Shown one piece after another: positions 1 to 64,000 of a stretch of 64,000 bases of DNA. Both the position numbers and the translations under genes were made by a program. Numbering within the stretch: position 1 is the stretch's first letter; every line of letters starts with the position of its first letter. This DNA comes from Chromatiales bacterium (lineage in GTDB: Bacteria > Pseudomonadota > Gammaproteobacteria > JAGRCI01), in assembly GCA_020445565.1 (NCBI GenBank), contig JAGRGI010000021.1, forward strand, positions 4,089 to 68,088. The letters are read 5' to 3'. A model generated the notes under the pieces. That model was not told where the DNA came from, did no database searches, and saw only the letters and a program-made list of their open reading frames with translations.

Positions 1-1636
1 ACAGGGCGCGATCGAAGGCCCTAAGGCCATCGGTTTCATCCGCGGCGGCATTGACCTCGTCCACCAGATACGGATGGCAGCGCATGGCCCCCTGCCCGAA
101 CACGATCATGCTGCGGGTGAGAATATTGGCGCCTTCGACGGTGATGCTGACGGGAATCGACCGGTAGGGAATCGCCAGGTAATTGCTAGGCCCCATGCAG
201 ATGCCCTTGCCGCCGTGTATGTCCATCGCATCGTTGATGGTCTGCCGGTAACCTTCGGTGAGGTGGTACTTGACCATGGCCGAGACCACCGAGGGCCGCT
301 CGCCCTGGTCCAGCGCCGAGGTGGTGAGGGTGCGTGCCGCATCCATGCGATAGCTCCAACCGCCGATGCGCGCCAGAACCTCCTCCACCCCCTCGAAATA
401 ACCGATGGGAAGGCGAAACTGTTTGCGAATCCGCGCATAGGCGCCGCTGGTGCGCGCCGCCAGCTTGCCAGCTCCCGCGCCCAGGGCCGGCAGCGAGATG
501 CCGCGGCCGGTGGCCAGGGACTCCATCAGCATGCGCCAGCCATCCCCTACCCTTTGCGGGCCACCGATCACCCACTCCATGGGCACGAACACGTCCACGC
601 CCCGGTTGGGGCCGTTCTGGAAAGCGGCCCCGGGGTGATGTCGGCTGCCGATCTCCACGCCCGCCGTGTCGGTGGGGATCAGGGCGCAGGTGATGCCAAG
701 GTCTTCGTTTTCGCCCAAAAGATGATCGGGGTCGAACACCTTGAAGGCCAGCCCGAGTACGGTCGCCACCGGGCCCAGGGTGATGTAGCGTTTTTCCCAA
801 CTGACGCGCATTCCCAGTACTTCCTGGCCTTCGAAATGGCCCTGGCAGACAATGCCCACGTCTGGAATCGACCCGGCATCGGAACCGGCGGTGGGACCGG
901 TGAGGGCGAAACAGGGTATCTCCTCGCCCCGTGCCAGCCGCGGCAGGTAGTAATGCTTCTGCACCTCGGTGCCGAAGTGCAGCAGCAATTCGCCGGGCCC
1001 CAGGGAGTTGGGCACCATTACCGAAACACCGGCGGTTCCGGATCGGGACGAAACCTTCATCACTACAGAGGAATGGGCCAGGGCGGAAAAACCGTGGCCG
1101 CCGTATTCCTTGGGGATGATCAAGCCGAAGAACCGGTGCTTGCGCAGAAAGGCCCAGACCTCCGGCGGCAGATCGTTGCGTTCCTCGTTAATGTGCCAGT
1201 CGTCCAGCATGGCGCAGAGTTCTTCCACCGGACCTTCCAGAAACGCCCTTTCCTCGGCTTGCAAACGCGGCTTGGGGATTTCAAGCAGCTTGTGCCAGTC
1301 CGGTTCGCCGCGGAACAGCTCGGCCTCCCACCATACGGTACCGGCCTCGATGGCGGTGCGTTCGGTCTGTGACATCGGCGGCAACAGTCGCCTTACCCGC
1401 TCCAGAAGAGGACGGCTCAGAATGGCGCGACGCAATGGGGAAATGCCTAGCGGCAGCAGCAGTAGGGCAAGGATCGTGGCCACCGCGCCGGTTGCGGCGG
1501 GCATCAGGCCGGTGAAAAAACCCAGTGCGGCGATACCGACCAGCATGGCAAACCAAAACGGCGCAGGCAGCCTGCGTTTCGCCAATACCCACAAGCCCAG
1601 CGCGATCAGAAGGACAGTGACCGGAATCGCGATCAT
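1..1636 (-). CDS. fadE: Acyl-CoA dehydrogenase, large E. coli FadE type, with N-terminal membrane segment; 3' end runs off the window
   Basis: My own minus-strand translation from the ATG at 1636 gives [16 protein letters not shown]...[14 protein letters not shown]...[17 protein letters not shown]..., typical of FadE/YafH. It is missing from the ORF track because no stop codon lies in the window. The plus-strand ORFs 74..1372 and 969..2198 are antisense artefacts. Confidence 0.8.
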
Positions 1637-1646
1637 GGTTCTCCTC

Positions 1647-2273
1647 CTAGTCCGAAGGCGGCGCTGCCAACCCCGCGGACACGTAGTTCACCAGGTGCCT
1701 CTCCAGGGCGCCGGGATCAGCGTTCGGCTCCAGGCCGGAGGATGCAATCAGGCGCATCACGTCGGTACCGGCCATACAATAGGCCAGTGTGCCCAGCATG
1801 AAATGCAAACGCCAGTGCAACTCCTGCGCAGGCAGATCCGGCAAGGCCCTGGCGAACGCGGGCTTGAAGCGGGCGATGACCTCCGTATAAGCCGCACGCA
1901 TCCATCCGTGCACCTCGTGAGAAGGTTCGCTGTAGCTTCGTCCCAACAGGCGCACGAAGCGTTCGCCACCCGGATCGCGACTCATCGCCAGGGCCGGGGA
2001 GATATAGGCCCTAACCAGGGCCTCCAGGGGAATCTCCATCCCGCTCCTCTCCAGTTCGTCCAGGCACCGCAGGCGTTCCCGATTCATCGGCAGCAAACGC
2101 CGTTCGAAGACCGCCGCCACCAGGGCCTGCTTCGATCCAAAATGGTAGCTGACCGCGGCCAGGTTCACCTTGGCCTCTCCGGTAATCGCCCGCAATGAGG
2201 TAGTCTCTATCCCCTGTGCCGCAAACAAGTCCTCGGCAGCATTGAGGATCGCCTCTTTGGTATCGGACGCCAT
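1647..2273 (-). CDS. TetR/AcrR-family transcriptional regulator upstream of fadE
   Basis: 208 aa. The N-terminal HTH reads [43 protein letters not shown], a TetR signature. It sits 10 bp upstream of the fadE start and is co-directional with it. Confidence 0.85.
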
Positions 2274-2287
2274 GGCAAAGGATATAG

Positions 2288-2305
2288 TTCAAACGTTTGT
2301 TTGAA
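2288..2305. promoter_or_regulatory. Perfect inverted repeat TTCAAAC-N4-GTTTGAA, candidate TetR operator overlapping the tetR-fadE promoter
   Basis: ttcaaacgtttgtttgaa is a 7-bp perfect dyad with a 4-bp spacer, 15 bp upstream of the tetR start codon. Confidence 0.35.
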
Positions 2306-2331
2306 TCAAGTCCGACGAAGGCTCTCGGTTG

Positions 2332-2336
2332 AAGAT
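2332..2336. repeat. Left 5-bp target-site duplication AAGAT
   Basis: aagat lies immediately outside the left IR. The identical pentamer lies outside the right IR at 8408..8412. Tn3-family elements make 5-bp duplications. Confidence 0.75.
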
Positions 2337-2374
2337 GGGGTCGTCTCAGAAAACGGAAAAAATCGTACGCTAAG
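2337..2374. repeat. Left terminal inverted repeat (38 bp) of the Tn3-family transposon
   Basis: ggggtcgtctcagaaaacggaaaaaatcgtacgctaag. The tnpA stop codon lies inside it, as is usual for Tn3-family elements. Confidence 0.85.
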
Positions 2375-5336
2375 CCGGTTTCAAGGGCCGTAACGGCCTG
2401 AATTTGCCCGAGCCGGTCCTAGTGCTACTGCGCCAGACATAGTCGCCGGTCAGGTTGATATGCTCCCAACCCAGCGGAGACAGATACCGTAGCAGCCCGT
2501 CATCGACTGTTTGGCCGTGGTCACGCAAGGCATTCACGGCACGCTCCAGATAGACCGTGTTCCATAACACGATGGCTGCCGTCACCAGATTGAGGCCGCT
2601 GGCGCGATAGCGTTGCTGATCGAAGCTGCGGTCACGGATTTCGCCCAAGCGGTTGAAGAAAACTGCGCGGGCCAGCGCGTTGCGCGCCTCACCCTTGTTC
2701 AGCCCTGCATGCACGCGGCGGCGCAGCTCGACACTTTGCAGCCAGTCAAGCATGAACAGCGTACGCTCAATGCGACCCAGCTCGCGCAGAGCAACGGCCA
2801 AGCCGTTCTGGCGTGGATAGCTGCCGAGTTTTCGGAGCATCAGCGAGGCCGTTACTGTGCCCTGCTTGATCGAAGTCGCCAGCCTTATGATTTCATCCCA
2901 ATGGGTGCGAATCCGTTTCATGTTGAGCGTGCCGCCGATCATCGGTTTCATCGCGTCATAAGCGATATCATTTTTCGGGATGTAAAGTTTGGTCTCGCCC
3001 AGGTCTCGGATGCGCGGGGCGAAGCGGAAGCCCAGTAGGTGCATCAGCGCGAACACATGATCGGTGAAGCCCGCCGTGTCGGTGTAGTGTTCCTCGATTC
3101 GAAGGTCGGATTCGTGGTAGAGCAAGCCATCGAGCACATAGGTTGAGTCACGCACGCCGACGTTCACCACCTTGGTATGGAACGGCGCGTACTGATCGGA
3201 GATGTGCGTGTAGAACGTTCTTCCGGGGCTGCTGCCGTATTTCGGGTTGATGTGGCCGGTACTCTCGGCCTTGCTACCGGTACGAAAGTTCTGCCCATCC
3301 GACGATGAGGTGGTGCCATCACCCCAAGGCTCGGCGAAGGGATGCTGTATTTGGGCATTGACCAACTCGGCCAGCGCCGCCGAATAGGTCTCGTCGCGGA
3401 TATGCCAGGCCTGCAACCAGGAAAGCTTGGCATAGGTCGTGCCTGGACAGGACTCGGCCATCTTGGTCAGGCCCAGGTTGATCGCATCCGCCAGGATCGT
3501 GGTCAGCAACAAGTGCTTGTCCTTGGCCCGACCGCCCGTTTTCAGGTGCGTGAAATGACGGGTGAAGCCCGTCCACTTGTCGACCTCGATCAGCAGTTCT
3601 GTGATCTTGACATGCGGCAGAATCATCGCCGTCTGGTCGATCAGCGCCTGTGCATTGTCGGGCACCGCCGCATCCAGCGGCGTGACCTTCAGGCCAGATT
3701 CCGTAATGATGGCGTCGGGAAGTTCGTCAGCCAGCGCCATGCGGTTGATTGTTCCGAGCTGCGCTTCCAGAAGCGTCAACCGGTCATGCAGGTATTGATC
3801 ACAGTCGGTGGCGACGGCCAGCGGCAGTTCACCGGCCTGCTTGAGGTTGGCGAATTCCGTGGGTGACACCAGGTAATCCTCGAAGTCCTTGAACTGTCGA
3901 GAGCCTTGCACCCAAATATCACCCGAGCGCAGCGCATTCTTCAATTCTGACAACGCGCACAGCTCGTAGTAGCGCCGATCGAGGCCGCTGTCGGTCATCA
4001 CCAGTTTCCGCCAGCGCGGTTTGATGAAGGTGGTGGGTGCATCGGCTGGAACTTTTCGGGCGTTGTCCCTGTACATGCCGCGTAGCACCTCGATCGCATC
4101 AAGCACACTGACGGCGGCAGGCGCAGCCCGCAGCTTGAGCACGCCAAGGAAATTCGGTGCGTAACGTCGCACTGTGGCGTAGCTATCGCCGATACGGTGT
4201 AGAAAATCTAAGTCCTCGGACTGCGCGAGCTGCTGTGCTTCGCTGACACTCTCAGCGAACGCTTCCCAGGGCATGACGGTTTCAATGGCGGCGAGCAGAT
4301 CGCCGCCGGTCTGCTTGGCCTCGATCAGTGCCTGACCAATGCGCCCGAACAGCCGCACCTTGGCATTGATCGCTTTGCCGGACGCCTGAAACTGCCGCTG
4401 ATGCTTGTTCTTGGCGACGTTGAACAGTTTTCCCAGGATGCGGTCGTTCAGATCGATGATTTCGTCGATAACGGTGGCCGTGCCCTCGATGGCCAGCGCT
4501 ACCAAAGTTGCGTAGCGCCGCTGTGGCTCGAACTTGGCGAGATCAGCCGGTGTCATCTGGCCGCCCTCGAGGGCGATCTTGAGCAGCCGGTTTTGGTGCA
4601 CCAGACGTTCGATGCCGGAAGGTAGGTCGAGGATCTGCCAGACCTTGAGGAGTTCGATGTGTTCCAACAGGTACCGAGAATTTGGTCTCGCCGGCGACTG
4701 GCGTAACCAGGCCAGCCAAGTCGTCGTGCCGCTATCCCGGCGTTTAAGCAGATCGTCGAGACCGCGGCGATGCGCGCTCGACAGCGGTTTGCCCAACGCG
4801 GCGTGGATGCGCCGGTTGGCACTGGTAATCGCCTCGGCACAGACGCGCTCGACAACATCCAGTGTCGGAACGATGACGTGGCTGTGCCGCAGCGCGTCAA
4901 TGACACTGTGTGCAAGTACAACGCCCTTGTCCGTTTGCATGGCCAATTCCGTCGTGGCATGGACGGCCTGACGAAAGTCCGCCAAACCGAACGGCTCGAC
5001 GCCCAGATAGGCTCGTAATTCGAGCAGGTGCTCGCGCCGGGTTTCCTCGCGCTCGGCGTACTGCGGCCAACATGCCGGGTCGAGCTGCAACTGCCGTCCG
5101 ATCCATTGCAGCAAAAACATCGGCACGGTAGCGTCGGGCAGCAAGCCCTGGCCGGGAAAGCGCAGCAAGCACAACTGAACCGCGACACCCAGTCGGTTGG
5201 CATCGCCGCGGTGCTGGCGGATCAGTGACAGGTCGGATTCGCTAAACGTGTAATGACGGATGAGTTCGTCTTGGGTATCGGGCAATGCCACGAGGCTGTC
5301 GCGCTCGGCGGCGGAGAGGATCGAACGGCGGGGCAT
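2370..5336 (-). CDS. tnpA: Tn3-family transposase TnpA
   Basis: 988 aa. The C-terminus carries the Tn3 TnpA signature ...[29 protein letters not shown]... and the stop codon lies inside the IR. Confidence 0.95.
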
Positions 5337-5487
5337 GTATTTCTTGTTCTTGAAAACGTAGGTTTACGAGAAGTCAGTCGAGGCGATTGGTGTGGCTATA
5401 AAAATCAAGGAGTTGCGGTTCTCAAAAAGGATTCTTGAAATACTATTCTCGATTGCCTATTGCCTCAACGAGTTTCGATAAGAAGCA

Positions 5488-5727
5488 GTGACCCGCTTCC
5501 GTACGGCGAATCCACGCGTGTTTGGGTCAGTGCTACATGGCACTGACCGCGATGGCAGCGACCTCGACCTGCTGGTCGATGCACTGCCTGGCGCCACGTT
5601 GTTGGATTTGGGCGATTTGGAAGAAGAATTGAAAACGCTGCTGGGTGTTGACGTCGATTTGCTGACCCCCGGCGACCTGCCGCTGAAGTTTCGGGCCAAA
5701 GTGCTCGCGGAGGCGCAACCGGTATGA
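5488..5727 (+). CDS. mntA: MNT-type nucleotidyltransferase antitoxin (MntA-like); looks N-terminally short
   Basis: The sequence NPRVFGSVLHGTDRDGSDLDLLVD contains the GS...D.D nucleotidyltransferase motif. It has a GTG start with an in-frame stop 3 codons upstream and is only 79 aa. It overlaps the hepT start by 4 bp (ATGA). Confidence 0.6.
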   Translation: MTRFRTANPRVFGSVLHGTDRDGSDLDLLVDALPGATLLDLGDLEEELKTLLGVDVDLLTPGDLPLKFRAKVLAEAQPV

Positions 5728-6115
5728 GCGAGGACAATCGGCTACCCGACTACCTCGACCACATTCAACAAGCCGCGGTCGATATGCGCGCAGCTTCGTC
5801 GAGGGGCTGGTCAAGGATGATTTCCTGGCGGATAAGCGCACGCAGCAAGCCGTCATCATGAGCCTCATCATCATTGGCGAGGCCGCCACGAAGGTGATAG
5901 ACGGCTACGCTGAGTTCACTGAAGCCCATGCCGACGTGCCGTGGCGCAGTATGCGCAACATGCGAAATCGCATGGCCCACGGCTATTTCGACATCGACCT
6001 CGAGGTGGTGTGGGAGACGGTACAGGATTGGCTGCCGGCGTTGCTTAAGCAACTGCCCGCCGTGCAGCAAGCGGCCGCGGACGAAGTCGACACCGGGAAA
6101 GGCACGGAGTCATGA
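5724..6115 (+). pseudogene. hepT: HepT-like HEPN toxin (DUF86) interrupted by a +/-1 frameshift near 5790
   Basis: Frame 1 from ATG 5724 reads MSEDNRLPDYLDHIQQAAVDMR... and stops at 5861. A second frame reads ...SFVEGLVKDDFLADKRTQQAVIMSLIIIGEAATKV...RNRMAHGY... to 6115, with the R-x4-HxY HEPN motif in RNRMAHGY. The two halves join into one HepT-length protein only if a single base is added or removed. Confidence 0.5.
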
Positions 6116-6158
6116 TTGATTTCCGAGCCGACCGTAGTGCTCCCTGTCGGGATACGTC

Positions 6159-6731
6159 ATGCTGATCGGATATGCCCGTGTTTCGACGCAGGATCAGAAC
6201 CTTGAACTGCAACGCAAAGCCTTGACCAGGGCGGGATGCGAAAAGGTCTGTGAAGACAAGGTGAGCGGTACGCGTGCCGAACGGCCTGGATTGGCCAAGG
6301 CCCTCGACATGCTGCGCGAGGGCGACACCTTGGTCGTCTGGAAACTTGACCGGTTAGGCCGGTCGGTCAAGCATCTGGTCGGCCTGGTAGGCGACCTGCA
6401 CAAGCACGGCGTGCAGTTCAAGAGCCTGACCGACGCCATCGACACCGGCACGCCATCCGGCCGGTTTTTCTTTCACGTCATGGCCAGCCTCGCCGAGATG
6501 GAGCGCGAACTGACGGTCGAGCGTACCCGGGCCGGATTAGAAGCCGCCAAGCAACGCGGCCGCAGAGGCGGCCGTAAACCGAAGATGACCGACAGTAAGA
6601 TCGAGTCGGCCAAAAAGCTCCTGGCCAGCGGCGTGCCACCGAAAGACGTGGCCAGGAATCTGGGCGTTTCCGTTCCGACGCTTTACCGCTGGGTACCGGC
6701 ATCGGCGAACACCCATGTTCGGAAGGAATAG
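6159..6731 (+). CDS. tnpR: Serine recombinase / resolvase TnpR
   Basis: 190 aa. MLIGYARVSTQDQNLELQ... carries the catalytic Ser motif, and a C-terminal HTH is present. This is typical of Tn3-family resolvases. Confidence 0.9.
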   Translation: MLIGYARVSTQDQNLELQRKALTRAGCEKVCEDKVSGTRAERPGLAKALDMLREGDTLVVWKLDRLGRSVKHLVGLVGDLHKHGVQFKSLTDAIDTGTPSGRFFFHVMASLAEMERELTVERTRAGLEAAKQRGRRGGRKPKMTDSKIESAKKLLASGVPPKDVARNLGVSVPTLYRWVPASANTHVRKE

Positions 6732-6927
6732 CGACCGTCTCGCGGTTCCTCGGAACCAACACAATGTTTCGTCGGCAACCGGCCATTTCCAGCCATTTCG
6801 ACCAAGCAAGGTTACATCCGCTTTCCGGTCACCGGGAGGTGCATCGTGAGCTTGGGGATGTTCATCAAGACCGTCCGCCATCCTCGATATCCGGGATCAG
6901 GGTTCGCTGAACTGCCTGAGTCGGCTT

Positions 6928-8109
6928 CTAAAGTCTGGGCTTCAGCACGAAGAATACATAACCGAAGTCTCCGTCAACCTGCCTCTTGAGCATAGGCATT
7001 TCCCGGTCAAGAGCGGCTAACGCTTCTGACCCAGGCATCTGATCCCTGATTTCATCGAGACGTTGCGCAAGTGGCTCACAATAGTTCGCCCAAGCTGCGT
7101 CACTGATGGTGTGGGTTCCGATGAGATCATAAGCCAGGGCGTCAACCTGCTGTTTCCGCTGTCGAAGGCTGGACATGTCAGGATACTCAGCTTGCCAGTA
7201 TGCCTTTACATCGGACTTCGGATGGTCGTTCAGCCAGACCAAGTCACTTATGACCGACACGCCATCAAGTCGCAAGAGAGCCTTCCAGATGGTCAAAGCG
7301 CGTTCGAAGCCAATGACGTAGGCGCTGTTCTCACACCAGATGAGGTCAAACGTTCTCTCCTCGAACGGTGGCGCATCCATGCTCCCGTTAACTGTGTCGA
7401 TACGCGACTCAAGGCTCTCCTCAATGGCTCTCTTGGCGAGCCTCTCAAGGCTTTGGTCGAGGTTGTCCAATGCATGAACGTGGGCCTGTGTGTGCTTTGC
7501 CAGCAGCAGGGTGGCATTGCCCGGGCCGGATGCCATGTCGAGGATTGACGTCGGTTCAATGGGGACCAGGTCGAGGGCAGCCAACGTATCCTCCTCGCTC
7601 GCAGGTCCATGGGTGTCCAGAGGTTCGAATATGGTCAGGAAGTCCCGCATGTAAGCCTCGTGCTGCGTGTAATCATGAGACAACCACCTCAGTCGGTAGA
7701 TGTCATCGTCGGTGAAGCCTTCTCGTCTCAACCAGTCCGCATGAGCCTTGGGTGCAACGAGATCGAGCCTTTCGTGGAAGGATCGCAGGTGGTCCTTACG
7801 CTCCCCGAGCAGTGCCTCCAGCAGCTGCTTGGCTTGCTGCTTCTCTTCGATCTCGTCGGTGATCTCTCCGAGCCTCTGCCGCAACAGCTCTCTGTCCATA
7901 CCCTTGCTGAAGAACGTTTTGCATTCGTTCAGTGTCAATCCACCGGACTGTAGCGCCTTCACCAGCTGGAGGCGCTGAAAGTCTTCTTCGCTGTAGTCCC
8001 GGTAGCCGTTCGCCCTCCGGCGACCACGGATCAGTCCGAGCTTCTCGTAGTAGAGGAGCGTGGTCCTCGAGAGCCCGAGTCTGGCCGCGAGTTGGGAGAT
8101 TCGGTACAT
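6928..8109 (-). CDS. Fusion protein: N-terminal MerR-family HTH, coiled-coil linker, C-terminal class I SAM-dependent methyltransferase (transposon cargo)
   Basis: The N-terminus MYRISQLAARLGLSRTTLLYYEKLGLI is a MerR HTH. The C-terminal half has MTase motif I ILDMASGPGN, post-I HALD and motif II FDLIWCENS. Total length is 393 aa. Confidence 0.8.
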   Translation of the reverse strand: MYRISQLAARLGLSRTTLLYYEKLGLIRGRRRANGYRDYSEEDFQRLQLVKALQSGGLTLNECKTFFSKGMDRELLRQRLGEITDEIEEKQQAKQLLEALLGERKDHLRSFHERLDLVAPKAHADWLRREGFTDDDIYRLRWLSHDYTQHEAYMRDFLTIFEPLDTHGPASEEDTLAALDLVPIEPTSILDMASGPGNATLLLAKHTQAHVHALDNLDQSLERLAKRAIEESLESRIDTVNGSMDAPPFEERTFDLIWCENSAYVIGFERALTIWKALLRLDGVSVISDLVWLNDHPKSDVKAYWQAEYPDMSSLRQRKQQVDALAYDLIGTHTISDAAWANYCEPLAQRLDEIRDQMPGSEALAALDREMPMLKRQVDGDFGYVFFVLKPRL

Positions 8110-8135
8110 GCGTCTTCGCCTAACGATTCAGGGGG

Positions 8136-8166
8136 ATCGTAGAGTGTAGAGCGGTAGACAAGTCAA
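8136..8166 (-). promoter_or_regulatory. MerR-type promoter with 19-bp spacer (TTGACT-N19-TACGAT) upstream of the MerR-methyltransferase gene
   Basis: The minus strand reads ctccTTGACTtgtctaccgctctacactcTACGATcccc, about 27 bp before the ATG. A 19-bp -35/-10 spacing is the hallmark of promoters remodelled by MerR-family regulators. The spacer contains TCTAC three times. Confidence 0.5.
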
Positions 8167-8369
8167 GGAGTCACAGGCAACTACCTGTGCGACCATCCGG
8201 AGGAAACGACGGCTCGGGGTCGGTAACGGACTGAGAGGCGCGCAAGCTTGGAGGTCCGCAAAGGTCGCATGGCTGCCTATTGCAGTGCACCAATCTGAGC
8301 CGTAAGTCGGTTGGCTGTTCCATTGCTCCCCTAACCCAAAGCTCAGGCCGCTAAGACCCTTGAAATCGG

Positions 8370-8407
8370 CTTAGCGTACGATTTTTTCCGTTTTCTGAGG
8401 GGACCCC
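8370..8407. repeat. Right terminal inverted repeat (38 bp) of the Tn3-family transposon
   Basis: cttagcgtacgattttttccgttttctgaggggacccc is the reverse complement of the left IR with 2 mismatches. Weaker similarity continues about 26 bp further inward on both sides. Confidence 0.85.
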
Positions 8408-8412
8408 AAGAT
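8408..8412. repeat. Right 5-bp target-site duplication AAGAT
   Basis: Identical to 2332..2336. Confidence 0.75.
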
Positions 8413-8754
8413 CATCTGCTCACCCACCTTGGATTGTGCCGCAATTTCGGCTAACGCCAAGCTTAGCTGAAACCAGAACTTGGAATCCTGATGAGGGGCA
8501 CTGCGTTAGAGAGCGATAGATGTGAATCACGGCGCGGCCCAAGGGACCGAAAAAATGAGGGGATGTGGAGCTGGGCGACCGGCCAAAGGCGCCAAAACGG
8601 GGGGGCGTAGGATTACCCACGCCACGATCAAGTACGCTTTACAGCCTCAAAGTTTCTGTCCACCCTTGCCACAGAATCGACACAGAAAGGCTTTGTCTAC
8701 GTGGGTTTGCCAAGTTTTCCACGACGCTGTGTCAACAGCGCCGTGGAATTCAAG

Positions 8755-9027
8755 TTACCAGCGCGATCCGCGAGATGGGCGTTCTCCGCGAGGTTTAGCC
8801 TGATTCACCTTCAAACTGCGACCGCCCATGGGAGTGCCGTTGAGGCCCTTGATAGCCGAATCAGCCGAAGCATTATCCCCCATTTCCACAAAGGCAAAGC
8901 CCTTGGATTGGCCAGTGGCCATGTCGGTTATCAGATTAACGCTGGATACCTCACCAAAAGCGGAAAAGGCTTCGCGAAGCTCGTCTTCATTCGCGCTATA
9001 CGGTAAGTTGCCGACGTAGATATTCAT
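8755..9027 (-). CDS. RRM (RNP-1) glycine-tailed RNA-binding protein
   Basis: MNIYVGNLPYSANEDELREAFSAFGEVSSVNLITDMATGQSKGFAFVEM carries RNP2 (IYVGNL) and RNP1 (KGFAFVEM). The start is taken at the internal Met, because the track's longer N-extension is atypical. Confidence 0.75.
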   Translation of the reverse strand: MNIYVGNLPYSANEDELREAFSAFGEVSSVNLITDMATGQSKGFAFVEMGDNASADSAIKGLNGTPMGGRSLKVNQAKPRGERPSRGSRW

Positions 9028-9475
9028 AAGATTAATGTTCCAGGTCTGTGTGCTGCGAAAAAGATGCACTACCGTGGAGCCAACACACAAAACGCGATAG
9101 TGATTTGCCATTGCTGGCGAATTCGTTCGGCTCGTCGTTTAACCGACATTGCATGAGGCTTCGGATTGAGGAGCGAGCAAGGTGGTGTTTTCAGGCGTGA
9201 GCAGTGAGATTTCAAGTAGGGGCCTACCTCATCCTAGTGAGGATTGGGAACATCGAGTGTTTCCGAACAAAAGGCGGCCTTGGACGCTGCTCGGCGATCC
9301 GGTGCCTGAAACGTATACTTCATTAGGGCCAGTTGACTTGAACCCAGGCAAGACGGCAGTGGCACAACGAAATCGCCAAGGAAAGAGAGACGCCTCTCGC
9401 TTCGCAAAACAGGGTATGATCATCGACCAATAGGGTCGAAACCAATCCGTGGGAAGATAGGGACTCGATCTCAGT

Positions 9476-9679
9476 TCAAACCACTTGGAGATTGCGGGCA
9501 GAAGGTCCTTTGGGACCGTCCTGTATTTCGAAAGTTACCTGTTGATTTTCCATCAGCGTTCGCATGCCTGCACCCGTGACCGCGCTCTGATGAACGAAAA
9601 CATCTTTGCCGCCATCATCGCGAGCGATGAATCCGAAACCTTTGGCTTCGTTGAACCATTTTACTTTTCCGGCAATCAC
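9476..9679 (-). CDS. Cold-shock protein, CspA family
   Basis: 67 aa. [18 protein letters not shown]...DVFVHQSAV is a cold-shock domain with the RNP motifs. Confidence 0.9.
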
Positions 9680-9786
9680 ACTATACCCTCATGGCCGACG
9701 ACCGCGCTGGAAGCTGAGGTAACCAGTTTTGCTGTTGTGCATCCATAGGCCACCACTCCTGATTGGTGGCCTATTCGCAAAGCTAA

Positions 9787-10134
9787 CTACCGCTGGGGAT
9801 AGGGTACGGCCGGTCCCTGAGGAACGCCGTAACCTTGTGGCGCCATACCGGCGCCCGGGTATCCCATTCCGGGGTAGCCGTACGCCGGCATACCGTAACC
9901 GTTACCGGGATAACCATATCCATACCCCGGATAGCCATAGCCCTGGCCGGTACCGTAACCGTTACCGCGCCCGGACATCGACATGTTCATATCGCCCATC
10001 ATGTCGCCCATGCCATTGCCCATACCGTTCCATGGTCCGTTACCCCACCAGGCATTGGCGGCGGTGGCGACAAAGACGCCCGGTACGGCGATAGCAAGAG
10101 CGAAAACTTTATTGCGAAAATTGGAAATTGCCAT
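9787..10134 (-). CDS. Small secreted Gly/Tyr/Pro- and Met-rich low-complexity protein (sulfur-globule-protein-like composition, or Met-rich metal-binding)
   Basis: The signal peptide is MAISNFRNKVFALAIAVPGVFVATAANA. The mature part reads WWGNGPWNGMGNGMGDMMGDMNMSMSGRGNGYGTGQGYGYPGYGYGYPGNGYGMPAYGYPGMGYPG. The start is placed at the internal Met that gives a canonical signal peptide. Confidence 0.6.
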   Translation of the reverse strand: MAISNFRNKVFALAIAVPGVFVATAANAWWGNGPWNGMGNGMGDMMGDMNMSMSGRGNGYGTGQGYGYPGYGYGYPGNGYGMPAYGYPGMGYPGAGMAPQGYGVPQGPAVPYPQR

Positions 10135-10685
10135 CTGATCACTCCGAATCGTTTGCAAGAATGCCAGCAATCTCGACTCAGTCCAAACAACCGAATCGAA
10201 AAACTTATAGAGATATGCCCTATACCGGCACGTCCTGCGCTGGCCGCGAATTGAAACCTGCGTGCACCAATACGTCGGCTGGTAGGTGAACCTTTACCCA
10301 GACTAGCGGCAATACAAGATTGCATGAGTCACGCAGACGCGATCGGCCGCATTCCGACTTGTCTGGAAGCGCCATGCAGGCTTTGTGGAAATCGCCTGGC
10401 TGGGAGTTTCGAAACGGAGTAGGAAGGATGTCGAACAGACTCAACATACGCTTGTCTAGGCAACAGTACAAGCGGAGCAGGCAAAATCCCTTGGGCGACT
10501 GGCTTGCCTGCTATGGAGTCCCCAGCAATCGTTCAGCAGAAGGGCAATGAGGAAGGACTCGAAAGACCTCATCTCCAGCCACCGCAGATTCCCCTAAAAT
10601 CGGCTCTCAAACATTGGGAGCAATGTTTCAATTGGGAATGCCCTTGGAAAGGATTTTTGCCAACTTGACCGGCATACCCGACGGC

Positions 10686-12413
10686 TCATGCCTGCGCCGC
10701 GTCCGCTGCCACGGGGAGGTTGAGCTCAAACCAGAACTCCGAACCTTGATCGGGAACGCTTTCGACGCCGATCTGCCCACCCATGAGATGCACCAGTTTC
10801 GCCGCGATGGCCAAGCCCAGGCCCGCACCGCCGAATTCCCGGGTGTTGGTGTTATCGACCTGGGAAAACGGTTGAAACAGTTTGTCCTGCTTGTCCGTAG
10901 CGATACCGATTCCGGTGTCTCGGACGCCCAACCTCAGCCCGCTAAATCGTTCGTCTCCGACCAAGGAAGTGACCGACACCATGATTCGTCCGTGCCTGGT
11001 GAACTTGGCCGCGTTGTCCAATAATTTAATTAATATCAATTGGATACGCTTCGAATCTCCTAGAAATAGTCGAGGCAGATCGGGAGGATAGTGAAATTGA
11101 ACTTCGATTTCCCGGTCCCGCGTCCAGTTGACCAAAAGGTTGGTCACTTCGGCCACGCTAAGGTACAAATCGAAAGGCAGTTGGGCGAAAGACACTTCGC
11201 CAGTATCCAAACTGGAAACCTCCAGGACATCGTCGATCAGCGTTAGCAGCTTCTTACCGGACTGATGGATCAACTTGGCCCGGTGGTGTTGCTTGGGGTC
11301 TGAGGCGTCGCGCAGAAGAATATCGGAAACACCGAGAACGCCATTCAATGGTGTACGCAACTCATGACTCATGGTGGTCAGGAAGGCGCTCTTGGCGCGC
11401 AGGGCGGCCTCAGCCTCGGCCCTCGCCTGCAATAACTCCTTCTCGTAACTCCGACGTTGGGTGACTTCCCGCTCCAATTCCTGGTTTTTCATTTGCAGGG
11501 CTTGTTCCTGCCGTCTTGCTTCCTCAACATGGGCTTGCAGCACGCTATTGCGTGTGTACATCCGCACACCCGTCCAGGCGCCAAGGAAAATCAGCGCCGC
11601 CAGTACCACAAGAGCGACGCTGAACCAGCGCTCCGCGAACAAGGCGCTCAGACCGCTGGCAGAAAATCTTCCCAGGATTTCGAAGGGCGTGTCGGCAACC
11701 GCAACTCGCCCGACAATGCTCCCCTGCCCGGTCTGCCAGACGCCAACCTCGCCAGTGACCGTTTCCAAACCCTTGGGGTAGACATCGCCCGCAATGTGTA
11801 AAGCCACCTTGCCGGCAAGGGTCTCCGAGTCGGCGGCAATCAAACGTTCATGGGCCGGGCGGTAGTTGATCCAGGCCAGCAGGTGCCCGACAACCGCGTT
11901 CTTGTAGGCTATGGGCGTAGTCACAAGGACCTGCTTTCTGCCAGTATGCCCCAGCGCAAGCACCTGGGCGTCATTTGGATCAAGTGCGAGCCCTCCCGGC
12001 AACGTTTGTCCGGGTTTGGTATCGACAAGCACGTTGCCGTCCGGTTCGCGAAACACCAGACGCTCGTAGACCGGCTGCCCGGCGAACGGATGTCCCTTGA
12101 CCAGGTCCAGAAAGGCACGCCGCATCTTCAGCAGGCTGGCGCCCAGACCATATTGCAAGGACATGCCCAACGCGCGATTGGCAAAATAGGTGGTCACGGA
12201 ACGATGCTCGGCCATGGCGCCCAAGTCGTCCCTTCGAACACTGTAGAAATACGACAGAGCTGCGGCGCGTTTCTCCAGGCTCAACCGGTATTGCTCAAGA
12301 TCCGCGGCCTGCCGCGCCCGCTGTTCATATTGAGTGATCGCAAGCAGAAGCAGGACGTAGGCGAACAGCAGACTGCCAAGAACGATGGGTAGCCAACTCT
12401 TCGCCTTCGTCAT
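10686..12413 (-). CDS. Membrane sensor histidine kinase (periplasmic sensor, HisKA, HATPase_c; no receiver domain)
   Basis: An N-terminal TM segment is followed by a large periplasmic region and a second TM. The H-box is TMSHELRTPLNGVLG, and the G boxes are GGAGLGLAIAAKLVHLMGG. Confidence 0.85.
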   Translation of the reverse strand: MTKAKSWLPIVLGSLLFAYVLLLLAITQYEQRARQAADLEQYRLSLEKRAAALSYFYSVRRDDLGAMAEHRSVTTYFANRALGMSLQYGLGASLLKMRRAFLDLVKGHPFAGQPVYERLVFREPDGNVLVDTKPGQTLPGGLALDPNDAQVLALGHTGRKQVLVTTPIAYKNAVVGHLLAWINYRPAHERLIAADSETLAGKVALHIAGDVYPKGLETVTGEVGVWQTGQGSIVGRVAVADTPFEILGRFSASGLSALFAERWFSVALVVLAALIFLGAWTGVRMYTRNSVLQAHVEEARRQEQALQMKNQELEREVTQRRSYEKELLQARAEAEAALRAKSAFLTTMSHELRTPLNGVLGVSDILLRDASDPKQHHRAKLIHQSGKKLLTLIDDVLEVSSLDTGEVSFAQLPFDLYLSVAEVTNLLVNWTRDREIEVQFHYPPDLPRLFLGDSKRIQLILIKLLDNAAKFTRHGRIMVSVTSLVGDERFSGLRLGVRDTGIGIATDKQDKLFQPFSQVDNTNTREFGGAGLGLAIAAKLVHLMGGQIGVESVPDQGSEFWFELNLPVAADAAQA

Positions 12414-12426
12414 GCCGGGGCGTCAG

Positions 12427-13317
12427 TCAGTTGGCGAAAAATTCGGGAAAGTGCAGAAATACCGCAGGGTAGTATTTCTCCACCAACTCCATGTATTGCC
12501 CGCCATAACGGAAACCTTCGAACCACTCATTGAAGGCAGCCCGCAATTTCGGCGAGTCCTTTGAGAATGCCACCGCCATGTCCTGACTACCGGAAACAGG
12601 TCCGATTACTTTGATCTCCCCCGGCCATTTCTCCAGGGCGATCAAAGCATCCGGGACGTCCAGCAAGGTGGTTTCCGCCATGCCGTCGAGGATCGCCGGA
12701 GCCATCTCGTTGAGCTTTCGTCCTTTTCCAAGCAAACGCACGTCCGCGCCGGTGTCGGAAACCTTGTAGAGGTTGGGGTCCAGGCAGGTGCTGGCCAAGG
12801 CAAGAACGCTACGACCGTTCATCCCGGTCTTTACCAATCCGATATCTCCGTTCAAGCTGCCCGTGGGTTTGATGGGTTGCAAGAGGGAATCAGATCGTGC
12901 CATCAGCCATACCCCGCTGGGGAAGGTGGGTGTGGAGAAATCCACCAGCTCCTGACGCCAAGGGAGGATTGTCATACCGTTGGCTATCAGGTCTCCACGA
13001 ACATCGGTGGACGCCAACAGTTCGGCATGACCGTCCGTACCACGCTGCGCGTGGCGACCATTGAGATCACCGAACACCCGGTTCCAGTCCGTGGACACGT
13101 ATTCGTAACGAACCCCCAGGTGCCTGGCGAAGGATTGGATCAATTCCACGTCCATACCGTCGCCGCTGCCGGTGACGAAATTGGCATAGGGTATGCCCAA
13201 ATGGCGCAGCACACCCGCGGAAAGCACTTCGTCCAGTTCCCTGGCCGCAGCGTCGTTGGTGAACATCAGCAATCCGAACAGCCCTGTTAGCATACGTCGC
13301 AGAATCATCTTTCTCAC
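12427..13317 (-). CDS. Periplasmic solute-binding protein (family-3 SBP-like), co-transcribed with the sensor kinase
   Basis: 296 aa with a signal peptide. It ends 13 bp before the kinase start, and the domain pattern is SBP_bac_3-like. Confidence 0.7.
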   Translation of the reverse strand: MRKMILRRMLTGLFGLLMFTNDAAARELDEVLSAGVLRHLGIPYANFVTGSGDGMDVELIQSFARHLGVRYEYVSTDWNRVFGDLNGRHAQRGTDGHAELLASTDVRGDLIANGMTILPWRQELVDFSTPTFPSGVWLMARSDSLLQPIKPTGSLNGDIGLVKTGMNGRSVLALASTCLDPNLYKVSDTGADVRLLGKGRKLNEMAPAILDGMAETTLLDVPDALIALEKWPGEIKVIGPVSGSQDMAVAFSKDSPKLRAAFNEWFEGFRYGGQYMELVEKYYPAVFLHFPEFFAN

Positions 13318-13693
13318 AATCTACCCCCAGGTGGACTCAATAAAGCTTATGAGCGAAAGAGACACTCCGCACGACCTATCGCGAAGCGACGTTTTCGTAT
13401 CCCTAATCTCTATGGAACAATGGGAATAATCGACTTTAGGAAGAGAAACTGAAGGGGAATACCTGCCGCAGAAAAGAGCGACTTAAAAGCTGTCCGTAGC
13501 GGTCGGTCTGTCATCACAATGCGGGATTCGCGGCGTGTCCGCCATGCGGCGACACGGTGCTTACCCAGGGCTTGTGGGTTGGAAGTCTGCCGGGAACTAC
13601 CCGCATCCACAGCGCCTACAGACAAGAAGATAGACTATTTTTCGACAATGAATTTCCTACTGCCCGTGCGAACCACCATGCCACGAGGAATGC

Positions 13694-14524
13694 ATGACGG
13701 ACGAAACCGTGCTTCACTACAGTCAGCTCACACTTCTTGTGATGGTGGCCGGTTTTTTCGCCGTTGCCCTGTGGGAATCCTTTCGCCCGTGTCGGCAACC
13801 GACGCAGCCTACGCCAAAGCGCTGGCTGCTCAACTTTTCGCTCTATGCCTTTGGCCTTTTGGGTTACCGCTGGTTGCTCCCCTTGAGTTACCTGGCTGCC
13901 GCCATTCTGGCCAGGCAACAAGGCTGGGGAGTGTTTCAACAGGTGCAGGTCCATCCCGTTGCGGCGTTTCTGATGACCCTGCTTGCCATCGACCTGTTGC
14001 GTTACGGGTTTCACCGGCTGCTGCACAACAATGCCTTGCTATGGCGCTTTCACGCCGTACACCATTCCGATCCCGATTACGATCTGACCCTGAGCCTGCG
14101 ATTCCATCCCATCGAATCGCTGCTGTTGTGGTACTGCACCCTGGGGTTGATTCTTCTGCTGGGTGCCCCCCCTCTGGCTGTTTTGATCATTGACGCGCTA
14201 TCGCTGCTCAACGGCCAGTTCACCCACGGCAACATTCGCCTTCCCCCAGCACTGGACACCGCGTTGCGTTGGCTGCTGGTGACGCCGAACATGCATCGGA
14301 TTCACCATTCCAAGATTCAGTCAGAGACTGACTCCAACTATGGCAGCCTGTTCAGCTTTTGGGATCGCTGGTTCGGGTCCTACACAAAAACGGCCCACTG
14401 CCCTCTGCAGGATCTTCCCATCGGACTGTCCCAGGTGCCGCCCGCGTCGGCTATGAATCTGGGCAAACTCATTGCCGATCCATTTCGCCGTCAGTCTTCA
14501 TCCGTGCAAACGAGGCAGTCATGA
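13694..14524 (+). CDS. Fatty-acid hydroxylase / sterol-desaturase-family membrane protein
   Basis: The histidine boxes are HRLLHNN, HAVHHSDPDYD and HRIHHS. It is a multi-TM protein. Confidence 0.8.
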   Translation: MTDETVLHYSQLTLLVMVAGFFAVALWESFRPCRQPTQPTPKRWLLNFSLYAFGLLGYRWLLPLSYLAAAILARQQGWGVFQQVQVHPVAAFLMTLLAIDLLRYGFHRLLHNNALLWRFHAVHHSDPDYDLTLSLRFHPIESLLLWYCTLGLILLLGAPPLAVLIIDALSLLNGQFTHGNIRLPPALDTALRWLLVTPNMHRIHHSKIQSETDSNYGSLFSFWDRWFGSYTKTAHCPLQDLPIGLSQVPPASAMNLGKLIADPFRRQSSSVQTRQS

Positions 14525-15561
14525 GTCATCGAACAAAACTGCTCCTGGTCCTGCTCTTCCTGTGCGGACCATTGGAGGGCATTGCTCAGGATCGCCTCCT
14601 GGTAGTCAACAAGAGCGGCGCCAGCGTGAGCATTCTGGACCTGGCAAGCGGCCGCGCAGCCAAGACCATCCCTACGGGCGACGGCCCCCACGAAATCGCC
14701 ATCAGTCCGGACGGACGCACCGTCGCGGTTGCCAACTACGGCCCCGCCGGACAACCCGGCAACTCCCTCACCCTGTTTTCCGCAGATCCACCGCATCAAA
14801 CCAGGACATTGGTCCTTTCCCCCTGGTCCCGGCCTCACGGTATGGCCTGGTTGCCGGACAGCCGTGGCCTGTTGGTTACCAGCGAAACCGCAGCCAAGCT
14901 TCTGCTTGTCGACACCGAGGCCGACAGGGTGACAGCCGCCATCGACACCGGACAATCCCTTTCACACATGGTGGCCCTGGATGCCCAACGCAACATGGCC
15001 TATGTCGCCAATATCGTCAGCGGCTCTGTTTCAGTGATCGACCTGCGCCAGCAAGTACTTAGGCAAATCATTCAAAGCGGTGGCGGTTCGGAAGGCGTCG
15101 CCGTCTCACCCCGCAATGGGGAAATCTGGGTAAGTAATCGCGATGACGATACCGTATCGATTCTGGAGCCGGACAGCCTACGCATTCGCGACACACTGAC
15201 CACCGGCGCCATGCCGGTGCGCGTCGCGTTCTCGCCGGGCGGCGATCGCGCCTATGTCACCAATGCGAAGGGCAACAGCCTGAGTGTATTCGACACGGCC
15301 AGCCGCGAGTTGCTGGCCGGGGTCGATCTCAGCGGTTACTACGCCCTGGGCAGCGGCCGTTGGATGGGAGGAGGATTCGGTTTCAATACCTTCCCCATTG
15401 GCGTTGTCGCATCCGCCGATGGCAAGAAAGTCTACGTGTCCAACAGCTACGGCGGTGTCGTGCTGGAGCTGGACACTGAAAAGCTGACGATAATACGGGA
15501 ACTGACGGCGGGGAAGGAGCCCGACGGTTTGGCCTACCGGCCTCAACCATCCGGCCCCTGA
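14521..15561 (+). CDS. Secreted YVTN-family beta-propeller repeat protein
   Basis: The start is set at the internal Met MSHRTKLLLVLLFLCGPLEGIAQ, a signal peptide, which overlaps the hydroxylase stop by 4 bp. It has the repeated YVAN/YVTN...S.S.ID motifs. Confidence 0.75.
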   Translation: MSHRTKLLLVLLFLCGPLEGIAQDRLLVVNKSGASVSILDLASGRAAKTIPTGDGPHEIAISPDGRTVAVANYGPAGQPGNSLTLFSADPPHQTRTLVLSPWSRPHGMAWLPDSRGLLVTSETAAKLLLVDTEADRVTAAIDTGQSLSHMVALDAQRNMAYVANIVSGSVSVIDLRQQVLRQIIQSGGGSEGVAVSPRNGEIWVSNRDDDTVSILEPDSLRIRDTLTTGAMPVRVAFSPGGDRAYVTNAKGNSLSVFDTASRELLAGVDLSGYYALGSGRWMGGGFGFNTFPIGVVASADGKKVYVSNSYGGVVLELDTEKLTIIRELTAGKEPDGLAYRPQPSGP

Positions 15562-15569
15562 TATTCCGC

Positions 15570-15740
15570 CTATTTGCGCTTCATCCGGATCGCGATCACG
15601 CCGGCCAGCCCGGCAAGCACGGCAAGCCCCAGCAGGCCCCAACTGTCCAAGGCCGGTACCGCGGTAGGAACCGTGGCAGAGGCGGTACCGCTGAGCAAGG
15701 CACCCGCCAAAAAGAGAAAATGAGTGGCTCGATTCAACAT
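15570..15740 (-). CDS. 56-aa ORF consisting of a signal peptide followed directly by an IPTL-CTERM-like sorting signal (absent from the ORF track because it is <60 aa)
   Basis: My own translation is MLNRATHFLFLAGALLSGTASATVPTAVPALDSWGLLGLAVLAGLAGVIAIRMKRK. Its tail resembles the C-terminus of the 34200..35054 protein (VPVPTLGEWTRIGLALLLATFGILALASRRKL). Confidence 0.35.
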   Translation of the reverse strand: MLNRATHFLFLAGALLSGTASATVPTAVPALDSWGLLGLAVLAGLAGVIAIRMKRK

Positions 15741-15919
15741 GGGATTCGTTCTCGCTGAGTGGGTTTGGACAACGGTCGCGCTAGCAGTATAGTCGGTAAA
15801 TAACCTTTGCCGCGGTAAAGTATCCCACTCATCGCGCCGATAGGCTCACAAGCGATGGAACGCAGAACCCATTCAGGCGGGACCTTTGCGCGCCGCCCAT
15901 CCTTGCCCGGGGGGCCACT

Positions 15920-17029
15920 GTGTACCTGAGCTACTCCTCGCCTGAACAGATCGTATCGGCACTTCAGAAAGCCAACGCTGCGCAGGTAGACGCGCTGTGG
16001 CTGCTGTGTGTCGCCGACAGCCATGGTGGACAATTGCCATCGTTGCTGACGGAACTGAAACAAGCCGGGATACGGGTTTTTGGTGGTCTGTTCCCCGGCC
16101 TGATCTACGGCGAAGAGGTCAAGCATGAAGGCATCCTCGCCATTGCGCTGCCCACCGAAAGCCAAATACTGATCGCCGACCTGAATACCGGCGGCATAGA
16201 GTGGCGAGAACAGCCACCGGCCCTGACGGACCCGGTCGGGCAAACCTCCTCTTTATTGCTTCTCGACTGCCTGGCACCCAACATTACCGCCTTCATGGAA
16301 GAGGTATACAATCGCTATGGCAACCAACTTGTGCACTACGGCGCCGGCGCCGGTTACCACGACCTGCGGCAACAACCTCCTTTGTTTACGGAACACGGGA
16401 TGTTTCGAAACGCGGCGATGATGGCGTTGATCCCAAGGCGCGCCACGGTGCGGGTACGCCACGGCTGGAGCCGCGTCGCAGGACCCTTCGTGGCCTCGCG
16501 TACGAAAGGCAACATCATCCAGGAACTCAATTGGGAACCCGCGGCCACGTTCTACCGCCGCGAGGTGGAAGGGCAAAACCCCGACTACGCCGGCAGGCCG
16601 GTGTTTCCGGACATCAACTCCGTCTATCCCTTGTGTATTGCCAAGGAAGGTGGCGAGGATGTGATGCGCGACCCGATCGGGCAGACCGATGCGGATGAGA
16701 TCGTGGTTCTGTCCGATGTCGCCGAAAACTCCGTCATGTATCTGGCCCACGGCGACCATGATTCCCTGATCGGTGCCGCCGCTCAGGCTATAGCCGATTG
16801 CGCCGCACCTGACGATGTCGCGTTCTGCTTTATCTCCGACTGTTTTTCGCGGGTACTCAAACTGGGGGACACCTTCACCGAGGAACTGCGATCGGCCTGC
16901 AACGGTCTGCGCCGCTTCACCGATGCCAAACCCGAAGGGGTTCTGGCCTTGGGCGAGGTCGCCACCCACGGAGGCCAGTACCTCGAACTGTTCAACAAAA
17001 CCTTCGTTGTCGCCCTGAGCCACCGCTGA
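15920..17029 (+). CDS. FIST-domain sensory protein
   Basis: 369 aa. The FIST N/C pattern is present (…[18 protein letters not shown]… …[22 protein letters not shown]…). It ends 5 bp before the hybrid kinase. Confidence 0.75.
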
Positions 17030-17033
17030 GATC

Positions 17034-19181
17034 GTGGAACGCAATGAACCCAACATCCAGGAAGAGTTGCTCCTGCTCTACGAGCTGTCGCTCAGTGTCG
17101 GCCAAACCCTGGACCCTGATACCACCTGTAGGGAATTTCTTCGTGTTCTCATGGCCAAGCGCAATCTGGTCGGCGCTTCGATCTGGTGGCGGGCAAACGA
17201 CGAAGGCGCCGCCTCGGACCTGCGGCTGCTGCACGGCATTCCCCGCGCCCAGATTCTCTTCGAGCGCCTTTCTCCCGGCCATCCGCTGTGCCTCCTGGCT
17301 GCCAGCGGCAGGCCCCATTCCCGTACCGGTTCCGACCCTGGTTTTGACGAGTACGACATCGGCGACCTGATACCCGGTGGCAGTTGGGCGGTGTACCCAC
17401 TGGGAAGTGAGGGTATATTGCTGATGAGTTCGCCCTCCGCCAGTCTATTCACCCCCAGGATGCTCGGCCAACTCCGATCGGTGACCAACAAGCTGACCAC
17501 CGCCCTGCAGGGCAGTCTGGCCTACGCCCGCTTGCGCGAATCCGAAGCCACTCTGCGCGAACGCTCTCGTCAACTTGACGATTCCCGGCGCCTGCTGCAA
17601 GCCGTCATCGACACCGCCCCCCTGCGCATTTACTGGAAGGACCGGAATTCGAGATACCTTGGCTGCAACCCACCTTTTGCCCGGGATGCCGGCAAGAACC
17701 ATCCAGGAGAACTCATCGGCAAAGGCGACGAGGACATGTTCTGGAAGGAACAGGCCGAGTTGCATCGAAGCGATGATCGCAACATCATCGAAGGCGGTCA
17801 GCCACGACTCGACCGGGAAGAACCCCGCACGACCGGGTCCGGCAAGCCGGTGTGGCTGAGCACCTCCAAGGTCCCATTGCGTGACAGTCAGGGACAGATC
17901 GTCGGGGTGCTCGGGCTTTACGAAGACATCACGGCACGTAAACTCGCGCAGATGGAATTGGAACGCTATCGCTCGCAATTGGAGCAACGGGTAGAGGAGC
18001 GCACCCGGCAACTGGCCGAGGCCAAGGAGGCTGCGGAGATCGCCAACGTGGCCAAAAGCGCCTTTCTCACCAATATGTCCCATGAGATCCGCACACCGCT
18101 GAATGCGATTCTGGGTATGGCGCATCTGGTGCGCCGATCCGGCGTCAACCCCCAGCAGGATGCCCGGTTGACCAAGCTCGAAGCGGCCGGCGAGCACCTT
18201 TTGGGCGTCATCAATGCGATTCTCGACCTCTCCAAGATCGAAGCCGGCAAATTCGAGCTGCGACGCGAGCCGGTGGACTTCCCCGCCATGCTCGATGAGG
18301 TGCGTGCCCTGATAAGCGCCAACCTGGATCAGAAACCCATCGCGTTGCGGATAGACACCCAGCCCCCGCCCTGCCCCTTGCTTGGGGACGCAACCCGTAT
18401 ACGGCAAGCCCTGCTCAACTATTTGTCCAACGCCGCCAAGTTTACCGAGGCGGGTCTCATTGACGTTGGCATTCGCTACACGCCCCAGCAAGACGGCAGC
18501 GTCGACGTGAGATTCGAGGTTCGCGACACCGGTGTCGGTATCGCGCCGGAGATCATGCCCAGGCTGTTCCGCGCCTTTGAGCAGGCTGACAATTCCACCA
18601 CGCGTCGGTATGGCGGAACGGGGCTCGGTCTGGCAATTACGCGAAAACTCGCACGGCTGATGGGTGGCGATGCCGGTGCCGACAGCCGCTTGGGCAGCGG
18701 TAGCACATTCTGGTTTTCGGTACGGCTGGAAAAATCCCAGGTCGAGATTCGGGAAAGCGAACCGCTTCGCGATTCTCCTGCGTCAATACTCGCCAGGGGT
18801 TACGACCATCATCGGATTCTGCTGGTCGAAGACGAGCCGCTCAACCGCGAGATCATCCATGCCTTTTTGCTCGAAGCCGACCTGACCCCGCGTATTGCCG
18901 AGGACGGCTTGCAGGCCCTGCAGATTGCCGGCAGCGAAAACTTCGACTTGATTCTGATGGACATGCAGATGCCGCGAATGGACGGCGTCAATGCTACCCG
19001 CGCCATCCGCGCCCTGCCCGGCTATCAACGAACCCCCATCATCGCCCTCACGGCCAACGCCTTCGACGAAGACCGTCAGTTGTGCCTGGAAGCAGGCATG
19101 AACGACTTCCTCACGAAACCGGTGAAGGCCCGCCGGCTCTACGAAACCATTCTGCGCTGGCTGAGCGAACCGCAAGAATAG
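17034..19181 (+). CDS. Hybrid sensor histidine kinase (PAS, HisKA, HATPase_c, C-terminal receiver)
   Basis: The PAS region is around [33 protein letters not shown]. The H-box is [15 protein letters not shown], and the ATP-binding domain has [19 protein letters not shown]. The receiver reads [14 protein letters not shown]...[14 protein letters not shown]. Confidence 0.9.
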
Positions 19182-19192
19182 CGTCGCGGCGT

Positions 19193-19981
19193 TCAGCTCC
19201 CGCTTAGGCGGAACACGATAGGTATCTCCACCGCGGCCGTCACGACACGCTCCCCCCGCCTCGCCGGCTGAAAATGCCATCGCTCAACGGCCTCCAACGC
19301 CGCCTGATCGAACAGAGAATAACCACTGGAGCGCACGATCTCCACGCGTTCGCAGCGTCCTTGAATGTCCACTGCCGCACGCACCAATACCTTACCCTCG
19401 ATACCTCGTCGGCGAAGTGAGCGCGGGTAGGTCGGGGCCTGGTTGGCCGAGTATCCCTCGACCACGCGTGGCGGTTGGAACGGCTCGGTAAGGGCTGCGG
19501 CGGTGGCAGGCCGGGCTTCGATTGGTGGTGAGGAAACCGCTGGCAGTGCCGGGGGAAAAGGTTCAACCACTGCCCGAGCCGACGGTTTTGCCGGCGCTGG
19601 CGCCGGCGTTGGCGCCTTCACTTCGTTTGCTGTCGCGGTGGCACGAGGCACCGCGATCCTGGATGGCCGACGCATCGCTGATTCATTCTCCAAAGCATTA
19701 CCGGCTTGTTTTTTCTCAGGCTGGGCTGGCTTCGTCTGCGACTCCATGACAGGCCGTTGGTCAGCCTGGGCAGGGGGCGTGGAAGGGGCAACATCCACCG
19801 CATTGGCGCTTCGCGTTTCTCTAATGACCGGCAATACCGGCGGGCGAAGTTGCACCACCAGAACAGGCGGAATAACCGCTGGCACAGGCGTTTCATCCGC
19901 GTGCCGCCCATAGAGCAAGCTCGCGCCGTGAATCGACAACGCCAACAGCAGGGGAAGGAACCAACGTCGAAATTCGACCAT
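19193..19981 (-). CDS. TonB-family energy-transducer-like protein (N-terminal TM, Pro-rich spacer, TonB C-terminal domain)
   Basis: The C-terminus reads YPRSLRRRGIEGKVLVRAAVDIQGRCERVEIVRSSGYSLFDQAALEAVERWHFQP, which is TonB_C-like. The start is chosen at MVEFRRWFLPLLLALSIHG, just before the TM segment. Confidence 0.6.
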   Translation of the reverse strand: MVEFRRWFLPLLLALSIHGASLLYGRHADETPVPAVIPPVLVVQLRPPVLPVIRETRSANAVDVAPSTPPAQADQRPVMESQTKPAQPEKKQAGNALENESAMRRPSRIAVPRATATANEVKAPTPAPAPAKPSARAVVEPFPPALPAVSSPPIEARPATAAALTEPFQPPRVVEGYSANQAPTYPRSLRRRGIEGKVLVRAAVDIQGRCERVEIVRSSGYSLFDQAALEAVERWHFQPARRGERVVTAAVEIPIVFRLSGS

Positions 19982-20296
19982 AGGATGAGTCGCCCATGAC
20001 TGATCTACATCGTCGCGTGCGATCATACCCGCCGAGAATCTTAATGGCACCGGGTAACGGTTCTGCAGCCTCACGGCGCCAACCATCACCGTTCATCGCG
20101 GTTACGGAGGGATTGCCGGGACCCAGGGGCGAGGTGAGGTGAGGTGAGGTGCCCCACTGTAGCAGCATGGGCTCAAGCCAAAGCTCCCATTGCATCCTGG
20201 TATTCACCTCCCTGTGAGGGGATTCAACCATACCCTGGCGGAATGACGGTGCAACGGAACGGCCCCGATGTGACGCCGCCGATACCGTTCAAACAA

Positions 20297-21040
20297 CTAG
20301 CCAGACAGCCGCATCGTCCGCGTTATCGCCTCTTCATTCTGGTCAGCGGTCTGCATGGTCTTTATCTGCATCTGGAAGGTTCTGGCCAGATTGATCAGTT
20401 CCACCAGCTCGTGTGCCGGGTTGACGTTGCTGCTCTCCAGGGCGCCGGAAATCACCTTGACGTTGGCATCGGCCTCGGCGGTCTCGCCGCTCTTGAGGCG
20501 CATCAGACCATCGCTGCCTTTTTCCAGCTGATCCAGCGGCGGACGTACCAGCTTGATGCGGTCCAGGGCAGCCACCTCGTTGGGCTGAGCGCCCAAGGGG
20601 ACGACGGAGATGGTGCCGTCACGGCCGATATCCATCTTCTGGGCAGGCGGGATGGCAATGGGGCCGTTGTTTCCCAACACGGGCAGGCCCGTTCCGGTCA
20701 CCAGTTGACCATTGACCGTGGTACGCAGATCGCCGGCCTTGGTATAGGCTTCGGTACCGTCGCGCGCCTGAACGGCGATCCAGCCTTCGTCCTCCACCGC
20801 CAGATCCAGCTCCCGACCGGTACTCTGCAGGGCTCCGGGGGTGAAATCCGAAGCCGGACGTTCCGCCAGGGCATAGGCCCGGCTGGGATAACCGGGACCG
20901 AACACCGGCATGCTGCGAAACTGCGTCAGATCGGCGCGGAACCCGGTGGTGGTGGCGTTCGCCAGATTGTTGCTGGTGGCCGTCTGGCGATGCAAGGCAT
21001 GGCTGGCGCCGGTCATCGCGATGTACAGCATACGGTCCAT
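20297..21040 (-). CDS. flgF: Flagellar basal-body rod protein FlgF
   Basis: MDRMLYIAMTGASHALHRQTATSNNLANATTTGFRAD... carries the rod-protein N- and C-terminal motifs, and the protein is 247 aa. Confidence 0.85.
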   Translation of the reverse strand: MDRMLYIAMTGASHALHRQTATSNNLANATTTGFRADLTQFRSMPVFGPGYPSRAYALAERPASDFTPGALQSTGRELDLAVEDEGWIAVQARDGTEAYTKAGDLRTTVNGQLVTGTGLPVLGNNGPIAIPPAQKMDIGRDGTISVVPLGAQPNEVAALDRIKLVRPPLDQLEKGSDGLMRLKSGETAEADANVKVISGALESSNVNPAHELVELINLARTFQMQIKTMQTADQNEEAITRTMRLSG

Positions 21041-21051
21041 GGCACTTACCC

Positions 21052-22350
21052 CTAGTTGATGTTGATGATCGTCTGGGTAACGTTGCTGGAGGTCTCGATG
21101 GTCTTGGCGTTGGCCTGGAAGTTGCGCTGGGCGGTGATCAGGCGAACCAGTTCACGGGTCAGATCCACGTTGCTGGCCTCCAGGGCGCCAGAGCGGACCA
21201 GGCCGAAGGTCCCGGTGCCGGCCTCACCGGTTACCGGTTCGCCCGAACCGATGGTCTGCGCCCAGGAGGTGTTGCCCAATTGGCGCAGACCCTGCGGATT
21301 GCGGAAATTGGTCAAAGCCACCTTGCCCAGGGCGACGAATTGCCCATTAGTGAAATTGGCCCGAATCAGTCCGTCCTCGGAGATGTCCAGGCCACTGAGC
21401 TGCCCGGTGGTGAAGCCGTCCTGACTCAACACGTTGACCGAAAACGGCCCGGCATATTGAGTGGGTACGTTATTGGCGAAATCCAGGGTCAGATCCAGAT
21501 CACTGGCACCATTGGTCAAGGCTACCGCTATACCCTCGATGGGTGCGGGCGAGGTGGATGCCAGATTGCCAGCCTCGTCGAAAACCAGCTCCGCATAGTT
21601 GACGCCCGCTGCCGGCGAGCCGGCTGTGCCGCCCGGAATATCCGTTGCCACCCCATCCACGTACAGATACACCGCCCAGGGGCTGGACGCCGGCGGGCCG
21701 GCCACCGGCGTCTGCTTGACGTAGTAGGTCGTGGCGATGTGGGCATCGCCGAGCGAGTCGAAGATGGTCACCGAAGTGGAGTTGGTGAAGGTTGACGGAT
21801 TGTCCGGATCGAACAGCGCCGGATCCAGTTCCGCGGCATTGGCCGGAAGGTTCAGGCCGATCTCGATCTCCGAGGTCGCCTGCGGCGTGCCGGCGGCCGC
21901 CGGAATCTGCACAGGGGTGGCCGTCCCCAGGCTGGTGGAGGTTACGGTGCCATCCTGATTTACCGGGAAGGACACCAAAAACTGGCCGGTGCTGTTGACG
22001 ATGAAACCATTCTCATTGACACCGAAGGCCCCTGCCCGGCTGTAGATCCTTTCCGTCGAAGTCAGGGTCGGCGCCAGAGTGAAGAAACCCGGCCCATTGA
22101 TGGCGAGATCAAGCGCGTTTTCCGTAAATTCCAGGTTACCCTGATTGAACTGCTGCGCCACATTGGACAGCAGCACGCCGCTGCCGATGGCCGTGGAGCC
22201 GTTGCCGAAGGGCGACAGGGCGTAGACATCGGCAAACTCCGCGCGCGACTCCTTGAAGCCGGTGGTGGCGGCATTGGAGATGTTGTTGGCGGTGACGCTG
22301 AGGTCGGAGGAAGCGGCATTGAGGCCGCTCAAACCAATATTGAAGGACAT
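21052..22350 (-). CDS. flgE: Flagellar hook protein FlgE
   Basis: 432 aa. MSFNIGLSGLNAASSDLSVTANNISNAATTGFK ... LEASNVDLTRELVRLITAQRNFQANAKTI. Confidence 0.9.
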   Translation of the reverse strand: MSFNIGLSGLNAASSDLSVTANNISNAATTGFKESRAEFADVYALSPFGNGSTAIGSGVLLSNVAQQFNQGNLEFTENALDLAINGPGFFTLAPTLTSTERIYSRAGAFGVNENGFIVNSTGQFLVSFPVNQDGTVTSTSLGTATPVQIPAAAGTPQATSEIEIGLNLPANAAELDPALFDPDNPSTFTNSTSVTIFDSLGDAHIATTYYVKQTPVAGPPASSPWAVYLYVDGVATDIPGGTAGSPAAGVNYAELVFDEAGNLASTSPAPIEGIAVALTNGASDLDLTLDFANNVPTQYAGPFSVNVLSQDGFTTGQLSGLDISEDGLIRANFTNGQFVALGKVALTNFRNPQGLRQLGNTSWAQTIGSGEPVTGEAGTGTFGLVRSGALEASNVDLTRELVRLITAQRNFQANAKTIETSSNVTQTIININ

Positions 22351-22389
22351 GACTACACTCCCGTATCGCCACTGGGGCCGTAAGGATCG

Positions 22390-23067
22390 TTACAACAATT
22401 CGCGAATCTCGGACAGGGGCATGGCCCCCAGCCCGGCAAGATTGACCTGGATGCCATCGCTTCCTCCCAGGGACACGCTCTCCACACGCGCAGCCATCAA
22501 GGTGAGGAAGGCCTGTTCCTTGCCGTTCACCTCGGCGCGCGCCGATACCGCATAGGCGCCATCGGCAGCGTAGTCCCCCTGGTCGGTCAGCCCATCCCAA
22601 CTGAAGTGCACACGGCCGGCGGTCTGGGGACCCAGATTCAGCACCCGCACCAATTGTCCGGCGCTGTCGTAGATATCCAGTTGCAGATTTCCCACCGAAG
22701 AACTGAGGTCGATGACACCGTCCATGCCCTCGCCGGCACTGAACGTGGAAGCGTTTCCGGGGACCAACGCCTGCCGACCGAGCAGACTGGCGGCCTGCAG
22801 GGCCTGACTGGAAGCGAAGGACTCGGCCATGCCCTGTACCGTGGTTTGCAGATCGGTGATGCCGTTGACCGTGGCGAACTGCGCCATCTGACCGAGAAAC
22901 TCACCACTCTCCATCGGCTTGAACGGGTCCTGGTTTTGTAGCTGGGTGGTCATCAGAGTGAGAAAATCCTCTTGGCCCAGCGTATCGTTGCGTTCCACGG
23001 TGGGTTGCCCGCGAAGGCCGATGGACTCCAGGTCGGGGAGCGTTTGCGCGGCTTGAATGGCGGCCAT
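22390..23067 (-). CDS. flgD: Flagellar hook capping/assembly protein FlgD
   Basis: The internal start MAAIQAAQ...LGQEDFLTLMTTQLQNQDPFKPMESGEFLGQMAQF carries the FlgD motif. It begins 8 bp after the flgC stop. Confidence 0.8.
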   Translation of the reverse strand: MAAIQAAQTLPDLESIGLRGQPTVERNDTLGQEDFLTLMTTQLQNQDPFKPMESGEFLGQMAQFATVNGITDLQTTVQGMAESFASSQALQAASLLGRQALVPGNASTFSAGEGMDGVIDLSSSVGNLQLDIYDSAGQLVRVLNLGPQTAGRVHFSWDGLTDQGDYAADGAYAVSARAEVNGKEQAFLTLMAARVESVSLGGSDGIQVNLAGLGAMPLSEIRELL

Positions 23068-23077
23068 GGCCGGTCTC

Positions 23078-23494
23078 CTATTCGCCCATGCGCAGGGTGC
23101 GCAGCAGCAGTTGTTTGGAGGTGTTGATGGCTTCCAGATTGGTCTGGAAGGACCGCGAGGCGGCAATCAGATTGGCCATCTCCTCCACCGGATTGACGTT
23201 CGGCAAGGTGATGTAGCCCTGGTCGTCCGCCATGGGATGATTGGGTGCGTACTCCCTGCGCAGCGGCGCATCGCTCTCGACGATGCCCAGCACCCCGACG
23301 CCGCTGGCGGCCTGATCGCTCTGGGTATAGCCATCCAGGGTGGCGCGAAATACCGGATGACGGGCACGGTAGGTACGGTCGATGCTGCTGCTGACGGTAT
23401 CCGCGTTGGCCATGTTGCTGGCGGTGGTGTTCAGCCGCAGCGATTGGGCACCGAGGGCACTGCCGGCAACGTCGAAGATACGAAACAAGGACAT
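23078..23494 (-). CDS. flgC: Flagellar basal-body rod protein FlgC
   Basis: 138 aa. MSLFRIFDVAGSALGAQSLRLNTTASNMANADT. Confidence 0.9.
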   Translation of the reverse strand: MSLFRIFDVAGSALGAQSLRLNTTASNMANADTVSSSIDRTYRARHPVFRATLDGYTQSDQAASGVGVLGIVESDAPLRREYAPNHPMADDQGYITLPNVNPVEEMANLIAASRSFQTNLEAINTSKQLLLRTLRMGE

Positions 23495-23507
23495 AACCGC
23501 TTACCTC

Positions 23508-23909
23508 CTACTCGCCCCGGATGGCGTTCTTCAAACCACGGAATTTGCCGCTGAGAAACTCCAGGCTGGCCTGGTACTCCACTGCGTTGCGGGTGAAGGC
23601 CATCTGCTCGGTGTGGGTGTCGACGGTATTGCCGTCCACCGAGGGCTGGTTGGGGATGCGATAGCCCAGGTCGCCTTCCATCTGGATCCGCACGTCGAAG
23701 TGGGACTGATGGGTGCGGGTAAGCGCGAAGTCCTGTCCTCCACGGCCTTCGGTGGCATGTTGCAGGGCCTTCTGGAAATCCAGATCCTGCGCCTTGTAGT
23801 TGGGCGTATCGGCGTTGGCGAGATTGGCCGAGAGAATCTCCGCGCGGCGCGCGCGCAGTCCCACGGTATGGGTGTGTATGCCTAGGGCCTTGTCGAAACT
23901 GATCGCCAT
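23508..23909 (-). CDS. flgB: Flagellar basal-body rod protein FlgB
   Basis: 133 aa. ...RAEILSANLANADTPNYKAQDLDF... Confidence 0.9.
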   Translation of the reverse strand: MAISFDKALGIHTHTVGLRARRAEILSANLANADTPNYKAQDLDFQKALQHATEGRGGQDFALTRTHQSHFDVRIQMEGDLGYRIPNQPSVDGNTVDTHTEQMAFTRNAVEYQASLEFLSGKFRGLKNAIRGE

Positions 23910-23943
23910 GGTCGGCTCCCGAAAGGTTTTTCATCAACCTCTA

Positions 23944-23959
23944 AGCAAAGCCGATGCCA
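23944..23959 (-). promoter_or_regulatory. Candidate sigma54 (-24/-12) promoter for flgB operon: TGGCAT-N5-TTGCT
   Basis: The minus strand reads tggcatcggctttgct, about 35 bp upstream of the flgB ATG. An AT-rich tract lies further upstream at 23981..24015. Confidence 0.4.
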
Positions 23960-24060
23960 CATCTGTATCAATATGTTTTTATTGTAAATTATTTGATGGC
24001 TGAGTTTAAAAAATGGAATGGGCGGCAAACCCCTGCCCCTGGTGCGGCAAATCGAGGGGA

Positions 24061-24870
24061 CTATTTCAGCCGATAGAAAATGGCGCCATTGCCCCGCTGC
24101 ATCTCGAAACGGTCGCTAACGCCGCTGAGTGACTCGGAGGCCCCCAGGAACAGATAGCCCTGCGGAGTGAGGACATCGGCCATGCGCTGCACGATGCGCG
24201 TCTTGACGTCGGCCGAGAAATAAATGAGCACATTGCGGCAGAAGATGATGTCGAACCGGCCCAGGGCCGCGAAGCTGTCCAGCAGGTTCATCTCACGAAA
24301 CCGCACGCGGGCCCGGATCTCCGGCCTTACCCGCCAGCAATCCTGCACCGGTTCGAAATAACGCCGGCGCTGCTCTTCCGTAATGCCCCGCTGTGCCGAT
24401 TGACCGCAATATTCCGCCTGGGTAGCGAAACGCAGCATGGTGGGGGCGATGTCGGTGGCAACGATTTCGGTCATGGCCGGTAGGCGCAAGGGCGCCCGCA
24501 AGTCCTGCATGGCCATCGACAAGGTGTAGGGCTCCTGCCCCGAGGAACAAGCCGCCGACCAGACGCGCAAACGTGTTGACTGCTTTGCCAACACTTCCGG
24601 CAATACTTGCTCGCGCAGGGCGATGAACTGAGCCGGGTCGCGAAACCAGGACGTCTCGTTGGTGGTCATGGCATCGATCACCAGGCCCTTCAAGCCGGGA
24701 CTGCGACCCGATTCCATCCGCTCCATCAATAACCCCAATCCGTCGATGCCGTGCTCCTTCATAATCGGAGCCAGGCGGCTGCGAACCAGGTACTGCCGCT
24801 GCTCGCCCAGGACGATACCGCTGGCGCGTTCGAGAAAATCGCGAAAGCGGTGGTAGTCCCTCTCCTCCAT
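24061..24870 (-). CDS. cheR: Chemotaxis protein methyltransferase CheR
   Basis: The start is taken at MEERDYHRFRDFLERASGIVLG. The MTase motif is RVWSAACSSGQEPYTLSM, followed by ...FCRNVLIYF. Confidence 0.85.
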   Translation of the reverse strand: MEERDYHRFRDFLERASGIVLGEQRQYLVRSRLAPIMKEHGIDGLGLLMERMESGRSPGLKGLVIDAMTTNETSWFRDPAQFIALREQVLPEVLAKQSTRLRVWSAACSSGQEPYTLSMAMQDLRAPLRLPAMTEIVATDIAPTMLRFATQAEYCGQSAQRGITEEQRRRYFEPVQDCWRVRPEIRARVRFREMNLLDSFAALGRFDIIFCRNVLIYFSADVKTRIVQRMADVLTPQGYLFLGASESLSGVSDRFEMQRGNGAIFYRLK

Positions 24871-24889
24871 CGCGTTGCCCCTGTCGTCG

Positions 24890-25834
24890 TTAAGCCGCCA
24901 CGTGGCCGACGCCATTGCGATGGTCCTCCAGGCGGCGCTCAAGACGTTCAGCCAAGTCATCCGGGTCGTATTTTGGGATGAATTCGTCGGCCCCCACCCG
25001 CTGCACCATGGCCTCATTGAAGCCGCCGCTGAGGGAGCTGTGCATCATCACATAGATCTCGCTCAGCACCGGTTCCTTACGCATCTCGGCGACCAGCGAA
25101 TAACCGTCCATTTGCGGCATTTCAATGTCCGTAATGACCACCGCCAGCCAATCCTTCAAAGTGCCGCGTTCCTCTCGCCACTCCTTCAGCAGCTTCAATG
25201 CGGCGCGGCCATCGTTGACCGTGGTATACGGCACCTGCATCTCATTCAACACACGTTCGATCTGTTTGCGGGCCACCAGGGAATCGTCGGCCACCAGAAC
25301 ATGTTGAGCGCTGCGATCTGCCTGATCATCGATCACCCCGGCGGAGACGGTCTCGTTGACGCCAACCACTTCCTTGAGCACTTTCTCCACATCGATGATC
25401 TCCACCAGTTCCTTGTCCACATCGGTAACTGCGGTGAGATAGCTGGATCGCCCGCTTCCCTGGGGAGGCGGCATGATGGATTCCCAGTGCATATTGATGA
25501 TGCGATCGACCGAACCCACCAGAAAACCCTGAATGTGGCGGTTGTATTCGGTAATGATGACGAAACGCGAGGCTATATCGGTCAGTGGCGGACCGCCGAT
25601 GGCCATGGACAGATCCATCACCGGTATCGTCTTGCCGCGCATATTGGCAATGCCGCGTACCACCCGATTGGCATGAGGCACCTGGGTGAGCACCGGGCAC
25701 TGGATGACCTCGCGAACCTTGAAAACGTTGATCCCGAAACGCTGCCGGCCGGCAAGTCGAAACAACAACAACTCCAGGCGATTGGCGCCGGCCAACCGCG
25801 TTCGCTGATCGACACCGTCCAGTATCCCCGCCAT
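24890..25834 (-). CDS. cheV: Chemotaxis coupling protein CheV (CheW-like domain + receiver)
   Basis: MAGILDGVDQRTRLAGANRLELLLF... is the CheW domain. The REC domain reads ...VLVADDSLVARKQI...VITDIEMPQMDG. Confidence 0.85.
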   Translation of the reverse strand: MAGILDGVDQRTRLAGANRLELLLFRLAGRQRFGINVFKVREVIQCPVLTQVPHANRVVRGIANMRGKTIPVMDLSMAIGGPPLTDIASRFVIITEYNRHIQGFLVGSVDRIINMHWESIMPPPQGSGRSSYLTAVTDVDKELVEIIDVEKVLKEVVGVNETVSAGVIDDQADRSAQHVLVADDSLVARKQIERVLNEMQVPYTTVNDGRAALKLLKEWREERGTLKDWLAVVITDIEMPQMDGYSLVAEMRKEPVLSEIYVMMHSSLSGGFNEAMVQRVGADEFIPKYDPDDLAERLERRLEDHRNGVGHVAA

Positions 25835-26081
25835 AGTGCGTTCTCCCAGGTTGCCCGAAACCATGGTGAAGGCGAAACGCCCTGACCTTCAGCTTGTTAG
25901 CGGTAGGCAGGCATCGATCCTTTAGTGCGGAAAAAATCTTTTCCGGGCGGCAAGGACTTACCGCCCCTGCCGCCTTGTCAGGCCGGTTTTCCATCGCGTC
26001 GCCCCGGCTGACCTGACTCTCCGAAATCTGGCAGGACTTCTGCATGGCGTCGACTGAAAACAGATCACGGGAGCCACCAGC

Positions 26082-26861
26082 ATGATTCAGCCACGCCAGA
26101 CCCCCGGCCGCCGCCGGAGTAGATCCAGGCCAAAGACCCGCCCGCTACGGTACTCTCCACGAGCGGTGATTTTCGGCGGCGTGCTGATCCTGGCCGCGCT
26201 GTGGATGCAGCACCAGGCCAGGGCCGCGGAGGCCCATCACGACCTGGAGGCGATTCGCCAAAGCGTGAGCGAATTCCTCAGCCACAAGTTGGGCGCCGAT
26301 CCCGCTGCCCGCATCGTCGTCAATCCCCTCGACCAACGCCTGCGCGTCGCGGCCTGTCCTCAACCCCTGAAACCCTGGCTGCCCTCCTCCAGCAAGCTGC
26401 TGGGACCTACCACCGTGGGCGTTCGCTGCCTGGGTGAGTCGCCCTGGACCTTGTACGTCTCGGCCCGCATCGAGCGTTACACCGACATCCAGATTGCCGC
26501 CAGGCCCCTGGCCAGAGGCGACATTGTCGGCGCCGGAGACCTGCGCACCGAAAGCCGGGATGTCAGCGGCCTGCGGGCAGGTTTCTTCGAGGAGGCTGCC
26601 GAACTCATCGGCAAGGTGGTGCGCCGCCCAATATCGGCGGGCAACCCGGTTCGTCCCACGCAGGTCGAGGACAGCTATCTGATCAAACGCGGCCAGAAGG
26701 TGGTGATTCTCGCCCGTGTCGGTGGCCTGTCCGTTCGGATGCGTGGCAAGGCCCTGGCCAACGGTGCCGCCGGAGACCACATTCGCATCGAAAACAGTCG
26801 CAGTGATCGTATCGTGGAGGGCGTCGTGAACGACGCCGGTATCGTTGAGGTATCGTTATGA
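26082..26861 (+). CDS. flgA: Flagellar basal-body P-ring formation chaperone FlgA
   Basis: The C-terminal SAF/FlgA region reads ...RRPISAGNPVRPTQVE...GDHIRIENSRSDRIVEGVV. The exact start is uncertain. Confidence 0.75.
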   Translation: MIQPRQTPGRRRSRSRPKTRPLRYSPRAVIFGGVLILAALWMQHQARAAEAHHDLEAIRQSVSEFLSHKLGADPAARIVVNPLDQRLRVAACPQPLKPWLPSSSKLLGPTTVGVRCLGESPWTLYVSARIERYTDIQIAARPLARGDIVGAGDLRTESRDVSGLRAGFFEEAAELIGKVVRRPISAGNPVRPTQVEDSYLIKRGQKVVILARVGGLSVRMRGKALANGAAGDHIRIENSRSDRIVEGVVNDAGIVEVSL

Positions 26862-26970
26862 AAACGCTTGTCAAGCCCCGGACTGGGAACGTCATCACGG
26901 AAAACCGGGTCGAAAGTGTGATTCAATTCCCGCCTGGGAACATCGGGTGTCCCACGCCCCGCAATGCCGT

Positions 26971-26997
26971 TAAAGCATCGGCGTTATTGGCCGATAG
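26971..26997 (+). promoter_or_regulatory. Candidate sigma28 (FliA) promoter for flgM: TAAAGcat-N11-GCCGATAG
   Basis: TAAAG lies at 26971..26975 and GCCGATAG at 26990..26997 with an 11-nt spacer, about 45 bp upstream of the flgM ATG. The consensus is TAAAGTTT-N11-GCCGATAA. Confidence 0.55.
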
Positions 26998-27038
26998 AGG
27001 GGTAACGGCGGAGGAAGCACTCCACGGGAGAATACAGA

Positions 27039-27350
27039 ATGGCAATAGAAATCAATGGTCTGCCGAGCAGCTCCGTGCATCAGGCAGGCGACAGCGGCAA
27101 GGGCGGCGAGCCCTTGGAAGTACCGGCGCCACGAACGCAGAGTACATCGGCAGGCAGTTCCGACACGGTCAGCCTTACCCAGCGGGCCAGCCAACTCGAT
27201 CAGTTGGAGCGTTCCGTATCCAGCCAGCCCGTGGTCGACACCCAACGGGTGGAGGCGATTCGCAAGGCGATTTCCGATGGCTCTTTCGAGGTGGACCCGG
27301 CACGCACGGCGGACAAACTGATCCAGTTCGAATCTTCACTGGACCGCTGA
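27039..27350 (+). CDS. flgM: Anti-sigma-28 factor FlgM
   Basis: 103 aa. The conserved C-terminus is ...VDTQRVEAIRKAISDGSFEVDPARTADKLI. Confidence 0.85.
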   Translation: MAIEINGLPSSSVHQAGDSGKGGEPLEVPAPRTQSTSAGSSDTVSLTQRASQLDQLERSVSSQPVVDTQRVEAIRKAISDGSFEVDPARTADKLIQFESSLDR

Positions 27351-27393
27351 ACCCGGCCCCTTTTCCGCCCGGTTCCACCGGGGGGAGGCGGCC

Positions 27394-27882
27394 ATGAGCA
27401 CTTCCAGCGAGAGTAAACAGCTCGCCTACTGGATCGACCAGGAAACCAAGGCCGCCGAGCGTCTGCTGGAAACCCTGGAACAGGAACGATCGGCCCTGAC
27501 CGAACGCGCCAGCGAAAAACTGTCCGAGATCGCCAACCGCAAATTGGCCTGTGCCCGGCAGTGCGAGCAAATCGCCGCGCGGCGCGATCACTTTCTCGAT
27601 GTATTGCAATTGCCTAAGGGCAGAGTCGGCATCGAGCGCCTGCTGGAGCGTCTGCAAGCGGCGGGAGACACCGGTCTGCAACTCCCCTGGCGGGAACTGC
27701 TCGCCATCGCCGCCCGCTGCCGACATCTGAATCAAATCAACGGCGGTATCGTCGAGTTGTCGCGCCGGCATATACATCGCGCCCTGGACCTTCTGCGCGG
27801 CCAGGAACGCGATGCCGAACTCTACGGCCCAGCCGGGATGAACACCGGCAGCCGCATCGGCCACACCCTGGCGGTCGCTTGA
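27394..27882 (+). CDS. flgN: Flagellar export chaperone FlgN
   Basis: 162 aa and helical, in the flgM-flgN context (…LLETLEQERSALTE…). Confidence 0.75.
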   Translation: MSTSSESKQLAYWIDQETKAAERLLETLEQERSALTERASEKLSEIANRKLACARQCEQIAARRDHFLDVLQLPKGRVGIERLLERLQAAGDTGLQLPWRELLAIAARCRHLNQINGGIVELSRRHIHRALDLLRGQERDAELYGPAGMNTGSRIGHTLAVA

Positions 27883-27963
27883 GCAGCCGTGCTCACCGGC
27901 CTCCGGGCATTTTCGGGGGAATTCGCCTGTCCGGCCCAACAGCCAGGCAGGGCGGACTAAAGC

Positions 27964-28710
27964 ATGTTACAGACAATCAAAAAAATATTCGGCCAACAGG
28001 GCACCGATCATCAGAATCCGTCACAAATCACTGACAAGGGCCGCATCGTCAGCCTGCTGGAGCGGGTACGTGAGTCGCGCCTGAATTTGCAGGTGAACCT
28101 GCCGGGCGACAACGAACGCTATGCCAGCGCACTGCTGCGTGTCGATCCCGGAAAGGGCCTGATTTGCCTGGACGAACTCAACCCCGTCAAGGGGCATGAG
28201 CGCGCCAGGTTTGCCGAGGGCATCACCGTGCATACCCTGCTTGAGGGGGTGGATCTGACCTTCTCCACCCAGGTGCTGGAGGTTGGCCACCGCGATGGCA
28301 TCGCCTACTACCGCGCCAGCCTGCCCCACTTGCTGCACTATAATCAACGCCGCAGCTTCTATCGCCTCAAGCTCGACCGGCGCCATCCGGTGATCCTGGG
28401 TATTCACTACAACAAGCGACGTGAAACCATTCGAGGACGCCTGTCGGATATTTCACTGGGTGGCTTGGCCGCACGAATTGAAAAAGACCTGGAACTGCAA
28501 GCCGGGGAATCGCTCGGCTCATGCAGCCTGCACCTACCCGGCGCCGACGTCATCAATTGTTCCCTGGATGTGCGTCACGTACAAGCCGAAACCAGAGGCG
28601 GCCTGCGCATCGGGGCAGAGTTCTCGGCGATCAACAGCGAGGCGCAAGACCTGATCTTTCGCTTCGTGCGCAGCCTGGAGCGTGACCAGCTACGGCGTCA
28701 CCTCATGTAG
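27964..28710 (+). CDS. ycgR: YcgR-like flagellar brake protein (PilZN + PilZ, c-di-GMP binding)
   Basis: The RxxxR motif is YNQRRSFYRL and the D/NxSxGG motif is RLSDISLGG, 248 aa in all, in a flagellar context. Confidence 0.75.
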   Translation: MLQTIKKIFGQQGTDHQNPSQITDKGRIVSLLERVRESRLNLQVNLPGDNERYASALLRVDPGKGLICLDELNPVKGHERARFAEGITVHTLLEGVDLTFSTQVLEVGHRDGIAYYRASLPHLLHYNQRRSFYRLKLDRRHPVILGIHYNKRRETIRGRLSDISLGGLAARIEKDLELQAGESLGSCSLHLPGADVINCSLDVRHVQAETRGGLRIGAEFSAINSEAQDLIFRFVRSLERDQLRRHLM

Positions 28711-29310
28711 AAGCCTCCAGCGCGAGAGATCCTCCGGCCTGTCCAGGTCCCAGAGGGGGTGAAGTTCGCGCCAGTGCCAACCGGCCTGGCGCAGTCGTTC
28801 GCGGGTCTTGGCGAGCACCTGGGCGCTGCCCCAGGGGATGTCCATAAACGGCTGCGGCCCCCATTTTCTCAACCCGACGAGCACATAGCCACCGTCTTCT
28901 GCCGGCCCGAGCACGCAGTCAGCCCCGGCGTCCAAAGCCGCCAGTGCCTGTTTCACATAGTCCGCATCCATCGGCGGGCAGTCGCTCCCCACCAGGATCA
29001 CCTTGTCCTGCCGCTCCAGGCCGGTGCGCAGGGCCAGACTCATACGCTCGCCCAAATCGGCACCTTCCTGCGATTGAATCAGAAGACTGTGCTCTGCGGC
29101 GAGGGTTTGGAATACCGGGTGATTCGGCTCGCCACTCACCCAAAGGCTGAGTGCGCCGCCAAAGGCCCCGGCCAGTCTGTCGACCGTGGTGCGCAACAGT
29201 TCTTCGTAGACCCTGGCAGCCCCCTGCGCCCCCAGAGCGGATATCAAGCGGGTTTTTGCCTGGCCTGCGATGGGCGGTCTGGCAAAAACCTGGACAGCGA
29301 AATCGCTCAT
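28690..29310 (-). CDS. DUF2064 / TIGR04282-type glycosyltransferase-like (nucleotidyltransferase-fold) protein
   Basis: The start is set at MSDFAVQVFARPPIAGQAKTRL, giving ~206 aa with the conserved FAKAP..G.KTRL N-terminus. It overlaps the upstream GT2 gene by 4 bp. Confidence 0.7.
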   Translation of the reverse strand: MSDFAVQVFARPPIAGQAKTRLISALGAQGAARVYEELLRTTVDRLAGAFGGALSLWVSGEPNHPVFQTLAAEHSLLIQSQEGADLGERMSLALRTGLERQDKVILVGSDCPPMDADYVKQALAALDAGADCVLGPAEDGGYVLVGLRKWGPQPFMDIPWGSAQVLAKTRERLRQAGWHWRELHPLWDLDRPEDLSRWRLLHEVTP

Positions 29311-29990
29311 CGGTAGGACTTGGCCAGGTTTTCGGGGGCCACGCCGAGGAAATAGCCCAGTCGCAAACGCCACATCAACACTACCGTTCGCAGTATGCCG
29401 GCCTGTTCCCAGCGACGACTGGAAGCAAGCAGCGGCTGGTGCAGGCACCAGGGGCGGGCCTTGCGTCGCAAGCACTTGCTGAGGGCCACATCTTCCATGA
29501 GGGGGATATCCGGGAAACCGCCAACCGCTTCGAACCATTCGCGGCAGACAAAGATTCCCTGGTCTCCGGTGGCGACACCCGTCCAGCAGGAACGCCGGTT
29601 CATGAACCACTCGATGACACGAAAGGCCCATCGATCGCCCGAAAGACGCACATCGAAGCGCCCCCAGGTCCCCCGTTGGGCGATGTCAGCCAATGCCGTC
29701 AATGCCCGGGCCGATACCCGCGTATCGGCATGAACGAACCAGAGGAGTTCTCCCTTGGCGACGGAAGCACCCATATTCATCTGAGTCGCACGGCCCGCTT
29801 TGCAAGACAGCAACACCTCGCAATGGGGCCTGGCCCTGGCCATGGTATCGTCCATACTGCCACCGTCCACCACGATCCGTTCGGCTTCCAGGGGTGCCAA
29901 GTCTTTCAGAACGGCCTCTATGTTGGCAGACTCGTCGCGGGCCGGGACAACCACCGAGATGCTTGTCACGCGTTTAGCGCTCCGCCGCAA
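29307..29990 (-). CDS. Family-2 glycosyltransferase (TIGR04283-like)
   Basis: ISVVVPARDESANI...DGGSMDDT... is a GT-A fold with a DxD-like signature, 227 aa. Confidence 0.75.
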   Translation of the reverse strand: MRRSAKRVTSISVVVPARDESANIEAVLKDLAPLEAERIVVDGGSMDDTMARARPHCEVLLSCKAGRATQMNMGASVAKGELLWFVHADTRVSARALTALADIAQRGTWGRFDVRLSGDRWAFRVIEWFMNRRSCWTGVATGDQGIFVCREWFEAVGGFPDIPLMEDVALSKCLRRKARPWCLHQPLLASSRRWEQAGILRTVVLMWRLRLGYFLGVAPENLAKSYR

Positions 29991-30925
29991 CTACTGCCCT
30001 GCCCCGCTGTACAGCCGTAGCAGTGATCCGCCACCCGAATGCCACGGCCTTCCAGGCCGTGCGGGTCCAATTGGTCGAGATGCAGCCCGCCGGCGGGCGC
30101 GCCGGCCAGGGGAAGCTTCAACATCTGATTGAAATCGCAGTCATAGACCTTTCCCTGCCAGTCCACGCTGATCAACTCACGGCACATGACCGCGGCAAGG
30201 TTTTCATCCCGATGAGATGCCTTGAGGAGTTTCATGTAGTCATGAAACTCCCCCTTGGACAGCAGAGTACTGCCGAAGCGCTGAATCGGCATATTGGCCA
30301 GGGTGAGCAACCGGGTGAATACCACGCCGTACGCCTCGCCGAGATGTTTGCGATAGTCCGCCTCCAAGGCACATTGAGCCGGCGGCAGATAGGCTCCCAG
30401 CGGGTTGTAGACCAGATTCAATGGCAAGCCTTCTGCGCCGTAGCCCAGGGCATTGAGTCGCCTGAGGCCCGAGATACTTCGCTCGAACACGCCGTCACCG
30501 CGCTGGCCGTTGACGTTCTCCTCCAGGTAGCACGGCAGCGAGGCCACCACTTCGACCTGGTTGCCGGCCAGAAACTCTGCCAGATCCTCTTGTCCGGGTT
30601 CGCTTAGAATGGTGAGATTGCAGCGATCCATCACCTGGACGCCGCGGATGCGGGCCTGGCTGACCAACCAGCGAAAATGCGGGTTCAATTCCGGCGCGCC
30701 GCCGGTAAGATCCAATACCTGCACCGTAGAGCGATCCAGAAAGGCCAGTACGCTTTCGATGGTCTTGCGACTCATCTGCTCCTTGCGCTTCGGTCCGGCG
30801 TTGACGTGGCAATGCAGGCAGGACTGGTTGCAGCGATAGCCCAGATTCACCTGCAAGGCGGTGAGGGGCCGGCGCCGCAGGGCGGGGAAATCGCTGTCGA
30901 GCAGCAGGGGCAAAGTCGGTTTCAT
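29966..30925 (-). CDS. Radical SAM / Cys-rich domain protein (TIGR04167, ArsS-like)
   Basis: The CxxxCxxC radical SAM motif is CNQSCLHC, and the Cys-rich C-terminus reads ...DHCYGCTAGQGSSCGGAL. Length is 319 aa. Confidence 0.8.
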   Translation of the reverse strand: MKPTLPLLLDSDFPALRRRPLTALQVNLGYRCNQSCLHCHVNAGPKRKEQMSRKTIESVLAFLDRSTVQVLDLTGGAPELNPHFRWLVSQARIRGVQVMDRCNLTILSEPGQEDLAEFLAGNQVEVVASLPCYLEENVNGQRGDGVFERSISGLRRLNALGYGAEGLPLNLVYNPLGAYLPPAQCALEADYRKHLGEAYGVVFTRLLTLANMPIQRFGSTLLSKGEFHDYMKLLKASHRDENLAAVMCRELISVDWQGKVYDCDFNQMLKLPLAGAPAGGLHLDQLDPHGLEGRGIRVADHCYGCTAGQGSSCGGALNA

Positions 30926-30994
30926 GGCAAAACTGCTTTCCGGTTTCGTGACAACTGCGGATTTTGGCCAAATCCTGCGAGGAGCCTGTCCTTA

Positions 30995-31936
30995 ATGACT
31001 ATGCCCGCCGTCAGCGCATTGCGCAATCGCCTGATCAAAAACGCCCGCCACTGGGGTAAGTGGGCGCGACGCCAGGGCATCGGTAGTTATCGCCTCTATG
31101 ATCGGGACATTCCGGAATTTCCCCTGGCCGTGGATCGCTACGAGGGGCGCGTCCATGTCCAGGAGTTTGCCCGCCGCGGCACCGAGGGTAAAGACACGGA
31201 TTGGTGGGCAGCGGTCTTGCCCGTGGTCGCCGAGGTGCTGGAGGTTCCGCCCGAGGCCATCGCCACCAAACAGCGCCGCCGCCAGAAAGGTAGCGATCAA
31301 TACAATAAGACCGGCGAAACCGGGAAAGATTTTGTCGTCCACGAGGACGGTCTGGCATTTTGGGTAAATATGGACACCTATCTGGACACCGGACTGTTCC
31401 TGGATCACCGGCCGACCCGTCACCGCATCCGCCAGGAAGCGGCAGGCAAACGGTTTCTCAATCTGTTCGCCTACACCGGTAGTTTCAGCGTCTATGCCGC
31501 CGCCGGTGGCGCCAGCCATTCCCTGACCGTGGACCTGTCCAATACCTATCAAGACTGGACGCGACGCAATTTCGCCTTGAACGAGGTCGACCTGCGTCAA
31601 CACCACCTGCTGCGGACGGACGTTTTGAGGCTACTGGACGACCCCGGCGGTGACCTGGGTCGCTTCGACCTGATCGTCATGGACCCGCCGTCGTTCTCCA
31701 ACTCCAAGGCGATGGCCGCCGTTTTGGATGTGCAACGCGATCATCCGCGGCTGATCGCCGGCGCCCTGGATTTGCTCGCACCCGGCGGCACGCTGTATTT
31801 CTCCAACAATCGGCAGGGGTTTCAACTGGACGAGAACGCCCTGCCGGACTGCCAATGGAAAGAAATCACCACGCAGACCCTGGCCGAGGATTTTCGCCGC
31901 AAGGGTGGGCATCGCTGCTGGTTGATTCAGCGATAG
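30995..31936 (+). CDS. Class I SAM-dependent N-methyltransferase, RlmK/RlmI-like rRNA methyltransferase type (DPPSF motif)
   Basis: The start is taken at MTMPAVSALRNRLIKNARH, inside the track ORF 30677..31936. Motif I is NLFAYTGSFSVYAA and motif IV is MDPPSF. Confidence 0.7.
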   Translation: MTMPAVSALRNRLIKNARHWGKWARRQGIGSYRLYDRDIPEFPLAVDRYEGRVHVQEFARRGTEGKDTDWWAAVLPVVAEVLEVPPEAIATKQRRRQKGSDQYNKTGETGKDFVVHEDGLAFWVNMDTYLDTGLFLDHRPTRHRIRQEAAGKRFLNLFAYTGSFSVYAAAGGASHSLTVDLSNTYQDWTRRNFALNEVDLRQHHLLRTDVLRLLDDPGGDLGRFDLIVMDPPSFSNSKAMAAVLDVQRDHPRLIAGALDLLAPGGTLYFSNNRQGFQLDENALPDCQWKEITTQTLAEDFRRKGGHRCWLIQR

Positions 31937-32044
31937 CACGACCTGAAAGCAAAACAGAAGCAAACGCCCTCCTGGCCCCTGGGTCCCGGTATTCCCTGCC
32001 GGGACGACACGATCCGTCATTCCTCCAGGGAGTGGCGGGATTCG

Positions 32045-34003
32045 CTACACCCGAAAGCGCCCCACCACGCTGTTCAATTGTTCGGCCATCGAGGCCAGTT
32101 CCTCGGCGGCGCGGGCGGTGTCCTGGGCGCCGTCTGCGGTATGCACGCTGCCCTGGCTGATGTCGATGACGTTGCGGTTGATTTCTTCTATCACTCCGCC
32201 CTGCTGATTGGCCGCCACCGCGATCTGGGCGTTCTTCTCGGTGATGCGGGCGACGGAAGTTGTGATCTTGTCCAAGGCATCGCGGGCCTTCGAGGCCCTG
32301 TCAACACTGCCTTTTGCCCCCTCACGGCTCTCACCCATCGCCGAAACCGCCTGACGGGACTTGCTCTGGAAGTCACCGATCATTTTCTGGATCTCTTCGG
32401 TGGATTCCTGTGTACGGCTGGCCAGCGTTCGCACTTCGTCGGCGACCACGGCAAATCCACGCCCCTGCTCGCCTGCGCGAGCCGCTTCGATGGCGGCGTT
32501 CAAGGCCAGTAGATTGGTTTGCTCGGCGATGCCGCGGATCACGTCCAACACGCTGCCGATGCGGTCGCTGCTCTGCTCCAACTGAGCGATCACTTCGGCG
32601 GCGCGATCCACGTCATCGGCCAGCTTGCGTATGGACCTCATGGCGTCGCTCACCACGGCCATGCCCTTGCCCGCCTCCTCCCCGGCACTATTTGCCGACT
32701 CCGCCGCGGCCTGGGCGTTACGGGATACTTCATGCACGGACGCTGCCATCTCGGTAATGGCCGCCGCCACCTGGTCCGTACTGCTGCGTTGTTCTGCCAG
32801 ATTTTGGCTGGTGTTGCGGGTCACTGAGCTGAGGCGGTTGGCTGCGGCATTCAAGGGATCGGTAAGGCGCCCCACTTGGACCACCAACTCTCGAATATTG
32901 CCCACGAACGCGTTGAAACCCTTGGCCAATTCGCCGAGTTCATCCTGAGATCCTATCGGCAGGCTCGCAGAAAGATCGCCGTCGCCATCGGCGATAGCGT
33001 TCATCTGTTTCGACGCTCGGCGAACCGACGCCACTACCTGACGACGAGCGAGGATATAGCCCACCCCTGCGAGCAGAACCCCCACAAGCATGGCGATGGT
33101 AATGGTACGTATCGAGGTGGCGATCAGGGCGTCAACTTCCGTGACACGGGTTTCCACCAGCGCGTCGGCGCGCTCTTCGATCCTGGCCAAAATATCCGTG
33201 AGCGCCTTGCTCGCCTCCGCGAAATGCTGGCGCCTGCGCGAATAATCCTTGTGAGCGGCAACCGCCTGATCGAAGACCCGCTGGTGCTCCTTCAGCAGGG
33301 AGCCAAAATCGACCCGCGCCGCGATTCTGGAACTCCCGGCCAGTTCGCCAAAATTCGCTGCCAGTTCCGCATGCCAGGCCGCCAGATCGTTTTCAGACCG
33401 CCCGGCATCCGCCCCGGCGATCAAATCGGACAAGGCATGGTCCTTTCGCAGCAGGGCGATTCGGCCTTCCATCAGAGCATCGGCAACCGGCCAGGCTTCG
33501 CGCAGTTCGGCGGCACTGATCTCACCCTGATCTATGGACGCCTCGAGATCGCCCTCCAGGGCAAGCAACCGATCATCCAGATGCAAGACGTTTCCATAGG
33601 CAATCGTTTTCGCTTGTTGCAGGTTGCGGTAGCTTTCCAATGCCTCGTCTCTCTGCTGCCGAAAAGCATCGGTGCGCTGCTGCAAGGCGGAGATATCCAC
33701 GGTATCGATCAGACCGCTCTCTCGCAAACGCCGAAACGCCTGAGTGCCTGCAGCAACCGCCCGCTCCATGTCGCCGCTATCGCCGATGCCGAGCAGGCTG
33801 TTCTGCACCGCGGCAATCTCCTGAAGACTCTCGATACTGGTCTCCATGGCACCATCGGCCGCATTCCAAGCCGGGCCACTGACGAAACGCAGGGCATCGG
33901 ACAAATGTTGTGTCGCAAGCAGCCCTGCCCCACCGGCCACGGCGATCAAAAGCGCAAAACTACCAAAGGCAATCGCCGTCTTCGTGGAAATGGTGAGTTT
34001 CAT
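32045..34003 (-). CDS. Methyl-accepting chemotaxis protein (periplasmic helical sensor, HAMP, MCP signal domain)
   Basis: 652 aa. It has the highly conserved signalling region ...[40 protein letters not shown].... Confidence 0.9.
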
Positions 34004-34199
34004 CGTCTTACCTGGCAGCCCGCTATCGTTATGGAGTGGGCAAGATGTCGGCTATTCGGACAAAAACTTGAGCCAGGTCAATTTGCCGGCCCATCTGCAT
34101 CCAGGGCGGAATTTTGTCGGGGACGAAAGACTGAACAGAAGACCCTCAACAACGATGTTGAGGGTCAGATTCGAAAAAGGCAGGAAATGGACGTGCAGA

Positions 34200-35054
34200 T
34201 CAGAGCTTTCGGCGACTGGCGAGGGCGAGGATGCCAAACGTGGCCAGCAGCAAGGCAAGGCCGATCCGTGTCCATTCTCCAAGGGTGGGAACCGGAACCG
34301 GGGTGACGACGACCGCTGGCGCATCATTGTCAACGGCCAGACCGTTGATATCCACCGGATCAACGCCGTTGTAGGCGAGATCCGCGGAAACCGCGGCACC
34401 GGTGGTGACGGAGAAGGCCAGATCGCCATCGATCAGGGCATCGTCGATCGCCGTGATGGTCACGGTCGCCGAGTACCCATTGCCCGCAGTCAGGGTGACG
34501 GAGTTGGTGGACAGCGTGATCTCCGCGGCCGTGTTATTGGTCAGGTTAATGACGATGTCAGAAGCGGGGGCACCGGTCGCAGCGATGGTCACGACCTGGT
34601 TGGCACCCTCCGTGACAAAGAGACCGCTGCTCGGATTGACCGTGATCGTGTCGACGCCCTCTATGTTGACATTGGTTGCATTCACATCGGCGGCGACCTC
34701 CATGGCATAGTTGCCGGCGGGCTGATTGGAACTGACCGCATTGGTGATGGTGTACATGACGTCACCATCGTTTCCGTCGCCCGAGGCGCCGGGGGTGACG
34801 GTGATGAACTGCGGTGTCGTGTAATCGGCCAGTGTAAACATGACCGCAGCGCTGACGGTGCCTTCGGTAACGTCACCGCTGGACGGCGTGACGGTGACGG
34901 TTTCACCGGCGCTCGGCGGGCTGTCGAGGCTGACCCGGTATGTGACTGCGCTGCCGTCTTCGGTGGTCGTCAGGGTAGTGGGTGTTATGACGACAGCGGC
35001 TTCGGCGTTGCTTGCAACGAACAACGCGGCGAGGGATAGGTAAAGTCTCTTCAC
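34200..35054 (-). CDS. Secreted Thr/Val-rich repetitive surface protein with IPTL-CTERM sorting signal
   Basis: The signal peptide is MKRLYLSLAALFVASNAEA. The C-terminus PVPVPTLGEWTRIGLALLLATFGILALASRRKL has the IPTL-like motif, a TM helix and a basic tail. Confidence 0.75.
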   Translation of the reverse strand: MKRLYLSLAALFVASNAEAAVVITPTTLTTTEDGSAVTYRVSLDSPPSAGETVTVTPSSGDVTEGTVSAAVMFTLADYTTPQFITVTPGASGDGNDGDVMYTITNAVSSNQPAGNYAMEVAADVNATNVNIEGVDTITVNPSSGLFVTEGANQVVTIAATGAPASDIVINLTNNTAAEITLSTNSVTLTAGNGYSATVTITAIDDALIDGDLAFSVTTGAAVSADLAYNGVDPVDINGLAVDNDAPAVVVTPVPVPTLGEWTRIGLALLLATFGILALASRRKL

Positions 35055-35212
35055 GGAGTCTCCTTGCGGTGTCGGTGGTGCGGGAAGGCTGGAAGGACAG
35101 GGCGCAAAAACCGCACCAAAGGCGAACGGCTAAAAGCCTGGCCACTCCGATTCCTGGGAAAAACCCTTGGAATATAGGACACGCGAGGAAACTATCAAGA
35201 AAAACGCCAACA

Positions 35213-35238
35213 AACCGGCGCTAAAGCCGGTTTTTTCT
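35213..35238. terminator. Rho-independent terminator-like hairpin (usable on either strand) downstream of the ABC transporter operon
   Basis: aaccggc-gctaaa-gccggtt is followed by tttttct on the plus strand. On the minus strand the same hairpin is followed by tgttggcgttttt. Confidence 0.4.
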
Positions 35239-35385
35239 GCGCGCCGTCAAGGTGCCGACTGCCATAGTGATCAGGCAGCTTGCACATGACGAGTCCCTTG
35301 TAAATCGTACCTGCCAAAAGAAACCAGTCACTCTTCCCTCCCGGTGGACATCCATCGAACCACCGGGTCCAGGCCAGTATCGATC

Positions 35386-36258
35386 TCAACCCGCCAGCCG
35401 CAGTTTCGGCTTGTCGGCGTTGCCGCCCTCGGTTTTTTTCGGCGCTTCCGGCTTGGTATGCCGCTCGTGGAGGAACTTCACTACTTCCGCCCGATAGTGG
35501 TTATAGGTCGGGTCCTCGGCCAGTTCCAGCCGATCCCGCGGACGAGGCAGGTCGATGTTGAGGATTTCGCCTACAGTGGCTGAAGGGCCGTTGGACATCA
35601 TCACGATGCGGTCGGAGAGCAGCACGGCCTCGTCCACGTCATGGGTGATCATGATAACGGTGTTGTTAAGATTCGCCTGGATCTCCATGAGGGAGTCCTG
35701 CATATGGGTGCGGGTCAGAGAGTCCAGGGCGCCGAAGGGTTCGTCCATGAGCAACACCTTGGGCTGCATGGACAGGGCACGGGCGATGCCGACACGCTGC
35801 TTCATACCGCCGGAGATCTCGTCCGGCCTGCGGTCCAGGGCATGGCCCATGTGCACCAATTCCAGGTTGTGCAGAGTCCATTCGTGGCGTTCCTGCTTGG
35901 TTTTAGTCTTGCGGAAGACCCGGTCCACAGCCAGTTTCACGTTGTCGTATACCGTGAGCCAGGGCATCAGGGAATGATGCTGAAACACCACGGCACGGTC
36001 GGGGCCTGGCTCGGTGACCTCCTTGCCTTCCAGGACCACCCCACCCTCGGTAGCACTGAGCAAGCCGGCAACGATGTTCAACACCGTGGACTTGCCACAG
36101 CCGGAATGACCGATGAGGGACACGAACTCCCCTTGTGCCACTTTCAGGTGCACGTCCTTGAGAACGTTCAGCGGCCCCTTGTCGGTGGGGAAAGTAATGC
36201 TGACGTGATCGATATCGAGATAACTGTTCATGGCAACTCCTGGATTTTTGCTCGGCAA
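35386..36258 (-). CDS. ABC transporter ATP-binding protein (nitrate/bicarbonate/sulfonate NrtD/CmpD family)
   Basis: Walker A is GHSGCGKST, with the ABC signature and Walker B present. It starts 1 bp after the permease stop. Confidence 0.9.
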   Translation of the reverse strand: MPSKNPGVAMNSYLDIDHVSITFPTDKGPLNVLKDVHLKVAQGEFVSLIGHSGCGKSTVLNIVAGLLSATEGGVVLEGKEVTEPGPDRAVVFQHHSLMPWLTVYDNVKLAVDRVFRKTKTKQERHEWTLHNLELVHMGHALDRRPDEISGGMKQRVGIARALSMQPKVLLMDEPFGALDSLTRTHMQDSLMEIQANLNNTVIMITHDVDEAVLLSDRIVMMSNGPSATVGEILNIDLPRPRDRLELAEDPTYNHYRAEVVKFLHERHTKPEAPKKTEGGNADKPKLRLAG

Positions 36259-36259
36259 T

Positions 36260-37291
36260 TCAGCGCAGTACGGCGTTTTTATCCCAATTGAAATGGCGTT
36301 GCAGGGACAGCATGCCTCGGTCGAGCAGATAGCCGATGAAGCCGATCACCAGTACGGCCACCATGATTCGCGCCAGGGAGTTCGATGAGCCGTTCTGGAA
36401 CTCATCCCAGACGAACTTGCCAAGGCCGGGGTTCTGGGCAAGCATCTCGGCGGCGATCAATACCATCCAGCCAATGCCCAGCGACAGGCGCAGGCCGGTG
36501 AAGATCATGGGCACGGAAGACGGCAGCACGATCTTCATGGTCTTGGTGAACCAGGACAGGCGCAACACGCGGCTGACGTTGATCAGATCTTTGTCGACGC
36601 TGGAGACACCCACCGTGGTGTTGATAACCGTCGGCCAGATGCAACACAAGGTGACGGTGAGCGCGGAGTTGAGAAAGGATTTATCGAACATCGGGTCGTC
36701 GCTGACGTAGAGGGCCGAGACCACCATGGTGACCAGCGGCAGCCAGGCCAGGGGCGAGACCGGTTTGAACAGTTGAATCAGCGGGTTGAGGGCGCCGTAC
36801 AACGTGCGGCTCATACCCGAGACGATGCCGATGGGTATGGCGATGAGCGAGGCCAGCAGAAAGCCGGCGGCTACGGTGTAGAGGCTGGTGAAGATCTGAT
36901 CGAAAAAAGTCGGTTTACCGGTGTACTGCCTGTCACGCATCCGCTGGATGCGGTCCTCCGGCTGGCCGGCGGCAACCGCCTTTTCGATACGTTCGTCCAT
37001 TCTTTCGTAGAACTCCGCTTCCTTATCGCGCTCGGCTTTATGCTCCTGGTAGAGAGACACGGTCTGGTCCCATACCGCCGCAGGTCCGGGCAACTGCCCC
37101 AGGGAGGTTTGAACGTTCTTGGCGCCTACGCTCCAGAGCAGAAGAAACACTCCCACGGCCAGAACGGGCACCAACACCACTCGCCCGAAGTTGCCGGCTA
37201 TACGTGTGAGTCTGTCACCGGCGAGGTAATCGAGAATCCGCTCGAATACCGGTAGATTGAAGGCTTGCTGACGACGGATTGCACTGATCAT
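36260..37291 (-). CDS. ABC transporter permease (NrtB/CmpB family)
   Basis: It is a multi-TM protein with an EAA-like loop, in a binding-protein/permease/ATPase operon. Confidence 0.85.
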   Translation of the reverse strand: MISAIRRQQAFNLPVFERILDYLAGDRLTRIAGNFGRVVLVPVLAVGVFLLLWSVGAKNVQTSLGQLPGPAAVWDQTVSLYQEHKAERDKEAEFYERMDERIEKAVAAGQPEDRIQRMRDRQYTGKPTFFDQIFTSLYTVAAGFLLASLIAIPIGIVSGMSRTLYGALNPLIQLFKPVSPLAWLPLVTMVVSALYVSDDPMFDKSFLNSALTVTLCCIWPTVINTTVGVSSVDKDLINVSRVLRLSWFTKTMKIVLPSSVPMIFTGLRLSLGIGWMVLIAAEMLAQNPGLGKFVWDEFQNGSSNSLARIMVAVLVIGFIGYLLDRGMLSLQRHFNWDKNAVLR

Positions 37292-37312
37292 GGGAGGTTC
37301 CTCCTGTGGGCC

Positions 37313-38719
37313 TTAGGGACGTTCGTCGGCCTTCAGTCCGATCGGGAATTGCTTGAGGTAGTCGTTCGGCTTGGTACCGTCGTAGGTAACGCCGTCGATG
37401 AACTGGGTCTGCGGTTCGCGATAGCCGTCTTCCTTGGCGAAATCGGGGAACTCAGTGGCAGACAACTTACCCTCGGCGATCAGCTCCTTGGCGGCGGTTT
37501 CGTAGATGTCCGGGCGGTAGACGCTCCTGGCCACTTCGTCGTACCAAGAGTCCGGCTTGGCCTCGGCGATCTGTCCCCAGCGGCGCATCTGGGTCAGGTA
37601 CCAGACGGCGTCGGAGTAATAGGGATAGGTGGCGAAGTAGCGGAAGAAGACGTTGAAGTCGGGCACCGCGCGCTTGTCGCCCTTTTCGTATTCGAAGGTG
37701 CCGGTCATGGAGTTGGCGATGACGTCATAGTCCGCGCCCACATAGTTGGACTTGGAGAGGATCTTTACCGCCTCCGGACGATTGGCGTTGTCGTTTTCAT
37801 CCAACCATTTGGCGGCACGCAACAGGGCCTTGACCACCCGCACCGTGGTGTTGGGGTACTTTTCCGTGAATTCCTTGGTCATACCGAAGACCTTCTCCGG
37901 ATTGTCCTTCCAGATCTCGTAGTCCGTAATCACCGGTACGCCGATGCCTTTGAACACCGCCTGCTGGTTCCAGGGTTCACCGACGCAATAACCGTAAATG
38001 GTGCCGGCCTCCAGGGTGGCAGGCATCTGCGGCGGTGGGGTTACGGATAGCAAGGCGTCTGCCTTGAGCTGGCCGGTGATATCGCCCTTGTCGGGGGCGT
38101 AATAACCGGGGTGGATACCGCCGGCCGCCAGCCAGTAACGCAATTCATAGTTGTGGGTGGAAACCGGGAACACCATGCCCATCTTGAAGGGCTTGCCCTC
38201 GGCCTTGTATTTCTCCACCACCGGCTTGAGGTAATCGGCCTTGATGGGGTGCTGGGGCTTGCCATCGGCCTGTTTCGGCACATGGGGCTTCATCAGCTCC
38301 CAAACCTCGTTGGAAACGGTGATGCCGTTGCCGTTCAGGTCCATGGAAAACGGTGTGACGATATGCGCCTTGGTACCGAATCCGATGGTGGCGGCCAGGG
38401 GTTGGCCAGCGAGCATATGCGCGCCGTCGAGCTGTCCGTCGATGACGCCGTCCAGCAGCACCTTCCAGTTGGCCTGCGCCTCCAGGGTCACATACAGGCC
38501 CTCGTCTTCGAAATAGCCTTTTTCGTAGGCGACGGCCAGGGGCGCCATATCGGTCAGCTTGATGAAGCCGAATTTGAGATCTTCCTTCTCGGGGTAGCCG
38601 ATTTCCGCCTGTGCCGGCGTGATGGATACAGCCAGGCCCATTGACACGGCAAGGCCCAGTGCGCCGCGACGGAAAAAGCCCCGTCGGGTGATGGATTGGC
38701 CGGAATACGTGCGACTCAT
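37313..38719 (-). CDS. NrtA/CmpA-family periplasmic nitrate/bicarbonate-binding protein with Tat signal
   Basis: The start is set at [25 protein letters not shown], a twin-arginine signal. The 468 aa size fits NrtA/CmpA, and the track ORF's 94-aa N-extension is rejected. Confidence 0.85.
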
Positions 38720-39020
38720 AGTAGAAAAGCCTCCAACAACGACTACCAAAAAAAAACGGTGCCGCCCATCGAGAGCTCTCAGGAGTTCGCTCTCGGGGAC
38801 GGACACCGTTGTCCACACAAGCGCCGCCAACGGCGGCGACGCAAGCGAGTATCTGTTGATCCGAGACACCCTCCGTTGGGCGCTCACGATTGCTGTTGGA
38901 GTAGCAATAGGCATGCCATAAGCTGGGAAAGGCCATCGGCCATGGAGATTTGGTTTTATTGTGGGTTTGGGCGGGCTATGCCCCGAGCGGATCCGCACCA
39001 AATAAGAGCATTAGTGCGTT

Positions 39021-39704
39021 CTAACGCACCGTCGTAGCAGAGGACTTTTCTGCCACACGGTCGCGCAGATAGACAGGCAGGGCCTGATCGGCAGAACCCG
39101 GCTCCACCAGGGCGGCCAGCCGAAGTATGGCCTCGGCCTTGGGCAACGCCTCTGGCATGCTGTCCCGCAGACGGTCACCAAGTCTGGCGGCCAGCGATTG
39201 CCCGTAGGCGCCCCAACCACTGCCAACACCGAACCACTCATCTCCCGCCGGTACCGTGACCGCTTCGGGTGCACCTACGGTTTCGGGCATCACCGGCCGA
39301 ACCAGGCCATCCTGAGCCACCCGAAAAGCCCCCCAATAGACCTCGCCCATACGCGCATCAATGGCGGCGAGGATGTTTTTTGCCCCCAAAGCAACAGCTT
39401 CCTGCGCCAGGGCAGCCAGCGTGGAAACCGCAAACACCGGCAGATTTCGGGCAAAAGCCAGACCTTGCGCGACACCGGTGGCAATACGCACACCGGTAAA
39501 GCTACCGGGACCACGGCCGAAGGCGATGCCTTTAACGGCCTCGCGGGGCAGCCCAGCCTCCTGCAGGACTGCTTCGACCATGGGCAGGATCAGGCGGCTA
39601 TGCCCCTGGGGCTCGATTTGAAAACGGCTGTAGATCCGTTCGTCGGCGTACAAGGCGGCACTACAGGCTTCGGTAGCGGTTTCGATGGCGAGCAGGTGGT
39701 TCAT
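39021..39704 (-). CDS. tsaB: tRNA threonylcarbamoyladenosine biosynthesis protein TsaB (YeaZ)
   Basis: MNHLLAIETATEACSAALYAD...GPGSFTGVRIATGVAQGLAFA. Confidence 0.9.
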   Translation of the reverse strand: MNHLLAIETATEACSAALYADERIYSRFQIEPQGHSRLILPMVEAVLQEAGLPREAVKGIAFGRGPGSFTGVRIATGVAQGLAFARNLPVFAVSTLAALAQEAVALGAKNILAAIDARMGEVYWGAFRVAQDGLVRPVMPETVGAPEAVTVPAGDEWFGVGSGWGAYGQSLAARLGDRLRDSMPEALPKAEAILRLAALVEPGSADQALPVYLRDRVAEKSSATTVR

Positions 39705-39789
39705 GAATTTTCGATTAAGAATGAGGGCGGCAGGGAATTATCGGCCATTGTCGATCTTCTACCATCGGCTCGCAGCCCAAGCCAAGCTT

Positions 39790-41691
39790 TCAGTCGCCGC
39801 GGCGCTCACGCAGAAAGGCAAGCGCCCGGTCCCGGTCGCGGGTGAGCCCCATCTCCGGCAAGGCACGAAGAAACAATTTGCCGTAGCCCCGGCTGCTCAT
39901 ACGCGGATCGCAGATGACCAGCAGACCACGGTCATCGACATCGCGTATCAGGCGACCGACGCCTTGTTTCAGCATCAACTGGGCGCGGGGCAAAAACCAC
40001 TCTTTAAACGGATTGCCGCCGGCGCGCCGAATCGCCTCCGACTCGGCCTTGGCGATGGGATCGTCGGGGGCGCTGAAGGGCAGTTTGTCGATTATGACGC
40101 AGGAAAGCGCTGAACCACGCACATCGACTCCCTCCCAAAAGCTGCTGCACCCCAATAAGACGGCCATCTCGGCCTCTCGAAAACGCCGCAGCAGGGTATC
40201 GCGCGGCGCCTCCCCTTGAACCAGCAAGGGCAGATCGGACTGGCTGCGCAAGCGTTTCGCCGCTCTTTCCAAAGCGCGCTGACTGGTAAACAGTAAAAAG
40301 CTACGCCCTCCACCGGGCCCGATCAGCGCCAGTGCCAGATCCGTCACCGCATCGGTATGGGCCGATTCCGACGGGTCAGGCAGGCCCTGCGGCAGGTAGA
40401 GCAGGCTTTGGCGGCGGTAATCGAAGGGCGAGTCGAATACCTCGCAGCGAGCTTCGGATGCACCCAGTCGTGCGGAGAAATGGGAAAAGTCGCCGGCAAG
40501 GGCCAGAGTCGCGGAGGTAAAGATCCAGGCGACGCCGCTGTCTTCGCGCCAGCGACGCAGGGCCGCCCCAGCATCCAATACCGCGTCGTTGATACGAAAA
40601 TCGTGCGCTTCAATGTCCAGCCAGGCGGCACGTTCGCTGCCGTGCGGAAAATCCAGCCGTGCCAGACGGCTGCCGAGCGTGCGACAGCGGCGGCGCAAGG
40701 AACCCTGCCCGGTTTCGTCCGACAGCTCCGCAGACATGGCGATCAGGGTCTCGGCCCGCCTGCGCAGAGTCAGCAGGGCATTGTGAATTTCGGTATCAGA
40801 CTCGCGCTGTTGCCAATCGAAATCCTTTCGCTCTCCGAGCCGCTGGCGCAGTTCCCGCGCAGCGACCAGGAGATCTTCCGCCGCATCCAGCAACTGCGCC
40901 GGGACGCGATGCAAGCGTAGATCGTCCAGCAAGGCTGTCATTCCTCCCAGGCTGACACTGACGCCCAGGCTCCGTGACACTGTTTCGGGCAGACGATGAG
41001 CCTCGTCGACGATGATCGCATCGCAACTGGGCAGCAACCCCGCGGCCCCCTGCTCTCTGAGGGCAAAATGGGACGCCAGCAGGGCGTGATTGACCAACAG
41101 TATGTCAGCCGCCTCCGCCCGACGGCGGGCAACAGTCACATGACAATCGGTATAGGTCGGGCAGTCCTCACCCAGGCATGTGTCGTTATCTGCCGTAAGG
41201 CGCAGCCTCAGCTGATCACGCTCACCCAGGCCGGAAAAGTCGTCCAGGTCGCCATCCGGGCTTTGCCGGTCCCAGGCTTCGATAGCCGCCAGGCATTCCG
41301 CCCGCTCGTCGCCATAGCCCTGCTCCAGCTCCCGGCCCAAACGCAACCGACATAGATAACGGCTCCGCCCCTTCAGCACGGCAAGGGCAATACCTCCACC
41401 CAAGGCATCACGAAGTAGCGGTAGATCGCGGCGATAGAGTTGGTCTTGGAGATTGGTCGTGGCCGAGGAAATGATCACCCGGCCACCGAACAGAAAGGCC
41501 GGTACGGCGTAGGCCAGGGTCTTACCGGTGCCGGTGCCGGCCTCGGCGATCAGGGCGGATCGATTCGCCAGCGCCTCGGCCACCAATGCCGCCATGCGCT
41601 GCTGTTCCGCACGCGGTTGAAATCCGGGCAGTACGGCCGCCACGGGGCCGTCGGCAGCAAGCAGCCGGGCCGGGTTGTTGTCCGCAGGCAT
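39790..41691 (-). CDS. DinG/YoaA-family ATP-dependent DNA helicase
   Basis: The DEAD_2 Walker A is AEAGTGTGKTLAYAVPA. The Fe-S Cys cluster region and the Helicase_C_2 C-terminus are present. It neighbours tsaB, as yoaA does in E. coli (from memory). Confidence 0.85.
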   Translation of the reverse strand: MPADNNPARLLAADGPVAAVLPGFQPRAEQQRMAALVAEALANRSALIAEAGTGTGKTLAYAVPAFLFGGRVIISSATTNLQDQLYRRDLPLLRDALGGGIALAVLKGRSRYLCRLRLGRELEQGYGDERAECLAAIEAWDRQSPDGDLDDFSGLGERDQLRLRLTADNDTCLGEDCPTYTDCHVTVARRRAEAADILLVNHALLASHFALREQGAAGLLPSCDAIIVDEAHRLPETVSRSLGVSVSLGGMTALLDDLRLHRVPAQLLDAAEDLLVAARELRQRLGERKDFDWQQRESDTEIHNALLTLRRRAETLIAMSAELSDETGQGSLRRRCRTLGSRLARLDFPHGSERAAWLDIEAHDFRINDAVLDAGAALRRWREDSGVAWIFTSATLALAGDFSHFSARLGASEARCEVFDSPFDYRRQSLLYLPQGLPDPSESAHTDAVTDLALALIGPGGGRSFLLFTSQRALERAAKRLRSQSDLPLLVQGEAPRDTLLRRFREAEMAVLLGCSSFWEGVDVRGSALSCVIIDKLPFSAPDDPIAKAESEAIRRAGGNPFKEWFLPRAQLMLKQGVGRLIRDVDDRGLLVICDPRMSSRGYGKLFLRALPEMGLTRDRDRALAFLRERRGD

Positions 41692-42201
41692 TCAGGAACC
41701 GGCGGCGTTGTCCCAGACCCCGTCCTCCGGTTCCAAGCCGTTTTCCCGTGTCCACACCAATTGGCCGATGATCTTGAAACGCGCCACGGAAAGGGCACCA
41801 CGCTTGCGCCGGGAGGCACTGGCCTGACGGTGATATTCCTCGGCCTCACGGCGTTCGAGGCGGTAGATCTCGTAGGGCTCGTATTCCTCGTCCATCAGCA
41901 CCAGCAGTACGGCCTCCCAATCCTTATCCATGCGCAACTGACCGATGCGCTGACCACTCTTCGATTCGTCAAAGATGGTACGCCCCTTTACCAACAGTCG
42001 CTGGCCGTCCCACTGGTCGCGGCCCACGGCGTCGTATCCGATGCTGCGATCGTCCATCAACTCCAGATTCAACAGCCGCGAAGCATCGTATTCGGCGATT
42101 TCCGCGCTGACGCCGGGCAATGGCTTACCCATCCCTCGGCGATAATCGGCGGCGAGTCGGCGTGCTTGTGCAATCAGTTTGTCCGGCGAATAAACGCTCA
42201 T
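41692..42201 (-). CDS. Conserved hypothetical protein (169 aa) translationally coupled to the helicase
   Basis: Its stop codon abuts the helicase start with no gap, and I recognise no domain in it. Confidence 0.5.
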   Translation of the reverse strand: MSVYSPDKLIAQARRLAADYRRGMGKPLPGVSAEIAEYDASRLLNLELMDDRSIGYDAVGRDQWDGQRLLVKGRTIFDESKSGQRIGQLRMDKDWEAVLLVLMDEEYEPYEIYRLERREAEEYHRQASASRRKRGALSVARFKIIGQLVWTRENGLEPEDGVWDNAAGS

Positions 42202-42417
42202 CGATCCCGGCCGGGTGGTTATCGTAGTTCAGTAGATTGTAACGCAAGTGCAGCCGCGGTCACGTTGCCAAGCACAGAACGCTCCTGGAAAAGTATATCC
42301 CCCCGGACCGCGCTGTTCTGCTTTCGGCAAAGGAGCGGTAACAGTCCATCTTTTGCAAATAACAATAATTATCATTAATATATTGCCATCATCGGCTCAG
42401 ACTCGCGGATCAGCAAC

Positions 42418-43572
42418 GTGTCGAATCCACTGAACCTCACCCTCGTCCTCGCCTGCTCGCTACCCATCGCCGGCCTTGCGAACGCTCCCGTTGATCTACC
42501 GGCAGATAAGTCGGCCCTAGGCCGGGCGCTGTATTTCGACACCAATCTATCCTTGAACCGCACCCAATCCTGCGCCACCTGCCATGCCCCCGAGGCCGCC
42601 TTTACCGACCCCAGGGACAATGGCGTCGGCGGCGCGGTCTCCCTTGGCGATGACGGCAAATCCCTGGGCGACCGCAATGCACCTACGGCCGCCTACGCCA
42701 GGTTCAGCCCGAAATTTCATCGCAATGCCAAGGGCAACTACGTCGGCGGTCAGTTTCTCGACGGACGCGAAGCGGATCTCCAGGGCCAGGCGGGCGGTCC
42801 GCCCCTCAATCCCCTGGAAATGGGTATGCCCAGCGAAGCGGCGGTAGTGGCGCGCCTGCAAGAAAACCCGGTTTACGCCGGCGTCTTGAAGCAACTCTAC
42901 GGAGCGGACATTTTCGACGACGCCCACCAAGCCTACCTGGCCATGACCGACAGCATCGCCAGTTTCGAACAGAGCGAGGCATTCGCCCCCTTCGATTCCA
43001 AGTACGACCGCTACCTGCGCGGGGAATACCAGATGACGGAAAAAGAGGAGTTGGGGCGAACCTTGTTCTTCTCTCAGCAATTCACCAACTGCAACATCTG
43101 CCACCAGCTAAAACCGCTGGCGGGGGCCGAAGGCGAGACCTTCAGCAACTACGAATTTCACAATATCGGTGTGCCGACGAACCGGGATGTACGTGCCAGG
43201 AATGGCCTGCCCGAAGGCACGCAGGATGCCGGCCTGCTGGCCCACCCACAGGTGGAGGACCCATCTCAGAACGGAAAATACAAGGTGCCGACCCTGCGAA
43301 ACGTGGCCGTGACCGGCCCCTATATGCACAACGGCGTGTTCAAGGACCTGCGCACCGTGATCCTCTTCTACAACAAATACAACAGTCGCAGCGCCAAGCG
43401 CCAGATCAACCCGGAAACCGGTCAGACATGGGCCGAACCGGAGGTGCCCGAAAATCTGGCGATCAAGGAACTGGAGACCGGCCCGGCTCTGGACAACCGG
43501 CGTATCGATGCGCTGATCGCCTTCCTGGAGACTTTGACCGACAGACGCTACGAGCCGCTGCTGAAGCCCTGA
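42418..43572 (+). CDS. ccp: Di-haem cytochrome c peroxidase
   Basis: There are two CxxCH motifs (CATCHAP and CNICHQ) and a signal peptide. It uses a GTG start. Confidence 0.9.
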   Translation: MSNPLNLTLVLACSLPIAGLANAPVDLPADKSALGRALYFDTNLSLNRTQSCATCHAPEAAFTDPRDNGVGGAVSLGDDGKSLGDRNAPTAAYARFSPKFHRNAKGNYVGGQFLDGREADLQGQAGGPPLNPLEMGMPSEAAVVARLQENPVYAGVLKQLYGADIFDDAHQAYLAMTDSIASFEQSEAFAPFDSKYDRYLRGEYQMTEKEELGRTLFFSQQFTNCNICHQLKPLAGAEGETFSNYEFHNIGVPTNRDVRARNGLPEGTQDAGLLAHPQVEDPSQNGKYKVPTLRNVAVTGPYMHNGVFKDLRTVILFYNKYNSRSAKRQINPETGQTWAEPEVPENLAIKELETGPALDNRRIDALIAFLETLTDRRYEPLLKP

Positions 43573-43652
43573 TAGCACTCGTTAGAGCGGCGCGGGTAAC
43601 GATGTTCCTGGACAATGCGGGTTCGATTGCCGCCGATTCGAAACAACTTCAC

Positions 43653-45041
43653 TCACTCCCTGCGCCAAGTCGTACCACCGGCGCCATCTTCCAGCACAAC
43701 ACCGGCCTCTTTCAGCACGTCACGGATCCGATCCGCCTCGGCCCAGTCCTTGTCGACCCGCGCCTGCTTCCGTCGGGCGATGAGATCATCGATCTGCGCA
43801 TCCGCCAAACCGCTTTCATCCTGACTGCCGGCGGCCTTGAGATATGCATCAGGGTCTTCCTGCAGCAAGCCTAACACCGCGGCGAGTGCCCTCAGCTCCG
43901 CGGCCAGCGCGGCAGCCTTTTGCAGGTCTTCGGTTCGCAGGCGATTGATCTCTCGCGCCAGATCGAAGAGTACCGCGAGTGCCTCCGGCGTGTTGAAATC
44001 GTCGTCCATGGCCGCTTGAAACCGCTCCCGCCAGTCTTCGCCACCGGCCGCCTGGGCATCAGGCAAACCGCGCAAGGCGGTGTAAAAGCGCTGCAGGGCA
44101 CCGCGGGCATTGTCCAATTGCACGTCGCTGTAGTTCAGCGGGCTGCGGTATTGGCTGGTGAGGATGAAATAGCGGATCTCTTCGGGCCGATAGCGCGCCA
44201 TGATCTCGCGGATAGTGAAAAAATTGCCCAGGGACTTGGACATCTTTTCATCGTCCACCCGCACAAAGCCGTTGTGCATCCAGACGTTGACGAACTTGTG
44301 ACCGGTGGCCGCCTCCGACTGGGCGATCTCATTCTCATGATGGGGAAATTGCAGGTCCATACCGCCACCATGAATATCGAAATGATCGCCCAGGCAGTGG
44401 GTAGACATAGCGGAGCATTCGATATGCCAGCCAGGCCGGCCGGCACCCCAGGGGCTGTCCCAGGCGGGTTCATCCGGCTTGGCGGCTTTCCAGAGAACAA
44501 AGTCCAGGGGGTCTTCCTTGGCCTCCCCCACTTCCACGCGCTCACCGGCACGCAACTCGGCGATATTCTTGCCGGAAAGTTGGCCATAACCGGCGAATCT
44601 GGCCACTCGGTAATAGACATCGCCATTGCCCGCCGGGTAGGCATAGCCCTTGTCCACCAGCGCCTTCACCATGTCCAGGATCTGGTCCATGGAGGTGGTT
44701 GCTCGCGGTTCGATGTCCGGGCGAAGCACACCCAGGGCATCGGCGTCCTCGTGCATGGCGGCAATGTAGCGATCCGTGAGCGCGTCGATATCCTCGCCGT
44801 TTTGATTGGCGCGCTGGATGATCTTGTCGTCCACGTCGGTGACGTTGCGCACGTAGGTGACCTCATAATCTCGGTAGCGCAGATAACGCGTCACCACGTC
44901 GAAAACCACCATCACCCGCGCATGACCGAGGTGGCAGAGATCGTAGACCGTCATACCGCAAACATACATGCGGACCTTGCCCGGCTCGATGGTTTGCAGG
45001 GGTTCCTTACGGCGGGTGAGGGTATTGTAGATTTCGAGCAT
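43653..45041 (-). CDS. cysS: Cysteine--tRNA ligase
   Basis: The start is set at [14 protein letters not shown], with the HIGH motif (CHLGHARV) and KMSKS (KMSKSLGN) present. The track's N-extension is rejected. Confidence 0.95.
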
Positions 45042-45185
45042 TGGGCGGTTCCGGCCAGAGAGTGAGCGGGCGATCGAAGATCGGCCTATTGTATATGCAA
45101 TGGGCGTGTCGGGTATCTTCATCGGCTTGCGCCGGCTTAATGACTCACCTAACCTTCTTTCTTCGCTCGCTGCACCGAAACTGAC

Positions 45186-48100
45186 ATGTCCGAGTACCTG
45201 GACACCCTCGCCAGCTACGTCCCCTCCTGGGTGCTCGCCCGCTCCACGCGGGAAACGCATGCCTGTAGCGAACATTTCGAGGCCGTCGTCCTGTTCGCCG
45301 ACATCTCGGGCTTCACCCCCCTGACCGAGCGCTTCGCGGCCGCCGGCCCCGAGGGTGTGGAGGAATTCACCCGCATCCTCAACGATTACTTCGGCCAAGC
45401 CATAGAGCTGCTTGCCGAGCACGGTTTCGAGGCCACCAAATTCGCCGGGGATGCGCTGTTATCGGTGGCGATCTACACGGGCAGTTCGGAATGCAGCACT
45501 ATGCTGGCCCGCCACGCGGACGCGGCCTTGGCGCTGCAAAGGGCCCTGCACGGCTATCAGGCGGGCGCGGACGTAGTGCTTTCCATGAAGATCTGCCTGG
45601 GAATCGGCCCGCTGGTAGGACGATTCCTCGGCGGCCTGAGCAAACGCTGGGAATTCACCATCGCCGGCGAACCCCTGTCCCAGGTGGGCAGGGCCGACAA
45701 GCATGCCCGGCCAGGGGACATCGTACTGTCGCCGCAGGCCAGGCTTTGCCTTGGCACAAAGGCATGGGGAGACACCCTGGAGGCTGGGCATTTGCGTCTG
45801 CTCGGGGTCAAAGACTTCCAACGCGGGCAAGCACTGCCCCTGCCCGTCCCCGATCCGGGAACTGAATCCGTATTAGAAGGTTTCGTCCCCGCCACCGTGC
45901 GCTCGGGGCTGCGCGCCGGCCACGCCGACTGGCTGGGCGAGCTGCGCCAGATCTCGGTGTTGTTCGTCAATCTGCCCGATCTGCACGCCGACACCCCCCT
46001 GAATACGGCCCAGGAGATGTTCACCAGCCTGCAAAGCGCGCTCTACCGTTACGACGGCAGCGTCAATAAACTCAGCGTGGACGATAAGGGGGTTTCTTTG
46101 CTGGCGGTCTTCGGACTGCCACCACGCTCCCACGAAGACGACGCCGAGCGGGCCGTGCTCGCCGCCCTGGCTATGAGCCACAACATTCAGGAGGCGGGTC
46201 TGCGCTGTTCCATCGGCATCACCACCGGCCGGGTCATCGCAACCGCCGTTGGCAACAAACGCCGCCGCGAATACACCATCATGGGCAATGTCGCCAACCT
46301 GGCGGCCAGGCTGATGCAAGCGGCCAATGGCGGGGTTCTTTGCGACGAGCCCACCTGGCGGCAGGCCCGTGATCGCCTTCGTTTCGCGGAGCTGGGCCCG
46401 ATACGGGTAAAAGGCCGCTCCGAGGCGATCCCCATCTATCAGCCCCTACCCCAGTCCGAGTCTCGCGACGACACTGGCCCCCGTTCGGACCAGGGTTCGC
46501 TGGTGGGTCGCGTCGAGCAGATGCACGCCTTGCGCTCGGCCCTGCGTGACTGGCTCGCCAACCCGGATGCCAAGCCGACGCCATTGGTGCTGGAGGGCGA
46601 GGCCGGTATCGGCAAATCCCGCCTGCTGCGGGAACTGGCCGCGCAAGGCCGGGCGCTGGGTGCAAGGGTGGTGCGCGGCGGCGGCGACCCCATTGATGCG
46701 GACACACCCTATCACGGCTGGGCACGAATCTTTGCCACCCTTTTGCATGGCGGATCAGACCATGAAGCGGTAGTGCAGGCACTCACGAACGACCAGGAAT
46801 TGCACAATCTCGCGCCACTTCTGGAAGTCGTCCTGCCATCCAACTGGGGGGACAACGACACCACCGCGAAGCTCCAGGGCGCGGAGCGCGCCCGCGCCAT
46901 TCAGCGGCTGTTGATCGGCATCCTGCGCGAGGCTGCCGGCCAGCAACCCCTGTTGCTGATTCTCGACGACGGCCAGTGGATGGACCCGGCCTCCTGGGAA
47001 TTGCTGCTGGCGATGCACAGAGAACTTCCCCAAGTCCTGATCGCTCTGGCGATTCGCGACGGTACACAACCCGCGGAACCGGTCGCACAGTGGCTCGCGC
47101 AGTCCGTGCCACAACGCATTACACTCGGCCCGCTGCCCAAGGACGAGATTCTGGAGCTGGCCCGCGACCGCCTGGGTTTGAACCAGCTTCCACCCCAAAC
47201 TGAGCGAATCATTCTCGAAAAGGCCGGCGGCAACCCCATGTATTGCGAAGAACTGGCGCGGGGACTGCCCACGGCCACCGATATCGCCGGTATTCTGGAC
47301 TACCTGCAAAAGGCCGAGGTGCCCGACTCGGTACAAGGACTGATCACCGCCCGCCTGGACCGCCTTCCTTCCGAGGCCCAGTTCACCCTCAAAGTCGCCA
47401 GCGTCTTGGGACGGGTCTTCGGCCTGGACGAGCTCAACGCGGTTCACCCGAAACACCCCGCGCAGGGTTACCTTGACGGCATGTGCCGCAGCCGGCTGGC
47501 CCCTGACCTCAAACCCACCGGCGCCCATAGCCCCGGCCCCGTTGGCGTTAGCGGCCACTATCGGTTCCGCAATCCACTCACCCTGGACGTCGCTTACGGC
47601 CTGATGCTGTTTGCGCAACGCCGCCAGCTACACCGCCAAGCCGCCGAGTGGCTAGAAGAGCGTCTGGACGAAGGACACGTCTCCACCTATGCCCTGCTCG
47701 CCCATCACTGGGCGGGCGCAGCCAGCGGAAACAGCCCGGAGGCGCAGGCCCTGGTCAAGGCGGTTAGCTACAGCGAACTGGCGGCCGACGCCGCCCTGCG
47801 CGACTTTGCCAACCGCGAGGCCGTCAGTTTTCTGCAACGGGCGCTGGACCTGCTTTCGCGCCAGGCGGAAAGCCCGGAACGTGACGCCGACGAACTGCGA
47901 CTACTCCTCAAGCTAGGCGGTCCCCTGGTCACCATCTACAGCTACGCCGAGCCGCGGGTGGCGAATGCCTATCGCCGTGCCCGCGAGCTTTGCGATCACC
48001 TCGGCGACCACAGCCGCTTGTTCGATACCCTGCGCGGCTTGTGGCAGTTTCACATCGGCGACTCCGACTACGACAATGCCGCCAGCCTCGCCAGAACCCT

Positions 48101-48995
48101 GTTGGAAATCGCCGAGGCCGACGGCGACCTGGACCGTCGCGCAGAGGCCAACCGCGCCCTGGGCAATACCGTATTCTGGACAGGCGATCTGCAAACCGCG
48201 CGCAAGGCAATGGAGAACGCCGTCGCCCTCGCGGCCCAATCCACCAGCGCCGACCGCACGGACGAATACGGGCAAAACCCCGACGTCGCCAATCACGGCA
48301 TGCTGGCCTGGACGGTCTGTTTAAGCGGCTACCCCAAAGACGCAATTCGCCACGCCGGCCTATCCCTGCAACTCGCCCAGACCTCCGGCCACCCCTTCAG
48401 CCTTGCCTTCGCCTGTGGCGTGCACATGTGGATGTACCGGCTTCTGGATGACGGCATCCAAACCCTGGGCTGGGCCGACCGCACCCTGGAACTCACCGAA
48501 GCCAACGGTTTCCCCTACTTCAGTACCGCCGCCCGCGTCCTGCGCGGTTGGGGCCGGGCCAGAAACGGCGAAGGTAAAGCCGGCCTGGAGGAAGCCCTAT
48601 CCGCCGTCACCGCCTGGCAGGAGATGGGCCAGGAAATCGGTGTGCCGGTATTCCTCTACGCCACCGCAGATGCCGCCCAGCTGGCCGGCGACTCCCAACA
48701 AGCGCTGACACTGCTCCGCCACCCCACCCTCACCGCCCGAACCCACAAAGAACGTTGGTACCTGGCCGATTTGCGGCGAATTGAGGGAGAGTGTCATTGG
48801 CAGTCGGGCGGACGAGAATCAGCCTTGCTGGCTTGGAGAGAGGCTTTGCAGGTAGCGCGGGAGCAGAGCGCGCGCTTGATCGCTTATCGTGTCGCGCATA
48901 TGGCTCGGAATTATGGCCTAAGAGATGATGAAATTGGATTGAGAAAAGCGGATTTGGAGATTCCTCAGCCAATAACAAATCCGCATTTCGACTGA
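45186..48995 (+). CDS. Multidomain signalling protein: two adenylate/guanylate cyclase (CHD) domains + STAND/AAA ATPase + TPR repeats
   Basis: CHD1 reads [16 protein letters not shown] and CHD2 reads [10 protein letters not shown]...[15 protein letters not shown]. Walker A is [16 protein letters not shown], followed by long TPR-like helical repeats, 1269 aa in all. Confidence 0.85.
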
Positions 48996-49126
48996 TTTTC
49001 AAACCAGAAATTAGCTGTCGAAACTGCCGCACCGAATCCGCTGCAAAAGCATTCTGAGATACTCGTCACACAATCGGTAAGTGTTACTGGTCTACAATAC
49101 AAAGCAAATTTGATGGATGCGGTATA

Positions 49127-49156
49127 CCGCATGCAACGCCTACCTGTTGCATGCGG
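49127..49156 (+). promoter_or_regulatory. Perfect 11-bp inverted repeat CCGCATGCAAC-N8-GTTGCATGCGG in the AT-rich leader of the large-protein operon
   Basis: This is seen directly. It lies ~135 bp upstream of the likely ATG at 49293, inside an AT-rich segment (48996..49292) that contrasts with the ~65% GC surroundings. Confidence 0.3.
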
Positions 49157-49292
49157 TCATTCCGAACATTCCAGGAATGCGACAGTTTCGGACTATATAA
49201 GGTTTTCTGGGACAAAATTCGGCTTTCGTCCCCGAAAGGAATGCCAGCAAACCGGCAAATGCACGCGATGCTTTGGAATTGAGAACCTCAGG

Positions 49293-52200
49293 ATGACACA
49301 TGCTCAAGTACTGTTCCGGTTACTCGCCGCCCTGTTGCCAGTTGCTGCCATTTCCCCCGGCCATGCCCAAGTTCAGGACAGTTTTTGCGCATCCGTCAGA
49401 GTCGAGGTCCACCAGGAATTCACCCTGGCCCGCCAAGGGTTTGAAGCCACGATGCGGCTCACCAACGAGCTGCCTGATTCGCCACTTACCGATGTCCATA
49501 TTGAAATCACCTTCAAAGACAGCAGCGGCAACACGGTAACCGCAACGCAAGACCCCAATGGGCAAGACGCCCTGTTTTTCTATCGCCTGCAATTTCACGA
49601 AGGGCTTACGAGCGTCGATGGAAGCGGTGCAATTGCCGCTGACTCCGAGGCGGAACTTCGCTGGTTGATCGTCCCAACGGCGGATGCCGCTGGGAATTCG
49701 CCCAACGGCTCGCCCTACCTGATCGGTGCGGAAGTCAGTTACCGGGTCAATGGCGCAGAAAACACCATCCCAGTCGCGCCGGACTTCATCCAAGTAAAAC
49801 CCGTCCCCCGATTGAGCCTGGACTACTTCATTCCCGAGCAGGTCTTCGGCGACGATCCTTTCACACAGTCAGTAGAAGAAGAACCCATTCCCTTCGAACT
49901 GGGTCTACGCGTTGCCAACACCGGACTGGCAACAGCCTACGCTTTGCAGATCGACTCGGCTCAACCTGAAATTACCGAAAATAAACAAGGGCTTCTGGTC
50001 GATTTTCAACTGCTTGGCGCACGCTTGGGGGACGCACCCGCCACGCCGTCACTTTTCTTGAACCTGGGCGATGTCGAATCACAGGCCGCAATCGTGGCCG
50101 CGTGGACCATGACCACATCGCTCACCGGCCAGTTCAAGCGTTTTACCACCGACATCCGGCACGCAGAAGAATTGGGTGGACAACTCACCTCCCTGATCGA
50201 ATCGCCGCGTACCCATAAACTTGTTCACCGAGTTCAAGTTGATCTCCCCGGCCGCGATGAAATAAGCGACTTCCTGGCGAAAGAATCCCTTGGCGACCTT
50301 CGTGTCTATGAATCGGACGGGACGGAGTTCCCCGTGACCGACGTTTCGGAGAACAGTCAGTTGACGGTCGGTTCGACTGATCCCCTTCAGCAAACCGTCC
50401 AGTTGCAGCTCGTCGGCGGACTGGTCTACGCGCAGATTCCCGATCTGAACGAAGGCGCCAAGACCCTGGTCGGCGTCACCCGTTCCGATGGCAAGGTCCT
50501 GTCGGCTCGAAACGCCTGGCTTTCGAAACGACAAGATGATACGACTCATGAATATACCTACTTTGTCAACATATTCGACAGTGTCGTAGAAGGTCAACCA
50601 ACAGGCGAGTACTTGCTTTCTTTTGCCAACCCCATTGCCTCGGAAGCTACGCCGGAACTCGATGTTCCGAACACGATTGACGCCGTTGACGGCGTATCAC
50701 TGAGTTTTGTCGTCTCGGCATTCGTTGGCGATGGATCCATTCCCTCGCTGGCAATGGAATCCGCGCCGGAAACCGCGCAATTTAGCGACGCAGGGGATGG
50801 CACCGGCGTTTTCGATTGGCCCGTCCCGCCCGGCCGTCTGGGTGATTTTACTGTCATATTCAGTGCGGTCAGCAGAAACGAACGCGCGGAAGGACAGACG
50901 CTCATTCGCGTCCGTAGGCCCGGCGACAGTGATGCCGACTATATGGACGATAGCTGGGAGATGGCGCATTTCGGCAGCCTGGAACAGGACGGGTCGGGAG
51001 ATTGGGACGGTGACGGCATCAGCGACCTTGACGAATACCTGAACCAGACCGACCCGACCACCGCCGACGATCCCTGGTCGGTGATTCGCATTGGCAGCCT
51101 GGAAGTGGGTGACCAGCCTGTGGCAGTACCTGGTGCAACTGCTAACGACGTTGTTCTCTTGGGTCCACCATCGGACCTCACCGCAGACCCTGGCCTTGCA
51201 GTGATCTCGGTCGTAGACGAAACACAGATGGGTGTCCGTATTCGCGAATGGAACTATCTGGACGGCGTAGCCCCGAATCAAGCCATCAGCTATCTCGTCC
51301 TGCCCGTTGGCCGCTATTCTCTAGCGGACGGAACCGTATGGGAGGCGGGATATTTTGATTTGGAAGGCGACAGAAACTGGCAACCACAGTCATTCAAGTT
51401 GGATTTCCCTGAAGAACCGACGGTGTATCTGAGTTCCCAGCCCTCTGCCGGCCCGTTGGCCTCTCTGCGCACCCGCGCGATCAGCCGATCCGGATTCGAA
51501 ACTGCGCAGTTCGTCGAGGAAGCACAGCGTGGATCGACGATTCCGCAGAGCCGGATCCATTACTTGGCGATATGGTCGCCCGGAACGGCTGCCAGCCTCG
51601 TCAGCGCAAACGCAGAATTCGCTTTCAGCAGCCAGCAACTGGACTTGGCATTGCAGCAGCGAGACCTCGATTGGGATCTGACGCAACGCGAAGAAATCTC
51701 CGCCGATGAAGAAACGGACCATGTCGGCGAAACCGTACAGCTACTAAAGATCGGTCAGTACGCTTTCGCCCAGATTGCCAGCGACCGCGAGGACGATCCA
51801 TTGATCCTCTATGCCACGCTGGCGGACCGCGATCAGGACAGCATGGCAGATGCCTTCGAGCGCCGCTACGGTCTCGACCCCCAAGATCCGACAGATGCGG
51901 GCCAAGACCTGGACGGCGATGGTTACTCCAATCTGGCGGAGTACCTTGCGAACACCAATCCCGCCGACGCCTCCAGCCTGCCGGATCAGCTGCGATTGAA
52001 GTTCGGGCAAGTGCAGGCAGGGCAGAGCTGGCGAGAAGTGACTTGGGCACAGACCAATGAGCAGACCGTGCCCCTGGTCTTTTTGGGGCCAGCGACCAAC
52101 AACGACCCCTACCCTGGTATCGCCACGCTTTCCGACACTACCGCCAATGGATTCGCGTATCGCTATCGCAACCTGCACACACGCGAGGGAGAGCACGGCG

Positions 52201-53030
52201 AAGAAACCCTGAGCTACCTCGCCATGGTACCGGGCAGGTACTCCATGCCAGACGGTGCAGTTTGGGAGGCTGGGAGTTTCGACTTGCCCCTGGCGGAGAC
52301 CTGGTACCAGCTAGACTACCTAAGTGCCTTTCCTCAGACGCCGGCACTCTACCTTTCGGTACAGAGCCCCGATTACGGCGGTATCGCCAGGGCCCGTTCG
52401 GTCGAACTGAATACCTTCGAGATTATCATCAATCGGCTGGAACCCGACGCGCCGCTGGAGAATATCCACGTCGCCTACCTCGCGGTCTATCATCCGACAG
52501 GCGCCGGAACGCTTGAGCTTTCCGGTAACACCATAAACTATCAGACCATGACCCAAGATACGAACCACCGAGTATCCGATGTCGGTGGGACACCCTTGCG
52601 ACTCGAAATGCCCGCATCGGTGACAGGAAACATCGAACACGGAATTGAACGTATAGCAGTATTGGATCTGCATTCAGAACAGGGAACCGTATGGCTGGCG
52701 CAGGATACCAGTGCCAGCGACACCGCACCGGCAGTCCCCCGAATTTGGTCTATTGTAGATGGCGATAACGATGGAATTCCCGATCTACAGGAACTTCGCT
52801 ATGGTGCCAATCCCCGCAACGCATCGGATGCTGCGCAGGACTCAGACCACGACGGCTTTCGGAATTTCGCCGAAATTCTCTTCGGTACCGACCCATTCGA
52901 TGCGAATGACTCTCCCGGTCCAAACGACGCCCTGCAAACCATCCCGGAAAACCCGGAAGACTGGTGGAACGAACGCCCCACCAACCCAGGCGTAGTAAAC
53001 CAGAGCGGAAACGACAATGCTGCTCAATAA
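49293..53030 (+). CDS. Large secreted protein (1245 aa) with four EF-hand/TSP3-like calcium-binding loops flanking a duplicated ~170-aa domain of unknown function
   Basis: The start is set at MTHAQVLFRLLAALLPVAAISPGHAQ, a signal peptide. The loops are DWDGDGISDLDEYL, DLDGDGYSNLAEYL, DGDNDGIPDLQEL and DSDHDGFRNFAEIL (pattern DxDxDGxxDxxE). The internal repeat reads ...YLxxVPGRYSxxDGxVWEAGxFDL.... Confidence 0.75.
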   Translation: MTHAQVLFRLLAALLPVAAISPGHAQVQDSFCASVRVEVHQEFTLARQGFEATMRLTNELPDSPLTDVHIEITFKDSSGNTVTATQDPNGQDALFFYRLQFHEGLTSVDGSGAIAADSEAELRWLIVPTADAAGNSPNGSPYLIGAEVSYRVNGAENTIPVAPDFIQVKPVPRLSLDYFIPEQVFGDDPFTQSVEEEPIPFELGLRVANTGLATAYALQIDSAQPEITENKQGLLVDFQLLGARLGDAPATPSLFLNLGDVESQAAIVAAWTMTTSLTGQFKRFTTDIRHAEELGGQLTSLIESPRTHKLVHRVQVDLPGRDEISDFLAKESLGDLRVYESDGTEFPVTDVSENSQLTVGSTDPLQQTVQLQLVGGLVYAQIPDLNEGAKTLVGVTRSDGKVLSARNAWLSKRQDDTTHEYTYFVNIFDSVVEGQPTGEYLLSFANPIASEATPELDVPNTIDAVDGVSLSFVVSAFVGDGSIPSLAMESAPETAQFSDAGDGTGVFDWPVPPGRLGDFTVIFSAVSRNERAEGQTLIRVRRPGDSDADYMDDSWEMAHFGSLEQDGSGDWDGDGISDLDEYLNQTDPTTADDPWSVIRIGSLEVGDQPVAVPGATANDVVLLGPPSDLTADPGLAVISVVDETQMGVRIREWNYLDGVAPNQAISYLVLPVGRYSLADGTVWEAGYFDLEGDRNWQPQSFKLDFPEEPTVYLSSQPSAGPLASLRTRAISRSGFETAQFVEEAQRGSTIPQSRIHYLAIWSPGTAASLVSANAEFAFSSQQLDLALQQRDLDWDLTQREEISADEETDHVGETVQLLKIGQYAFAQIASDREDDPLILYATLADRDQDSMADAFERRYGLDPQDPTDAGQDLDGDGYSNLAEYLANTNPADASSLPDQLRLKFGQVQAGQSWREVTWAQTNEQTVPLVFLGPATNNDPYPGIATLSDTTANGFAYRYRNLHTREGEHGEETLSYLAMVPGRYSMPDGAVWEAGSFDLPLAETWYQLDYLSAFPQTPALYLSVQSPDYGGIARARSVELNTFEIIINRLEPDAPLENIHVAYLAVYHPTGAGTLELSGNTINYQTMTQDTNHRVSDVGGTPLRLEMPASVTGNIEHGIERIAVLDLHSEQGTVWLAQDTSASDTAPAVPRIWSIVDGDNDGIPDLQELRYGANPRNASDAAQDSDHDGFRNFAEILFGTDPFDANDSPGPNDALQTIPENPEDWWNERPTNPGVVNQSGNDNAAQ

Positions 53031-53844
53031 ATACGCTCCCTGGATTGCGGGTGCTCTCATAGTGTGGGCGCAGACCGCTCTCGGCGCGGAATCTGCCGTT
53101 GTCGCGAAGCATTTCCGTTTCACCTACAGCGCAACCAACACCAGTAGCCAAACGATTTCCGAGGCGGATATACGTGTTCCGATTCCGCAACGGAAAACCC
53201 CCTATCAGACCCGAGTCGACGTCAGCTCCAGCCTTCCAATCACGGCCACAGGAGTAGACTGGGCAGAGGTGAGAGTCCCGGCGACTCCCCCCTTCGGGCG
53301 AGTCGATTTCCTATTGAATGTGAGCATGTCCTTCGAACGCGAAGCCAAAGCGGAACCTGCCGACAAAGCCTATTTGCAAGGCGAGCGCTTTATCGAAAAG
53401 GACGACAATAAAATCCGCTCGACAGCCCTGCGACTGATGAAAGGAAACGACACCAGATCGACCCTAAGCAATCTCTATCGCTGGGTAAGAACATCTCTCC
53501 GCCCGCTCGGCTACACGGCAAACCCCCGAGGCGCCCTTCAGGCGTTCCAGTCCCGCCAGGGCGACTGCACGGAATACGCCCTTTTGCTCACGGCGATGGC
53601 CCGGTCCATTGGCATCCCTGCGCGTGTCGCTGAAGGCTATGTCTATCGTGAAAGCGCGAGAATTCGCCCAACCGACTACCACAACTGGGTGGAAGTCCAA
53701 ATTGAAGGCACTTGGTTTCCGGTGGATACCTACGAAGGCAGGTTCCTGGACAGGACAAGCGATTACTTGGTGATGAACTACTGGGGTAGTCAGATAATGC
53801 CCGGCTTTGTCAAATTGAGAGACTGGATTGTACGGCTTGAGTAG
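53017..53844 (+). CDS. Secreted transglutaminase-like cysteine protease (Transglut_core / BTLCP-like; Cys-His-Asp)
   Basis: The signal peptide is MLLNKYAPWIAGALIVWAQTALGA. The core motif is QGDCTEYALLLTAMARSIGIPARVAEGY...DYHNWVEVQIEGTWFPVDTY. His lies at Cys+38 and Asp at His+15. It overlaps the upstream gene by 14 bp. Confidence 0.75.
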   Translation: MLLNKYAPWIAGALIVWAQTALGAESAVVAKHFRFTYSATNTSSQTISEADIRVPIPQRKTPYQTRVDVSSSLPITATGVDWAEVRVPATPPFGRVDFLLNVSMSFEREAKAEPADKAYLQGERFIEKDDNKIRSTALRLMKGNDTRSTLSNLYRWVRTSLRPLGYTANPRGALQAFQSRQGDCTEYALLLTAMARSIGIPARVAEGYVYRESARIRPTDYHNWVEVQIEGTWFPVDTYEGRFLDRTSDYLVMNYWGSQIMPGFVKLRDWIVRLE

Positions 53845-53859
53845 AAGTGCTCTAGCTGA

Positions 53860-53881
53860 TTCATTACTTTTTCATTACTTT
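53860..53881 (+). repeat. Perfect tandem direct repeat TTCATTACTTT x2, 48 bp upstream of the giant-protein ATG
   Basis: ttcattactttttcattacttt is two exact 11-bp units, possibly a response-regulator-type tandem site. Confidence 0.35.
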
Positions 53882-53929
53882 CAAGAAGCACATCCACGGT
53901 GGCGAGATCAAACGATTTAGGAAACTAAA

Positions 53930-56900
53930 ATGGAATTATCCAAACGTGCTCTAGACCTGCACCACATACCCCGTCTAGTGACTTTCTTAGCCTCGCTCAC
54001 GGCAGCCTTGAGCAAAATCACCTCAATCGCGCTGATGGGGTTGTACTCTGCCGTTGCGCAGCCTCCAAATTATGAACCTATTGTCATCTCGGAAGATCGG
54101 GAAATACTTATATCGGATCTGAGTTTTGACGGAAAGATAGTTCACGTCGTCAACGGTGCAATACTAACTTTGCAAGGTGAGCATTATTTTCGCGAATTAC
54201 ACCTTCTCAATGGAGGGAGGTTGACCCACCAAGATGCTAATGATCTTGAGGGACCAACTCCGATAGTACATGCAGATTACCTAGTGGTAGACGTGAATTC
54301 ACGAATAGATGTTTCTGGAAAAGGAATGATCAGCATCGAAGATCCGTCTGGTCCTGATGCATATACCGATCCCTACGTAGGCGCCAGTCATGGAGGGCGC
54401 GGCGGACCATCTAGTGTTCGCAATTCAGATCCCACCTATGGAGACTATCGAAAGCCGCGCACAGTTGGCCACTCCTCCAATCTCTATGAGCGTGGTGGCG
54501 GAGCAATTCATTTGCAAATCGAAGACCTCGTGGTAGACGGTGAAATTTCGGCGGACGGCGCAACCCCGTCTTGGGGCGGTGCCAGCGGAGGGTCAATCTG
54601 GATCCAATGCAATCGGCTCAGCGGTACAGGGACAATTCATGCAAACGGCAGCAAAAAGACCTATGGCAGCGGAAGCGGCGGCGGAGGAGGGAGAATTGCT
54701 CTAGAATATAGAGTATTGGACAACTTCAACATTTCAACTCAAGTTCAGTCCTACGGCGGAAACAGGCGCAGTTCGCCGTACGTTTCCGGCAGCGCGGGTA
54801 CCGTATATGTGCGGAACGTAGAATCGGCTCATGGCGAACTCCGAATTGACAATACACCTCGCGGCATTGACAGCATTCCTTTCGAGCTTGCGGGAAACGT
54901 CGACGACGTTGTAGTAGTTGGCAATGCGTTATTAGCAATACCTGAACACACGTACCTATATGGAATTAGGGGTACTAAATCAGGAGGAATATTGAATTTA
55001 GTCGGTGATCTAGAAACCTTCGAAGATCGCTTGCATGTCGATGGGTACACACTCCAAATGCATGGTGGGACCCGTTTCTGGAGTGAGGTCCTAATTTCAA
55101 ATGGCGGCATACTAACGCACTCCCCTGCCAAAAGCAGCGATGATCCAGGTCTTGAGCTACACGCTGGATATCTGGAAATTGACCAAAACTCAGCAATACG
55201 TCTAGACGGAATGGGTTCGGAAGGAGACGTTACGCAGCGAACAGGAGCAAGTCATGGCGGCCGTGGCGGTGCCGAATCCTCCAATAGCTCGCCGGCCGTT
55301 TATGGCGACCATCTTCAGCCAAACACTCACGGACAAGGCATTACCACGAACAGTAGTCAACGAGGAGGAGGAAAGCTGCACTTAGTTGTCGACGACTTGC
55401 TGTTGGATGGAACGATTTCTGCCAATGGCGAGGCAGGTCTTTACCGCTGGCCGAGTGGCGGAGGCGGAGCGAGCGGAGGTTCCATTTGGATAGAAGCAGG
55501 CACAATCGCAGGAATTGGAAAAATTTACGCCAATGGCGGCAGCTCCTACGACTATCGCGACACCGAATACCCAACCGGTGGCGGAGCTGGCGGAAGAATT
55601 GCCGTTTACTTCGATAATGCCCAAGATAATTTCCTCCTGAATCATATTTTTGCGATGGGAGGGTACGGATACCGCGGTGGCCAACAGGGCGGAGCGGGAT
55701 CGGTTTATTACCGTGAAAACTCCGCGGAGTTCGGGACCATCAAGGCGGACAACGGCGGTATAGCGTCAATGGCACCACTGGAACTACACGGTCAGATTAA
55801 TGCTCGTCTCATACTCAATTATGCGTGGGTTCGTCTGACCGAAGATACCCACCTTCGCGGTATCATTGGGGGCAACAAAGGAAGTTTGACTACATTCGGC
55901 AAGTTGACGTTAGACTCAGACAATCTGCTGGTTGATAACTACTATCTAGAATTGCAGGGGATTGTTGATCAGTTTCGTGAAATAGTCCTCGTGAATGGAG
56001 GCGCATTGGGACATCGGATAGCTCTAGCACAGAGCGGCCCCGGACTCACATTGGTCGCGGATCGAGTGGAGATAGACGAGACCTCCCGAATCAACGTCAG
56101 TGGCAAGGGTTTGAGGGAGTCATATGGGACGGTCGTCGAAGGATCTGCTGGTGCAAGTCATGGAGGTATCGGCGGCGCTGCGAATGGAGTGGAGTCCAAT
56201 ATCCCCTACGGAAACGATCATTCCCCCATTACTTTCGGGCAAGGTGCGTCGGATACTTACGCGCGCAGAGGAGGGGGCGCAATCAAGTTGGTTGCGGAAG
56301 AGGTTATAGTTGACGGAAAGATCATTGCAAACGGAAATAATGGTGCTTATACATATGGTGAGACTCCCGGCGGCGGCGCAAGCGGCGGATCAGTATGGAT
56401 TCAAACCGATAAAATTAGCGGTACTGGATATATAAGCGCGAATGGAGGCTACGGCGACGGTCCGACTAAGCCCGCGGGCGGTGGTAGTGGCGGTCGAGTT
56501 GCGATCTACTACCGCGATGCCACAACTTTTAATATCAAGGATAACATACAAGTCACTGGTGGCGCAGGCAGGTTTGACGGCCTAGCGGGTTCCGACGGAT
56601 CAATATATTTGGAAAATACGTCGGAACTTCTAAAGATTTCAAATGTTAGCCCCAACTATGTAGTCAATGCACCAGTAGTGGGAATTTCTATCACTTTTAA
56701 TCGAAGCTTCAACCAACAAGGTGCAATTGATCAGTACATACAAATTGGCGCCCCCAATGGAGAGGAGGTTTTGTATAGTGTTGTATTTCCAAAAGAAGAA
56801 GAGGTCGTCCTACAGCCGCCACAGCCACTTGCACACCCAGGCACCTATATCGTCTCGGTTTCTCCCGGCATTACAACCCCCGCCGGCACGCCCATGGACC

Positions 56901-59900
56901 AGGATGGCGACACCATACCTGGAGAACCGACGGACGATCATTATGTATTCACCTTCACTATTGACGCCGGACCGCCCGGAACGGTTACTCCCGCAGTTGC
57001 AGCTATCGCAGACGGCTCCAAAGCAACACTCGATTGGACAAGTTACGACCAAGCAGCCAACGGCGGCGACATCCAGTCGTTCCGTATCTACCGCTCTTCC
57101 CAGACATTTACAAATCCCACGTCAACAACACTGGTAGAGGAACTTAGCGCCGGCACAACGAGCTACCAACTCAGCGGACTACAACCCGGCGTCCCCACTT
57201 ACGTTGCGGTGGTCGCAGTCGATGAACTTGGCAACGCCCTGGACGAAGTGTCTCCTGTTGTTGTCATCACCCAAGACCAGATTCCCCCCGGAGCCATCTC
57301 CAACCCCCAATCCATCTCCGGCCTCGGGTCGATCCACTTCCAATGGAATCCACCTACCGAGAACGCTGCCGACCTGGCAAGCTATCGCGTTCGTACCGAT
57401 GCGGGAGAACTCATCGCGACGCTGAGTTCCGGGCAAACTGAGCATCTGATCAACGGTTTGGCCCCTGGCAGCGTGCGGGTTGTGCGGGTGTCTGCCGTCG
57501 ACCATTCCGGAAATGAGTCGGTTGCGACGCGCATGGAAGCGGTTACCTGGCTACCCAATCCAAGCGCGGTGCAGGCCAGCCCCGGCAACGGTTCCGCCGA
57601 AGTGCAGTGGCAGCCAGTGGCGCCGGCGCAGTGGATCTCCAGCTATCGCGTCTATGTGTCGCAGACGCCATTCGACAACGTGTCGGGGATGACACAATTC
57701 ACCCCGTTCACCAGTTCTCCGGCAACGCTCAGCGGACTCACCAACGAGGTCGACCATTACGTCGCCATCGTTACCGAGAACACCAGCGGTGGATTCAATC
57801 CAGAGGTAAGCAGCGTACGTGTCCGTCCGTCAACGGACCTGATCGCGCCGCAGATCGACGATGCGCGCTTCGACACCCAGCCGATCTCTGCCGGGCAGAA
57901 CTTTACCCATTCCGGTTTGCTTTCCGTCACCGCGTCGGACAACAAGGCCGTTGTACGCGTGGAAGCCTGGCTCGGCGAGAATCCCGTGGGTATTACACAA
58001 TCTTCCGATGCACAGGGTCGGTGGTCGATTCCGCTGAGTCTGGACGGTCTCAGCGACGGCCCTGCCCTGCTGCGCCTCAGCGCCTTCGACATTGTTGGTA
58101 ACTCTGCTTCCGTTGAGTTCCCCATTTCCATCGCACTGGCACCACCCAATCCCCCCATCCTGAGCGCTCCGGCGACGGGTACGGTGACGGCGGACGCCTC
58201 AATCCAGGTTCAAGGGCTGGCCGCTCAAGGCGCGGAAGTCAGGCTGCTGGTAAACGAGCTTACCACCACGCCCTGGCTTGCCCTGGGTACGAACGGCCAG
58301 TTCACTGCATCCGTGCCCTTGACCTCGGGAGACAATCGAATCACCGCCCGTGTACGCAACCGCGCGGGTGAGAGCCTTCCCAGCGCTGCGATCATCATCG
58401 AGCGCGACGATAGCCGTCCGGGCGCCCCCCTCTCCCTGGTGGCCGACCCTGGCGAAGCTGGCACGGTGCAGTTGCGGTGGGTGGCACCGGCCGACGGAAC
58501 GGCAGTGGGCTATGACCTCTATCGGGCAGGCTCGCCATTCGCCAACGTAACCGACGCCATTCGAGTAAATGCAAATCGCATTACCGAAAACCGTTTCGAC
58601 GACCTTCCCGTGGAAGATGGGATCTACTACTACCGGGTAGTGGCCTACAACAGTCTGGGCACCCCCAGCGAACCCTCCAACGCCGTCTCCGCCACGGCCG
58701 ACGGTACGCTCCCGACGGTTACCACCGTTGCCTTTACCTCGGCCGGCGCACCCTACGATTCCGCGGGTATGCGCTACGGCGCAGGCAAGATCGACGTGAA
58801 TATCGAGCTGAGCGAACCCCTGGAAGCGCCGCCCTACCTGAATCTCGCCCTCGACGGATTTGGCGTGATCCCCATCGCGGCCGTGGCTTCCGACCCCACC
58901 CACTACCTTGGCAAGATCGATTCCCTGCCGCAAGGGCTGACCGGAACCGCCAGCCTCCAGTTTTCTGGACGGGACCTCGTTGGCAATCGTGGCTCGGCTA
59001 TCCTTGCCCCGGCGCAGATTCAGGTCGACACCCGTGGCCCCAGAGGAACCTCCCTGACCCTCATCCCAGCCAGCCCGATACGCAACTACGAAGACGCACC
59101 CGTCACCGTGAGCATTGATCTGATTCTGGACGAGGCCCCTGCCAGCGGCACCACCCCCCAGCTTGGCTACAACCTCTTTCCGGGCAGCAATGATCCCCTC
59201 GGCGAGATACCCCTGTTGCCCATCTCGGCGACCCATTGGCAGGGCGAACTCACCCTGCCGGGCAGCGCCGGAAAAGACACTCCACAGATACTTGGATTCT
59301 CGCTCCTGGTTCAAGACGACCTGGGCAACCAAGGAACCGAACTGGCCAACTCGGGCGGCTGGCAAATCTATCAGGACGAATTGCCCCCCTTGGACACTCC
59401 CCAAGGATTCAGCGCCAAGGCCCTGCCTGCGGGCAAGGTAGAATTACGCTGGAATGCCGTGGAAGGTGCGCTGGCCTATCAACTCTATCGCCAATCGGCG
59501 GCAGGGTCGGCGGATGCCTTCCAACGGGTAGAGGGCGAACTCACCCTTATCGATCAACCCGGTAACGACGGACCCTGGAGCTACAGCGTAGCCAGTATCC
59601 GCAGCGCCAATGGCCAAGAATCGACGAGTGCGCAAAGCCCGGCCATTACCGTGCAGGTGGACTCGCAAGCGCCGGACGCACCGCAACAGTTCTCGGTACT
59701 TCTGCATCCTGCCGGCATCGTCGGCCAGTGGCAAACCCCCGCCGCCACGGACATTGACCACTATCGCTATTATCGTGCTGCTGAGCAAACCGGCCCTGGC
59801 GTCAACGCTGATTTGGTCCTGGACCAGATCGTCGTACAACAGGCAGTGGACTCCCGCCCCGATCCCACGAAACCGGTCTATTTCGTCACCGCTGTCGACA

Positions 59901-62866
59901 AGGCCGGAAATGAGTCCTCTCCCTCGAACTATGGCTATCTCAACACCGATCTGCTCTTGCCCGTGCAAAGCTTGCATGTGGAACGCATCAACGGTTCGGC
60001 GCCGTCGCTTTCCTGGCAGCACAACGGCAACCATCTGGCCGGCTACAACCTGTATCTGGGCAACCCCGGTCAACGTATAAAGCTCAACGATGCGCCCTAC
60101 GCACCATCGCAGTGGACGGACCTGGGGTACTCCGGCGGAGAGCGCCGCTACACCATCGAAGCAGTAGACGCCAACGGCGAAGCCAGTCCGGCACGCAGCC
60201 TGCTGCTACCCGAGCTTGTCGTAACCGCCCACGCGGATCAAACCGTCCGCCGCGGCTTGATGAACCAAAGGCTCTATAGGGTAGAAAACCGCGGCGCCTA
60301 CGCCGTGCAGGGAATTCACCTAGAACTGATGCTCGCCGACCGCATCCATCGCTCAGAAATCTTCTCCCTGCTCGCCGGGGAGACAGCGGACATCCCCCTG
60401 ACCATCGGCGGTTACCCTGAATTGCCAGACACCGCGGCGGCCCAACGCAGTGTCGTAGTCGAACCGGAACAAGGTCTGAAAGTGACGCTCACCCGCGCGG
60501 AGACCGTCGACGTGCGCGACGGCGGTCTGGGAATCGAACTACAGGCTCAGAACCTGCTGCGCGGTGCCATCGGGCAGGCCAGCTTCGTGATTGAAAATTT
60601 TGGCAACGCGGAGCTTCAGGTGGTCCTCGCCCGCAACAACGGTGCGAACGACAGTAACGACGTCAGCCTGCGACTGCTGGACGATGAATCCAACCCGCTG
60701 ACTGTCCAAGCAATTCGCCTCGCGTTGGGCGACGCAATCACCACCGACGCCAATGGCATCAGCAGTGCGCGAATCGCCCCCGGCCAGCGCTACCGCTCAC
60801 CGTGGATCGATTTCCCCATTCCCGCGGCCGCACCACAGTCCGTCGAATTACGGCTAGACATAACACGGGTTCACCACGAATTAGGCACCGAACGCGCGGT
60901 CACTCTCTCCGGAGGCACCACCCGCATCCCGCTGAATCTTGTCGACACGGAATACCGCGGCCATCTCGATACCGCCACACCGGAAGTCTCCTTCGGCGAA
61001 CTGCCCATCGTACTCACCGGCCGAGCCTTGCGCCGCACGGACGATGCGCCCATGGCCTATGTTCCACTGACACTGATATTGGAACGGGGAGGACTGGAAG
61101 AACGCATCCAGATCGAAACCGATGCGGCCGGGCGATTCTCGCACCGCTACACCCCGAATCCGGCCGCCTACGGACGCTACCGGGTCTCAGTACTACATCC
61201 GGACCTGACCGAACGGCCGGAGCATGGCGCCTTCGTCCTGCAACATCTGGACATTCAACCCAGGGGCATCGATGTCGACATACCCCGTCACGATCAGCGC
61301 CAACTACCTATCACCCTGGTGGCCGGCGAAGGTACGGAATTGGCCCAGGTGCATCTCGCACTTCGGGCAGAAGACCAAGCCGGCCAAACGCTGCCAGCCG
61401 GCATCGAATTCAACGCCGCTCCCGCCACCCCCATGGCCTCCGGGCAGCGCCTGACCCTGCGACCCACCCTGGTCGCGGACGACACCGCGCCCGAAGCGGG
61501 CACATTGATACTGGCAGTGCTCGATGGTCAGGCCCCCCTGGGCGCCATCACGGTGAACTACCATTTCGGCGAAGCCCTGCCAAGGCTCAGCGCCACGCCA
61601 CTATCCCTGGAACTGGGCCTGACGGGTGACGAGCAACGGATCGAAACGGTTCGATTCAGCAACACCGGCCTTGCCACCCTCGAAGGGCTGACCTTGGAAC
61701 TGCGCCATGCCGACGGCAGCCCCGCCCCGGCATGGACGGGGCTTACCGTGCCCGCGCAAAGCGGCAATCTGGCCGTCGGCGAGAGCCGCGAAGTGGGCGT
61801 GCGAATCCAGCCGGCCGGACTCGTCCCCAGTGGCCAGTACGTCCTGCGCCTGCGGGCTGAGGGCGCCAATCACCCGCCATTGGAAATCCCGCTCACCGTG
61901 AGGATCTCGGAGTCCGGTCGCGGCGATCTGGAATTCAAACTGGCCGATATGTATACCGGCCTGCGCGATCCCGACACCAAAGAGATCCACCAAGGTTTGG
62001 CGGGTGCGGAGATCGAAATACGTCACGACACCCTCACCGGCGAAGTACACCGCAAACTCAGCGATTCACTTGGAGAAGCACGCTTCGAAAACTTACCCGC
62101 CGGTCGCTACCACTACCGGGTCAGCGCCCCTCGCCACCTCGACGCTACCGGTTTGCTGCGGGTGCAAGCCGAACTTCTCACCCAACAGCCCCTGTTCCTG
62201 GACTACCGCCTGGTCAGCGTCGAATGGCAGGTTCGGGAGATCGTGCTGGAAGACCGCTACGACCTGGTGCTCAACCTGGACTTCGAGGCCGATCTACCCG
62301 CCGCCGTGGTCGTAGTCGAACCCAGCAGCGTTCCCCTGCCCCTAATGCGTGCCGGCGAATCCTTCCAGGGAGAACTGAAGATCACCAATCACGGACTGGT
62401 CCGTGCGGACGAGCTGGAACTGGCCCCGCCGCCGGACAGCGACCTGCTGCGTTTCGAGTTCGGCCCCCTGCCCGACACCCTCGGCGCCAAGCAGAGCCTG
62501 ACCATCCCCTACCGCATCACTGCCTTGCAGGACTTCGAGCCGGATGGAGAGGCAACTGGTGCGGGCTGCTATACCGAGCGGCCTTGTAGCGAGCTGCGAT
62601 GCAGCTACGTGTGTGCCAACGGAGATCGACGCCCGCTGGCGACGCCCATGTGCTGGGTACGCACCATCGGTACCTGTTCCGGCGGCGCGACGGCAAGCGG
62701 TGGCGATACTATTCAATGGGGCCACGTCAGCGGCGATGCCTACACGCCGCCCTGGGTCAGCCCACCGGGCGATGGCCAGGCGGAATCCGAGCCCGATCCG
62801 CTGCCAGCCTGCCGCGTGGTGGGCAAGATCTGCGAGAAGACCGGCGACAGCGGCGGCTTGTTTTAA
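53930..62866 (+). CDS. Giant surface protein (2978 aa): three ~340-aa Gly-rich beta-helix-like repeats, Ig-like and ~10 FN3 domains, CARDB-like and CarboxypepD_reg-like domains, Cys-rich C-terminus
   Basis: Each repeat recurs with GASHGG(R/I)GG, RGGG(A/K)I(H/K)L, GG(G)ASGGS(I/V)WI and GGG(G/A/S)GGR(I/V)A(L/V/I)(E/Y)(Y/F). The FN3 signatures include FRIYRSS...YVAVVAVDELGN, YDLYRAG...YYYRVVAYNSLG and YRYYRAA...VTAVDKAGNES. CARDB-like motifs include VENRGAYAVQGIHLEL. The C-terminal Cys cluster is CYTERPCSELRCSYVCANG...CWVRTIGTCSGG... Confidence 0.85.
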   Translation: MELSKRALDLHHIPRLVTFLASLTAALSKITSIALMGLYSAVAQPPNYEPIVISEDREILISDLSFDGKIVHVVNGAILTLQGEHYFRELHLLNGGRLTHQDANDLEGPTPIVHADYLVVDVNSRIDVSGKGMISIEDPSGPDAYTDPYVGASHGGRGGPSSVRNSDPTYGDYRKPRTVGHSSNLYERGGGAIHLQIEDLVVDGEISADGATPSWGGASGGSIWIQCNRLSGTGTIHANGSKKTYGSGSGGGGGRIALEYRVLDNFNISTQVQSYGGNRRSSPYVSGSAGTVYVRNVESAHGELRIDNTPRGIDSIPFELAGNVDDVVVVGNALLAIPEHTYLYGIRGTKSGGILNLVGDLETFEDRLHVDGYTLQMHGGTRFWSEVLISNGGILTHSPAKSSDDPGLELHAGYLEIDQNSAIRLDGMGSEGDVTQRTGASHGGRGGAESSNSSPAVYGDHLQPNTHGQGITTNSSQRGGGKLHLVVDDLLLDGTISANGEAGLYRWPSGGGGASGGSIWIEAGTIAGIGKIYANGGSSYDYRDTEYPTGGGAGGRIAVYFDNAQDNFLLNHIFAMGGYGYRGGQQGGAGSVYYRENSAEFGTIKADNGGIASMAPLELHGQINARLILNYAWVRLTEDTHLRGIIGGNKGSLTTFGKLTLDSDNLLVDNYYLELQGIVDQFREIVLVNGGALGHRIALAQSGPGLTLVADRVEIDETSRINVSGKGLRESYGTVVEGSAGASHGGIGGAANGVESNIPYGNDHSPITFGQGASDTYARRGGGAIKLVAEEVIVDGKIIANGNNGAYTYGETPGGGASGGSVWIQTDKISGTGYISANGGYGDGPTKPAGGGSGGRVAIYYRDATTFNIKDNIQVTGGAGRFDGLAGSDGSIYLENTSELLKISNVSPNYVVNAPVVGISITFNRSFNQQGAIDQYIQIGAPNGEEVLYSVVFPKEEEVVLQPPQPLAHPGTYIVSVSPGITTPAGTPMDQDGDTIPGEPTDDHYVFTFTIDAGPPGTVTPAVAAIADGSKATLDWTSYDQAANGGDIQSFRIYRSSQTFTNPTSTTLVEELSAGTTSYQLSGLQPGVPTYVAVVAVDELGNALDEVSPVVVITQDQIPPGAISNPQSISGLGSIHFQWNPPTENAADLASYRVRTDAGELIATLSSGQTEHLINGLAPGSVRVVRVSAVDHSGNESVATRMEAVTWLPNPSAVQASPGNGSAEVQWQPVAPAQWISSYRVYVSQTPFDNVSGMTQFTPFTSSPATLSGLTNEVDHYVAIVTENTSGGFNPEVSSVRVRPSTDLIAPQIDDARFDTQPISAGQNFTHSGLLSVTASDNKAVVRVEAWLGENPVGITQSSDAQGRWSIPLSLDGLSDGPALLRLSAFDIVGNSASVEFPISIALAPPNPPILSAPATGTVTADASIQVQGLAAQGAEVRLLVNELTTTPWLALGTNGQFTASVPLTSGDNRITARVRNRAGESLPSAAIIIERDDSRPGAPLSLVADPGEAGTVQLRWVAPADGTAVGYDLYRAGSPFANVTDAIRVNANRITENRFDDLPVEDGIYYYRVVAYNSLGTPSEPSNAVSATADGTLPTVTTVAFTSAGAPYDSAGMRYGAGKIDVNIELSEPLEAPPYLNLALDGFGVIPIAAVASDPTHYLGKIDSLPQGLTGTASLQFSGRDLVGNRGSAILAPAQIQVDTRGPRGTSLTLIPASPIRNYEDAPVTVSIDLILDEAPASGTTPQLGYNLFPGSNDPLGEIPLLPISATHWQGELTLPGSAGKDTPQILGFSLLVQDDLGNQGTELANSGGWQIYQDELPPLDTPQGFSAKALPAGKVELRWNAVEGALAYQLYRQSAAGSADAFQRVEGELTLIDQPGNDGPWSYSVASIRSANGQESTSAQSPAITVQVDSQAPDAPQQFSVLLHPAGIVGQWQTPAATDIDHYRYYRAAEQTGPGVNADLVLDQIVVQQAVDSRPDPTKPVYFVTAVDKAGNESSPSNYGYLNTDLLLPVQSLHVERINGSAPSLSWQHNGNHLAGYNLYLGNPGQRIKLNDAPYAPSQWTDLGYSGGERRYTIEAVDANGEASPARSLLLPELVVTAHADQTVRRGLMNQRLYRVENRGAYAVQGIHLELMLADRIHRSEIFSLLAGETADIPLTIGGYPELPDTAAAQRSVVVEPEQGLKVTLTRAETVDVRDGGLGIELQAQNLLRGAIGQASFVIENFGNAELQVVLARNNGANDSNDVSLRLLDDESNPLTVQAIRLALGDAITTDANGISSARIAPGQRYRSPWIDFPIPAAAPQSVELRLDITRVHHELGTERAVTLSGGTTRIPLNLVDTEYRGHLDTATPEVSFGELPIVLTGRALRRTDDAPMAYVPLTLILERGGLEERIQIETDAAGRFSHRYTPNPAAYGRYRVSVLHPDLTERPEHGAFVLQHLDIQPRGIDVDIPRHDQRQLPITLVAGEGTELAQVHLALRAEDQAGQTLPAGIEFNAAPATPMASGQRLTLRPTLVADDTAPEAGTLILAVLDGQAPLGAITVNYHFGEALPRLSATPLSLELGLTGDEQRIETVRFSNTGLATLEGLTLELRHADGSPAPAWTGLTVPAQSGNLAVGESREVGVRIQPAGLVPSGQYVLRLRAEGANHPPLEIPLTVRISESGRGDLEFKLADMYTGLRDPDTKEIHQGLAGAEIEIRHDTLTGEVHRKLSDSLGEARFENLPAGRYHYRVSAPRHLDATGLLRVQAELLTQQPLFLDYRLVSVEWQVREIVLEDRYDLVLNLDFEADLPAAVVVVEPSSVPLPLMRAGESFQGELKITNHGLVRADELELAPPPDSDLLRFEFGPLPDTLGAKQSLTIPYRITALQDFEPDGEATGAGCYTERPCSELRCSYVCANGDRRPLATPMCWVRTIGTCSGGATASGGDTIQWGHVSGDAYTPPWVSPPGDGQAESEPDPLPACRVVGKICEKTGDSGGLF

Positions 62867-62890
62867 CGGACCCCAGAAAGAGAAAAAACC

Positions 62891-64000
62891 ATGGACACGA
62901 AGCGTTTGCACGTTCTGTTGCTGATCGTGCTGTTGACCCCCTGCTGGGCCTGGGCTGGCCTCACCGACGGCGGCCCCGACCACCGCCACGGCCTCTACCA
63001 CCATGCCGAGACCGATCTGAGCCTCCCCTACTTCGGCGCCCAGATCCGCGTCACCCGCCAGTGGAACGCCGACCACTGGGACTTCAACCGCAATTGGGAC
63101 GACCTGATCCTCGAAGGTCCAGCCGATGAACCGGAGCGCATTCTGCGCGCCGGCGAATACGTCTACGAGCGGCGCGGCTTCGCCAGCGACAACCGCCCCC
63201 TGTACCGCGCCGTCGACAGCCCCGGCAAGAAGCTCTATGCCACCGATAGCGGCTGGCGCTGGGAGGACCTGCAAGGCCAGTGGATCGATTACGACCCCCA
63301 GGGCCGCCTGCTGCGCTTTGGTGACCGCAACGACAACCGCCTGCGGGCCGAGCGCAACGAGCAAGGCCGGATCGGCAGTCTGCACGACGCCAGCGACCAG
63401 ATCTGGCTCAGCCTTGCCTACGATACCGGCGGCCATCTCATCGAAGCCACCGACCGCCACGGCCGCAGCGTCGCCTATCACTGGCAGGGCGCCGACCTCA
63501 CCGGCGTCACCGATGCCCGCGGGCAGGATTGGGCCTACGGCTATGTCACCTTGCTGGAAAAACGCTATCTGGCCAGCCTGACCAACCCCTTGGGCGAGAG
63601 CCTGAGCCTGGACTACGTGGAACTGCCCGGCGGCCTGCAAACGATCTGCGGCACCGGCGAGCCCAGCGGTCATTGGATCGTCGAGGAAGTGGAAGACCCG
63701 GAAACCGGTGAGCTGGTGCAACGCGAGCGCTATGTGCTCGACGAGGTGGAAGGCCGTTCCGACTGCATCACCTACACCGCCCCACCGAGCGTGCAAATGA
63801 TCAAGATGCGCTGGTCCGACGGCCCGTACCGCAGCCTGCGCTATTACTATCAGGACACCGAGCGGCGCTACATCCTCATCGAGCGCAGCAGCGACGGCGC
63901 CGAACGTGAGCGCTGGTATGACCTGCGCGGGCGCGTGGTGCGCGACGTGCGCGCCGGTCAGACCGTCAGCCAGCAGCGTATCGCCAGCGACGCCATGCGC
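62891..64000 (+). CDS. RHS / YD-repeat protein with Sec (possibly lipoprotein) signal; runs off the window
   Basis: My own translation from ATG 62891 is MDTKRLHVLLLIVLLTPCWAWAG.... The YD repeats are YDPQGRLLRFGDRNDNRL..., AYDTGGHLIEATDRHGRSVAYHW and TDARGQDWAYGY. It is not in the ORF track because no stop lies in the window. Confidence 0.8.
   Translation, partial: MDTKRLHVLLLIVLLTPCWAWAGLTDGGPDHRHGLYHHAETDLSLPYFGAQIRVTRQWNADHWDFNRNWDDLILEGPADEPERILRAGEYVYERRGFASDNRPLYRAVDSPGKKLYATDSGWRWEDLQGQWIDYDPQGRLLRFGDRNDNRLRAERNEQGRIGSLHDASDQIWLSLAYDTGGHLIEATDRHGRSVAYHWQGADLTGVTDARGQDWAYGYVTLLEKRYLASLTNPLGESLSLDYVELPGGLQTICGTGEPSGHWIVEEVEDPETGELVQRERYVLDEVEGRSDCITYTAPPSVQMIKMRWSDGPYRSLRYYYQDTERRYILIERSSDGAERERWYDLRGRVVRDVRAGQTVSQQRIASDAMR

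Follow-up and report, generated by a model that had tools for sequence, protein, structure and literature searches.

The window, a 64,000-nucleotide stretch of a Chromatiales chromosome, carries an intact 6,071-bp transposon of the Tn3 family, and within that transposon a gene for a protein in which a MerR-type DNA-binding domain is fused to a class I SAM-dependent methyltransferase (Table 1).

Table 1. Features of the transposon and of the fusion gene it carries; positions are those of the window.
Feature	Position	Strand	Basis or remark
Target-site duplication AAGAT, left copy	2332..2336	.	Read from sequence; matches 8408-8412
Left terminal inverted repeat (GGGGTCGTCTCAGAAAACGGAAAAAATCGTACGCTAAG)	2337..2374	.	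Likeness to right end extends to 2401
tnpA, Tn3-family DDE transposase, 988 aa	2370..5336	-	PF01526 (DDE_Tnp_Tn3), E 8e-159, and DUF4158
MNT-type nucleotidyltransferase antitoxin gene, 79 aa	5488..5727	+	PF01909/PF18765
hepT (HEPN/DUF86) toxin gene, frameshift near 5790	5724..6115	+	PF01934, E 3e-17
tnpR, serine resolvase, 190 aa	6159..6731	+	PF00239, E 2e-49, and HTH_7
MerR-methyltransferase fusion gene, 393 aa and stop	6928..8109	-	Open reading frame, Pfam
Class I SAM-dependent small-molecule methyltransferase domain, aa 148-393	6931..7668	-	Profile and Foldseek
Family-specific helical connector, aa 101-147	7669..7809	-	Invariant H112, A119, P120, L127, G131, S144
Long helix, aa 73-100, presumed MerR-type dimerisation coiled coil	7810..7893	-	AlphaFold2: single helix
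MerR winged-HTH DNA-binding domain, aa 2-67	7909..8106	-	PF13411, E 2e-19, profile positions 1-66 of 69
MerR-type promoter/operator	8136..8166	-	TTGACT 8166-8161, spacer TGTCTACCGCTCTACACTC 8160-8142 (19 nt), TACGAT 8141-8136
Right terminal inverted repeat	8370..8407	.	Likeness to left end from 8343
Target-site duplication AAGAT, right copy	8408..8412	.	Minus strand reads ATCTT just outside GGGG

The element has the features of a replicative Tn3-family transposon, namely a DDE transposase (1257 bits against the NCBIfam model transpos_Tn3), a resolvase, inverted repeats of about 38 bp and a 5-bp target-site duplication. An inverted-repeat search placed its outer limits at 2337 and 8407, with arms of 66 nt that are 91% complementary, and the right-end copy (8339-8400) resembles Tn3-family ends in a megablast search against plasmids. 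The 38-bp repeats beginning with GGGG and the 5-bp duplication are those of TnSod9/TnShfr1/ISPa38-type elements (Tn21 subgroup); tnpA is about 82% identical in nucleotide sequence to that of TnShfr1/ISPa38-type elements on plasmids, and tnpA, the toxin-antitoxin region and tnpR show 82-86% nucleotide identity to elements that over 1,500 plasmids carry. The layout tnpA< MNT> HepT> tnpR> is identical to that described for TnSod9 (PMC7157771). Two features set the element apart from these relatives: its hepT is frameshifted, and its cargo beyond tnpR is the MerR-methyltransferase gene, which the listed plasmid relatives lack, carrying for example a cation transporter or tet(A) there instead. The original prediction of an intact Tn3-family element is upheld by the repeats, the AAGAT duplication, the transposase and the resolvase, but the fusion gene, which had been proposed as its sole passenger, has company: an MNT/HepT toxin-antitoxin pair occupies 5488-6115, between tnpA and tnpR. 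The antitoxin is 94% identical in amino acid sequence to MNT of plasmid pFBAOT6, and the same MNT gene was called on contigs L085 and L086. The 128-residue HepT of pFBAOT6 falls into two frames here (tblastn); the longest intact open reading frame (5858-6115) encodes 85 residues, and only positions 32-118 of the PF01934 profile are matched. No Rfam family was found in positions 1-12000, and tnpR and the fusion gene converge with nothing resembling a terminator between them.

The predicted architecture of the fusion protein, a MerR helix-turn-helix joined to a class I methyltransferase, is borne out both by Pfam (MerR_1 at residues 2-67, E 2e-19; Methyltransf_25/11/31 at residues 187-304, E 1e-12 to 2e-7) and by an AlphaFold2 model with a mean pLDDT of 92.7 and a pTM of 0.76. 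The N-terminal domain is a MerR winged helix-turn-helix that PF00376 also matches (E 6e-11), and its recognition helix, SRTTLLYYEK, is near-invariant across the family alignment. The presumed coiled coil is modelled at a pLDDT of about 90; PF09278 (MerR-DNA-bind) scores 22.7 bits over residues 45-99, slightly under its 25.4-bit cut-off, and a profile built from 25 family members aligns with CueR, MtaN and TipAN through the coiled-coil region and also matches EcmrR. The connector that follows has no Pfam match and is missing from stand-alone Bacteroides methyltransferases, whose alignment with the fusion begins at about residue 148. The fusion had also been called unusual, and here the survey of genomes gave a different picture. 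A scan of one genome per species gave at least 586 stretches encoding homologues of about 390 residues, a large family annotated in the databases; the species-level genomes concerned, likewise at least 586, are mainly of marine Gammaproteobacteria, and some Proteus-group plasmids also have homologues. We found no publication on a MerR-methyltransferase fusion in the open-access literature, an absence that is not proof. The stand-alone homologue L089 has no MerR gene as a neighbour (Rosetta-stone test).

Judged by sequence, residues 148-393 are a true homologue of the small-molecule methyltransferases BVU_3255, BT_2972 and Q5LES9 of Bacteroides (PDB 3t7r/s/t, 3e7p, 3svz/3sxj/3t0i, 3f4k, 3kkz), to which they are 23-28% identical. 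These are stand-alone enzymes of about 260 residues and, unlike the fusion, have no DNA-binding domain. The family profile (positions 148-388) matches nearly whole PDB chains (3t7r, 3e7p, 3kkz and others) at E 6e-52 to 2e-46, and the structures matched include the SAM- or SAH-bound 3t7r/3t7s/3t7t, 3svz/3sxj/3t0i and 3kkz; the fusion protein as a single query reaches E 6e-30 to 8e-24. The homology runs over the full length, from the N-terminal helices through to the C-terminal part of the enzyme domain, and Foldseek aligns the high-confidence model with 3kkz, 3t7s and 3svz (target TM-score 0.85-0.90, rmsd 2.1-2.6 Å), in keeping with a class I seven-stranded fold. Motifs common to both groups are GPGS, GxG, D, SM, 'DLIWSE..Y', 'S(E/D)..W' and 'FW..Y(P)', and the shared residues include W258, E260, Y264, S288, W292, Y309, W340, P346 and Y384. 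BT_2972-type proteins bind SAM and SAH, as seen in crystals and by ITC, and binding moves a large loop (PMC3225368). E. coli expressing BT_2972 showed no resistance to four antibiotics; from this and the structure the authors favour a small-molecule methyltransferase, and they propose, speculatively, ubiquinone intermediates (PMC3225368). Because the Bacteroides enzymes have no known substrate themselves, homology to them transfers no function to the fusion.

The cofactor site is recognisable throughout. In the alignment, G168, G195, G197, D215, M244 and E260 fall on cofactor-contacting residues of BT_2972 (contacts from PMC3225368), D215 corresponding to the ribose-binding Asp76, and G168, G195, D215, M244 and E260 are invariant throughout the family. 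The SAM-binding residues, whose loss would have told against the original prediction, are thus present and the core is intact on alignment to BT_2972. Motif I reads LDMASGPG, with G195 and G197 kept and the acidic D215 at the end of strand 2, but its first glycine, found in 118 of 118 homologues, is replaced by alanine (G193A), and the neighbouring family cysteine by serine (C194S). Both changes are unique to this allele and could weaken SAM binding. Of the 89 family columns with 95% conservation or more, three carry a different residue in the window protein (L83I, G193A and G326A), each a conservative change; other divergent members differ at 0-7. Conserved enzyme residues are no proof of turnover, and a ligand could be bound yet left unmethylated; MocR/GabR regulators, with their aminotransferase-like domains, offer a precedent for ligand binding of this kind.

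An ArsM-, TehB- or UbiE-type enzyme had been put forward for comparison with this domain, and metalloid methylation as one example of its function, but the homology and structure searches returned the Bacteroides enzymes as its nearest relatives instead. Characterised ArsM proteins bind As(III) through three to four conserved cysteines; the enzyme domain here has just C259 and C345, neither of which is a family feature (other members have S/A and Y at these positions), and no ArsM model is among the listed NCBIfam and Pfam matches of the fusion protein. The TehB family PF03848 is missing from the Pfam matches of the window protein at E ≤ 0.01; it appears among the precomputed matches of a few homologues only. 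For UbiE/COQ5, PF01209 just passes its cut-off (20.7 against 20.1 bits) with a match confined to profile positions 47-120 of 233, and the NCBIfam models for UbiE fall far short of theirs, at 21-29 bits where 158-351 are required.

What is new here, and our main result, is the conservation of the promoter across the MerR-methyltransferase family. A TTGACT-N19-TACGAT arrangement alone is weak evidence for a promoter of the MerR type; the support comes from homology to a family-wide conserved sequence, with the consensus TTGACC-TGTCTAyAGCTTyAyAGTT-TAnnnT, that is present in 78 of 80 loci and has a mean information content of 1.56 bits per position in its 31-nt core, as against 0.2 in the flanks. 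The 19-bp-spacer promoter had been described correctly from the window sequence and is now backed by this conservation. Its TACGAT ends 26 nt before the ATG of the fusion gene, and the nearest homologues, P0002 (66% identity) and P0003 (58%), have the same spacer variant. The family promoter occurs nowhere else in the 64-kb window, and a standard sigma-70 scan of 6600-8450 with spacers of 16-18 nt found no sites, where a shuffled region averages 0.6. The over-long spacer holds an imperfect dyad between the -35 and -10 elements, as in targets of MerR proteins, and symmetry at five to six of its positions is retained in 55-63 of 64 unique operator sites. In the window the dyad is weak, with symmetry at the inner positions only (TGTCTACC/GCTCTACA) and two possible registers, and across the family the operators show no convincing compensatory changes. 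The operators of CueR, SoxR and MerR have arms of 7-9 bp, compared with which the dyad of the fusion family is much weaker. That the gene would autoregulate is well supported by the conserved sequence, and activation by DNA distortion may reasonably be inferred by analogy with other MerR systems.

The same operator links the fusion to a second enzyme. A gene for a GNAT acetyltransferase lies directly downstream of the fusion in 28 of 79 loci, and also on a Proteus plasmid. About 1 Mb of flanking DNA held two convincing extra copies of the operator, both ahead of GNAT genes: one directly upstream of a GNAT gene (L033), the other ahead of an operon in which GNAT precedes the fusion (L045). The transposon in the window lacks this partner gene.

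The cargo was also sought elsewhere. The identical protein was called on five metagenome contigs from at least three independent sequencing samples. A look-up of the exact protein showed no second insertion site, L085 being the window locus and two contigs stopping inside the inverted repeat. A megablast search for the same cargo on plasmids matched the inverted repeat only, and tblastn against plasmids found family members of at most 48% identity, none of those inspected being annotated inside a Tn3 element. A scan of JGI metagenomes returned no close relatives, only stand-alone methyltransferases of 34-35% identity, and the cargo flanks (8110-8345 and 6701-6930) matched the fetched loci at the promoter only (blastn and tblastx).

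Taken together, these data lead us to favour, with a little better than even confidence, an autoregulated enzyme-regulator or 'trigger enzyme' that both detects a small molecule and methylates it. The MerR winged helix and coiled coil would dimerise, and the dimer would occupy the imperfect dyad inside the 19-bp spacer of its own promoter, the family-specific connector tying the coiled coil to the N-terminal helices of the methyltransferase domain. Without ligand the misphased -35 and -10 elements would leave the promoter poorly active; a small-molecule substrate, probably together with SAM, would bind the methyltransferase domain and cause the dimer to re-align the promoter as other MerR proteins do. 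Induction would then produce more fusion protein, which would methylate the inducer, and in about one-third of family members the co-regulated GNAT acetyltransferase would be made as well. Both DNA binding and catalysis by the fusion protein are inferred. An organic ligand, either a xenobiotic or a metabolite, is hinted at in preference to a metalloid by the residues that the family has in common with the Bacteroides enzymes, several of them aromatic and one acidic, and by the acetyltransferase partner. With sensor, regulator, enzyme and promoter within 1.3 kb, the unit should work wherever it is inserted, and this self-containment would explain a role as functional cargo of a Tn3-family transposon. 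Carriage by a transposon is itself no proof of selected function, as the already frameshifted hepT on the same element illustrates. More tentatively, and at rather less than even odds, the family may be a portable single-gene sense-and-modify cassette, in which occupancy by substrate and SAM is relayed through the connector to the MerR coiled coil, switching on the gene's own promoter, so that enzyme appears only in the presence of its substrate; here a Tn3-family transposon would have acquired the cassette whole.

An unlikely competitor is that the protein is a regulator only, its methyltransferase domain being kept as a ligand-binding module, for example a sensor of SAM, SAH, methyl-cycle status or a metabolite with no meaningful methylation, and its output being transcription of the fusion gene and of any GNAT gene that accompanies it. 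The C-terminal domains of MerR proteins are normally pure sensors, and the high conservation of the connector suggests signal transmission. The unique G193A in motif I of the window protein would fit the same picture, as would the conserved cofactor site, given that the Bacteroides homologues bind SAM and SAH with a large loop movement (PMC3225368). Yet the residues shared with the stand-alone enzymes reach beyond the cofactor site and span the whole enzyme domain, as they would in an active enzyme; the detected regulon, the fusion and a GNAT gene, would be a poor output for a global methyl-cycle sensor; and where the GNAT gene is missing, as on this transposon, a sensor that controls no effector gene would serve no purpose as the one functional cargo.

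The trigger-enzyme reading also has to be weighed against carriage of the gene as a neutral or decaying hitch-hiker, captured by chance and of no benefit to the host in this transposon, whatever the role of the family in other settings. This seems improbable to us. The frameshift in the neighbouring hepT, the allele-specific G193A and C194S changes, the missing GNAT partner, and the want of close relatives in the JGI metagenomes together with a single clear genomic context (L085, the window locus) all speak for such a passenger, but the open reading frame is full-length and departs only conservatively from three of the 89 conserved columns, the promoter, its spacer length and its distance from the start codon are preserved, and the identical protein comes from at least three independent sequencing samples.

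We give very little credence to the idea that the helix-turn-helix directs the methyltransferase to a macromolecule (DNA, RNA or protein), whether in MADS-like defence or epigenetic control or as an Ada-like self-methylating activator: PADLOC does match the helix-turn-helix to mad1 (E 7e-10) and residues 173-295 to mad2 (E 5e-12), Cys63 of the MerR domain is invariant, and the homologue P0003 adjoins a large N6-methyltransferase/helicase gene of defence type, but the PADLOC matches are generic and at domain level, that to mad2 covering 126 of 492 profile positions in the generic Rossmann core with no further mad genes among the fusion, MNT and HepT proteins; there is no conserved (D/N/S)PP(Y/F/W) motif of the DPPY-like kind (DAPPF in the window is 'TDLPF' in the family); and the domain is a compact small-molecule type with helical inserts and no target-recognition domain. 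In other MerR proteins the position of Cys63 is taken by a buried hydrophobic residue, which also counts against this reading. The authors of the BT_2972 study likewise inferred a small-molecule type for their enzyme (PMC3225368).

Set among known systems, the fusion shares with TipAL, BmrR, Mta, EcmrR and CueR the N-terminal MerR winged helix-turn-helix and long coiled coil, as well as the 19-bp spacing between -35 and -10 elements with an imperfect dyad in the spacer. TipAL offers a further likeness, since it autoregulates and its effector domain also neutralises the inducer. Unlike these activators, the fusion has as its effector a complete class I methyltransferase rather than a TipAS, GyrI-like or metal-binding domain, and its conserved 47-residue connector is unique to the fusion family. 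The concept is that of trigger enzymes with a fused DNA-binding domain (PutA, BirA, NadR, Ada and the helix-turn-helix-aminotransferase fusions of the MocR/GabR type), in which active-site occupancy is coupled to transcription, often of the enzyme's own gene; none of these is known to have a MerR domain or a class I methyltransferase, and Ada accepts methyl groups as a suicide protein rather than catalysing transfer from SAM.

Activation by promoter distortion in MerR regulators is textbook material, and their known effectors bind metals, drugs or cofactors; a complete methyltransferase as effector would add an enzyme-coupled branch. If the reading as a sense-and-modify cassette is true, this would be the first MerR regulator with a working SAM-dependent enzyme as its effector domain, and possibly a new inducible determinant for the modification of xenobiotics or antibiotics. 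The inducer of the promoter should be the long-sought substrate of the BVU_3255/BT_2972 clade, for which structures, but no function, have been available for over a decade. With its hundreds of natural variants and a near-invariant 31-bp promoter/operator, the family is a clean system for studying how active-site occupancy remodels DNA, and for engineering the gene could serve as a compact single-gene inducible part. Carriage by a Tn3-family transposon here and by Proteus-group plasmids elsewhere shows that the family moves horizontally, which would matter if its substrate were an antimicrobial.

The strongest result of this analysis is the conservation of the promoter that drives the fusion gene. 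The original prediction had read a TTGACT-N19-TACGAT promoter ahead of this gene, and its coordinates proved exact to the base; the start codon follows 26 nt past TACGAT, with GGCGAAG just ahead of it. A comparison of the 90 nt preceding 80 homologous genes, followed by a search with the resulting pattern, placed TTGACC-TGTCTAyAGCTTyAyAGTT-TAnnnT ahead of the gene at 78 of the 80 loci, and the window site (TTGACT-TGTCTACCGCTCTACACTC-TACGAT) matches this consensus base for base. Information averages 1.56 bits per position over the 31-nt core and 0.20 and 0.17 bits in the 15-nt flanks, and the 19-nt spacer is conserved from Vibrio through Ferrimonas to a Proteus plasmid. Spacers of ordinary promoters are not known to be conserved, and this one has the look expected of a protein-binding operator between the -35 and -10 elements. 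The spacer variant of the window is common to its nearest relatives, the homologous loci L081 (TTGACC-CGTCTACCGCTCCACACTC-TATTCT) and L082 (TTGACC-TGTCTACGGCTGCACACTT-TACGTT). The start codon lies 57 nt from the -35 element in the window, and 52-118 nt from it across the family. Dyad symmetry is modest and centred 8.5 nt into the spacer, which we take to be the register of the CueR operator; among 64 unique sites its pairs are kept in 60 (A(-2):T19), 55 (C0:G17), 56 (T1:A16), 62 (T3:A14) and 63 (A6:T11), and the window operator retains the inner part, TGTCTACC|GCTCTACA. An alternative register, CTAT-N6-ATAG, is possible.

The reach of this putative operator appears narrow. Clustering of the three genes on each side of the fusion at 79 loci gave a sole recurrent neighbour, a GNAT acetyltransferase of 170-180 aa encoded immediately downstream on the same strand (28 of 79 loci); on a Proteus plasmid only 2 nt separate the pair. 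A search of about 1 Mb of flanking DNA on both strands returned five extra operator matches, two of them convincing: in Vibrio ouci (L033, 7190-7792) a second copy immediately precedes the downstream GNAT gene, and in Vibrio sp. HN007 (L045, 5381-7173) the order is reversed, giving an operator-GNAT-fusion operon. Operator copies precede GNAT at both loci, which indicates that GNAT shares the control of the fusion gene, and the operator probably governs the fusion gene and GNAT where present, with nothing else detectable nearby. In the 64-kb window the pattern occurs at a single site, that of the fusion gene itself, and no GNAT gene lies within the transposon. Other neighbours are variable. RND efflux components occur in a few loci; P0002, one of the closest homologues, adjoins nitroreductase and Eis-like acetyltransferase genes, and P0003 (58% identical) adjoins a convergent gene for a 181-aa TPMT/TehB-like methyltransferase. 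Such neighbours hint, weakly, at the handling of xenobiotics. On its other side P0003 is bordered by a gene for a 1,690-aa N6-methyltransferase/Eco57I/SNF2-helicase; with a resolvase gene and numerous small unannotated genes close by, this region (L082, 2771-9730) is possibly a mobile island or one for defence.

The predicted architecture of a MerR DNA-binding domain joined to a methyltransferase is borne out by Pfam, with a winged HTH at aa 2-67 (PF13411, E 2e-19; PF00376, E 6e-11) and class I methyltransferase profiles over aa 187-304 (Methyltransf_25, E 1e-12; Methyltransf_11, E 4e-9; Methyltransf_31, E 2e-7). An alignment of 25 family members contains 56 invariant columns, and an AlphaFold2 model built from it has a mean pLDDT of 92.7 (all segments at least 50) and a pTM of 0.76. 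The connector, aa 101-147, gave no match in a Pfam search and is missing from stand-alone methyltransferase relatives, yet it holds invariant or near-invariant residues (H112, A119, P120, H123, W126, L127, G131, F132, W142 and S144), which suggests that it specifically couples the DNA-binding and enzyme halves.

Features of the transposon, the fusion protein and the surrounding DNA
Feature	Position	Strand	Remarks
Target-site duplication AAGAT	2332-2336 and 8408-8412		flanks both ends
tnpA	2370-5336	-	PF01526 E 8e-159; NCBIfam transpos_Tn3 1257 bits
MNT nucleotidyltransferase antitoxin	5488-5727	+	79 aa, Pfam; 94% aa identity to pFBAOT6 relative; looks intact
hepT (HEPN/DUF86 RNase toxin)	5724-6115	+	longest intact ORF 5858-6115, 85 aa; Pfam profile positions 32-118 only
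tnpR	6159-6731	+	Resolvase E 2e-49
MerR-methyltransferase ORF	6928..8109	-	393 aa, longest ORF of the neighbourhood
HTH and wing	aa 1-69		AlphaFold2 model
Single long helix	aa 73-100		AlphaFold2 model
Three short helices	aa 105-144		AlphaFold2 model
Alpha/beta methyltransferase with helical inserts	aa 148-393		AlphaFold2 model
Promoter/operator	TTGACT 8166-8161, 19-nt spacer TGTCTACCGCTCTACACTC, TACGAT 8141-8136	-	read from sequence
Adenylate/guanylate cyclase with AAA_16 domain	first of three in 45186-62866		1,269 aa
Protein with bacterial TSP3 repeat	second of three in 45186-62866		1,306 aa
Third large ORF	53930-62866		2,978 aa

A family profile search placed five Bacteroides structural-genomics proteins far ahead of the rest, deriving from BVU_3255 (structures 3t7r/s/t and 3e7p), Q5LES9 (3kkz) and BT_2972 (3svz/3sxj/3t0i and 3f4k), at E 6e-52 to 2e-46 over profile positions 148-388; Foldseek concurs, the target TM-scores being 0.85-0.90 and the rmsd 2.1-2.6 A. 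The second tier, at E 1e-17 and weaker, comprised phosphoethanolamine N-methyltransferases, RebM/AtmM, TleD and MitM, whose substrates are all small molecules. The original prediction therefore stands as to the methyltransferase fold; the ArsM, TehB and UbiE affinities it had suggested are not supported, the nearest relatives being BVU_3255, BT_2972 and Q5LES9: in the family alignment the enzyme domain is without a conserved cysteine set, TehB is absent from the Pfam matches, and the UbiE matches are marginal and partial. BT_2972 binds SAM and SAH, as seen in crystals and by ITC, and its authors regard it as a small-molecule enzyme of undetermined substrate, which conferred no resistance in E. 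coli to kanamycin, tetracyclines, erythromycin or chloramphenicol (PMC3225368). Its cofactor contacts were transferred to the window protein through a HMMER alignment. Gly27, Gly56, Asp76 (ribose), Met105 and Glu121 correspond to G168, G195, D215, M244 and E260, all invariant in the family. The only notable changes in the cofactor site are G193A (Gly54 in BT_2972; G in 118 of 118 homologues) and C194S (Cys55; C nearly invariant in the family). Of 89 columns with at least 95% conservation, three are altered in the window protein (L83I, G193A and G326A) and 0-7 in other divergent members. With the contacts kept and so few deviations, loss of the SAM-binding residues, the outcome that had been named as counting against the proposal, is not what the alignment gives.

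Taken with comparative genomics, the sequence and predicted structure fit an autoregulated trigger enzyme, for which we infer DNA binding, induction, catalysis and a ligand. The MerR module would sit on its own sub-optimal promoter; a ligand in the methyltransferase domain would switch that promoter on, and the additional enzyme would then modify the ligand. In concept this comes closest to TipAL, in which one effector domain senses thiopeptides and also neutralises them. The main rival explanation is that the methyltransferase domain merely senses its ligand, be it SAM/SAH or a metabolite, without turnover. The window allele might also be a neutral hitch-hiker on the transposon, but the ORF is intact and both promoter and conserved residues are retained, which argues against decay. 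Methylation of a macromolecule or a role in defence, suggested by PADLOC matches to mad1/mad2, is unlikely because those matches are partial and generic and the domain is folded like an enzyme for small molecules. For the trigger enzyme, the conserved promoter offers a direct way, via inducer screening, to the substrate of an orphan methyltransferase clade with solved structures.

The fusion had been called unusual, a description that does not hold: a scan of one genome per species confirmed at least 586 encoding stretches. A protein search gave 223 significant matches among 8,000 candidates scored, and nearly all of the best 120 of these are about 390 aa long, with the same MerR and methyltransferase Pfam content and 44-66% identity. 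The matches listed come from Vibrio, Photobacterium, Aliivibrio, Shewanella, Ferrimonas, Endozoicomonas, Psychromonas and related genera; members also occur on secondary replicons of Vibrio and Pseudoalteromonas and, at 42% identity, on plasmids of Proteus, Morganella and Providencia. Among the matches listed, the branch of the window allele is small, of higher GC and confined to metagenomes (P0002, 66%; P0003, 58%; P0004, 53%), and the closest isolate genome is that of Ferrimonas marina (52%). Public annotation calls these proteins merely 'MerR family transcriptional regulator' or 'methyltransferase', and a search of the open-access literature turned up nothing on fusions of MerR to a methyltransferase. 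As kinds of system, MerR one-component regulators and Tn3-family cargo are known; a complete SAM-dependent enzyme as MerR effector domain, combined with a putative autoregulatory operator conserved across the family and with a GNAT partner, is not known to have been described. The plasmid-borne fusion and GNAT genes of Proteus, Morganella and Providencia come from clinical and farm sources and adjoin malic enzyme, adenylosuccinate-lyase-family and DcuC genes; one such pair (42% identity) lies on Proteus vulgaris plasmid pLC-693_1 (NZ_CP063315.1, 6001-7685).

The transposon, which belongs to a known kind, is distinguished by having the fusion gene as cargo. Its proposed status as an intact Tn3-family element is upheld by paired inverted repeats, tnpA and tnpR, and the 5-bp target duplication expected of such transposition. 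The ends (GGGGTCGTCTCAGAAAACGG... starting at 2337, its complement finishing at 8407) belong to a 66-nt repeat, 91% complementary, that pairs 2336-2401 with 8343-8408. This similarity runs well past the usual 38-bp inverted repeat, so the right end copies sequence overlapping the tnpA 3' end at the left. The fusion gene is not the only passenger, as had been thought: the 820 bp separating tnpA and tnpR hold an MNT/HepT pair, called as two genes on contigs encoding an identical fusion protein, and Pfam agrees for the window. Set beside its 128-aa DUF86 counterpart from plasmid pFBAOT6, hepT begins at about 5724 and has a frameshift near 5790, with some 22 initial codons in one frame and the remainder in another. 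In PADLOC the antitoxin also has a match to PDC-S09, a candidate defence family (E 2e-22). TnSod9, of the Tn21 subgroup, has the identical order tnpA< MNT> HepT> tnpR>, and such toxin-antitoxin pairs have been argued to belong to the transposition module (PMC7157771). The backbone of tnpA, toxin-antitoxin pair and tnpR is 82-86% identical in nucleotide sequence to elements on more than 1,000 Enterobacterial, Aeromonas and Pseudomonas plasmids, which differ in their cargo beyond tnpR.

The host DNA is the chromosome of a Chromatiales MAG; the window includes cysS, a DinG-like helicase gene and chemotaxis and two-component signalling genes, and the CysS it encodes shows 100% identity to a protein attributed to a Chromatiales bacterium MAG. 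Just beyond the right inverted repeat lies a gene for an RRM-domain RNA-binding protein (8755-9111, minus strand; PF00076, E 8e-25). The metagenome contig L085 has the same junction between repeat and RRM gene at 99.98% identity over 5,454 nt and so represents the same organism and insertion. On the left, a minus-strand gene at 1647-2273 encodes a PsrA-like TetR regulator (E 1e-47 to the NCBIfam PsrA model, under the cut-off), and the transposon inserted some 60 nt upstream of it. A palindrome, TTCAAACGTTTGTTTGAA, like a PsrA-type operator lies at about 2288-2305; the gene may have been cut off by the insertion from its upstream sequences. Opposite the TetR gene run long overlapping plus-strand ORFs, 74-1372 (432 aa; no match in Pfam or NCBIfam) and 969-2198 (409 aa), in a stretch of 63-66% GC, and at least one of them is probably not a gene. 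Further along, three very large ORFs follow in succession.

Follow-up and report, generated by a model that had tools for sequence, protein, structure and literature searches.

An arsenosugar-type radical SAM/glycosyltransferase operon adjoining a predicted housekeeping rlmK gene in a Chromatiales genome

Introduction

The radical SAM enzyme ArsS participates in oxo-arsenosugar biosynthesis in a cyanobacterium, Synechocystis sp. PCC 6803, where its partnership with ArsM has been reported (PMC8552651). Its chemistry is established, in that ArsS adenosylates DMAs(III) to give DDMAA (PMC13598754; bioRxiv 10.64898/2026.04.29.721666, citing Cheng et al. 2021). For the genes that accompany arsS in many genomes, those of the TIGR04283 and TIGR04282 families, we found no experiments in the searchable literature. 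A different type of methyltransferase, the stand-alone RlmK, was demonstrated by experiment to form m7G2069 in Neisseria; the N. meningitidis enzyme (NMB1367) restores this modification in E. coli, in a study whose complementation tests include a D568A construct (PMC3351187).

Both kinds of genes meet in a 64-kb stretch of DNA from a Chromatiales bacterium (64,000 nucleotides, hereafter the window). A preliminary description of this locus suggested that an RNA-type methyltransferase, transcribed divergently from the triad of radical SAM, GT2 and DUF2064 genes, joins them in one modification pathway for a nucleoside or a metalloid. Here we compare the locus with 80 ArsS loci (genomes), 48 of which are fully flanked.

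Results

The arsS/GT2/TIGR04282 operon

All four genes of the preliminary description were found in place, with some gene starts corrected. On the minus strand, arsS (29966–30925; 319 aa), encoding a radical SAM/Cys-rich (DUF3641) protein in its Cys form, is the first gene of the operon and is followed by the gene of a TIGR04283-family GT2 (GT-A) glycosyltransferase (29307–29969; 220 aa) and that of a TIGR04282/DUF2064 protein (28690–29310; 206 aa). The mechanically derived open reading frame of the latter (28690–29631) is too long, its true start being at 29310, and the GT2 start at 29969 was taken from the placement made by gene callers on identical metagenome contigs. With these corrected starts, both minus-strand junctions therefore have a 4-nt overlap, between the arsS stop and the GT2 start (29966–29969) and between the GT2 stop and the DUF2064 start (29307–29310), and these overlaps point to one translationally coupled operon. 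At its 3' end the DUF2064 gene overlaps by 21 nt the 3' end of a convergent plus-strand gene (27964–28710) for a YcgR/FlgZ-like protein with Pfam PilZN and PilZ domains, which ends a flgA-flgM-flgN block and is only a syntenic neighbour of the triad.

Each triad protein scored above the curated NCBI cut-off of its family; these matches are strong and not due to chance. The ArsS protein matched TIGR04167, an equivalog model, with 448.3 bits (cut-off 300) over model positions 2–303 of 303 in the NCBIfam search, which places it, as the preliminary description held, in the characterised family of arsenosugar radical SAM enzymes; in Pfam it matched Radical_SAM and DUF3641 (E 1.4e-53 for the latter). 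The CX3CX2C cluster motif of radical SAM enzymes is present as C32-x3-C36-x2-C39 (CNQSCLHC), and an alignment of 20 sequences shows no variation at these three residues or at the C-terminal C248, C263, C302, C305 and C313. The C-terminus reads ...CYGCTAGQGSSCGG; the selenoprotein form is listed with a GxxU motif, which the GSSC context of C313 fits, with Cys at this position here. The window protein is 60–71% identical to its homologues in the 80 genomes, the close ones already carrying the ArsS name, and 48% identical to the ArsS that adjoins arsM on a Pseudanabaena plasmid. In an unbootstrapped tree it forms no separate clade, being nested among sequences that are ArsM-linked (by adjacency or fusion) or belong to minimal triads.

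The GT2 protein (TIGR04283, 246.7 bits, cut-off 182; Pfam Glycos_transf_2) keeps all residues that are at least 95% conserved in the family, namely D35-G-G-S-x-D40, H80-x-D82, T134-G-D-Q137 and M158-E-D160. The third protein matched TIGR04282 (196.2 bits, cut-off 134) and PF09837 (E 6e-30), and more weakly CofC (TIGR03552) and NTP_transf_3, its profiles also matching MobA-like NTP transferases. GenBank names the identical protein 'TIGR04282 family arsenosugar biosynthesis glycosyltransferase [Chromatiales bacterium]', yet its predicted fold resembles CofC/FbiD guanylyltransferases rather than glycosyltransferases. In fact, after PDB 3cgx (also matched by sequence, E 1e-23), the best fold matches of the AlphaFold model (pLDDT 94.4) were the FbiD/CofC guanylyltransferases 6bwg, 7p97 and 2i5e, with TM scores of 0.69–0.74, followed among folds of known function by KdsB/IspD/GlmU-type enzymes, with glycosyltransferases ranking lower (∼0.5).

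The divergent methyltransferase

The plus-strand gene of a class I methyltransferase (30995–31936; 313 aa), with the DPPSF motif that had been described for it, begins 69 bp from the start of arsS and is indeed transcribed divergently. The question of whether it is just a housekeeping rlmK or rlmI gene is answered in favor of RlmK: the protein matched positions 397–701 of the RlmKL model NF008748 with 390.8 bits (E 1e-116), compared to 105 bits for RlmI, and residues 395–699 of E. coli RlmKL (PDB 3v8v) with E 3.4e-79, compared to 3.4e-27 for 3c0k (YccW, which we take to be RlmI). Its motif IV (DPPxF), VMDPPSFSNSK, aligns with FIDPPTFSNSK of RlmKL, the Asp being equivalent to E. coli D568. At least 7999 homologues of the RlmK type were found, those listed being ∼310–360 aa long. 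The nearest of them (60–64% identical) occur in genomic contexts that lack the triad and are variable and unrelated.

No RlmK was found within 10 kb of ArsS in any of the 80 genomes. The arrangement seen in the window is present on identical metagenome contigs, and beyond these it recurs in only one close relative (ArsS 85% and methyltransferase 84% identical), an adjacency that bears on function neither way because the relative is so close. The 69-bp intergenic region (30926–30994) has a short inverted repeat, GGATTT-N5-AAATCC; it gave no match to a sigma-70-like promoter and contains no Rfam family, and its conservation is uninformative because the related contigs are identical. Overall, the methyltransferase is, as judged from its sequence relationships, a housekeeping stand-alone rlmK product (predicted target 23S rRNA m7G2069) outside the triad system, and arsS and rlmK would lie side by side merely through a chance of gene order in this lineage.

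Gene neighbourhoods of ArsS in other genomes

The conservation of the triad neighbourhood, on the other hand, was borne out by the comparison. GT2 and DUF2064 genes lie downstream of ArsS in the same order in 38 of the 48 fully flanked loci, and this order is also found on Burkholderia, Acinetobacter and Thiodictyon plasmids. In many relatives, 1–9 kb of extra conserved genes separate ArsS from GT2, while a compact triad of directly adjacent genes is present in 11 of the 48 loci, coming from different orders. The chromosomal order flagellar cluster/PilZ/DUF2064←GT2←ArsS recurs in the genomes L018, L035, L057 and L068 and in the close relative L098; in L079 and L081 the flagellar cluster adjoins the triad without an adjacent PilZ gene. 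All of these except L098 (six genomes) keep the synteny of the flagellar cluster and the triad with the methyltransferase absent, and in three of the six the start of ArsS is adjoined by an ECF sigma factor.

The methyltransferase partner of the ArsS family is of the ArsM type, a different family from RlmK. ArsM-like genes were found in 14 of the 80 loci, and in 6 of 10 long ArsS representatives ArsS is fused, in either order, to a domain resembling arsenite methyltransferase, such fusions being present in several lineages. For example, the Pseudanabaena (cyanobacterial) plasmid carries TVP38, mercuric reductase, arsM, TVP38 and arsS in succession. Further partners include an MTA phosphorylase, whose gene immediately precedes ArsS on its upstream side at 6 of the 80 loci and adjoins TIGR04283/TIGR04282 on a Burkholderia thailandensis plasmid; the full cluster on the Acinetobacter plasmid includes this enzyme as well as a methyltransferase and a phosphate transporter, and some other ArsS loci carry a TVP38-reductase. 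Profile HMM searches of the 64-kb window (E≤1) detected no arsM, MTA phosphorylase, TVP38-reductase or ars resistance genes, and tblastn likewise revealed no ArsM-like open reading frame. The 11 compact triads with complete flanks also had no ArsM-like gene within 8–10 kb. Since no arsM or ars gene was detected in the 64 kb, the putative arsenic substrate of the window enzymes is assigned from the family and not from the locus itself. However, a stretch of 64 kb without arsM tells little, as the gene is commonly located in ars operons of its own.

Discussion

We consider it probable that the region consists of two unrelated units, an arsenosugar-type arsS/GT2/TIGR04282 operon and a housekeeping rlmK adjacent to it by chance. 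Within the operon, the [4Fe-4S]/SAM site of ArsS would serve to attach a 5'-deoxyadenosyl radical to a dimethylarsenical in its trivalent form (a step known from the family); this arsenical would be supplied by an ArsM-type methyltransferase encoded elsewhere in the genome. An MTA-phosphorylase-type enzyme, presumably the housekeeping one here and clustered with triad genes in other genomes, would remove adenine, leaving a 5-substituted alpha-ribose-1-phosphate. The TIGR04282 protein, acting as a CofC/FbiD-like nucleotidyltransferase, might convert this intermediate to an NDP-activated ribose, and the GT2 enzyme would then move the ribosyl unit to an acceptor (for example glycerol, a glycerol phosphate or a lipid) to form a beta-riboside. 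We infer the NDP-activation step from fold similarity and gene clustering only, and the CofC-like fold fits the activation of a different phospho-compound equally. It is rather unlikely, in our view, that TIGR04282 and TIGR04283 are both true glycosyltransferases performing sequential addition of a sugar or aglycone to arsenoribose with no nucleotidyl activation. The NCBIfam product names, the deposition of 3cgx as a 'putative nucleotide-diphospho-sugar transferase' and the presence of GT-A glycosyltransferases (e.g. mannosylglycerate synthase) lower in the fold list would agree with it, whereas the markedly better fold matches to guanylyl- and cytidylyltransferases (FbiD/CofC, KdsB, IspD) and the profile matches of the TIGR04282 protein to CofC and MobA-like NTP transferases speak against it.

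The pathway originally suggested, in which the RNA methyltransferase would act with the radical SAM, GT2 and DUF2064 proteins on a nucleoside or metalloid under co-regulation from the 69-bp spacer, appears largely refuted by the genome comparisons, and we regard it as extremely improbable. The divergent layout, the short spacer, the recurrence of the arrangement on identical contigs and in one relative, and the known partnership of ArsS with a methyltransferase are all compatible with it. They are outweighed by the whole-length match to RlmK with an aligned DPPxF motif, the experimentally established rRNA role of stand-alone RlmK, the lack of linkage in 80 genomes, the triad-less contexts of RlmK homologues, the six syntenic genomes with the triad alone, and the ArsM type of the actual fusion and clustering partner. 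Hardly more credible is the idea that the triad is what remains, no longer active, of a larger cluster whose TVP38-reductase, ArsM, DUF547 and other genes were lost: many relatives do have extra genes between ArsS and GT2, but the three reading frames are intact, the conserved residues of each family and the coupling overlaps are preserved, and the same compact form occurs in different orders. A compact triad without clustered arsM might instead use a non-arsenic substrate (for example a lipid or a compound of selenium, antimony or sulfur), the adenosyl- or ribosyl-conjugate produced having no relation to arsenosugars, which we deem unlikely. Apart from the lack of arsM near this and other compact triads, the 60–71% identity of ArsS across Alpha-, Beta-, Gamma- and Zetaproteobacteria and its conserved position beside flagellar genes hint at a routine rather than occasional role; the family has selenoprotein forms, selenium-associated TIGR03169 oxidoreductases are found in 16 of the 80 loci, and lipids are suggested by neighbouring fatty acid hydroxylase, DUF547 and TVP38 membrane genes. 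Against this stand the nesting of the window ArsS with ArsM-adjacent and ArsM-fused relatives (in a tree without bootstraps), its score far above the equivalog cut-off and the frequent location of arsM in operons of its own. As a related and quite speculative idea, the compact operon, vertically inherited next to the flagellar genes without linked arsM, could make a non-arsenic or not-only-arsenic adenosyl- or ribosyl-derived metabolite (for instance a seleno-, thio- or lipid-linked riboside) by an unrecognised route of radical adenosylation, phosphorolysis, CofC-like NDP activation and GT2 transfer; if so, this route would be routine in many Pseudomonadota.

Comparison with known systems

Compared with ArsS of Synechocystis sp. 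PCC 6803, the window protein belongs to the same equivalog family and shares the CX3CX2C motif and the Cys-rich DUF3641 domain at the C-terminus, but it is an enzyme predicted from sequence, its gene has no arsM adjacent or in 64 kb, and its host is an uncultured Chromatiales-type gammaproteobacterium instead of a cyanobacterium. CofC/FbiD (2-phospho-L-lactate/PEP guanylyltransferase of F420 biosynthesis) and 3-phosphoglycerate guanylyltransferase provide the closest solved folds of known function for the TIGR04282 protein, which is just 18–21% identical to them, belongs to a family of its own and is encoded outside any F420 context. The predicted RlmK matches over its full length the RlmKL protein (YcbY) of E. 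coli in its C-terminal half, with DPPSF in place of DPPTF. Like NMB1367 of N. meningitidis it is stand-alone (∼313 aa, the rRNA target being predicted), here in a gammaproteobacterial (Chromatiales) genome, whereas the form reported for Gammaproteobacteria in a 2012 study is the fused one.

In contrast to the clusters of Betaproteobacteria, the compact form in the window is devoid of the TVP38/FAD-oxidoreductase fusion, DUF547, DUF3047 and TIGR03169, as well as of ArsM-like, MTA phosphorylase and metallophosphoesterase-like genes, which are common there. With the NCBI/TIGRFAMs neighbourhood 'rSAM/selenodomain-associated transferase 1 and 2' (TIGR04282, TIGR04283 and TIGR04167) it shares the families, their order and strand, and the overlapping genes. 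The preliminary view that only a cyanobacterial product is known stands as far as experiments are concerned, but not for annotation, as NCBI now names all three families arsenosugar biosynthesis proteins. Because the triad is already named and widespread and the methyltransferase would be an ordinary rRNA methylase, the region is not a new pathway. Overall, the triad is the minimal core of a widespread 'arsenosugar-type' cluster of Pseudomonadota, known and annotated by PGAP, and a routine member of it.

The ArsS operon and the identity of its products

Genes were identified by ORF listing and translation followed by NCBIfam and Pfam profile searches, which resolved the region 28690–31936 into three genes on the minus strand and one on the plus strand. 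The leading gene of the operon, arsS (29966–30925, minus strand), encodes a TIGR04167 member (448 bits, curated cut-off 300) with Pfam Radical_SAM and DUF3641 domains. It is followed by genes for a TIGR04283-family GT2 transferase (29307–29969, minus strand; 247 bits, cut-off 182) and a TIGR04282/DUF2064 protein (28690–29310, minus strand; 196 bits, cut-off 134). The triad of overlapping genes proposed in the preliminary description is therefore real, all three products scoring above the curated cut-offs, and a class I methyltransferase gene is indeed transcribed divergently from arsS.

On six metagenome contigs with an identical ArsS, the gene calls correspond to proteins of 319, 220 and 206 aa. 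With these bounds both junctions overlap by 4 nt, matching the expectation for a translationally coupled operon. A mechanical ORF at 28690–29631 was rejected as too long, since the calls on related contigs place the DUF2064 product at 206 aa. Two antisense ORFs favoured by a crude GC3-based gene picker (28759–29316 and 30023–30607) were dismissed as shadow ORFs, the family matches of the minus-strand products being decisive.

The ArsS product contains the radical SAM CX3CX2C motif, formed by C32, C36 and C39. Conserved cysteines follow in its C-terminal part; one of them, C313, stands in a GSSC sequence that fits the GxxU motif given for the selenoprotein forms. A search for a solved ArsS structure found none, the only matches being weak ones of the radical SAM core to YydG. 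The DGGSxD, HxD, TGDQ and MED motifs are conserved in the GT2 protein. GenBank has proteins identical to those of the window from a MAG contig of a Chromatiales bacterium, among them the DUF2064 protein, which bears the name TIGR04282-family arsenosugar biosynthesis glycosyltransferase.

Distribution and genomic context of the triad

The ArsS family is large, with more than 8000 sequences scored and 705 clusters at 50% identity (E≤1e-30). Conservation is strong, homologues from the Alpha-, Beta-, Gamma- and Zetaproteobacteria being 60–71% identical to the window protein. GT2 and DUF2064 genes lie downstream of ArsS in 38 of the 48 loci flanked by 8 kb or more in each direction, which bears out the earlier view of a conserved neighbourhood; they are directly adjacent, as in the window, in 11 of these 48. 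The triad is thus a routine member of a known, NCBI-named and widely distributed neighbourhood.

In the window the triad sits at a border of the flagellar cluster, of the form flgFEDCB-cheR-cheV / flgA-M-N-PilZ / DUF2064←GT2←ArsS (20297–30925). The upstream flagellar/chemotaxis block consists of flgF-E-D-C-B, cheR and cheV, then flgA, flgM, flgN and a PilZN-PilZ protein gene, which converges on the DUF2064 gene, the two overlapping at their 3′ ends. A matching border was found in six gammaproteobacterial genomes that are only distantly related (ArsS 60–66% and FlgC 56–65% identical), an arrangement that points to long-standing vertical descent and not to a mobile island. Beyond the methyltransferase gene, on the downstream side, are genes for a chemoreceptor and an ABC transporter, then tsaB, yoaA and cysS.

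No ars resistance gene and no selenium gene occurs within the window. Searches of the window by tblastn and profile HMMs (E≤1) for arsM, MTA phosphorylase, the TVP38-reductase, TIGR03169, DUF547, DUF3047 and a metallophosphoesterase-like gene were likewise negative, the ArsS profile serving as a control (7.5e-171). Rfam returned zero matches across the whole window, and no sigma-70-like site was seen in the 69-bp arsS–rlmK spacer. This spacer holds a near-palindrome, GGATTTTGGCCAAATCC (30959–30975; arms GGATTT/AAATCC, 5-nt spacer), whose 6-bp arms are too short to be significant. Conservation of the spacer is uninformative because the related contigs compared are identical.

Several other features of the window were recorded. 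The segment 1647–8109 holds a Tn3-family element, made up of a TetR regulator (1647–2273, minus strand), a Tn3 transposase (2370–5336, minus strand) and a resolvase (6159–6731, plus strand), and beside it an unusual 393-aa MerR-HTH/class I SAM methyltransferase fusion (6928–8109, minus strand) with zero NCBIfam matches at E≤1e-20. A MauG/MbnH-like di-heme enzyme (42418–43572, plus strand) scores 156 bits, short of the 363 set as cut-off for its family; six loci of other genomes (L011, L032, L041, L065, L076 and L086) have genes of the MbnB/TglH/ChrH family no more than a few kb from ArsS. The segment 45186–62866 carries a series of very large genes for an adenylate/guanylate cyclase with AAA_16 (1269 aa), a TSP3-repeat protein (1306 aa) and an fn3/Big_13/CarboxypepD_reg protein (2978 aa), together with one for a transglutaminase-like protein (275 aa). 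Four ORFs of coding-like composition, at 34200–35054 and 41692–42201 (minus strand) and at 74–1372 and 26858–27397 (plus strand), have zero Pfam or NCBIfam matches; the last probably over-extends flgM (103 aa as called on related contigs).

The divergent methyltransferase is a stand-alone RlmK-type protein

The gene at 30995–31936 (plus strand), across a 69-bp gap from the start of arsS, encodes a 313-aa class I methyltransferase with a DPPSF motif. In the RlmKL model it covers positions 397–701, which make up the C-terminal half, RlmK (E 1e-116), the RlmI paralogue scoring far lower; it also aligns to residues 395–699 of E. coli RlmKL (PDB 3v8v; E 3.4e-79), with DPPSF aligned to DPPTF. The suspicion already voiced in the preliminary description, that this might be a housekeeping rlmK/rlmI, is borne out by these matches. 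At least 7999 homologues exist; among the matches listed, they are about 310–360 aa long and include Chromatiales and Neisseriales proteins.

The same description had raised the possibility that this methyltransferase and the triad are partners in one pathway, on the strength of their divergent adjacency. Apart from the identical metagenome contigs, just one close relative shares that adjacency (its ArsS is 85%, its methyltransferase 84% and its PilZ protein 72% identical to those of the window). In a set of 80 genome loci with an ArsS homologue, taken with flanks of up to 10 kb, this methyltransferase is absent throughout. Its nearest homologues (60–64% identical) occupy three distinct and unrelated settings, all without the triad. 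The methyltransferase is also missing from all six genomes with the triad at the flagellar border (L018, L035, L057, L068, L079 and L081), in three of which an ECF sigma factor gene adjoins the ArsS start. Partnership is therefore not supported: the divergent gene is a housekeeping stand-alone gene of the rlmK type, and its position beside arsS is, as judged from gene order, ordinary synteny inside a narrow lineage.

Genes associated with ArsS in other genomes

Genes inserted in or appended to the triad were counted over all 80 ArsS loci. The most frequent encodes a TVP38(VTT)/FAD pyridine-nucleotide-disulfide oxidoreductase fusion (35 loci), followed by a metallophosphoesterase-like protein without Pfam match (20), a TIGR03169 oxidoreductase (16), an ArsM-like methyltransferase (14), DUF547 and an ECF sigma factor (12 each), DUF3047 (11), and a multi-pass transporter and a fatty acid hydroxylase (6 each). 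In 6 of the 80 the gene directly preceding ArsS encodes an MTA phosphorylase homologue. One further cluster, c10, was discarded, being a shadow of the TVP38-reductase gene in an alternative frame. Plasmid-borne examples are TVP38 / mercuric reductase / arsM (arsenosugar type) / TVP38 / arsS on Pseudanabaena pPg_02 and arsS / TVP38-oxidoreductase / DUF547 / TIGR04283 / TIGR04282 / methyltransferase / phosphate transporter / mtnP / sterol desaturase in Acinetobacter portensis; on a Burkholderia thailandensis plasmid MTA phosphorylase adjoins TIGR04283 and TIGR04282.

The metallophosphoesterase-like protein (~310 aa; loci L008–L077, e.g. L040 10955–11983 and L017 10959–11903) is encoded between ArsS and the TVP38-reductase. 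It shows the motifs GDFHWFD, GNVE, HGD, SHTC and NNGAAGMPNF, has zero NCBIfam matches and is "hypothetical" in the PGAP annotation of the Burkholderia plasmid. The TIGR03169 oxidoreductase ("N-terminal to SelD") gene lies downstream of DUF2064 (L085 15715–16857 and 15 other loci), and this clustering, along with the fact that ArsS has selenoprotein forms, gives a hint of a link with selenium. The hydroxylase cluster adjoins ArsS mostly directly upstream (L015, L025, L045, L058, L074 and L078), and a sterol desaturase gene stands beside arsS on a Thiodictyon plasmid also. The window has a gene of the fatty acid hydroxylase/sterol desaturase family at 13694–14524 (plus strand), 15 kb from the triad, with a product 37% identical to this cluster.

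Six of ten long ArsS representatives are fused, in either order, to an arsenite-methyltransferase-like domain (P0247, P0269, P0273, P0292, P0340 and P0356); the others (P0252, P0256, P0297 and P0307) have N-terminal extensions of 220–430 aa with no Pfam match. In a neighbour-joining tree without bootstraps the window ArsS falls amid both ArsM-linked and compact-triad (three genes directly adjacent) sequences. On this tree the window protein gives no indication of forming a subfamily of its own. The cyanobacterial reference, in place of Synechocystis ArsS, was the Pseudanabaena plasmid ArsS adjoining arsM; the names of ten diverse ArsS cluster representatives looked up included no cyanobacterial one. 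Fusions, clustering and tree together indicate that the methyltransferase belonging with ArsS is of the ArsM type.

By analogy, arsenic would be the substrate of the triad, an assignment drawn from family membership and not from the window locus. Compact triads generally have no arsM nearby in the fully flanked loci, as might be expected if they acted on something other than arsenic; we consider such a substrate of the compact form quite improbable, given that the window ArsS groups with both kinds of sequence.

A possible route to arsenosugars

ArsS is described as adding a 5′-deoxyadenosyl radical to DMAs(III) to give DDMAA, after which adenine is removed and the ribose derivatised (PMC13598754; bioRxiv 10.64898/2026.04.29.721666); SsArsS is described as working together with SsArsM in Synechocystis (PMC8552651). 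Our literature searches found no experimental work on TIGR04282 or TIGR04283, and the post-ArsS steps have no experimentally assigned enzymes in the searchable literature, which lends the wider family some interest. The window cluster itself is one more copy of an NCBI-named gene cluster with a predicted ribosomal RNA methylase as its conspicuous neighbour.

The comparative data offer a concrete order of reactions, based on the clustered MTA phosphorylase, the fold of TIGR04282 and the conserved GT2 motifs. Because MTA phosphorylase clusters with the transferases, we propose that DDMAA may undergo phosphorolysis of this type to a 5-substituted ribose-1-phosphate. TIGR04282 would convert the latter to an NDP-ribose, and the GT2 enzyme would transfer the ribosyl unit to an acceptor; the phosphorylase and ArsM would be encoded outside the window. 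MTA phosphorylase yields alpha-ribose-1-phosphates, GT2 enzymes are inverting and natural arsenosugars are beta-ribofuranosides, so the stereochemistry of such a route would fit. The comparative data further suggest that many non-photosynthetic Pseudomonadota could make arsenosugar-type compounds, which would be relevant to arsenic cycling.

The activating role proposed for TIGR04282 derives from its predicted fold and from sequence profiles, which also reach CofC and MobA-like NTP transferases. For the high-confidence model of the DUF2064 protein (pLDDT 94.4), the nearest solved structure is 3cgx, a DUF2064 protein from structural genomics; KdsB, IspD and GlmU rank below the CofC/FbiD enzymes, and glycosyltransferases far below. 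Among known systems, the predicted fold thus resembles, after 3cgx, that of the CofC/FbiD-type guanylyltransferases (6bwg/6bwh, 7p97 and 2i5e; TM 0.69–0.74), and the divergent methyltransferase resembles Neisseria meningitidis NMB1367, likewise a stand-alone RlmK-type protein, which restored m7G2069 in E. coli ΔrlmKL (PMC3351187).

Follow-up and report, generated by a model that had tools for sequence, protein, structure and literature searches.

Two published studies come close to the genes described here. The survey of Zhang, Aravind et al. (2012, PMC3482391) includes a Sec/'T2SS' class of RHS toxins, one subgroup of which carries an inactive transglutaminase domain at its N-terminus, and lists zero signature neighbourhood genes for that class. 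The paper on bacterial teneurin-like proteins (TLPs; Raoelijaona et al. 2026, PMC13018210) explicitly calls the delivery of the TLP cage an open question. How could an RHS or teneurin-like cage be delivered without T6SS or Tc machinery? The locus analysed here bears on this question. Its four genes, G1 to G4, lie at the end of a 64-kb stretch of DNA (the window), and we consider it fairly probable that they form one copy of a conserved, Sec-dependent and T6SS-independent RHS/YD polymorphic-toxin cluster with a new accessory module. No description of a cluster of RHS, giant protein, transglutaminase and G1 was found in the literature searched, and the cluster is widespread in genomes. An earlier note on this DNA had likewise matched the combination to no known system.

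The four open reading frames are co-directional on the forward strand and stand head to tail. G1 (49293-53030) encodes 1245 aa counted from an ATG, and its longest open reading frame starts earlier, with a TTG at 49110. G2 (53017-53844) encodes 275 aa and shares 14 bp with the end of G1. G3 (53930-62866) encodes 2978 aa and follows after a gap of 85 bp. G4 starts at 62891, 24 bp after G3, and runs for 370 codons without a stop to the window end at 64000. All four products begin with a hydrophobic stretch which, read by eye from the sequence, looks like a Sec signal. The close packing of four secreted proteins in the earlier note is thus confirmed by the coordinates. Terminator-like sites inside the block are not more frequent than in shuffled sequence, therefore a single operon is plausible. 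The upstream cyclase-AAA_16-TPR gene (45186-48995) was considered as a further member of the system and rejected, for it is not kept beside the cluster in other loci. Metagenome contigs nearly identical to the locus carry frameshifts in G2 and G3.

Do these genes stay together in other genomes? The N-terminal module of G1 occurs at no fewer than 564 loci in species-representative genomes, mainly of Desulfobacterales and Gammaproteobacteria. Some of its carriers are sulfur-cycle bacteria that grow as filaments or form aggregates. A phmmer search over 91 loci, some with incomplete flanks, found the transglutaminase at 61, the G3 core at 42 and RHS at 25. Among 33 independent loci with full flanks the giant is adjacent to G1 in 29, the transglutaminase is present in 20 and RHS in 16, always on the same strand; as the flanks are 10 kb long, the recurrence of the latter two is judged only within that distance. 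Two gene orders recur, giant, RHS, G1, an optional Ig-rhodanese gene and transglutaminase, or else transglutaminase, G1, Ig-rhodanese gene and giant, and the transglutaminase is never separated from G1 by more than one gene. The genes are thus co-conserved in related genomes and behave as a functional unit, a point on which the idea of a four-gene system in the earlier note depended. The Ig-rhodanese protein is a fifth partner, common in the other loci. Its gene is absent from the locus studied here, so that the cluster may exist here in a reduced or variant form. The cluster itself has no gene for an outer-membrane translocator, and neither such genes nor T6SS genes are conserved nearby in the related loci.

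G1 was described before as a secreted protein with calcium-binding loops, and a Pfam profile search indeed finds bacterial TSP3 Ca-binding repeats in it (E 3e-11). By its sequence, a signal peptide occupies residues 1 to about 26, followed by a family-specific, all-beta module at residues ~30-450. There are zero Pfam matches at E<=1 within residues 1-450. After this module come an Ig-like domain, the TSP3 repeats and two copies of a domain of ~250 aa with a weak H-type-lectin match. The N-terminal ~590 aa are the portion conserved among homologues, and the cysteine C32 is invariant in all 22 homologues compared. In the AF2 model (pLDDT 83) the protein is a string of Ig/cadherin-like sandwiches.

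G2 is a transglutaminase-fold enzyme, matching Transglut_core (PF01841) with an E value of 5e-22 and 78.6 bits against a cut-off of 23. The proposal that it is a secreted-type enzyme with an active-site cysteine holds: the triad Cys184-His222-Asp237 (codons 53566-53568, 53680-53682 and 53725-53727, forward strand) is intact, and it is kept in at least 98% of 52 cluster homologues. The nearest solved structures to the core are 3isr, a putative cysteine protease of C. hutchinsonii, and TgpA (6g49). The stretch of ~180 aa before the cysteine was given the right length in the earlier note but is not an unusual extension, because the core of 3isr starts at nearly the same offset.

The giant G3 is built of three parts which differ in conservation. 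The N-terminal variable region (53930-56629) holds a signal peptide and three Gly-rich repeats of ~295 aa, which are delimited by motif periodicity. These repeats resemble AgmC_N (NF047640, in 3 stretches with scores below the cut-off), and a beta-helix fold is presumed for them. GC falls locally to 0.51 here, and no other part of the giants is so poorly conserved, the region being matched in only 5 unrelated loci. The conserved stalk (56630-61990) is made of FN3, bacterial Ig and CARDB/NEW3-like beta-sandwich domains, and residues ~1000-2920 share 33-37% identity with giants from other phyla. Pfam matches in G3 are fn3 (E 7e-22), Big_13 and CarboxypepD_reg (E 5e-11). The last of these, a transthyretin-like domain at aa 2688-2745, belongs to the conserved tail (61991-62866), in which a beta-sandwich, a Cys-rich knot and a Gly-rich linker are also found. 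The knot (62567-62833, aa 2880-2968) contains 8 of the 9 cysteines of the protein, so the label 'Cys-rich' given to the giant before fits the tail and not the rest. A sequence search of the tail against the PDB returned zero matches.

What is such a tail for? In relatives, as at L013, L015, L022, L051 and L058, one open reading frame covers both proteins, aligning with G3 as far as aa ~2920 and with G4 starting at aa ~30-40 (at aa 99 in L013). Among the 149 best representatives that carry the G3 tail, 35 run straight into RHS in frame and 106 stop at the tail. The cysteine pattern of the tail is kept in fused and stand-alone forms, and in fused proteins the first YD repeats follow the tail after 40-230 aa. 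These alignments suggest that the giant serves the RHS toxin as its carrier half, and in many relatives the two make up one polypeptide, a relationship that had been overlooked. G2 is kept with both the fused and the split form, therefore its job would be something other than joining or separating G3 and RHS.

G4 is an RHS/YD-repeat shell (62891-64000, cut by the window end) with its own signal peptide and a family N-terminal motif. Its repeats match PF05593 and TIGR01643, and the visible part shows no PAAR match. It is known here as 370 N-terminal codons, and a toxin domain and an immunity gene would fall past the window end. The homologues at syntenic loci show what such a protein looks like at full length. 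Split RHS homologues that start inside their locus each have a signal peptide and the shared N-terminal motif. There are 6-13 YD repeat matches in each syntenic homologue, and most of the full-length ones examined carry the PxxxxDPxGL core. The C-termini after DPxGL, 110-330 aa long, are mutually unrelated. In Thiothrix this end consists of PT-HINT and a barnase-type ribonuclease, and a Barstar gene follows; in Kangiella an ankyrin gene lies downstream of RHS. The syntenic RHS genes are thus toxin genes with immunity partners, the downstream immunity-type genes being taken from these two loci with gene calls.

One scenario for the cluster can be drawn as follows. All four proteins would be exported by Sec. 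G4 would be the toxin cage and G3 its giant carrier, which has a variable, adhesin-like head and a conserved FN3/Ig stalk. The tail of the carrier would dock to the RHS shell, or form one covalent chain with it as in many relatives. G1 and G2 would be dedicated accessory factors, co-inherited with the giant and RHS. G2 may act on G1, its constant neighbour, and perhaps also on the tail of G3, giving a covalent maturation of the assembly; transamidation, for cross-linking or anchoring, is the preferred chemistry, with endoproteolytic processing as a nearly equal alternative. The assembled G1/G3 structure might then present the RHS cage for delivery to neighbouring cells, while kin would be protected by the product of a downstream immunity gene. 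The substrate, chemistry and role of G2 in this scenario are inferred, and so are the surface location, the route through the outer membrane and the target cells. An RHS cage, once folded, would probably be too big to pass by the Sec-coupled routes that are known. With no translocator found in or near the cluster either, surface display is only presumed.

A different scenario was given by the earlier note, in which the cluster recalls LapG and LapA: G2 would be a periplasmic protease, dependent on Ca, and would release an adhesin from the surface by cutting the giant at a di-alanine near its N-terminus. It is true that G2, a secreted enzyme, has the papain fold and an intact triad, that its gene stands beside a giant repeat protein, and that Ca-binding repeats exist in the cluster. 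However, the family, the cleavage site and the secretion type all differ. PF06035 (BTLCP/DUF920) does not match G2 even at E<=10, the matches being PF01841 and weak clan relatives. In a Foldseek search LapG structures rank only 23rd and 46th with 14% identity, behind 3isr, TglA and TgpA, a ranking obtained with a low-confidence model of G2 (pLDDT 54, poor outside residues ~122-240). The TAAL taken for a processing site occupies residues 24-27 of G3, within the N-terminal export-signal region. A relative of 58% identity lacks it, as do all other giant homologues, whose signal peptides are plain, and no (T/A/P)AA(G/V) site lies near the G3 N-terminus, where the giants vary most. None of the four products has an RTX/T1SS signature, and no RTX family matches G3, as the earlier note itself had observed of its C-terminus. 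Across 80 related loci no family of the T1SS or LapD kind is conserved, and the sampled open reading frames of the window contain none. The giant is built for Sec export rather than T1SS, and release of the LapA kind is very improbable. Could G1 to G3 instead be a cross-linked surface fibre for aggregation or biofilm, with RHS as a frequent passenger or a structural cap? The modules of G1 and G3 are of adhesin type (Ig, FN3, cadherin-like, lectin and TSP3) and their ends vary, aggregate-forming and filamentous sulfur-cycle bacteria are among the carriers, and RHS is seen in fewer than half of the full-flank loci. But the missing RHS is largely an artefact of the flanks, for in the order that starts with the transglutaminase the end of the giant lies beyond 10 kb. 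The in-frame fusions of tail and RHS, the hypervariable RHS C-termini and the immunity-type genes in the two loci also speak against a passenger. A fibre for adhesion or matrix is therefore unlikely, though it is the most serious of the alternatives.

The remaining alternatives explain the cluster by known cages. It might be a TLP locus (PMC13018210) split over two genes, since its order of transthyretin-like domain, inserted domain, Cys-rich part, plug-like N-terminus and YD shell resembles the TTR-TIP-FN-plug-NHL-YD order of TLPs. TLP structures are matched through the YD repeats, and TLP-positive genomes and cluster loci share genera and one strain, M. taiwanensis. Yet Pfam models for NHL and FN-plug, which are not the HMMs of that paper, have 0 matches in five RHS proteins of the cluster, fused or split, and the interval between tail and YD repeats is too short for an NHL propeller. 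The TTR-like CarboxypepD_reg domain is present upstream of RHS. In sequence the tail region does not resemble the solved TLP ahead of the YD repeats. Among solved structures the T6SS Rhs shells are nearer to the RHS shell (1e-63) than the TLPs (1e-42), and the TLP reported for M. taiwanensis, of 2258 aa, does not agree in length with the cluster RHS gene of that strain (1548 aa). Membership in the TLPs was rejected for lack of NHL and FN-plug, and the reading is improbable, more so than a fibre. The adjacency of a giant protein and an RHS cocoon also recalls the Tc (ABC) toxins, in which case G3 would be the A-type translocator and G4 the BC cocoon. TcB/TcC chains do match weakly through the RHS core, but no other RHS class matches so poorly (1e-8 or worse), the TcA, TcB, SpvB and beta-propeller families are unmatched, and G3 is a chain of Ig/FN3 beads with no TcA fold. 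This candidate was rejected too, and it is the least credible of all.

Why should this toxin cluster be of concern? It supplies conserved candidates for the delivery of cages without T6SS or Tc machinery: an enzyme of its own, a partner built of Ig repeats, and a carrier which in some loci is one protein with the cage. Since hundreds of loci in species-representative genomes have the cluster, and its carriers include cultured bacteria such as Kangiella, Microbulbifer taiwanensis and M. hainanensis, Thiothrix caldifontis, Desulfoluna spongiiphila and Motiliproteus, the question can be approached by experiment. At least two of its conserved modules are undescribed in current family libraries, namely the N-terminal module of G1, with no Pfam coverage, and the pre-RHS tail of G3, with partial coverage only. 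A bolder idea, which we put forward tentatively and hold to be somewhat doubtful, is that G1, the transglutaminase-fold enzyme, the giant and in many loci the Ig-rhodanese protein form a self-contained, unrecognised apparatus that assembles and presents RHS cages outside diderm cells without the help of a T6SS. If this holds, it would be a new route of contact-dependent delivery, and the carrier, with its adhesion stalk, transthyretin-like domain, Cys-rich knot and YD shell, may be kin of the bacterial stock behind teneurin-type receptors.

How does the cluster compare with known systems as a whole? With LapG/LapA it shares a secreted cysteine enzyme of the papain/transglutaminase clan encoded next to a giant repeat protein, while it has PF01841 instead of PF06035 and is without di-alanine site, retention module, RTX/T1SS signal and LapD. 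TgpA of P. aeruginosa and 3isr resemble G2 in core, overall size and offset of the catalytic cysteine, but neither is known to be tied to RHS toxins or to giant proteins, and they act on other or unknown substrates. The Sec/'T2SS' RHS class (PMC3482391) has a signal peptide in place of PAAR/VgrG and a transglutaminase-fold module tied to RHS, and it resembles the cluster also in the RHS/YD shell seen here and in the DPxGL core, hypervariable toxin and downstream immunity gene of the homologues. It differs in that its transglutaminase is fused and inactive, whereas that of the cluster is separate with an intact triad, and in the cluster a neighbourhood of several genes is conserved; that survey does not describe the giant carrier, the G1 family or the Ig-rhodanese partner. 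The TLPs (PMC13018210) and the metazoan teneurins are likewise large, surface-type, Sec-dependent proteins with adhesion and transthyretin-like domains. TLPs also have a YD shell enclosing a polymorphic toxin, an immunity gene downstream and a delivery route yet unknown, in overlapping taxa. Unlike them, the cluster has no NHL propeller or FN-plug signature, its shell is nearer to the T6SS type, and carrier and shell are often separate genes, and the accessory G1, transglutaminase and rhodanese genes are not mentioned in the TLP paper. The T6SS Rhs effectors (such as RhsA 7q97, RhsP 8h8a and Tse15) have the closest shell sequences and share the RHS core and cleavage motif with the homologues. 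In contrast to them the cluster has no PAAR, VgrG or chaperone; its RHS protein begins with a Sec signal, and the partner of that protein is a giant of Ig and FN3 domains.

Four co-directional genes, each with a hydrophobic, signal-peptide-like start (read directly off the sequence, with no predictor), occupy the end of the window. The ORF listing and translation place G1, a protein with Ca-binding repeats (1245 aa), at 49293-53030; G2, a transglutaminase-fold enzyme (275 aa), at 53017-53844; G3, a giant protein of 2978 aa, at 53930-62866; and G4, an RHS/YD protein, from 62891 to the window end, where its frame is still open after 370 codons. The junction sequences agree with the arrangement in the earlier note: G2 overlaps G1 by 14 bp, and gaps of 85 bp and 24 bp precede G3 and G4. 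Terminator-like sites are no commoner within the block than in shuffled sequence. On the same strand, 297 bp upstream, a gene (45186-48995, +) encodes a 1269-aa protein with adenylate/guanylate cyclase, AAA_16 and TPR parts. Its match to the TOMM kinase/cyclase fusion family scores below the cut-off of that family; the gene was rejected as a cluster member, since other genomes do not conserve it beside the cluster. Farther away are a Tn3-family transposase at 2370-5336 (-) (DDE_Tnp_Tn3, E 8e-159) and, near it, a MerR-methyltransferase fusion at 6928-8109. Two metagenome contigs from different samples (L006 and L007) are 99.97-99.99% identical to positions 46677-64000; single-base indels in them shift the reading frame of both the transglutaminase and the giant gene, as a result of either pseudogenisation or assembly error.

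Do these genes belong together? Their synteny, on which the earlier note had made its proposal depend, recurs in related loci. The N-terminal ~590 residues of G1 form a large family, found at 564 or more loci in a scan of species-representative genomes, in contrast to G2, which has almost no neighbours in a word-indexed search. Cluster loci lie mostly in Desulfobacterales/Thermodesulfobacteriota and Gammaproteobacteria, and the carriers include Kangiella, Microbulbifer, Thiothrix, Sedimenticola, Thiomargarita, Hahella and Motiliproteus. When the window proteins were compared with six-frame ORFs of loci with truncated flanks, the transglutaminase was found in 61/91, the G3 core in 42/91 and RHS in 25/91. 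For independent loci with full 10-kb flanks, a giant is adjacent in 29/33, a transglutaminase in 20/33 and RHS in 16/33, all on the same strand. Absent members mostly fall outside the 10-kb flank, given lengths of 7-10 kb for the giants and for some G1 homologues. The recurrent orders are giant, RHS, G1, (Ig-rhodanese protein), transglutaminase, and transglutaminase, G1, Ig-rhodanese protein, giant; the called genes around two G1 homologues run giant, RHS, immunity-type gene, G1 homologue, (rhodanese protein), PF01841 enzyme. This Ig-rhodanese protein is a fifth partner, secreted and of ~300 aa, with a DUF1573 Ig-like part and rhodanese domain(s), present in 41 loci (including L010 14074-14928 and L015 7459-8823) and not encoded anywhere in the window. 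A Cys/CxxC at its C-terminus is conserved, and the Kangiella form is without the canonical rhodanese active-site Cys. Some genomes hold two copies of the cluster, such as one Desulfospira chromosome (L013 and L051) and one Desulfosarcina MAG (L021 and L024), and two whole copies per genome are typical of polymorphic-toxin loci.

Most full-length syntenic RHS proteins have the RHS core motif DPxGL followed by unrelated C-termini of 110-330 aa. The Thiothrix protein ends with PT-HINT and a barnase-type ribonuclease, followed by a Barstar gene, and in Kangiella an ankyrin protein is encoded downstream. Judged from these syntenic genes, the cluster is a polymorphic-toxin system; the toxin end of G4 itself, like its immunity gene, would lie past the window edge. 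The structures nearest to the RHS shells are T6SS-type Rhs (E ~1e-53 to 1e-63), followed by bacterial teneurin-like proteins (TLPs; ~1e-32 to 1e-42), with Tc BC components far weaker. No PAAR, VgrG, TcA or TcB family was found.

How is G4, with its RHS/YD repeats, related to the giant? The N-terminal region of G3 has three ~295-aa Gly-rich repeats, seen by motif periodicity, with sub-threshold similarity to AgmC_N; a stalk of FN3, Big and CARDB-like sandwiches follows, and then a tail with a transthyretin-like CarboxypepD_reg domain (aa 2688-2745) and a Cys-rich end. The earlier description of the giant as Cys-rich fits this tail, which holds 8 of its 9 Cys (62567-62833), and not the rest. Stalk and tail are kept across giants while the head varies; GC falls to 0.51 at 54001-56000, over the variable N-terminal repeats, against ~0.58-0.65 around; recombination or a recent acquisition may have given the gene this head module. 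In five Desulfobacterales-type loci (blastp), a single ORF aligns with both proteins, with G3 as far as aa ~2920 and with G4 beginning at aa ~30-40 (at aa 99 in one locus); the two parts are connected by a short linker, Gly-rich and ~75-175 aa long. Searched exhaustively with HMMER, G3 residues 2500-2978 gave 496 cluster representatives at E<=1e-30; among the best 149 of them, 106 stop at the tail, 35 run into RHS repeats and 8 do otherwise. The tail Cys pattern (GC...C.NG...C.GG, a Gly-rich run, C) is common to split and fused forms, and split RHS genes that start inside their locus have their own signal peptide and a common N-terminal motif, also present in G4. The best reading of these alignments is one device in which giant and RHS protein form the two halves.

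The earlier note likened the arrangement to LapG/LapA, in which a BTLCP protease processes a giant adhesin, and likened a di-alanine TAAL in the giant to LapG-type sites. This interpretation is rejected, as enzyme family, cleavage site and RTX/T1SS/LapD features all fail. G2 matches Transglut_core PF01841 (E 5e-22) and has no match to PF06035 even at E<=10. Among solved structures, 3isr and the periplasmic domain of TgpA are nearest to it, with LapG structures 23rd and 46th in a Foldseek ranking whose query was a low-confidence G2 model, core only. About 180 aa do precede the catalytic Cys, but such an extension is ordinary for the family, since the 3isr core stands at almost the same offset. 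TAAL (G3 residues 24-27) lies inside the N-terminal export-signal region and is not conserved: it is missing from a relative of 58% identity and from every other giant homologue, all of which have plain signal peptides at their start. No (T/A/P)AA(G/V) site occurs near the G3 N-terminus, no T1SS or LapD-like family recurs across related loci and, as the note had said of the giant, no RTX family matches G3. The proposed active Cys is present as C184 (53566-53568), the sole Cys of G2. G2 is probably active, because the Cys184-His222-Asp237 triad is retained in at least 98% of 52 cluster transglutaminases.

Then what does this enzyme act on? Loci with a fused G3 and RHS keep it, and so do loci in which the two are split, so neither linking nor parting the two is its task. 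It is always at most one gene away from G1, which it overlaps here, a position that suggests G1 as partner or substrate. Bacterial TSP3 Ca-binding repeats and a weak match to H-type lectin lie in the C-terminal half of G1; for residues 1-450, Pfam gives no match even at E<=1. In a confident model (pLDDT 83), the N-terminal module is a row of some five beta-sandwiches, with generic adhesin or cadherin Ig as its only fold matches, and on this model is neither enzyme nor barrel. With this module conserved and the adhesin-type C-terminus variable, G1 looks like the mirror image of the giants. Its single Cys, C32 (49386-49388), is invariant in 22/22 sequences and lies ~6 residues into the mature protein. 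The placement of Cys, with C32 alone in G1, the catalytic one alone in G2 and the last 100 residues of G3 holding nearly all of that protein's, suggests intermolecular disulfide or thiol chemistry.

A scenario can be proposed. All four proteins would be exported by Sec; G3 would carry or dock the RHS cage through its transthyretin-like and Cys-rich tail, and G2 would covalently mature G1 and/or that tail, with transamidation or anchoring slightly favoured over proteolysis. G1 and G3 would adhere to the target by their variable ends, and the toxin would be released from the cage into neighbouring cells while an immunity gene protects kin. The outer-membrane step is the largest gap, as no translocator conserved in the cluster was found.

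The earlier suspicion of an unfamiliar four-gene system holds: the cluster is an RHS polymorphic toxin to which a new, widespread module of accessory and carrier proteins belongs. No description of the cluster was found in the full-text literature searched, and this absence is no proof of novelty. For the question of how YD-cage toxins are deployed without a T6SS, the cluster offers concrete starting points. In the 2012 polymorphic-toxin survey (PMC3482391), RHS toxins with signal peptides belong to a Sec/T2SS class for which no signature neighbourhood genes are given, and transglutaminases occur with RHS as inactive fused domains only. The 2026 TLP paper (PMC13018210) defines TLPs by FN-plug, NHL and YD, finds no evident delivery machinery and does not mention transglutaminase. 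Unlike TLPs, cluster RHS proteins have no NHL or FN-plug matches and merely 40-230 aa ahead of the YD repeats. TLP-positive genomes in its supplement share genera and one strain, Microbulbifer taiwanensis LMG 26125 (L082), with the cluster loci, and there the TLP genes appear to be loci separate from the cluster.

Follow-up and report, generated by a model that had tools for sequence, protein, structure and literature searches.

A Gly-rich predicted beta-solenoid module at the head of a giant, putatively exported protein encoded next to an RHS gene in a Chromatiales bacterium

In LapA/LapG-type systems, a giant adhesin is paired with a dedicated transglutaminase-like Cys protease. Right-handed parallel beta-helices are built of PbH1 coils, which have a length of about 22-25 residues. 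Zhang et al. 2012 (PMC3482391) describe RHS polymorphic toxins of the Sec/T2SS type in which transglutaminase and bacterial-Ig domains occur. In the bacterial teneurin-like proteins treated by Jackson et al. 2019 (PMC6425310), Ig, FN, CARDB, and CarboxypepD_reg repeats precede a TTR domain and the YD shell.

Here we report an analysis of a 64,000-nucleotide stretch of a Chromatiales contig (hereafter, the window) that encodes a giant protein with features reminiscent of each of these systems. The ORF of 2978 aa (53930..62866; all coordinates refer to the plus strand) begins with ATG, has a Shine-Dalgarno-like AGGAAA sequence located 8 nt 5' of it, and was reproduced exactly as to the coordinates and length given in a preliminary description. 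Its predicted Sec signal peptide (residues 1-43; 53930..54058) comprises a basic n-region, a long hydrophobic stretch, and the sequence AVA/Q, as read by eye and by comparison with the N-termini of homologues, in many of which the first Gly-rich module comes straight after the signal peptide. We propose, with moderate confidence, that the giant is the carrier half, itself exported and non-toxic, of a giant RHS (YD-repeat) protein divided over two genes, and that it carries a swappable and probably target-binding head. A pattern scan of GTDB species genomes found no close orthologues of the whole giant. Within the window, no tRNA or Rfam matches were found, and the scans for promoters and terminators returned no more sites than expected by chance.

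The giant belongs to a conserved gene cluster, which consists of a TSP3-repeat protein, a transglutaminase-like Cys protease, the giant itself, and an RHS protein. The RHS gene (62891..64000, incomplete at the window end) begins 24 nt beyond the giant's stop codon and encodes a predicted signal peptide followed by RHS/YD repeats, with an RHS_repeat match of 26.2 bits against a cut-off of 22 and a weak match to the Rhs protein 7q97. Related loci were collected by a scan of metagenome contigs seeded on the TNHGL(I/V)RAD motif of the conserved domain that follows the TTR-like domain, and RHS genes were counted wherever the sequence extends for 1.5 kb or more beyond the C-terminal homology, which holds for 64 metagenomic loci. 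In 62 of these 64 loci, the giant's C-terminus is followed by an RHS homologue, which is part of the same ORF in 34; in a Ca. Parabeggiatoa locus (L062), the giant and the RHS protein are fused in frame. The RHS gene also follows in two genome loci (L008 and L015), and the RHS partners in two others (L013 and L016) have a PF03527 core, after which a tail of about 200 aa forms the C-terminus. This recurrent adjacency and fusion, including the in-frame fusion in L062, argues against the notion of the giant as an adhesin or a biofilm matrix protein that acts by itself, with a functionally unrelated RHS neighbour and a head that may self-associate like the Ag43-type beta-helices. A signal peptide, a solenoid head, and a long Ig/FN3 stalk do represent a typical adhesin architecture, and most proteins of the module family described below are devoid of an RHS part; we nevertheless regard this explanation as quite unlikely.

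The domain organization of the carrier resembles that of the teneurin-like and Sec-exported RHS proteins in its Ig, FN3, CARDB, and CarboxypepD_reg arrays, its TTR-like domain, its YD/RHS shell, its signal-peptide export, and its association with a transglutaminase fold, as far as the respective parts of PMC6425310 and PMC3482391 describe them. The RHS repeats are located downstream of the stalk and the TTR-like domain is located ahead of the shell, and the RHS part is fused in 34 of the 62 loci related to the giant, as it is in the proteins treated in these parts. In contrast to them, the system in the window is split into two exported polypeptides, and its transglutaminase-like protein is encoded by a separate gene and has an intact Cys-His-Asp triad, whereas the corresponding domain there is N-terminal and inactive. 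A Gly-rich solenoid head does not figure in the parts of either paper considered here. Pfam recognized no NHL propeller in the giant, the RHS fragment, or the RHS proteins of L013 and L016.

The beta-sandwich stalk (56681..60211) consists of a Big_5-like domain (residues 918-991), three FN3 domains (residues 1012-1300), a Big_13/Big_7 domain (residues 1321-1399), a Glucodextran_B-like domain (residues 1412-1483), a single FN3 domain (residues 1493-1590), and three more FN3 domains (residues 1816-2094). It continues into a further beta-sandwich array (residues 2094-2650; 60209..61879), which includes sub-threshold CARDB-like (residues 2094-2158) and NPCBM_assoc/CARDB-like (residues 2573-2644) matches. 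The array of Ig, FN3, CARDB-like, and transthyretin-like domains proposed in the preliminary description is real; seven FN3-like domains are detectable, rather than about ten, and the transthyretin-like domain is found above the Pfam threshold, while CARDB, with 19.9 bits, falls short of its cut-off of 22.7. At residues 2688-2745 (61991..62164), the transthyretin-like domain (CarboxypepD_reg) scores 43.3-45 bits against a cut-off of 32.3, and in a PDB profile search it matches only prealbumin-like adhesin domains (SdrD/BcpA). It is followed by a conserved beta-sandwich (residues 2756-2876; 62195..62557) with the motifs FLDY..VEW, DVPAAVV, and TNHGL(I/V)RAD, and by a Cys-rich C-terminal tail (residues 2877-2978; 62558..62863) that contains eight of the giant's nine cysteines and in many orthologues passes directly into RHS repeats. 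An eight-sequence structural model of the C-terminal 419 aa was poor (pLDDT 64, pTM 0.34), and its Foldseek search returned only generic Ig-like arrays, with no teneurin FN-plug/TTR match among the top 50. The core of the giant (residues ~1100-2900) is conserved across many Proteobacteria and Desulfobacterota.

Upstream of the giant, the window encodes an exported transglutaminase-like Cys protease of 275 aa (53017..53844), in which the catalytic residues are represented by the Cys of GDCTEY, the His of DYH, and a conserved Asp, and which has the same sequence as MCB1874886.1, a protein of a Chromatiales bacterium MAG. Its gene overlaps by 14 nt the upstream gene for an exported TSP3-repeat protein (49293..53030; the likely start is M62 of the listed ORF), whose N-terminal ~590 aa have no Pfam model and recur in 35 of 80 related loci, where they are conserved at 38-44% identity. 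A Transglut_core gene is located directly upstream in the four loci L006-L009, and 46 of the 80 transglutaminase-anchored genome loci have at least one other component of the cluster. The adjacency of a repetitive giant surface protein and an exported Cys protease of the transglutaminase fold is similar to that of the LapA/LapG type; however, the protease belongs to PF01841 and not to the LapG-type family, and no T1SS or RTX signal was found in the giant, which has a predicted N-terminal Sec signal instead. T2SS genes are found near the related loci L008 and L009, and none within the window, where no outer-membrane translocator or anchor was identified either. Among the other genes of the window are those for a flagellar hook protein and a chemoreceptor.

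The N-terminal part of the giant contains three copies of a Gly-rich module, R1 (residues 38-306; 54041..54847), R2 (residues 325-606; 54902..55747), and R3 (residues 621-904; 55790..56641), which score 234, 189, and 194 bits, respectively, with an HMM derived from 28 repeat units that occur in other proteins, the window's own copies being excluded. This non-self HMM detects exactly three domains in the giant (residues 17-306, 327-606, and 623-903) with E-values from 1e-74 to 6e-60 and with HMM positions ~10-285 covered, whereas the top score in 200 composition-matched shuffles was 4.8 bits. The copies share 38-42% amino acid identity in pairwise blastp comparisons (E-values from 1e-23 to 9e-54), in agreement with the three internal Gly-rich repeats noticed previously; the repeat length, formerly put at ~340 aa, was corrected to units of ~270-300 aa with periods of 288 and 302 aa. 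Four motifs recur in the copies, namely GASHGGxGG (at residues 151, 439, and 741), RGGG(AI/KL) (at 188, 478, and 780), GGASGGS(I/V)WI (at 216, 512, and 815), and GGGxGGR(I/V)A (at 550 and 850, with the variant GGGGGRIA at 250-257 in R1), and the copies end in GTVYVRN, GSVYYREN, and GSIYLEN. The threefold recurrence of the motifs holds, but their spacing is only similar and not identical as had been claimed (37/39/39 and 28/34/35 residues). In codon-aligned comparisons, the copies have a nucleotide identity of 46-49% overall and of 29-32% at third positions, in keeping with the proposed divergence at the DNA level and the lack of recent duplication; as judged by this divergence, the module duplications in the giant are ancient. 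All pairs of R1, R2, and R3 with the repeats of orthologues are 33-40% identical, and positional orthology is only marginal.

The module family was defined here by the alignment A1, which is matched by 15,610 clusters at 50% identity with E<=1e-3, and by 5,984 with E<=1e-30, from many phyla. The top matches contain 4-13 copies per protein, the median period being 274 aa, and the longest proteins reach ~7000 aa; each of 616 word-indexed homologues has 2-5 copies. In approximately 60% of the top representatives, the first copy begins within the first 5% of the protein; the giant has its three tandem copies directly after the predicted signal peptide. Domains that accompany the module in homologues include LamG, Ig, cadherin, dockerin, TIG, He_PIG, and TSP3. 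Because only ~2-3% of the examined A1-family proteins carry RHS or giant-core segments, the module is a general extracellular building block that is not specific to RHS proteins. No Pfam match on the module was found in the giant or in 31 repeat units (E<=1), or in five other multi-copy members (E<=0.01); no NCBIfam family scored above its cut-off in the giant or in other members, and a PDB sequence search found no relative. Known beta-helix families were rejected as sequence relatives after these searches, and a DUF5649 match in the member P0140 was set aside as sub-threshold and located on generic cap coils. The absence of a named family, suspected at the outset, was borne out, and the repeats do not map cleanly onto any characterized domain. 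A tblastn search of phage and plasmid collections with R3 gave no match, although the low-complexity filter used in it may mask Gly runs. On sequence grounds, the module is a real member of a very widespread, uncatalogued family of extracellular tandem modules. A definition of this family, with its ~15,600 clusters and neither a Pfam or NCBIfam model nor a solved structure, would annotate many 'dark' giant surface proteins.

An AlphaFold2 model of R3 (model residues 1-306 correspond to protein residues 600-905) is all-beta, with short solenoid-type strands, a pLDDT of 86.3, and a pTM of 0.86. The predicted coil of ~35 residues runs through a GGxGG turn, a strand of ~10 residues, a G-x-G turn, a short I-x-A-N-G strand, and a Gly-rich arc. 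In each module, regular secondary structure is missing from about 60 residues, but their pLDDT is still 80-97, apart from a single block of 10 residues with a value of 69. Foldseek found nothing significant in PDB, and the weak matches were exclusively beta-helix proteins (E>=0.39, TM<=0.3), with VacA p55 as the best (E 0.39, TM 0.19) and HpmA, EtpA, and polygalacturonases among the other structural neighbours. In BFVD, the model matched predicted giant-virus Gly-rich 'collagen-like' proteins with a probability of 1.0. The model and the nature of its weak matches lend support to the earlier beta-helix-like reading, and the module is predicted to be a beta-solenoid. It is similar to the right-handed parallel beta-helices (PF13229 Beta_helix and PF05048 NosD) in its predicted all-beta solenoid fold, and modules of these families occupy the same N-terminal head position in orthologous giant RHS proteins; it differs in having no sequence match to them on the giant or the 31 units at E<=1, and in its ~35-residue coils with Gly-rich arcs, as compared with the shorter PbH1 coils.

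An alternative is that the head is an enzyme, namely a beta-helix glycan depolymerase or lyase, comparable to pectate lyases and phage tailspikes, that would open a way through the capsule or matrix of a target and not only bind to it. In its favour, orthologues have modules of the classical PF13229 Beta_helix/NosD type where the giant has its head, and the weak structural matches include polygalacturonases, lyases of pectate and alginate, and a colanidase tailspike; however, all of these matches lie at E>=0.39 and TM<=0.3, and the module has no Pfam or PDB sequence match. The invariant columns of the module are Gly and one Arg, and the near-invariant ones are Gly, Tyr, Pro, Ser, and Ala; no catalytic-type signature is present among the conserved columns, and there is no conserved cluster of Asp, Glu, Lys, or His. 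An enzymatic head therefore seems unlikely to us. A kinship with the chlamydial Pmp proteins (PF02415) was rejected. The module region does have two GGAI and one GGAL motifs and a beta-helix prediction, but there are only three GGA[ILV] and one FxxN motifs in the 905 head residues, Chlam_PMP has no match at E<=1 on the giant or the repeat units, and no autotransporter beta-barrel is recognized by Pfam, the giant ending instead in the TTR-like domain, beta-sandwich, and Cys-rich tail.

The head differs from the remainder of the giant in composition. Codons 1 to ~1100 (53930..57230) have a GC3 of 0.37-0.56, as compared with 0.64-0.78 in the rest of the ORF, with a jump from ~0.48 to ~0.72 at codon ~1100. 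This break coincides with the head/core boundary, that is, with the start of the core that is conserved in orthologues. The preliminary description had left out both this break and the gene context (the transglutaminase-like gene upstream and the RHS gene downstream). The Gly-rich module is missing from the orthologous cores of L015 and L058 as well as from all of the 43 complete metagenomic orthologues; the heads of the latter consist of three to four Beta_helix/NosD modules, of RCC1 and Calx-beta, or are of unknown type. The different heads at the same position and the foreign codon composition suggest that the head may be swapped between lineages. The head probably has a role in binding, judging by its position, the domains that accompany the module, and the lack of a conserved catalytic-type signature.

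In the proposed carrier, which would be exported in a Sec-dependent manner, the first ~905 residues with their three tandem modules would form a rigid, exchangeable, target-binding tip. Residues ~1100-2900, the FN3/Ig/CARDB-like stalk that ends in the TTR-like domain, beta-sandwich, and Cys-rich tail, would hold this head away from the RHS shell, to which the stalk core is coupled, as adjacent or fused proteins, according to the comparison of loci. The transglutaminase-like Cys protease and the TSP3-repeat protein may be accessory factors for processing, anchoring, or release. A lineage-exchanged tip is what would be expected if it determined the specificity of a toxin system directed at other bacteria or at a host, and its location at the end of a giant carrier that is itself conserved and is coupled to an RHS shell provides the module with a functional handle. 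More tentatively, and with considerable doubt, all of these features may be combined: the module would be a distinct beta-solenoid without a solved relative, with ~35-residue coils and one face of conserved Gly arcs, from one of the largest uncatalogued extracellular families, and would serve here as the exchangeable receptor-binding head of an undescribed four-gene, Sec-dependent system for RHS toxin display or delivery (TSP3-repeat protein, active transglutaminase-like protease, giant carrier, and RHS shell) that is independent of T6SS and Tc. How Sec-exported RHS proteins are targeted is poorly understood in comparison with T6SS and Tc delivery, and would become experimentally accessible if this were confirmed.

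The sole named similarity of the module is to gliding_AgmC_N (NCBIfam NF047640) from the Myxococcus gliding system, with an E-value of 2e-12 over three stretches, in which the last ~100-170 profile positions align with the module coils RGGGAI ... GGSGGSxW ... GGGGGRIA. It is the basis for the idea that the giant resembles AgmC and acts at the cell surface as part of a gliding-motility apparatus, which we find highly improbable: the giant scores 46.7 bits against a cut-off of 275 and covers only profile positions ~299-404 of 412, leaving the first two thirds unmatched, its architecture and gene context are unlike those of AgmC, and the window, with the flagellar hook protein and chemoreceptor mentioned above, contains no gliding genes. 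Two other family members show the same sub-threshold similarity, and AgmC itself probably carries one divergent copy of the module.

The giant ORF lies at positions 53930..62866 of the forward strand and encodes 2978 aa from an ATG start, exactly as given in the preliminary description; a Shine-Dalgarno-like AGGAAA stands 8 nt 5' of the ATG. The N-terminal head of the protein consists of three tandem Gly-rich modules, R1, R2, and R3 (residues 38-306, 325-606, and 621-904), in which the motifs GASHGGxGG (residues 151, 439, and 741), RGGG (188, 478, and 780), and GGASGGSxWI (216, 512, and 815) recur, together with GGGxGGR(I/V)A at residues 550 and 850 and its R1 variant GGGGGRIA at 250. This threefold recurrence, noticed earlier, was borne out by a profile of 28 module units, all from other proteins, which recovered three domains at residues 17-306 (234 bits), 327-606 (189 bits), and 623-903 (194 bits), against a top score of 4.8 bits in 200 composition-matched shuffles. 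Two details required correction, since the measured period is 288 and 302 aa rather than ~340 aa, and the motif spacing is similar, not identical, among the copies. The modules share 38-42% pairwise identity over 220-290 residues (blastp, E 1e-23 to 9e-54), and their codon-aligned DNA identity of 46-49% (29-32% at third positions) upholds the earlier view that they are diverged and not recent; judging from these sequences, they are old duplications.

The threefold module is thus real and ancient, and it belongs to a huge uncurated family. As suspected from the outset, the repeat falls outside the named families, since no curated Pfam or NCBIfam model covers it and no PDB sequence matches it. 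Pfam searches with residues 1-900 of the giant gave no match at E<=1, and no match on the repeat was obtained with 31 single module units (E<=1) or with five other multi-copy family members (E<=0.01), one of which showed a sub-threshold DUF5649 match on generic cap coils. A profile search of all PDB sequences with the module also returned nothing. The sole NCBIfam match, gliding_AgmC_N, would point to an AgmC-like gliding function of the giant; it involves the last third of the model and scores 46.7 bits against a cut-off of 275, and we consider such a function very improbable.

Word-indexed homologues of the module (n=616), typically with 2-5 tandem copies, were found in Gammaproteobacteria, Desulfobacterota, Cyanobacteria, Planctomycetota, Verrucomicrobiota, Myxococcota, Patescibacteria, Chloroflexota, Actinomycetota, and others. 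An exhaustive profile search matched 15,610 clusters of 50% identity at E<=1e-3, 5,984 of which also pass E<=1e-30; protein length reaches ~7000 aa and the number of matched stretches 13, and the top 149 matches have a median of 7 copies and a median period of 274 aa. The accompanying domains (LamG, Ig, cadherin, dockerin, TIG, He_PIG, and TSP3) are of extracellular adhesion types. Among 269 examined proteins of the family, only six contain RHS-like segments and three contain segments of the giant's conserved core (residues ~1100-2900), and we therefore take the module to be an extracellular building block of general use. One 1167-aa homologue (P0024) carries YD/RHS repeats N-terminal to three Gly-rich modules in one polypeptide, an order opposite to that in the window. 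Another member of the family (P0104, 884 aa, E 1e-34) lies on a 144-Mb scaffold and carries the annotation 'hypothetical protein' from the bivalve Solemya velum; it could reflect horizontal transfer from the gammaproteobacterial symbionts of this animal or contamination. Giant surface proteins with a beta-solenoid module are already a known kind, as are Sec-exported RHS proteins that have an Ig/FN3 stalk; the module family itself appears undescribed, no account of it having been found in the resources searched.

An AlphaFold2 model of R3, built from a 31-sequence alignment, is all-beta (pLDDT 86.3, pTM 0.86). Three coils of ~35 residues each are visible by sequence in the C-terminal half of R3 (RGGGAIKLVAEEVIVDGKIIANG... 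/ GGASGGSVWIQTDKISGTGYISANGG... / GGGSGGRVAIYY...), and in the model each runs through a strand of ~10 residues, a second, short strand, and a Gly-rich arc. Some 60 residues near GASHGG...YG....P...GxG are without DSSP secondary structure, with block pLDDT values of 80-97 and one 10-residue block at 69. A Foldseek search of the R3 model against PDB gave no significant match (best E 0.39), and the weak matches are beta-helix proteins without exception: VacA p55, HpmA, EtpA, GlmU/LpxD, polygalacturonases, lyases, and tailspikes. Besides glycines, a single arginine (the R of GGR(I/V)A) is invariant in the alignment, and Gly, Tyr, Pro, Ser, and Ala occupy the near-invariant columns. The all-beta model, the lack of a significant PDB match, and the Gly-dominated conservation together argue that the module is a beta-solenoid without a demonstrable solved relative, a prediction made with confidence. 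Polygalacturonases and lyases among the weak matches would be in line with a head acting as an enzyme (depolymerase); the conserved columns read as a structural, not a catalytic, signature, and we regard an enzymatic head as unlikely. Among predicted viral structures (BFVD), the solenoid model matched Gly-rich 'collagen-like' proteins of Pandoravirus and Orpheovirus and a PA14 protein of a Bathycoccus virus (probability 1.0, TM ~0.4), so that the fold may also be present in giant viruses.

The giant is the third of four co-directional, closely packed genes, all of whose products have an N-terminal signal-like sequence. The first (49110/49293..53030, +) encodes a 1306-aa TSP3-repeat protein, whose N-terminal ~590 aa have no Pfam or PDB match and whose C-terminal half contains an internal duplication, with …GRYS(L/M)(A/P)DG(T/A)VWEAG(Y/S)FDL… occurring twice and TSP3 repeats flanking each copy. 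The second gene (53017..53844, +) overlaps it by 14 nt. Its 275-aa product is transglutaminase-like, keeps the Cys-His-Asp triad intact (GDCTEY, DYH, and a conserved Asp), and has the same sequence as MCB1874886.1 of a Chromatiales bacterium MAG. The fourth, an RHS gene, begins 24 nt after the giant (62891-64000, +, cut at the window end); in its product a signal peptide leads into RHS/YD repeats (RHS_repeat, 26.2 bits). A cluster of four genes in which a conserved TSP3-repeat protein is accompanied by a putatively active transglutaminase-like protease also appears to lack a description in the resources searched.

A Transglut_core gene lies directly upstream in four of the five closest repeat-bearing homologues looked up (loci L006, from Marinicella pacifica, L007, L008, and L009). 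In the L008 transglutaminase-like protein, Tyr replaces the catalytic His. The giant orthologue of L008 is spread over four consecutive ORFs (9899-18691) that keep the domain order and precede an RHS fragment, representing either a naturally split version or a pseudogene/assembly frameshift. T2SS genes (secretin, GspL, and GspM) are located ~8 kb upstream at this locus. A scan of GTDB genomes with a transglutaminase alignment yielded 80 loci, many on contigs too short to show more components; at least one cluster component was found in 46 of them, including homologues of the TSP3 protein N-terminal ~590 aa in 35 (38-44% identity), the giant core in 11, and the Gly-rich module in 14. A full-length orthologue (residues 11-2965, 38% identity) was found in an uncultured gammaproteobacterium (L029), and the head is also present in L077, L084 (Marinicella), L086 (Hahella sp. 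NBU794), L051, and L038.

The conserved C-terminus of the giant is, by genomic context, linked near-obligately to an RHS protein. Metagenome contigs scanned with the C-terminal alignment gave 80 loci, 64 of which extend at least 1.5 kb downstream of the homology; an RHS homologue follows in 62 of the 64, starting ~0.04-0.9 kb past the end of homology in 60, and shares one ORF with the C-terminus in 34. In Ca. Parabeggiatoa (L062), residues 1883-2978 likewise run in frame into an RHS protein, and complete partners (L013 and L016) have many RHS repeats, a PF03527 RHS core, and a ~200-aa tail. On this comparison, the giant constitutes the N-terminal half of a protein made as a single polypeptide at roughly half of the related loci; in the window, the RHS half has gained a signal peptide of its own. 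A solenoid head on a long Ig/FN3 stalk would fit a giant acting as an RHS-independent adhesin or self-associating protein, a reading that we hold to be quite unlikely beside the RHS linkage. The joint architecture agrees with the bacterial teneurin-like proteins outlined in PMC6425310, in which Ig/FN/CARDB/CarboxypepD_reg repeats precede TTR and then the YD shell, and with the RHS polymorphic toxins of the Sec/T2SS type, for which PMC3482391 describes an association with transglutaminase-fold and bacterial-Ig domains. Since neither an FN-plug nor an NHL propeller was demonstrable in the giant or RHS proteins examined, we do not class the giant as a strict teneurin-like family member.

The head is variable. 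The Gly-rich module was found in none of 43 metagenomic orthologues with complete N-termini, whose heads comprise three or four classical Beta_helix/NosD modules (L090 and L106), an RCC1 propeller with Calx-beta (L124), or ~350-aa domains without assignment. A further, distinct Asn/Gly-rich repeat is present in Thiomargarita L012 and Calx-beta-like repeats in L056; in L015 (Rubrivivax) and L058, only residues ~1120-2900 matched and the N-termini differ. Within the giant ORF, GC3 breaks sharply from 0.37-0.56 at codons 1 to ~1100 (53930-57230) to 0.64-0.78 beyond (57231-62866), with 0.63-0.86 in neighbouring genes. This break falls where the conserved core begins (query residues ~1000-1300 in orthologues), and this position at the head/core boundary suggests that the head was gained by recombination from a lower-GC donor. 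Use of the module as an exchangeable head appears not to have been described in the resources searched. We propose that the head would serve as a rigid target-binding tip and the FN3/Ig array as a spacer, and that the TTR, beta-sandwich, and Cys-rich tail (with 8 of the 9 cysteines of the protein) would dock on the RHS shell or run on into it. The exported transglutaminase-like protease and TSP3 protein may process, anchor, or release the complex, as LapG/LapA and the transglutaminase domains treated in PMC3482391 would suggest by analogy.

The gene adjoining the cluster on its upstream side (45186-48995, +) encodes a 1269-aa protein in which an AAA_16/NACHT-like STAND ATPase comes after an adenylate/guanylate cyclase domain; this protein could be a regulator. 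The remainder of the window is ordinary-looking chromosome, with cysS, flgE, an MCP gene, histidine kinases, and a complete Tn3-family transposase gene (2370-5336, -; DDE_Tnp_Tn3, 529 bits, plus DUF4158), near which lies a MerR-methyltransferase fusion gene (6928-8109).
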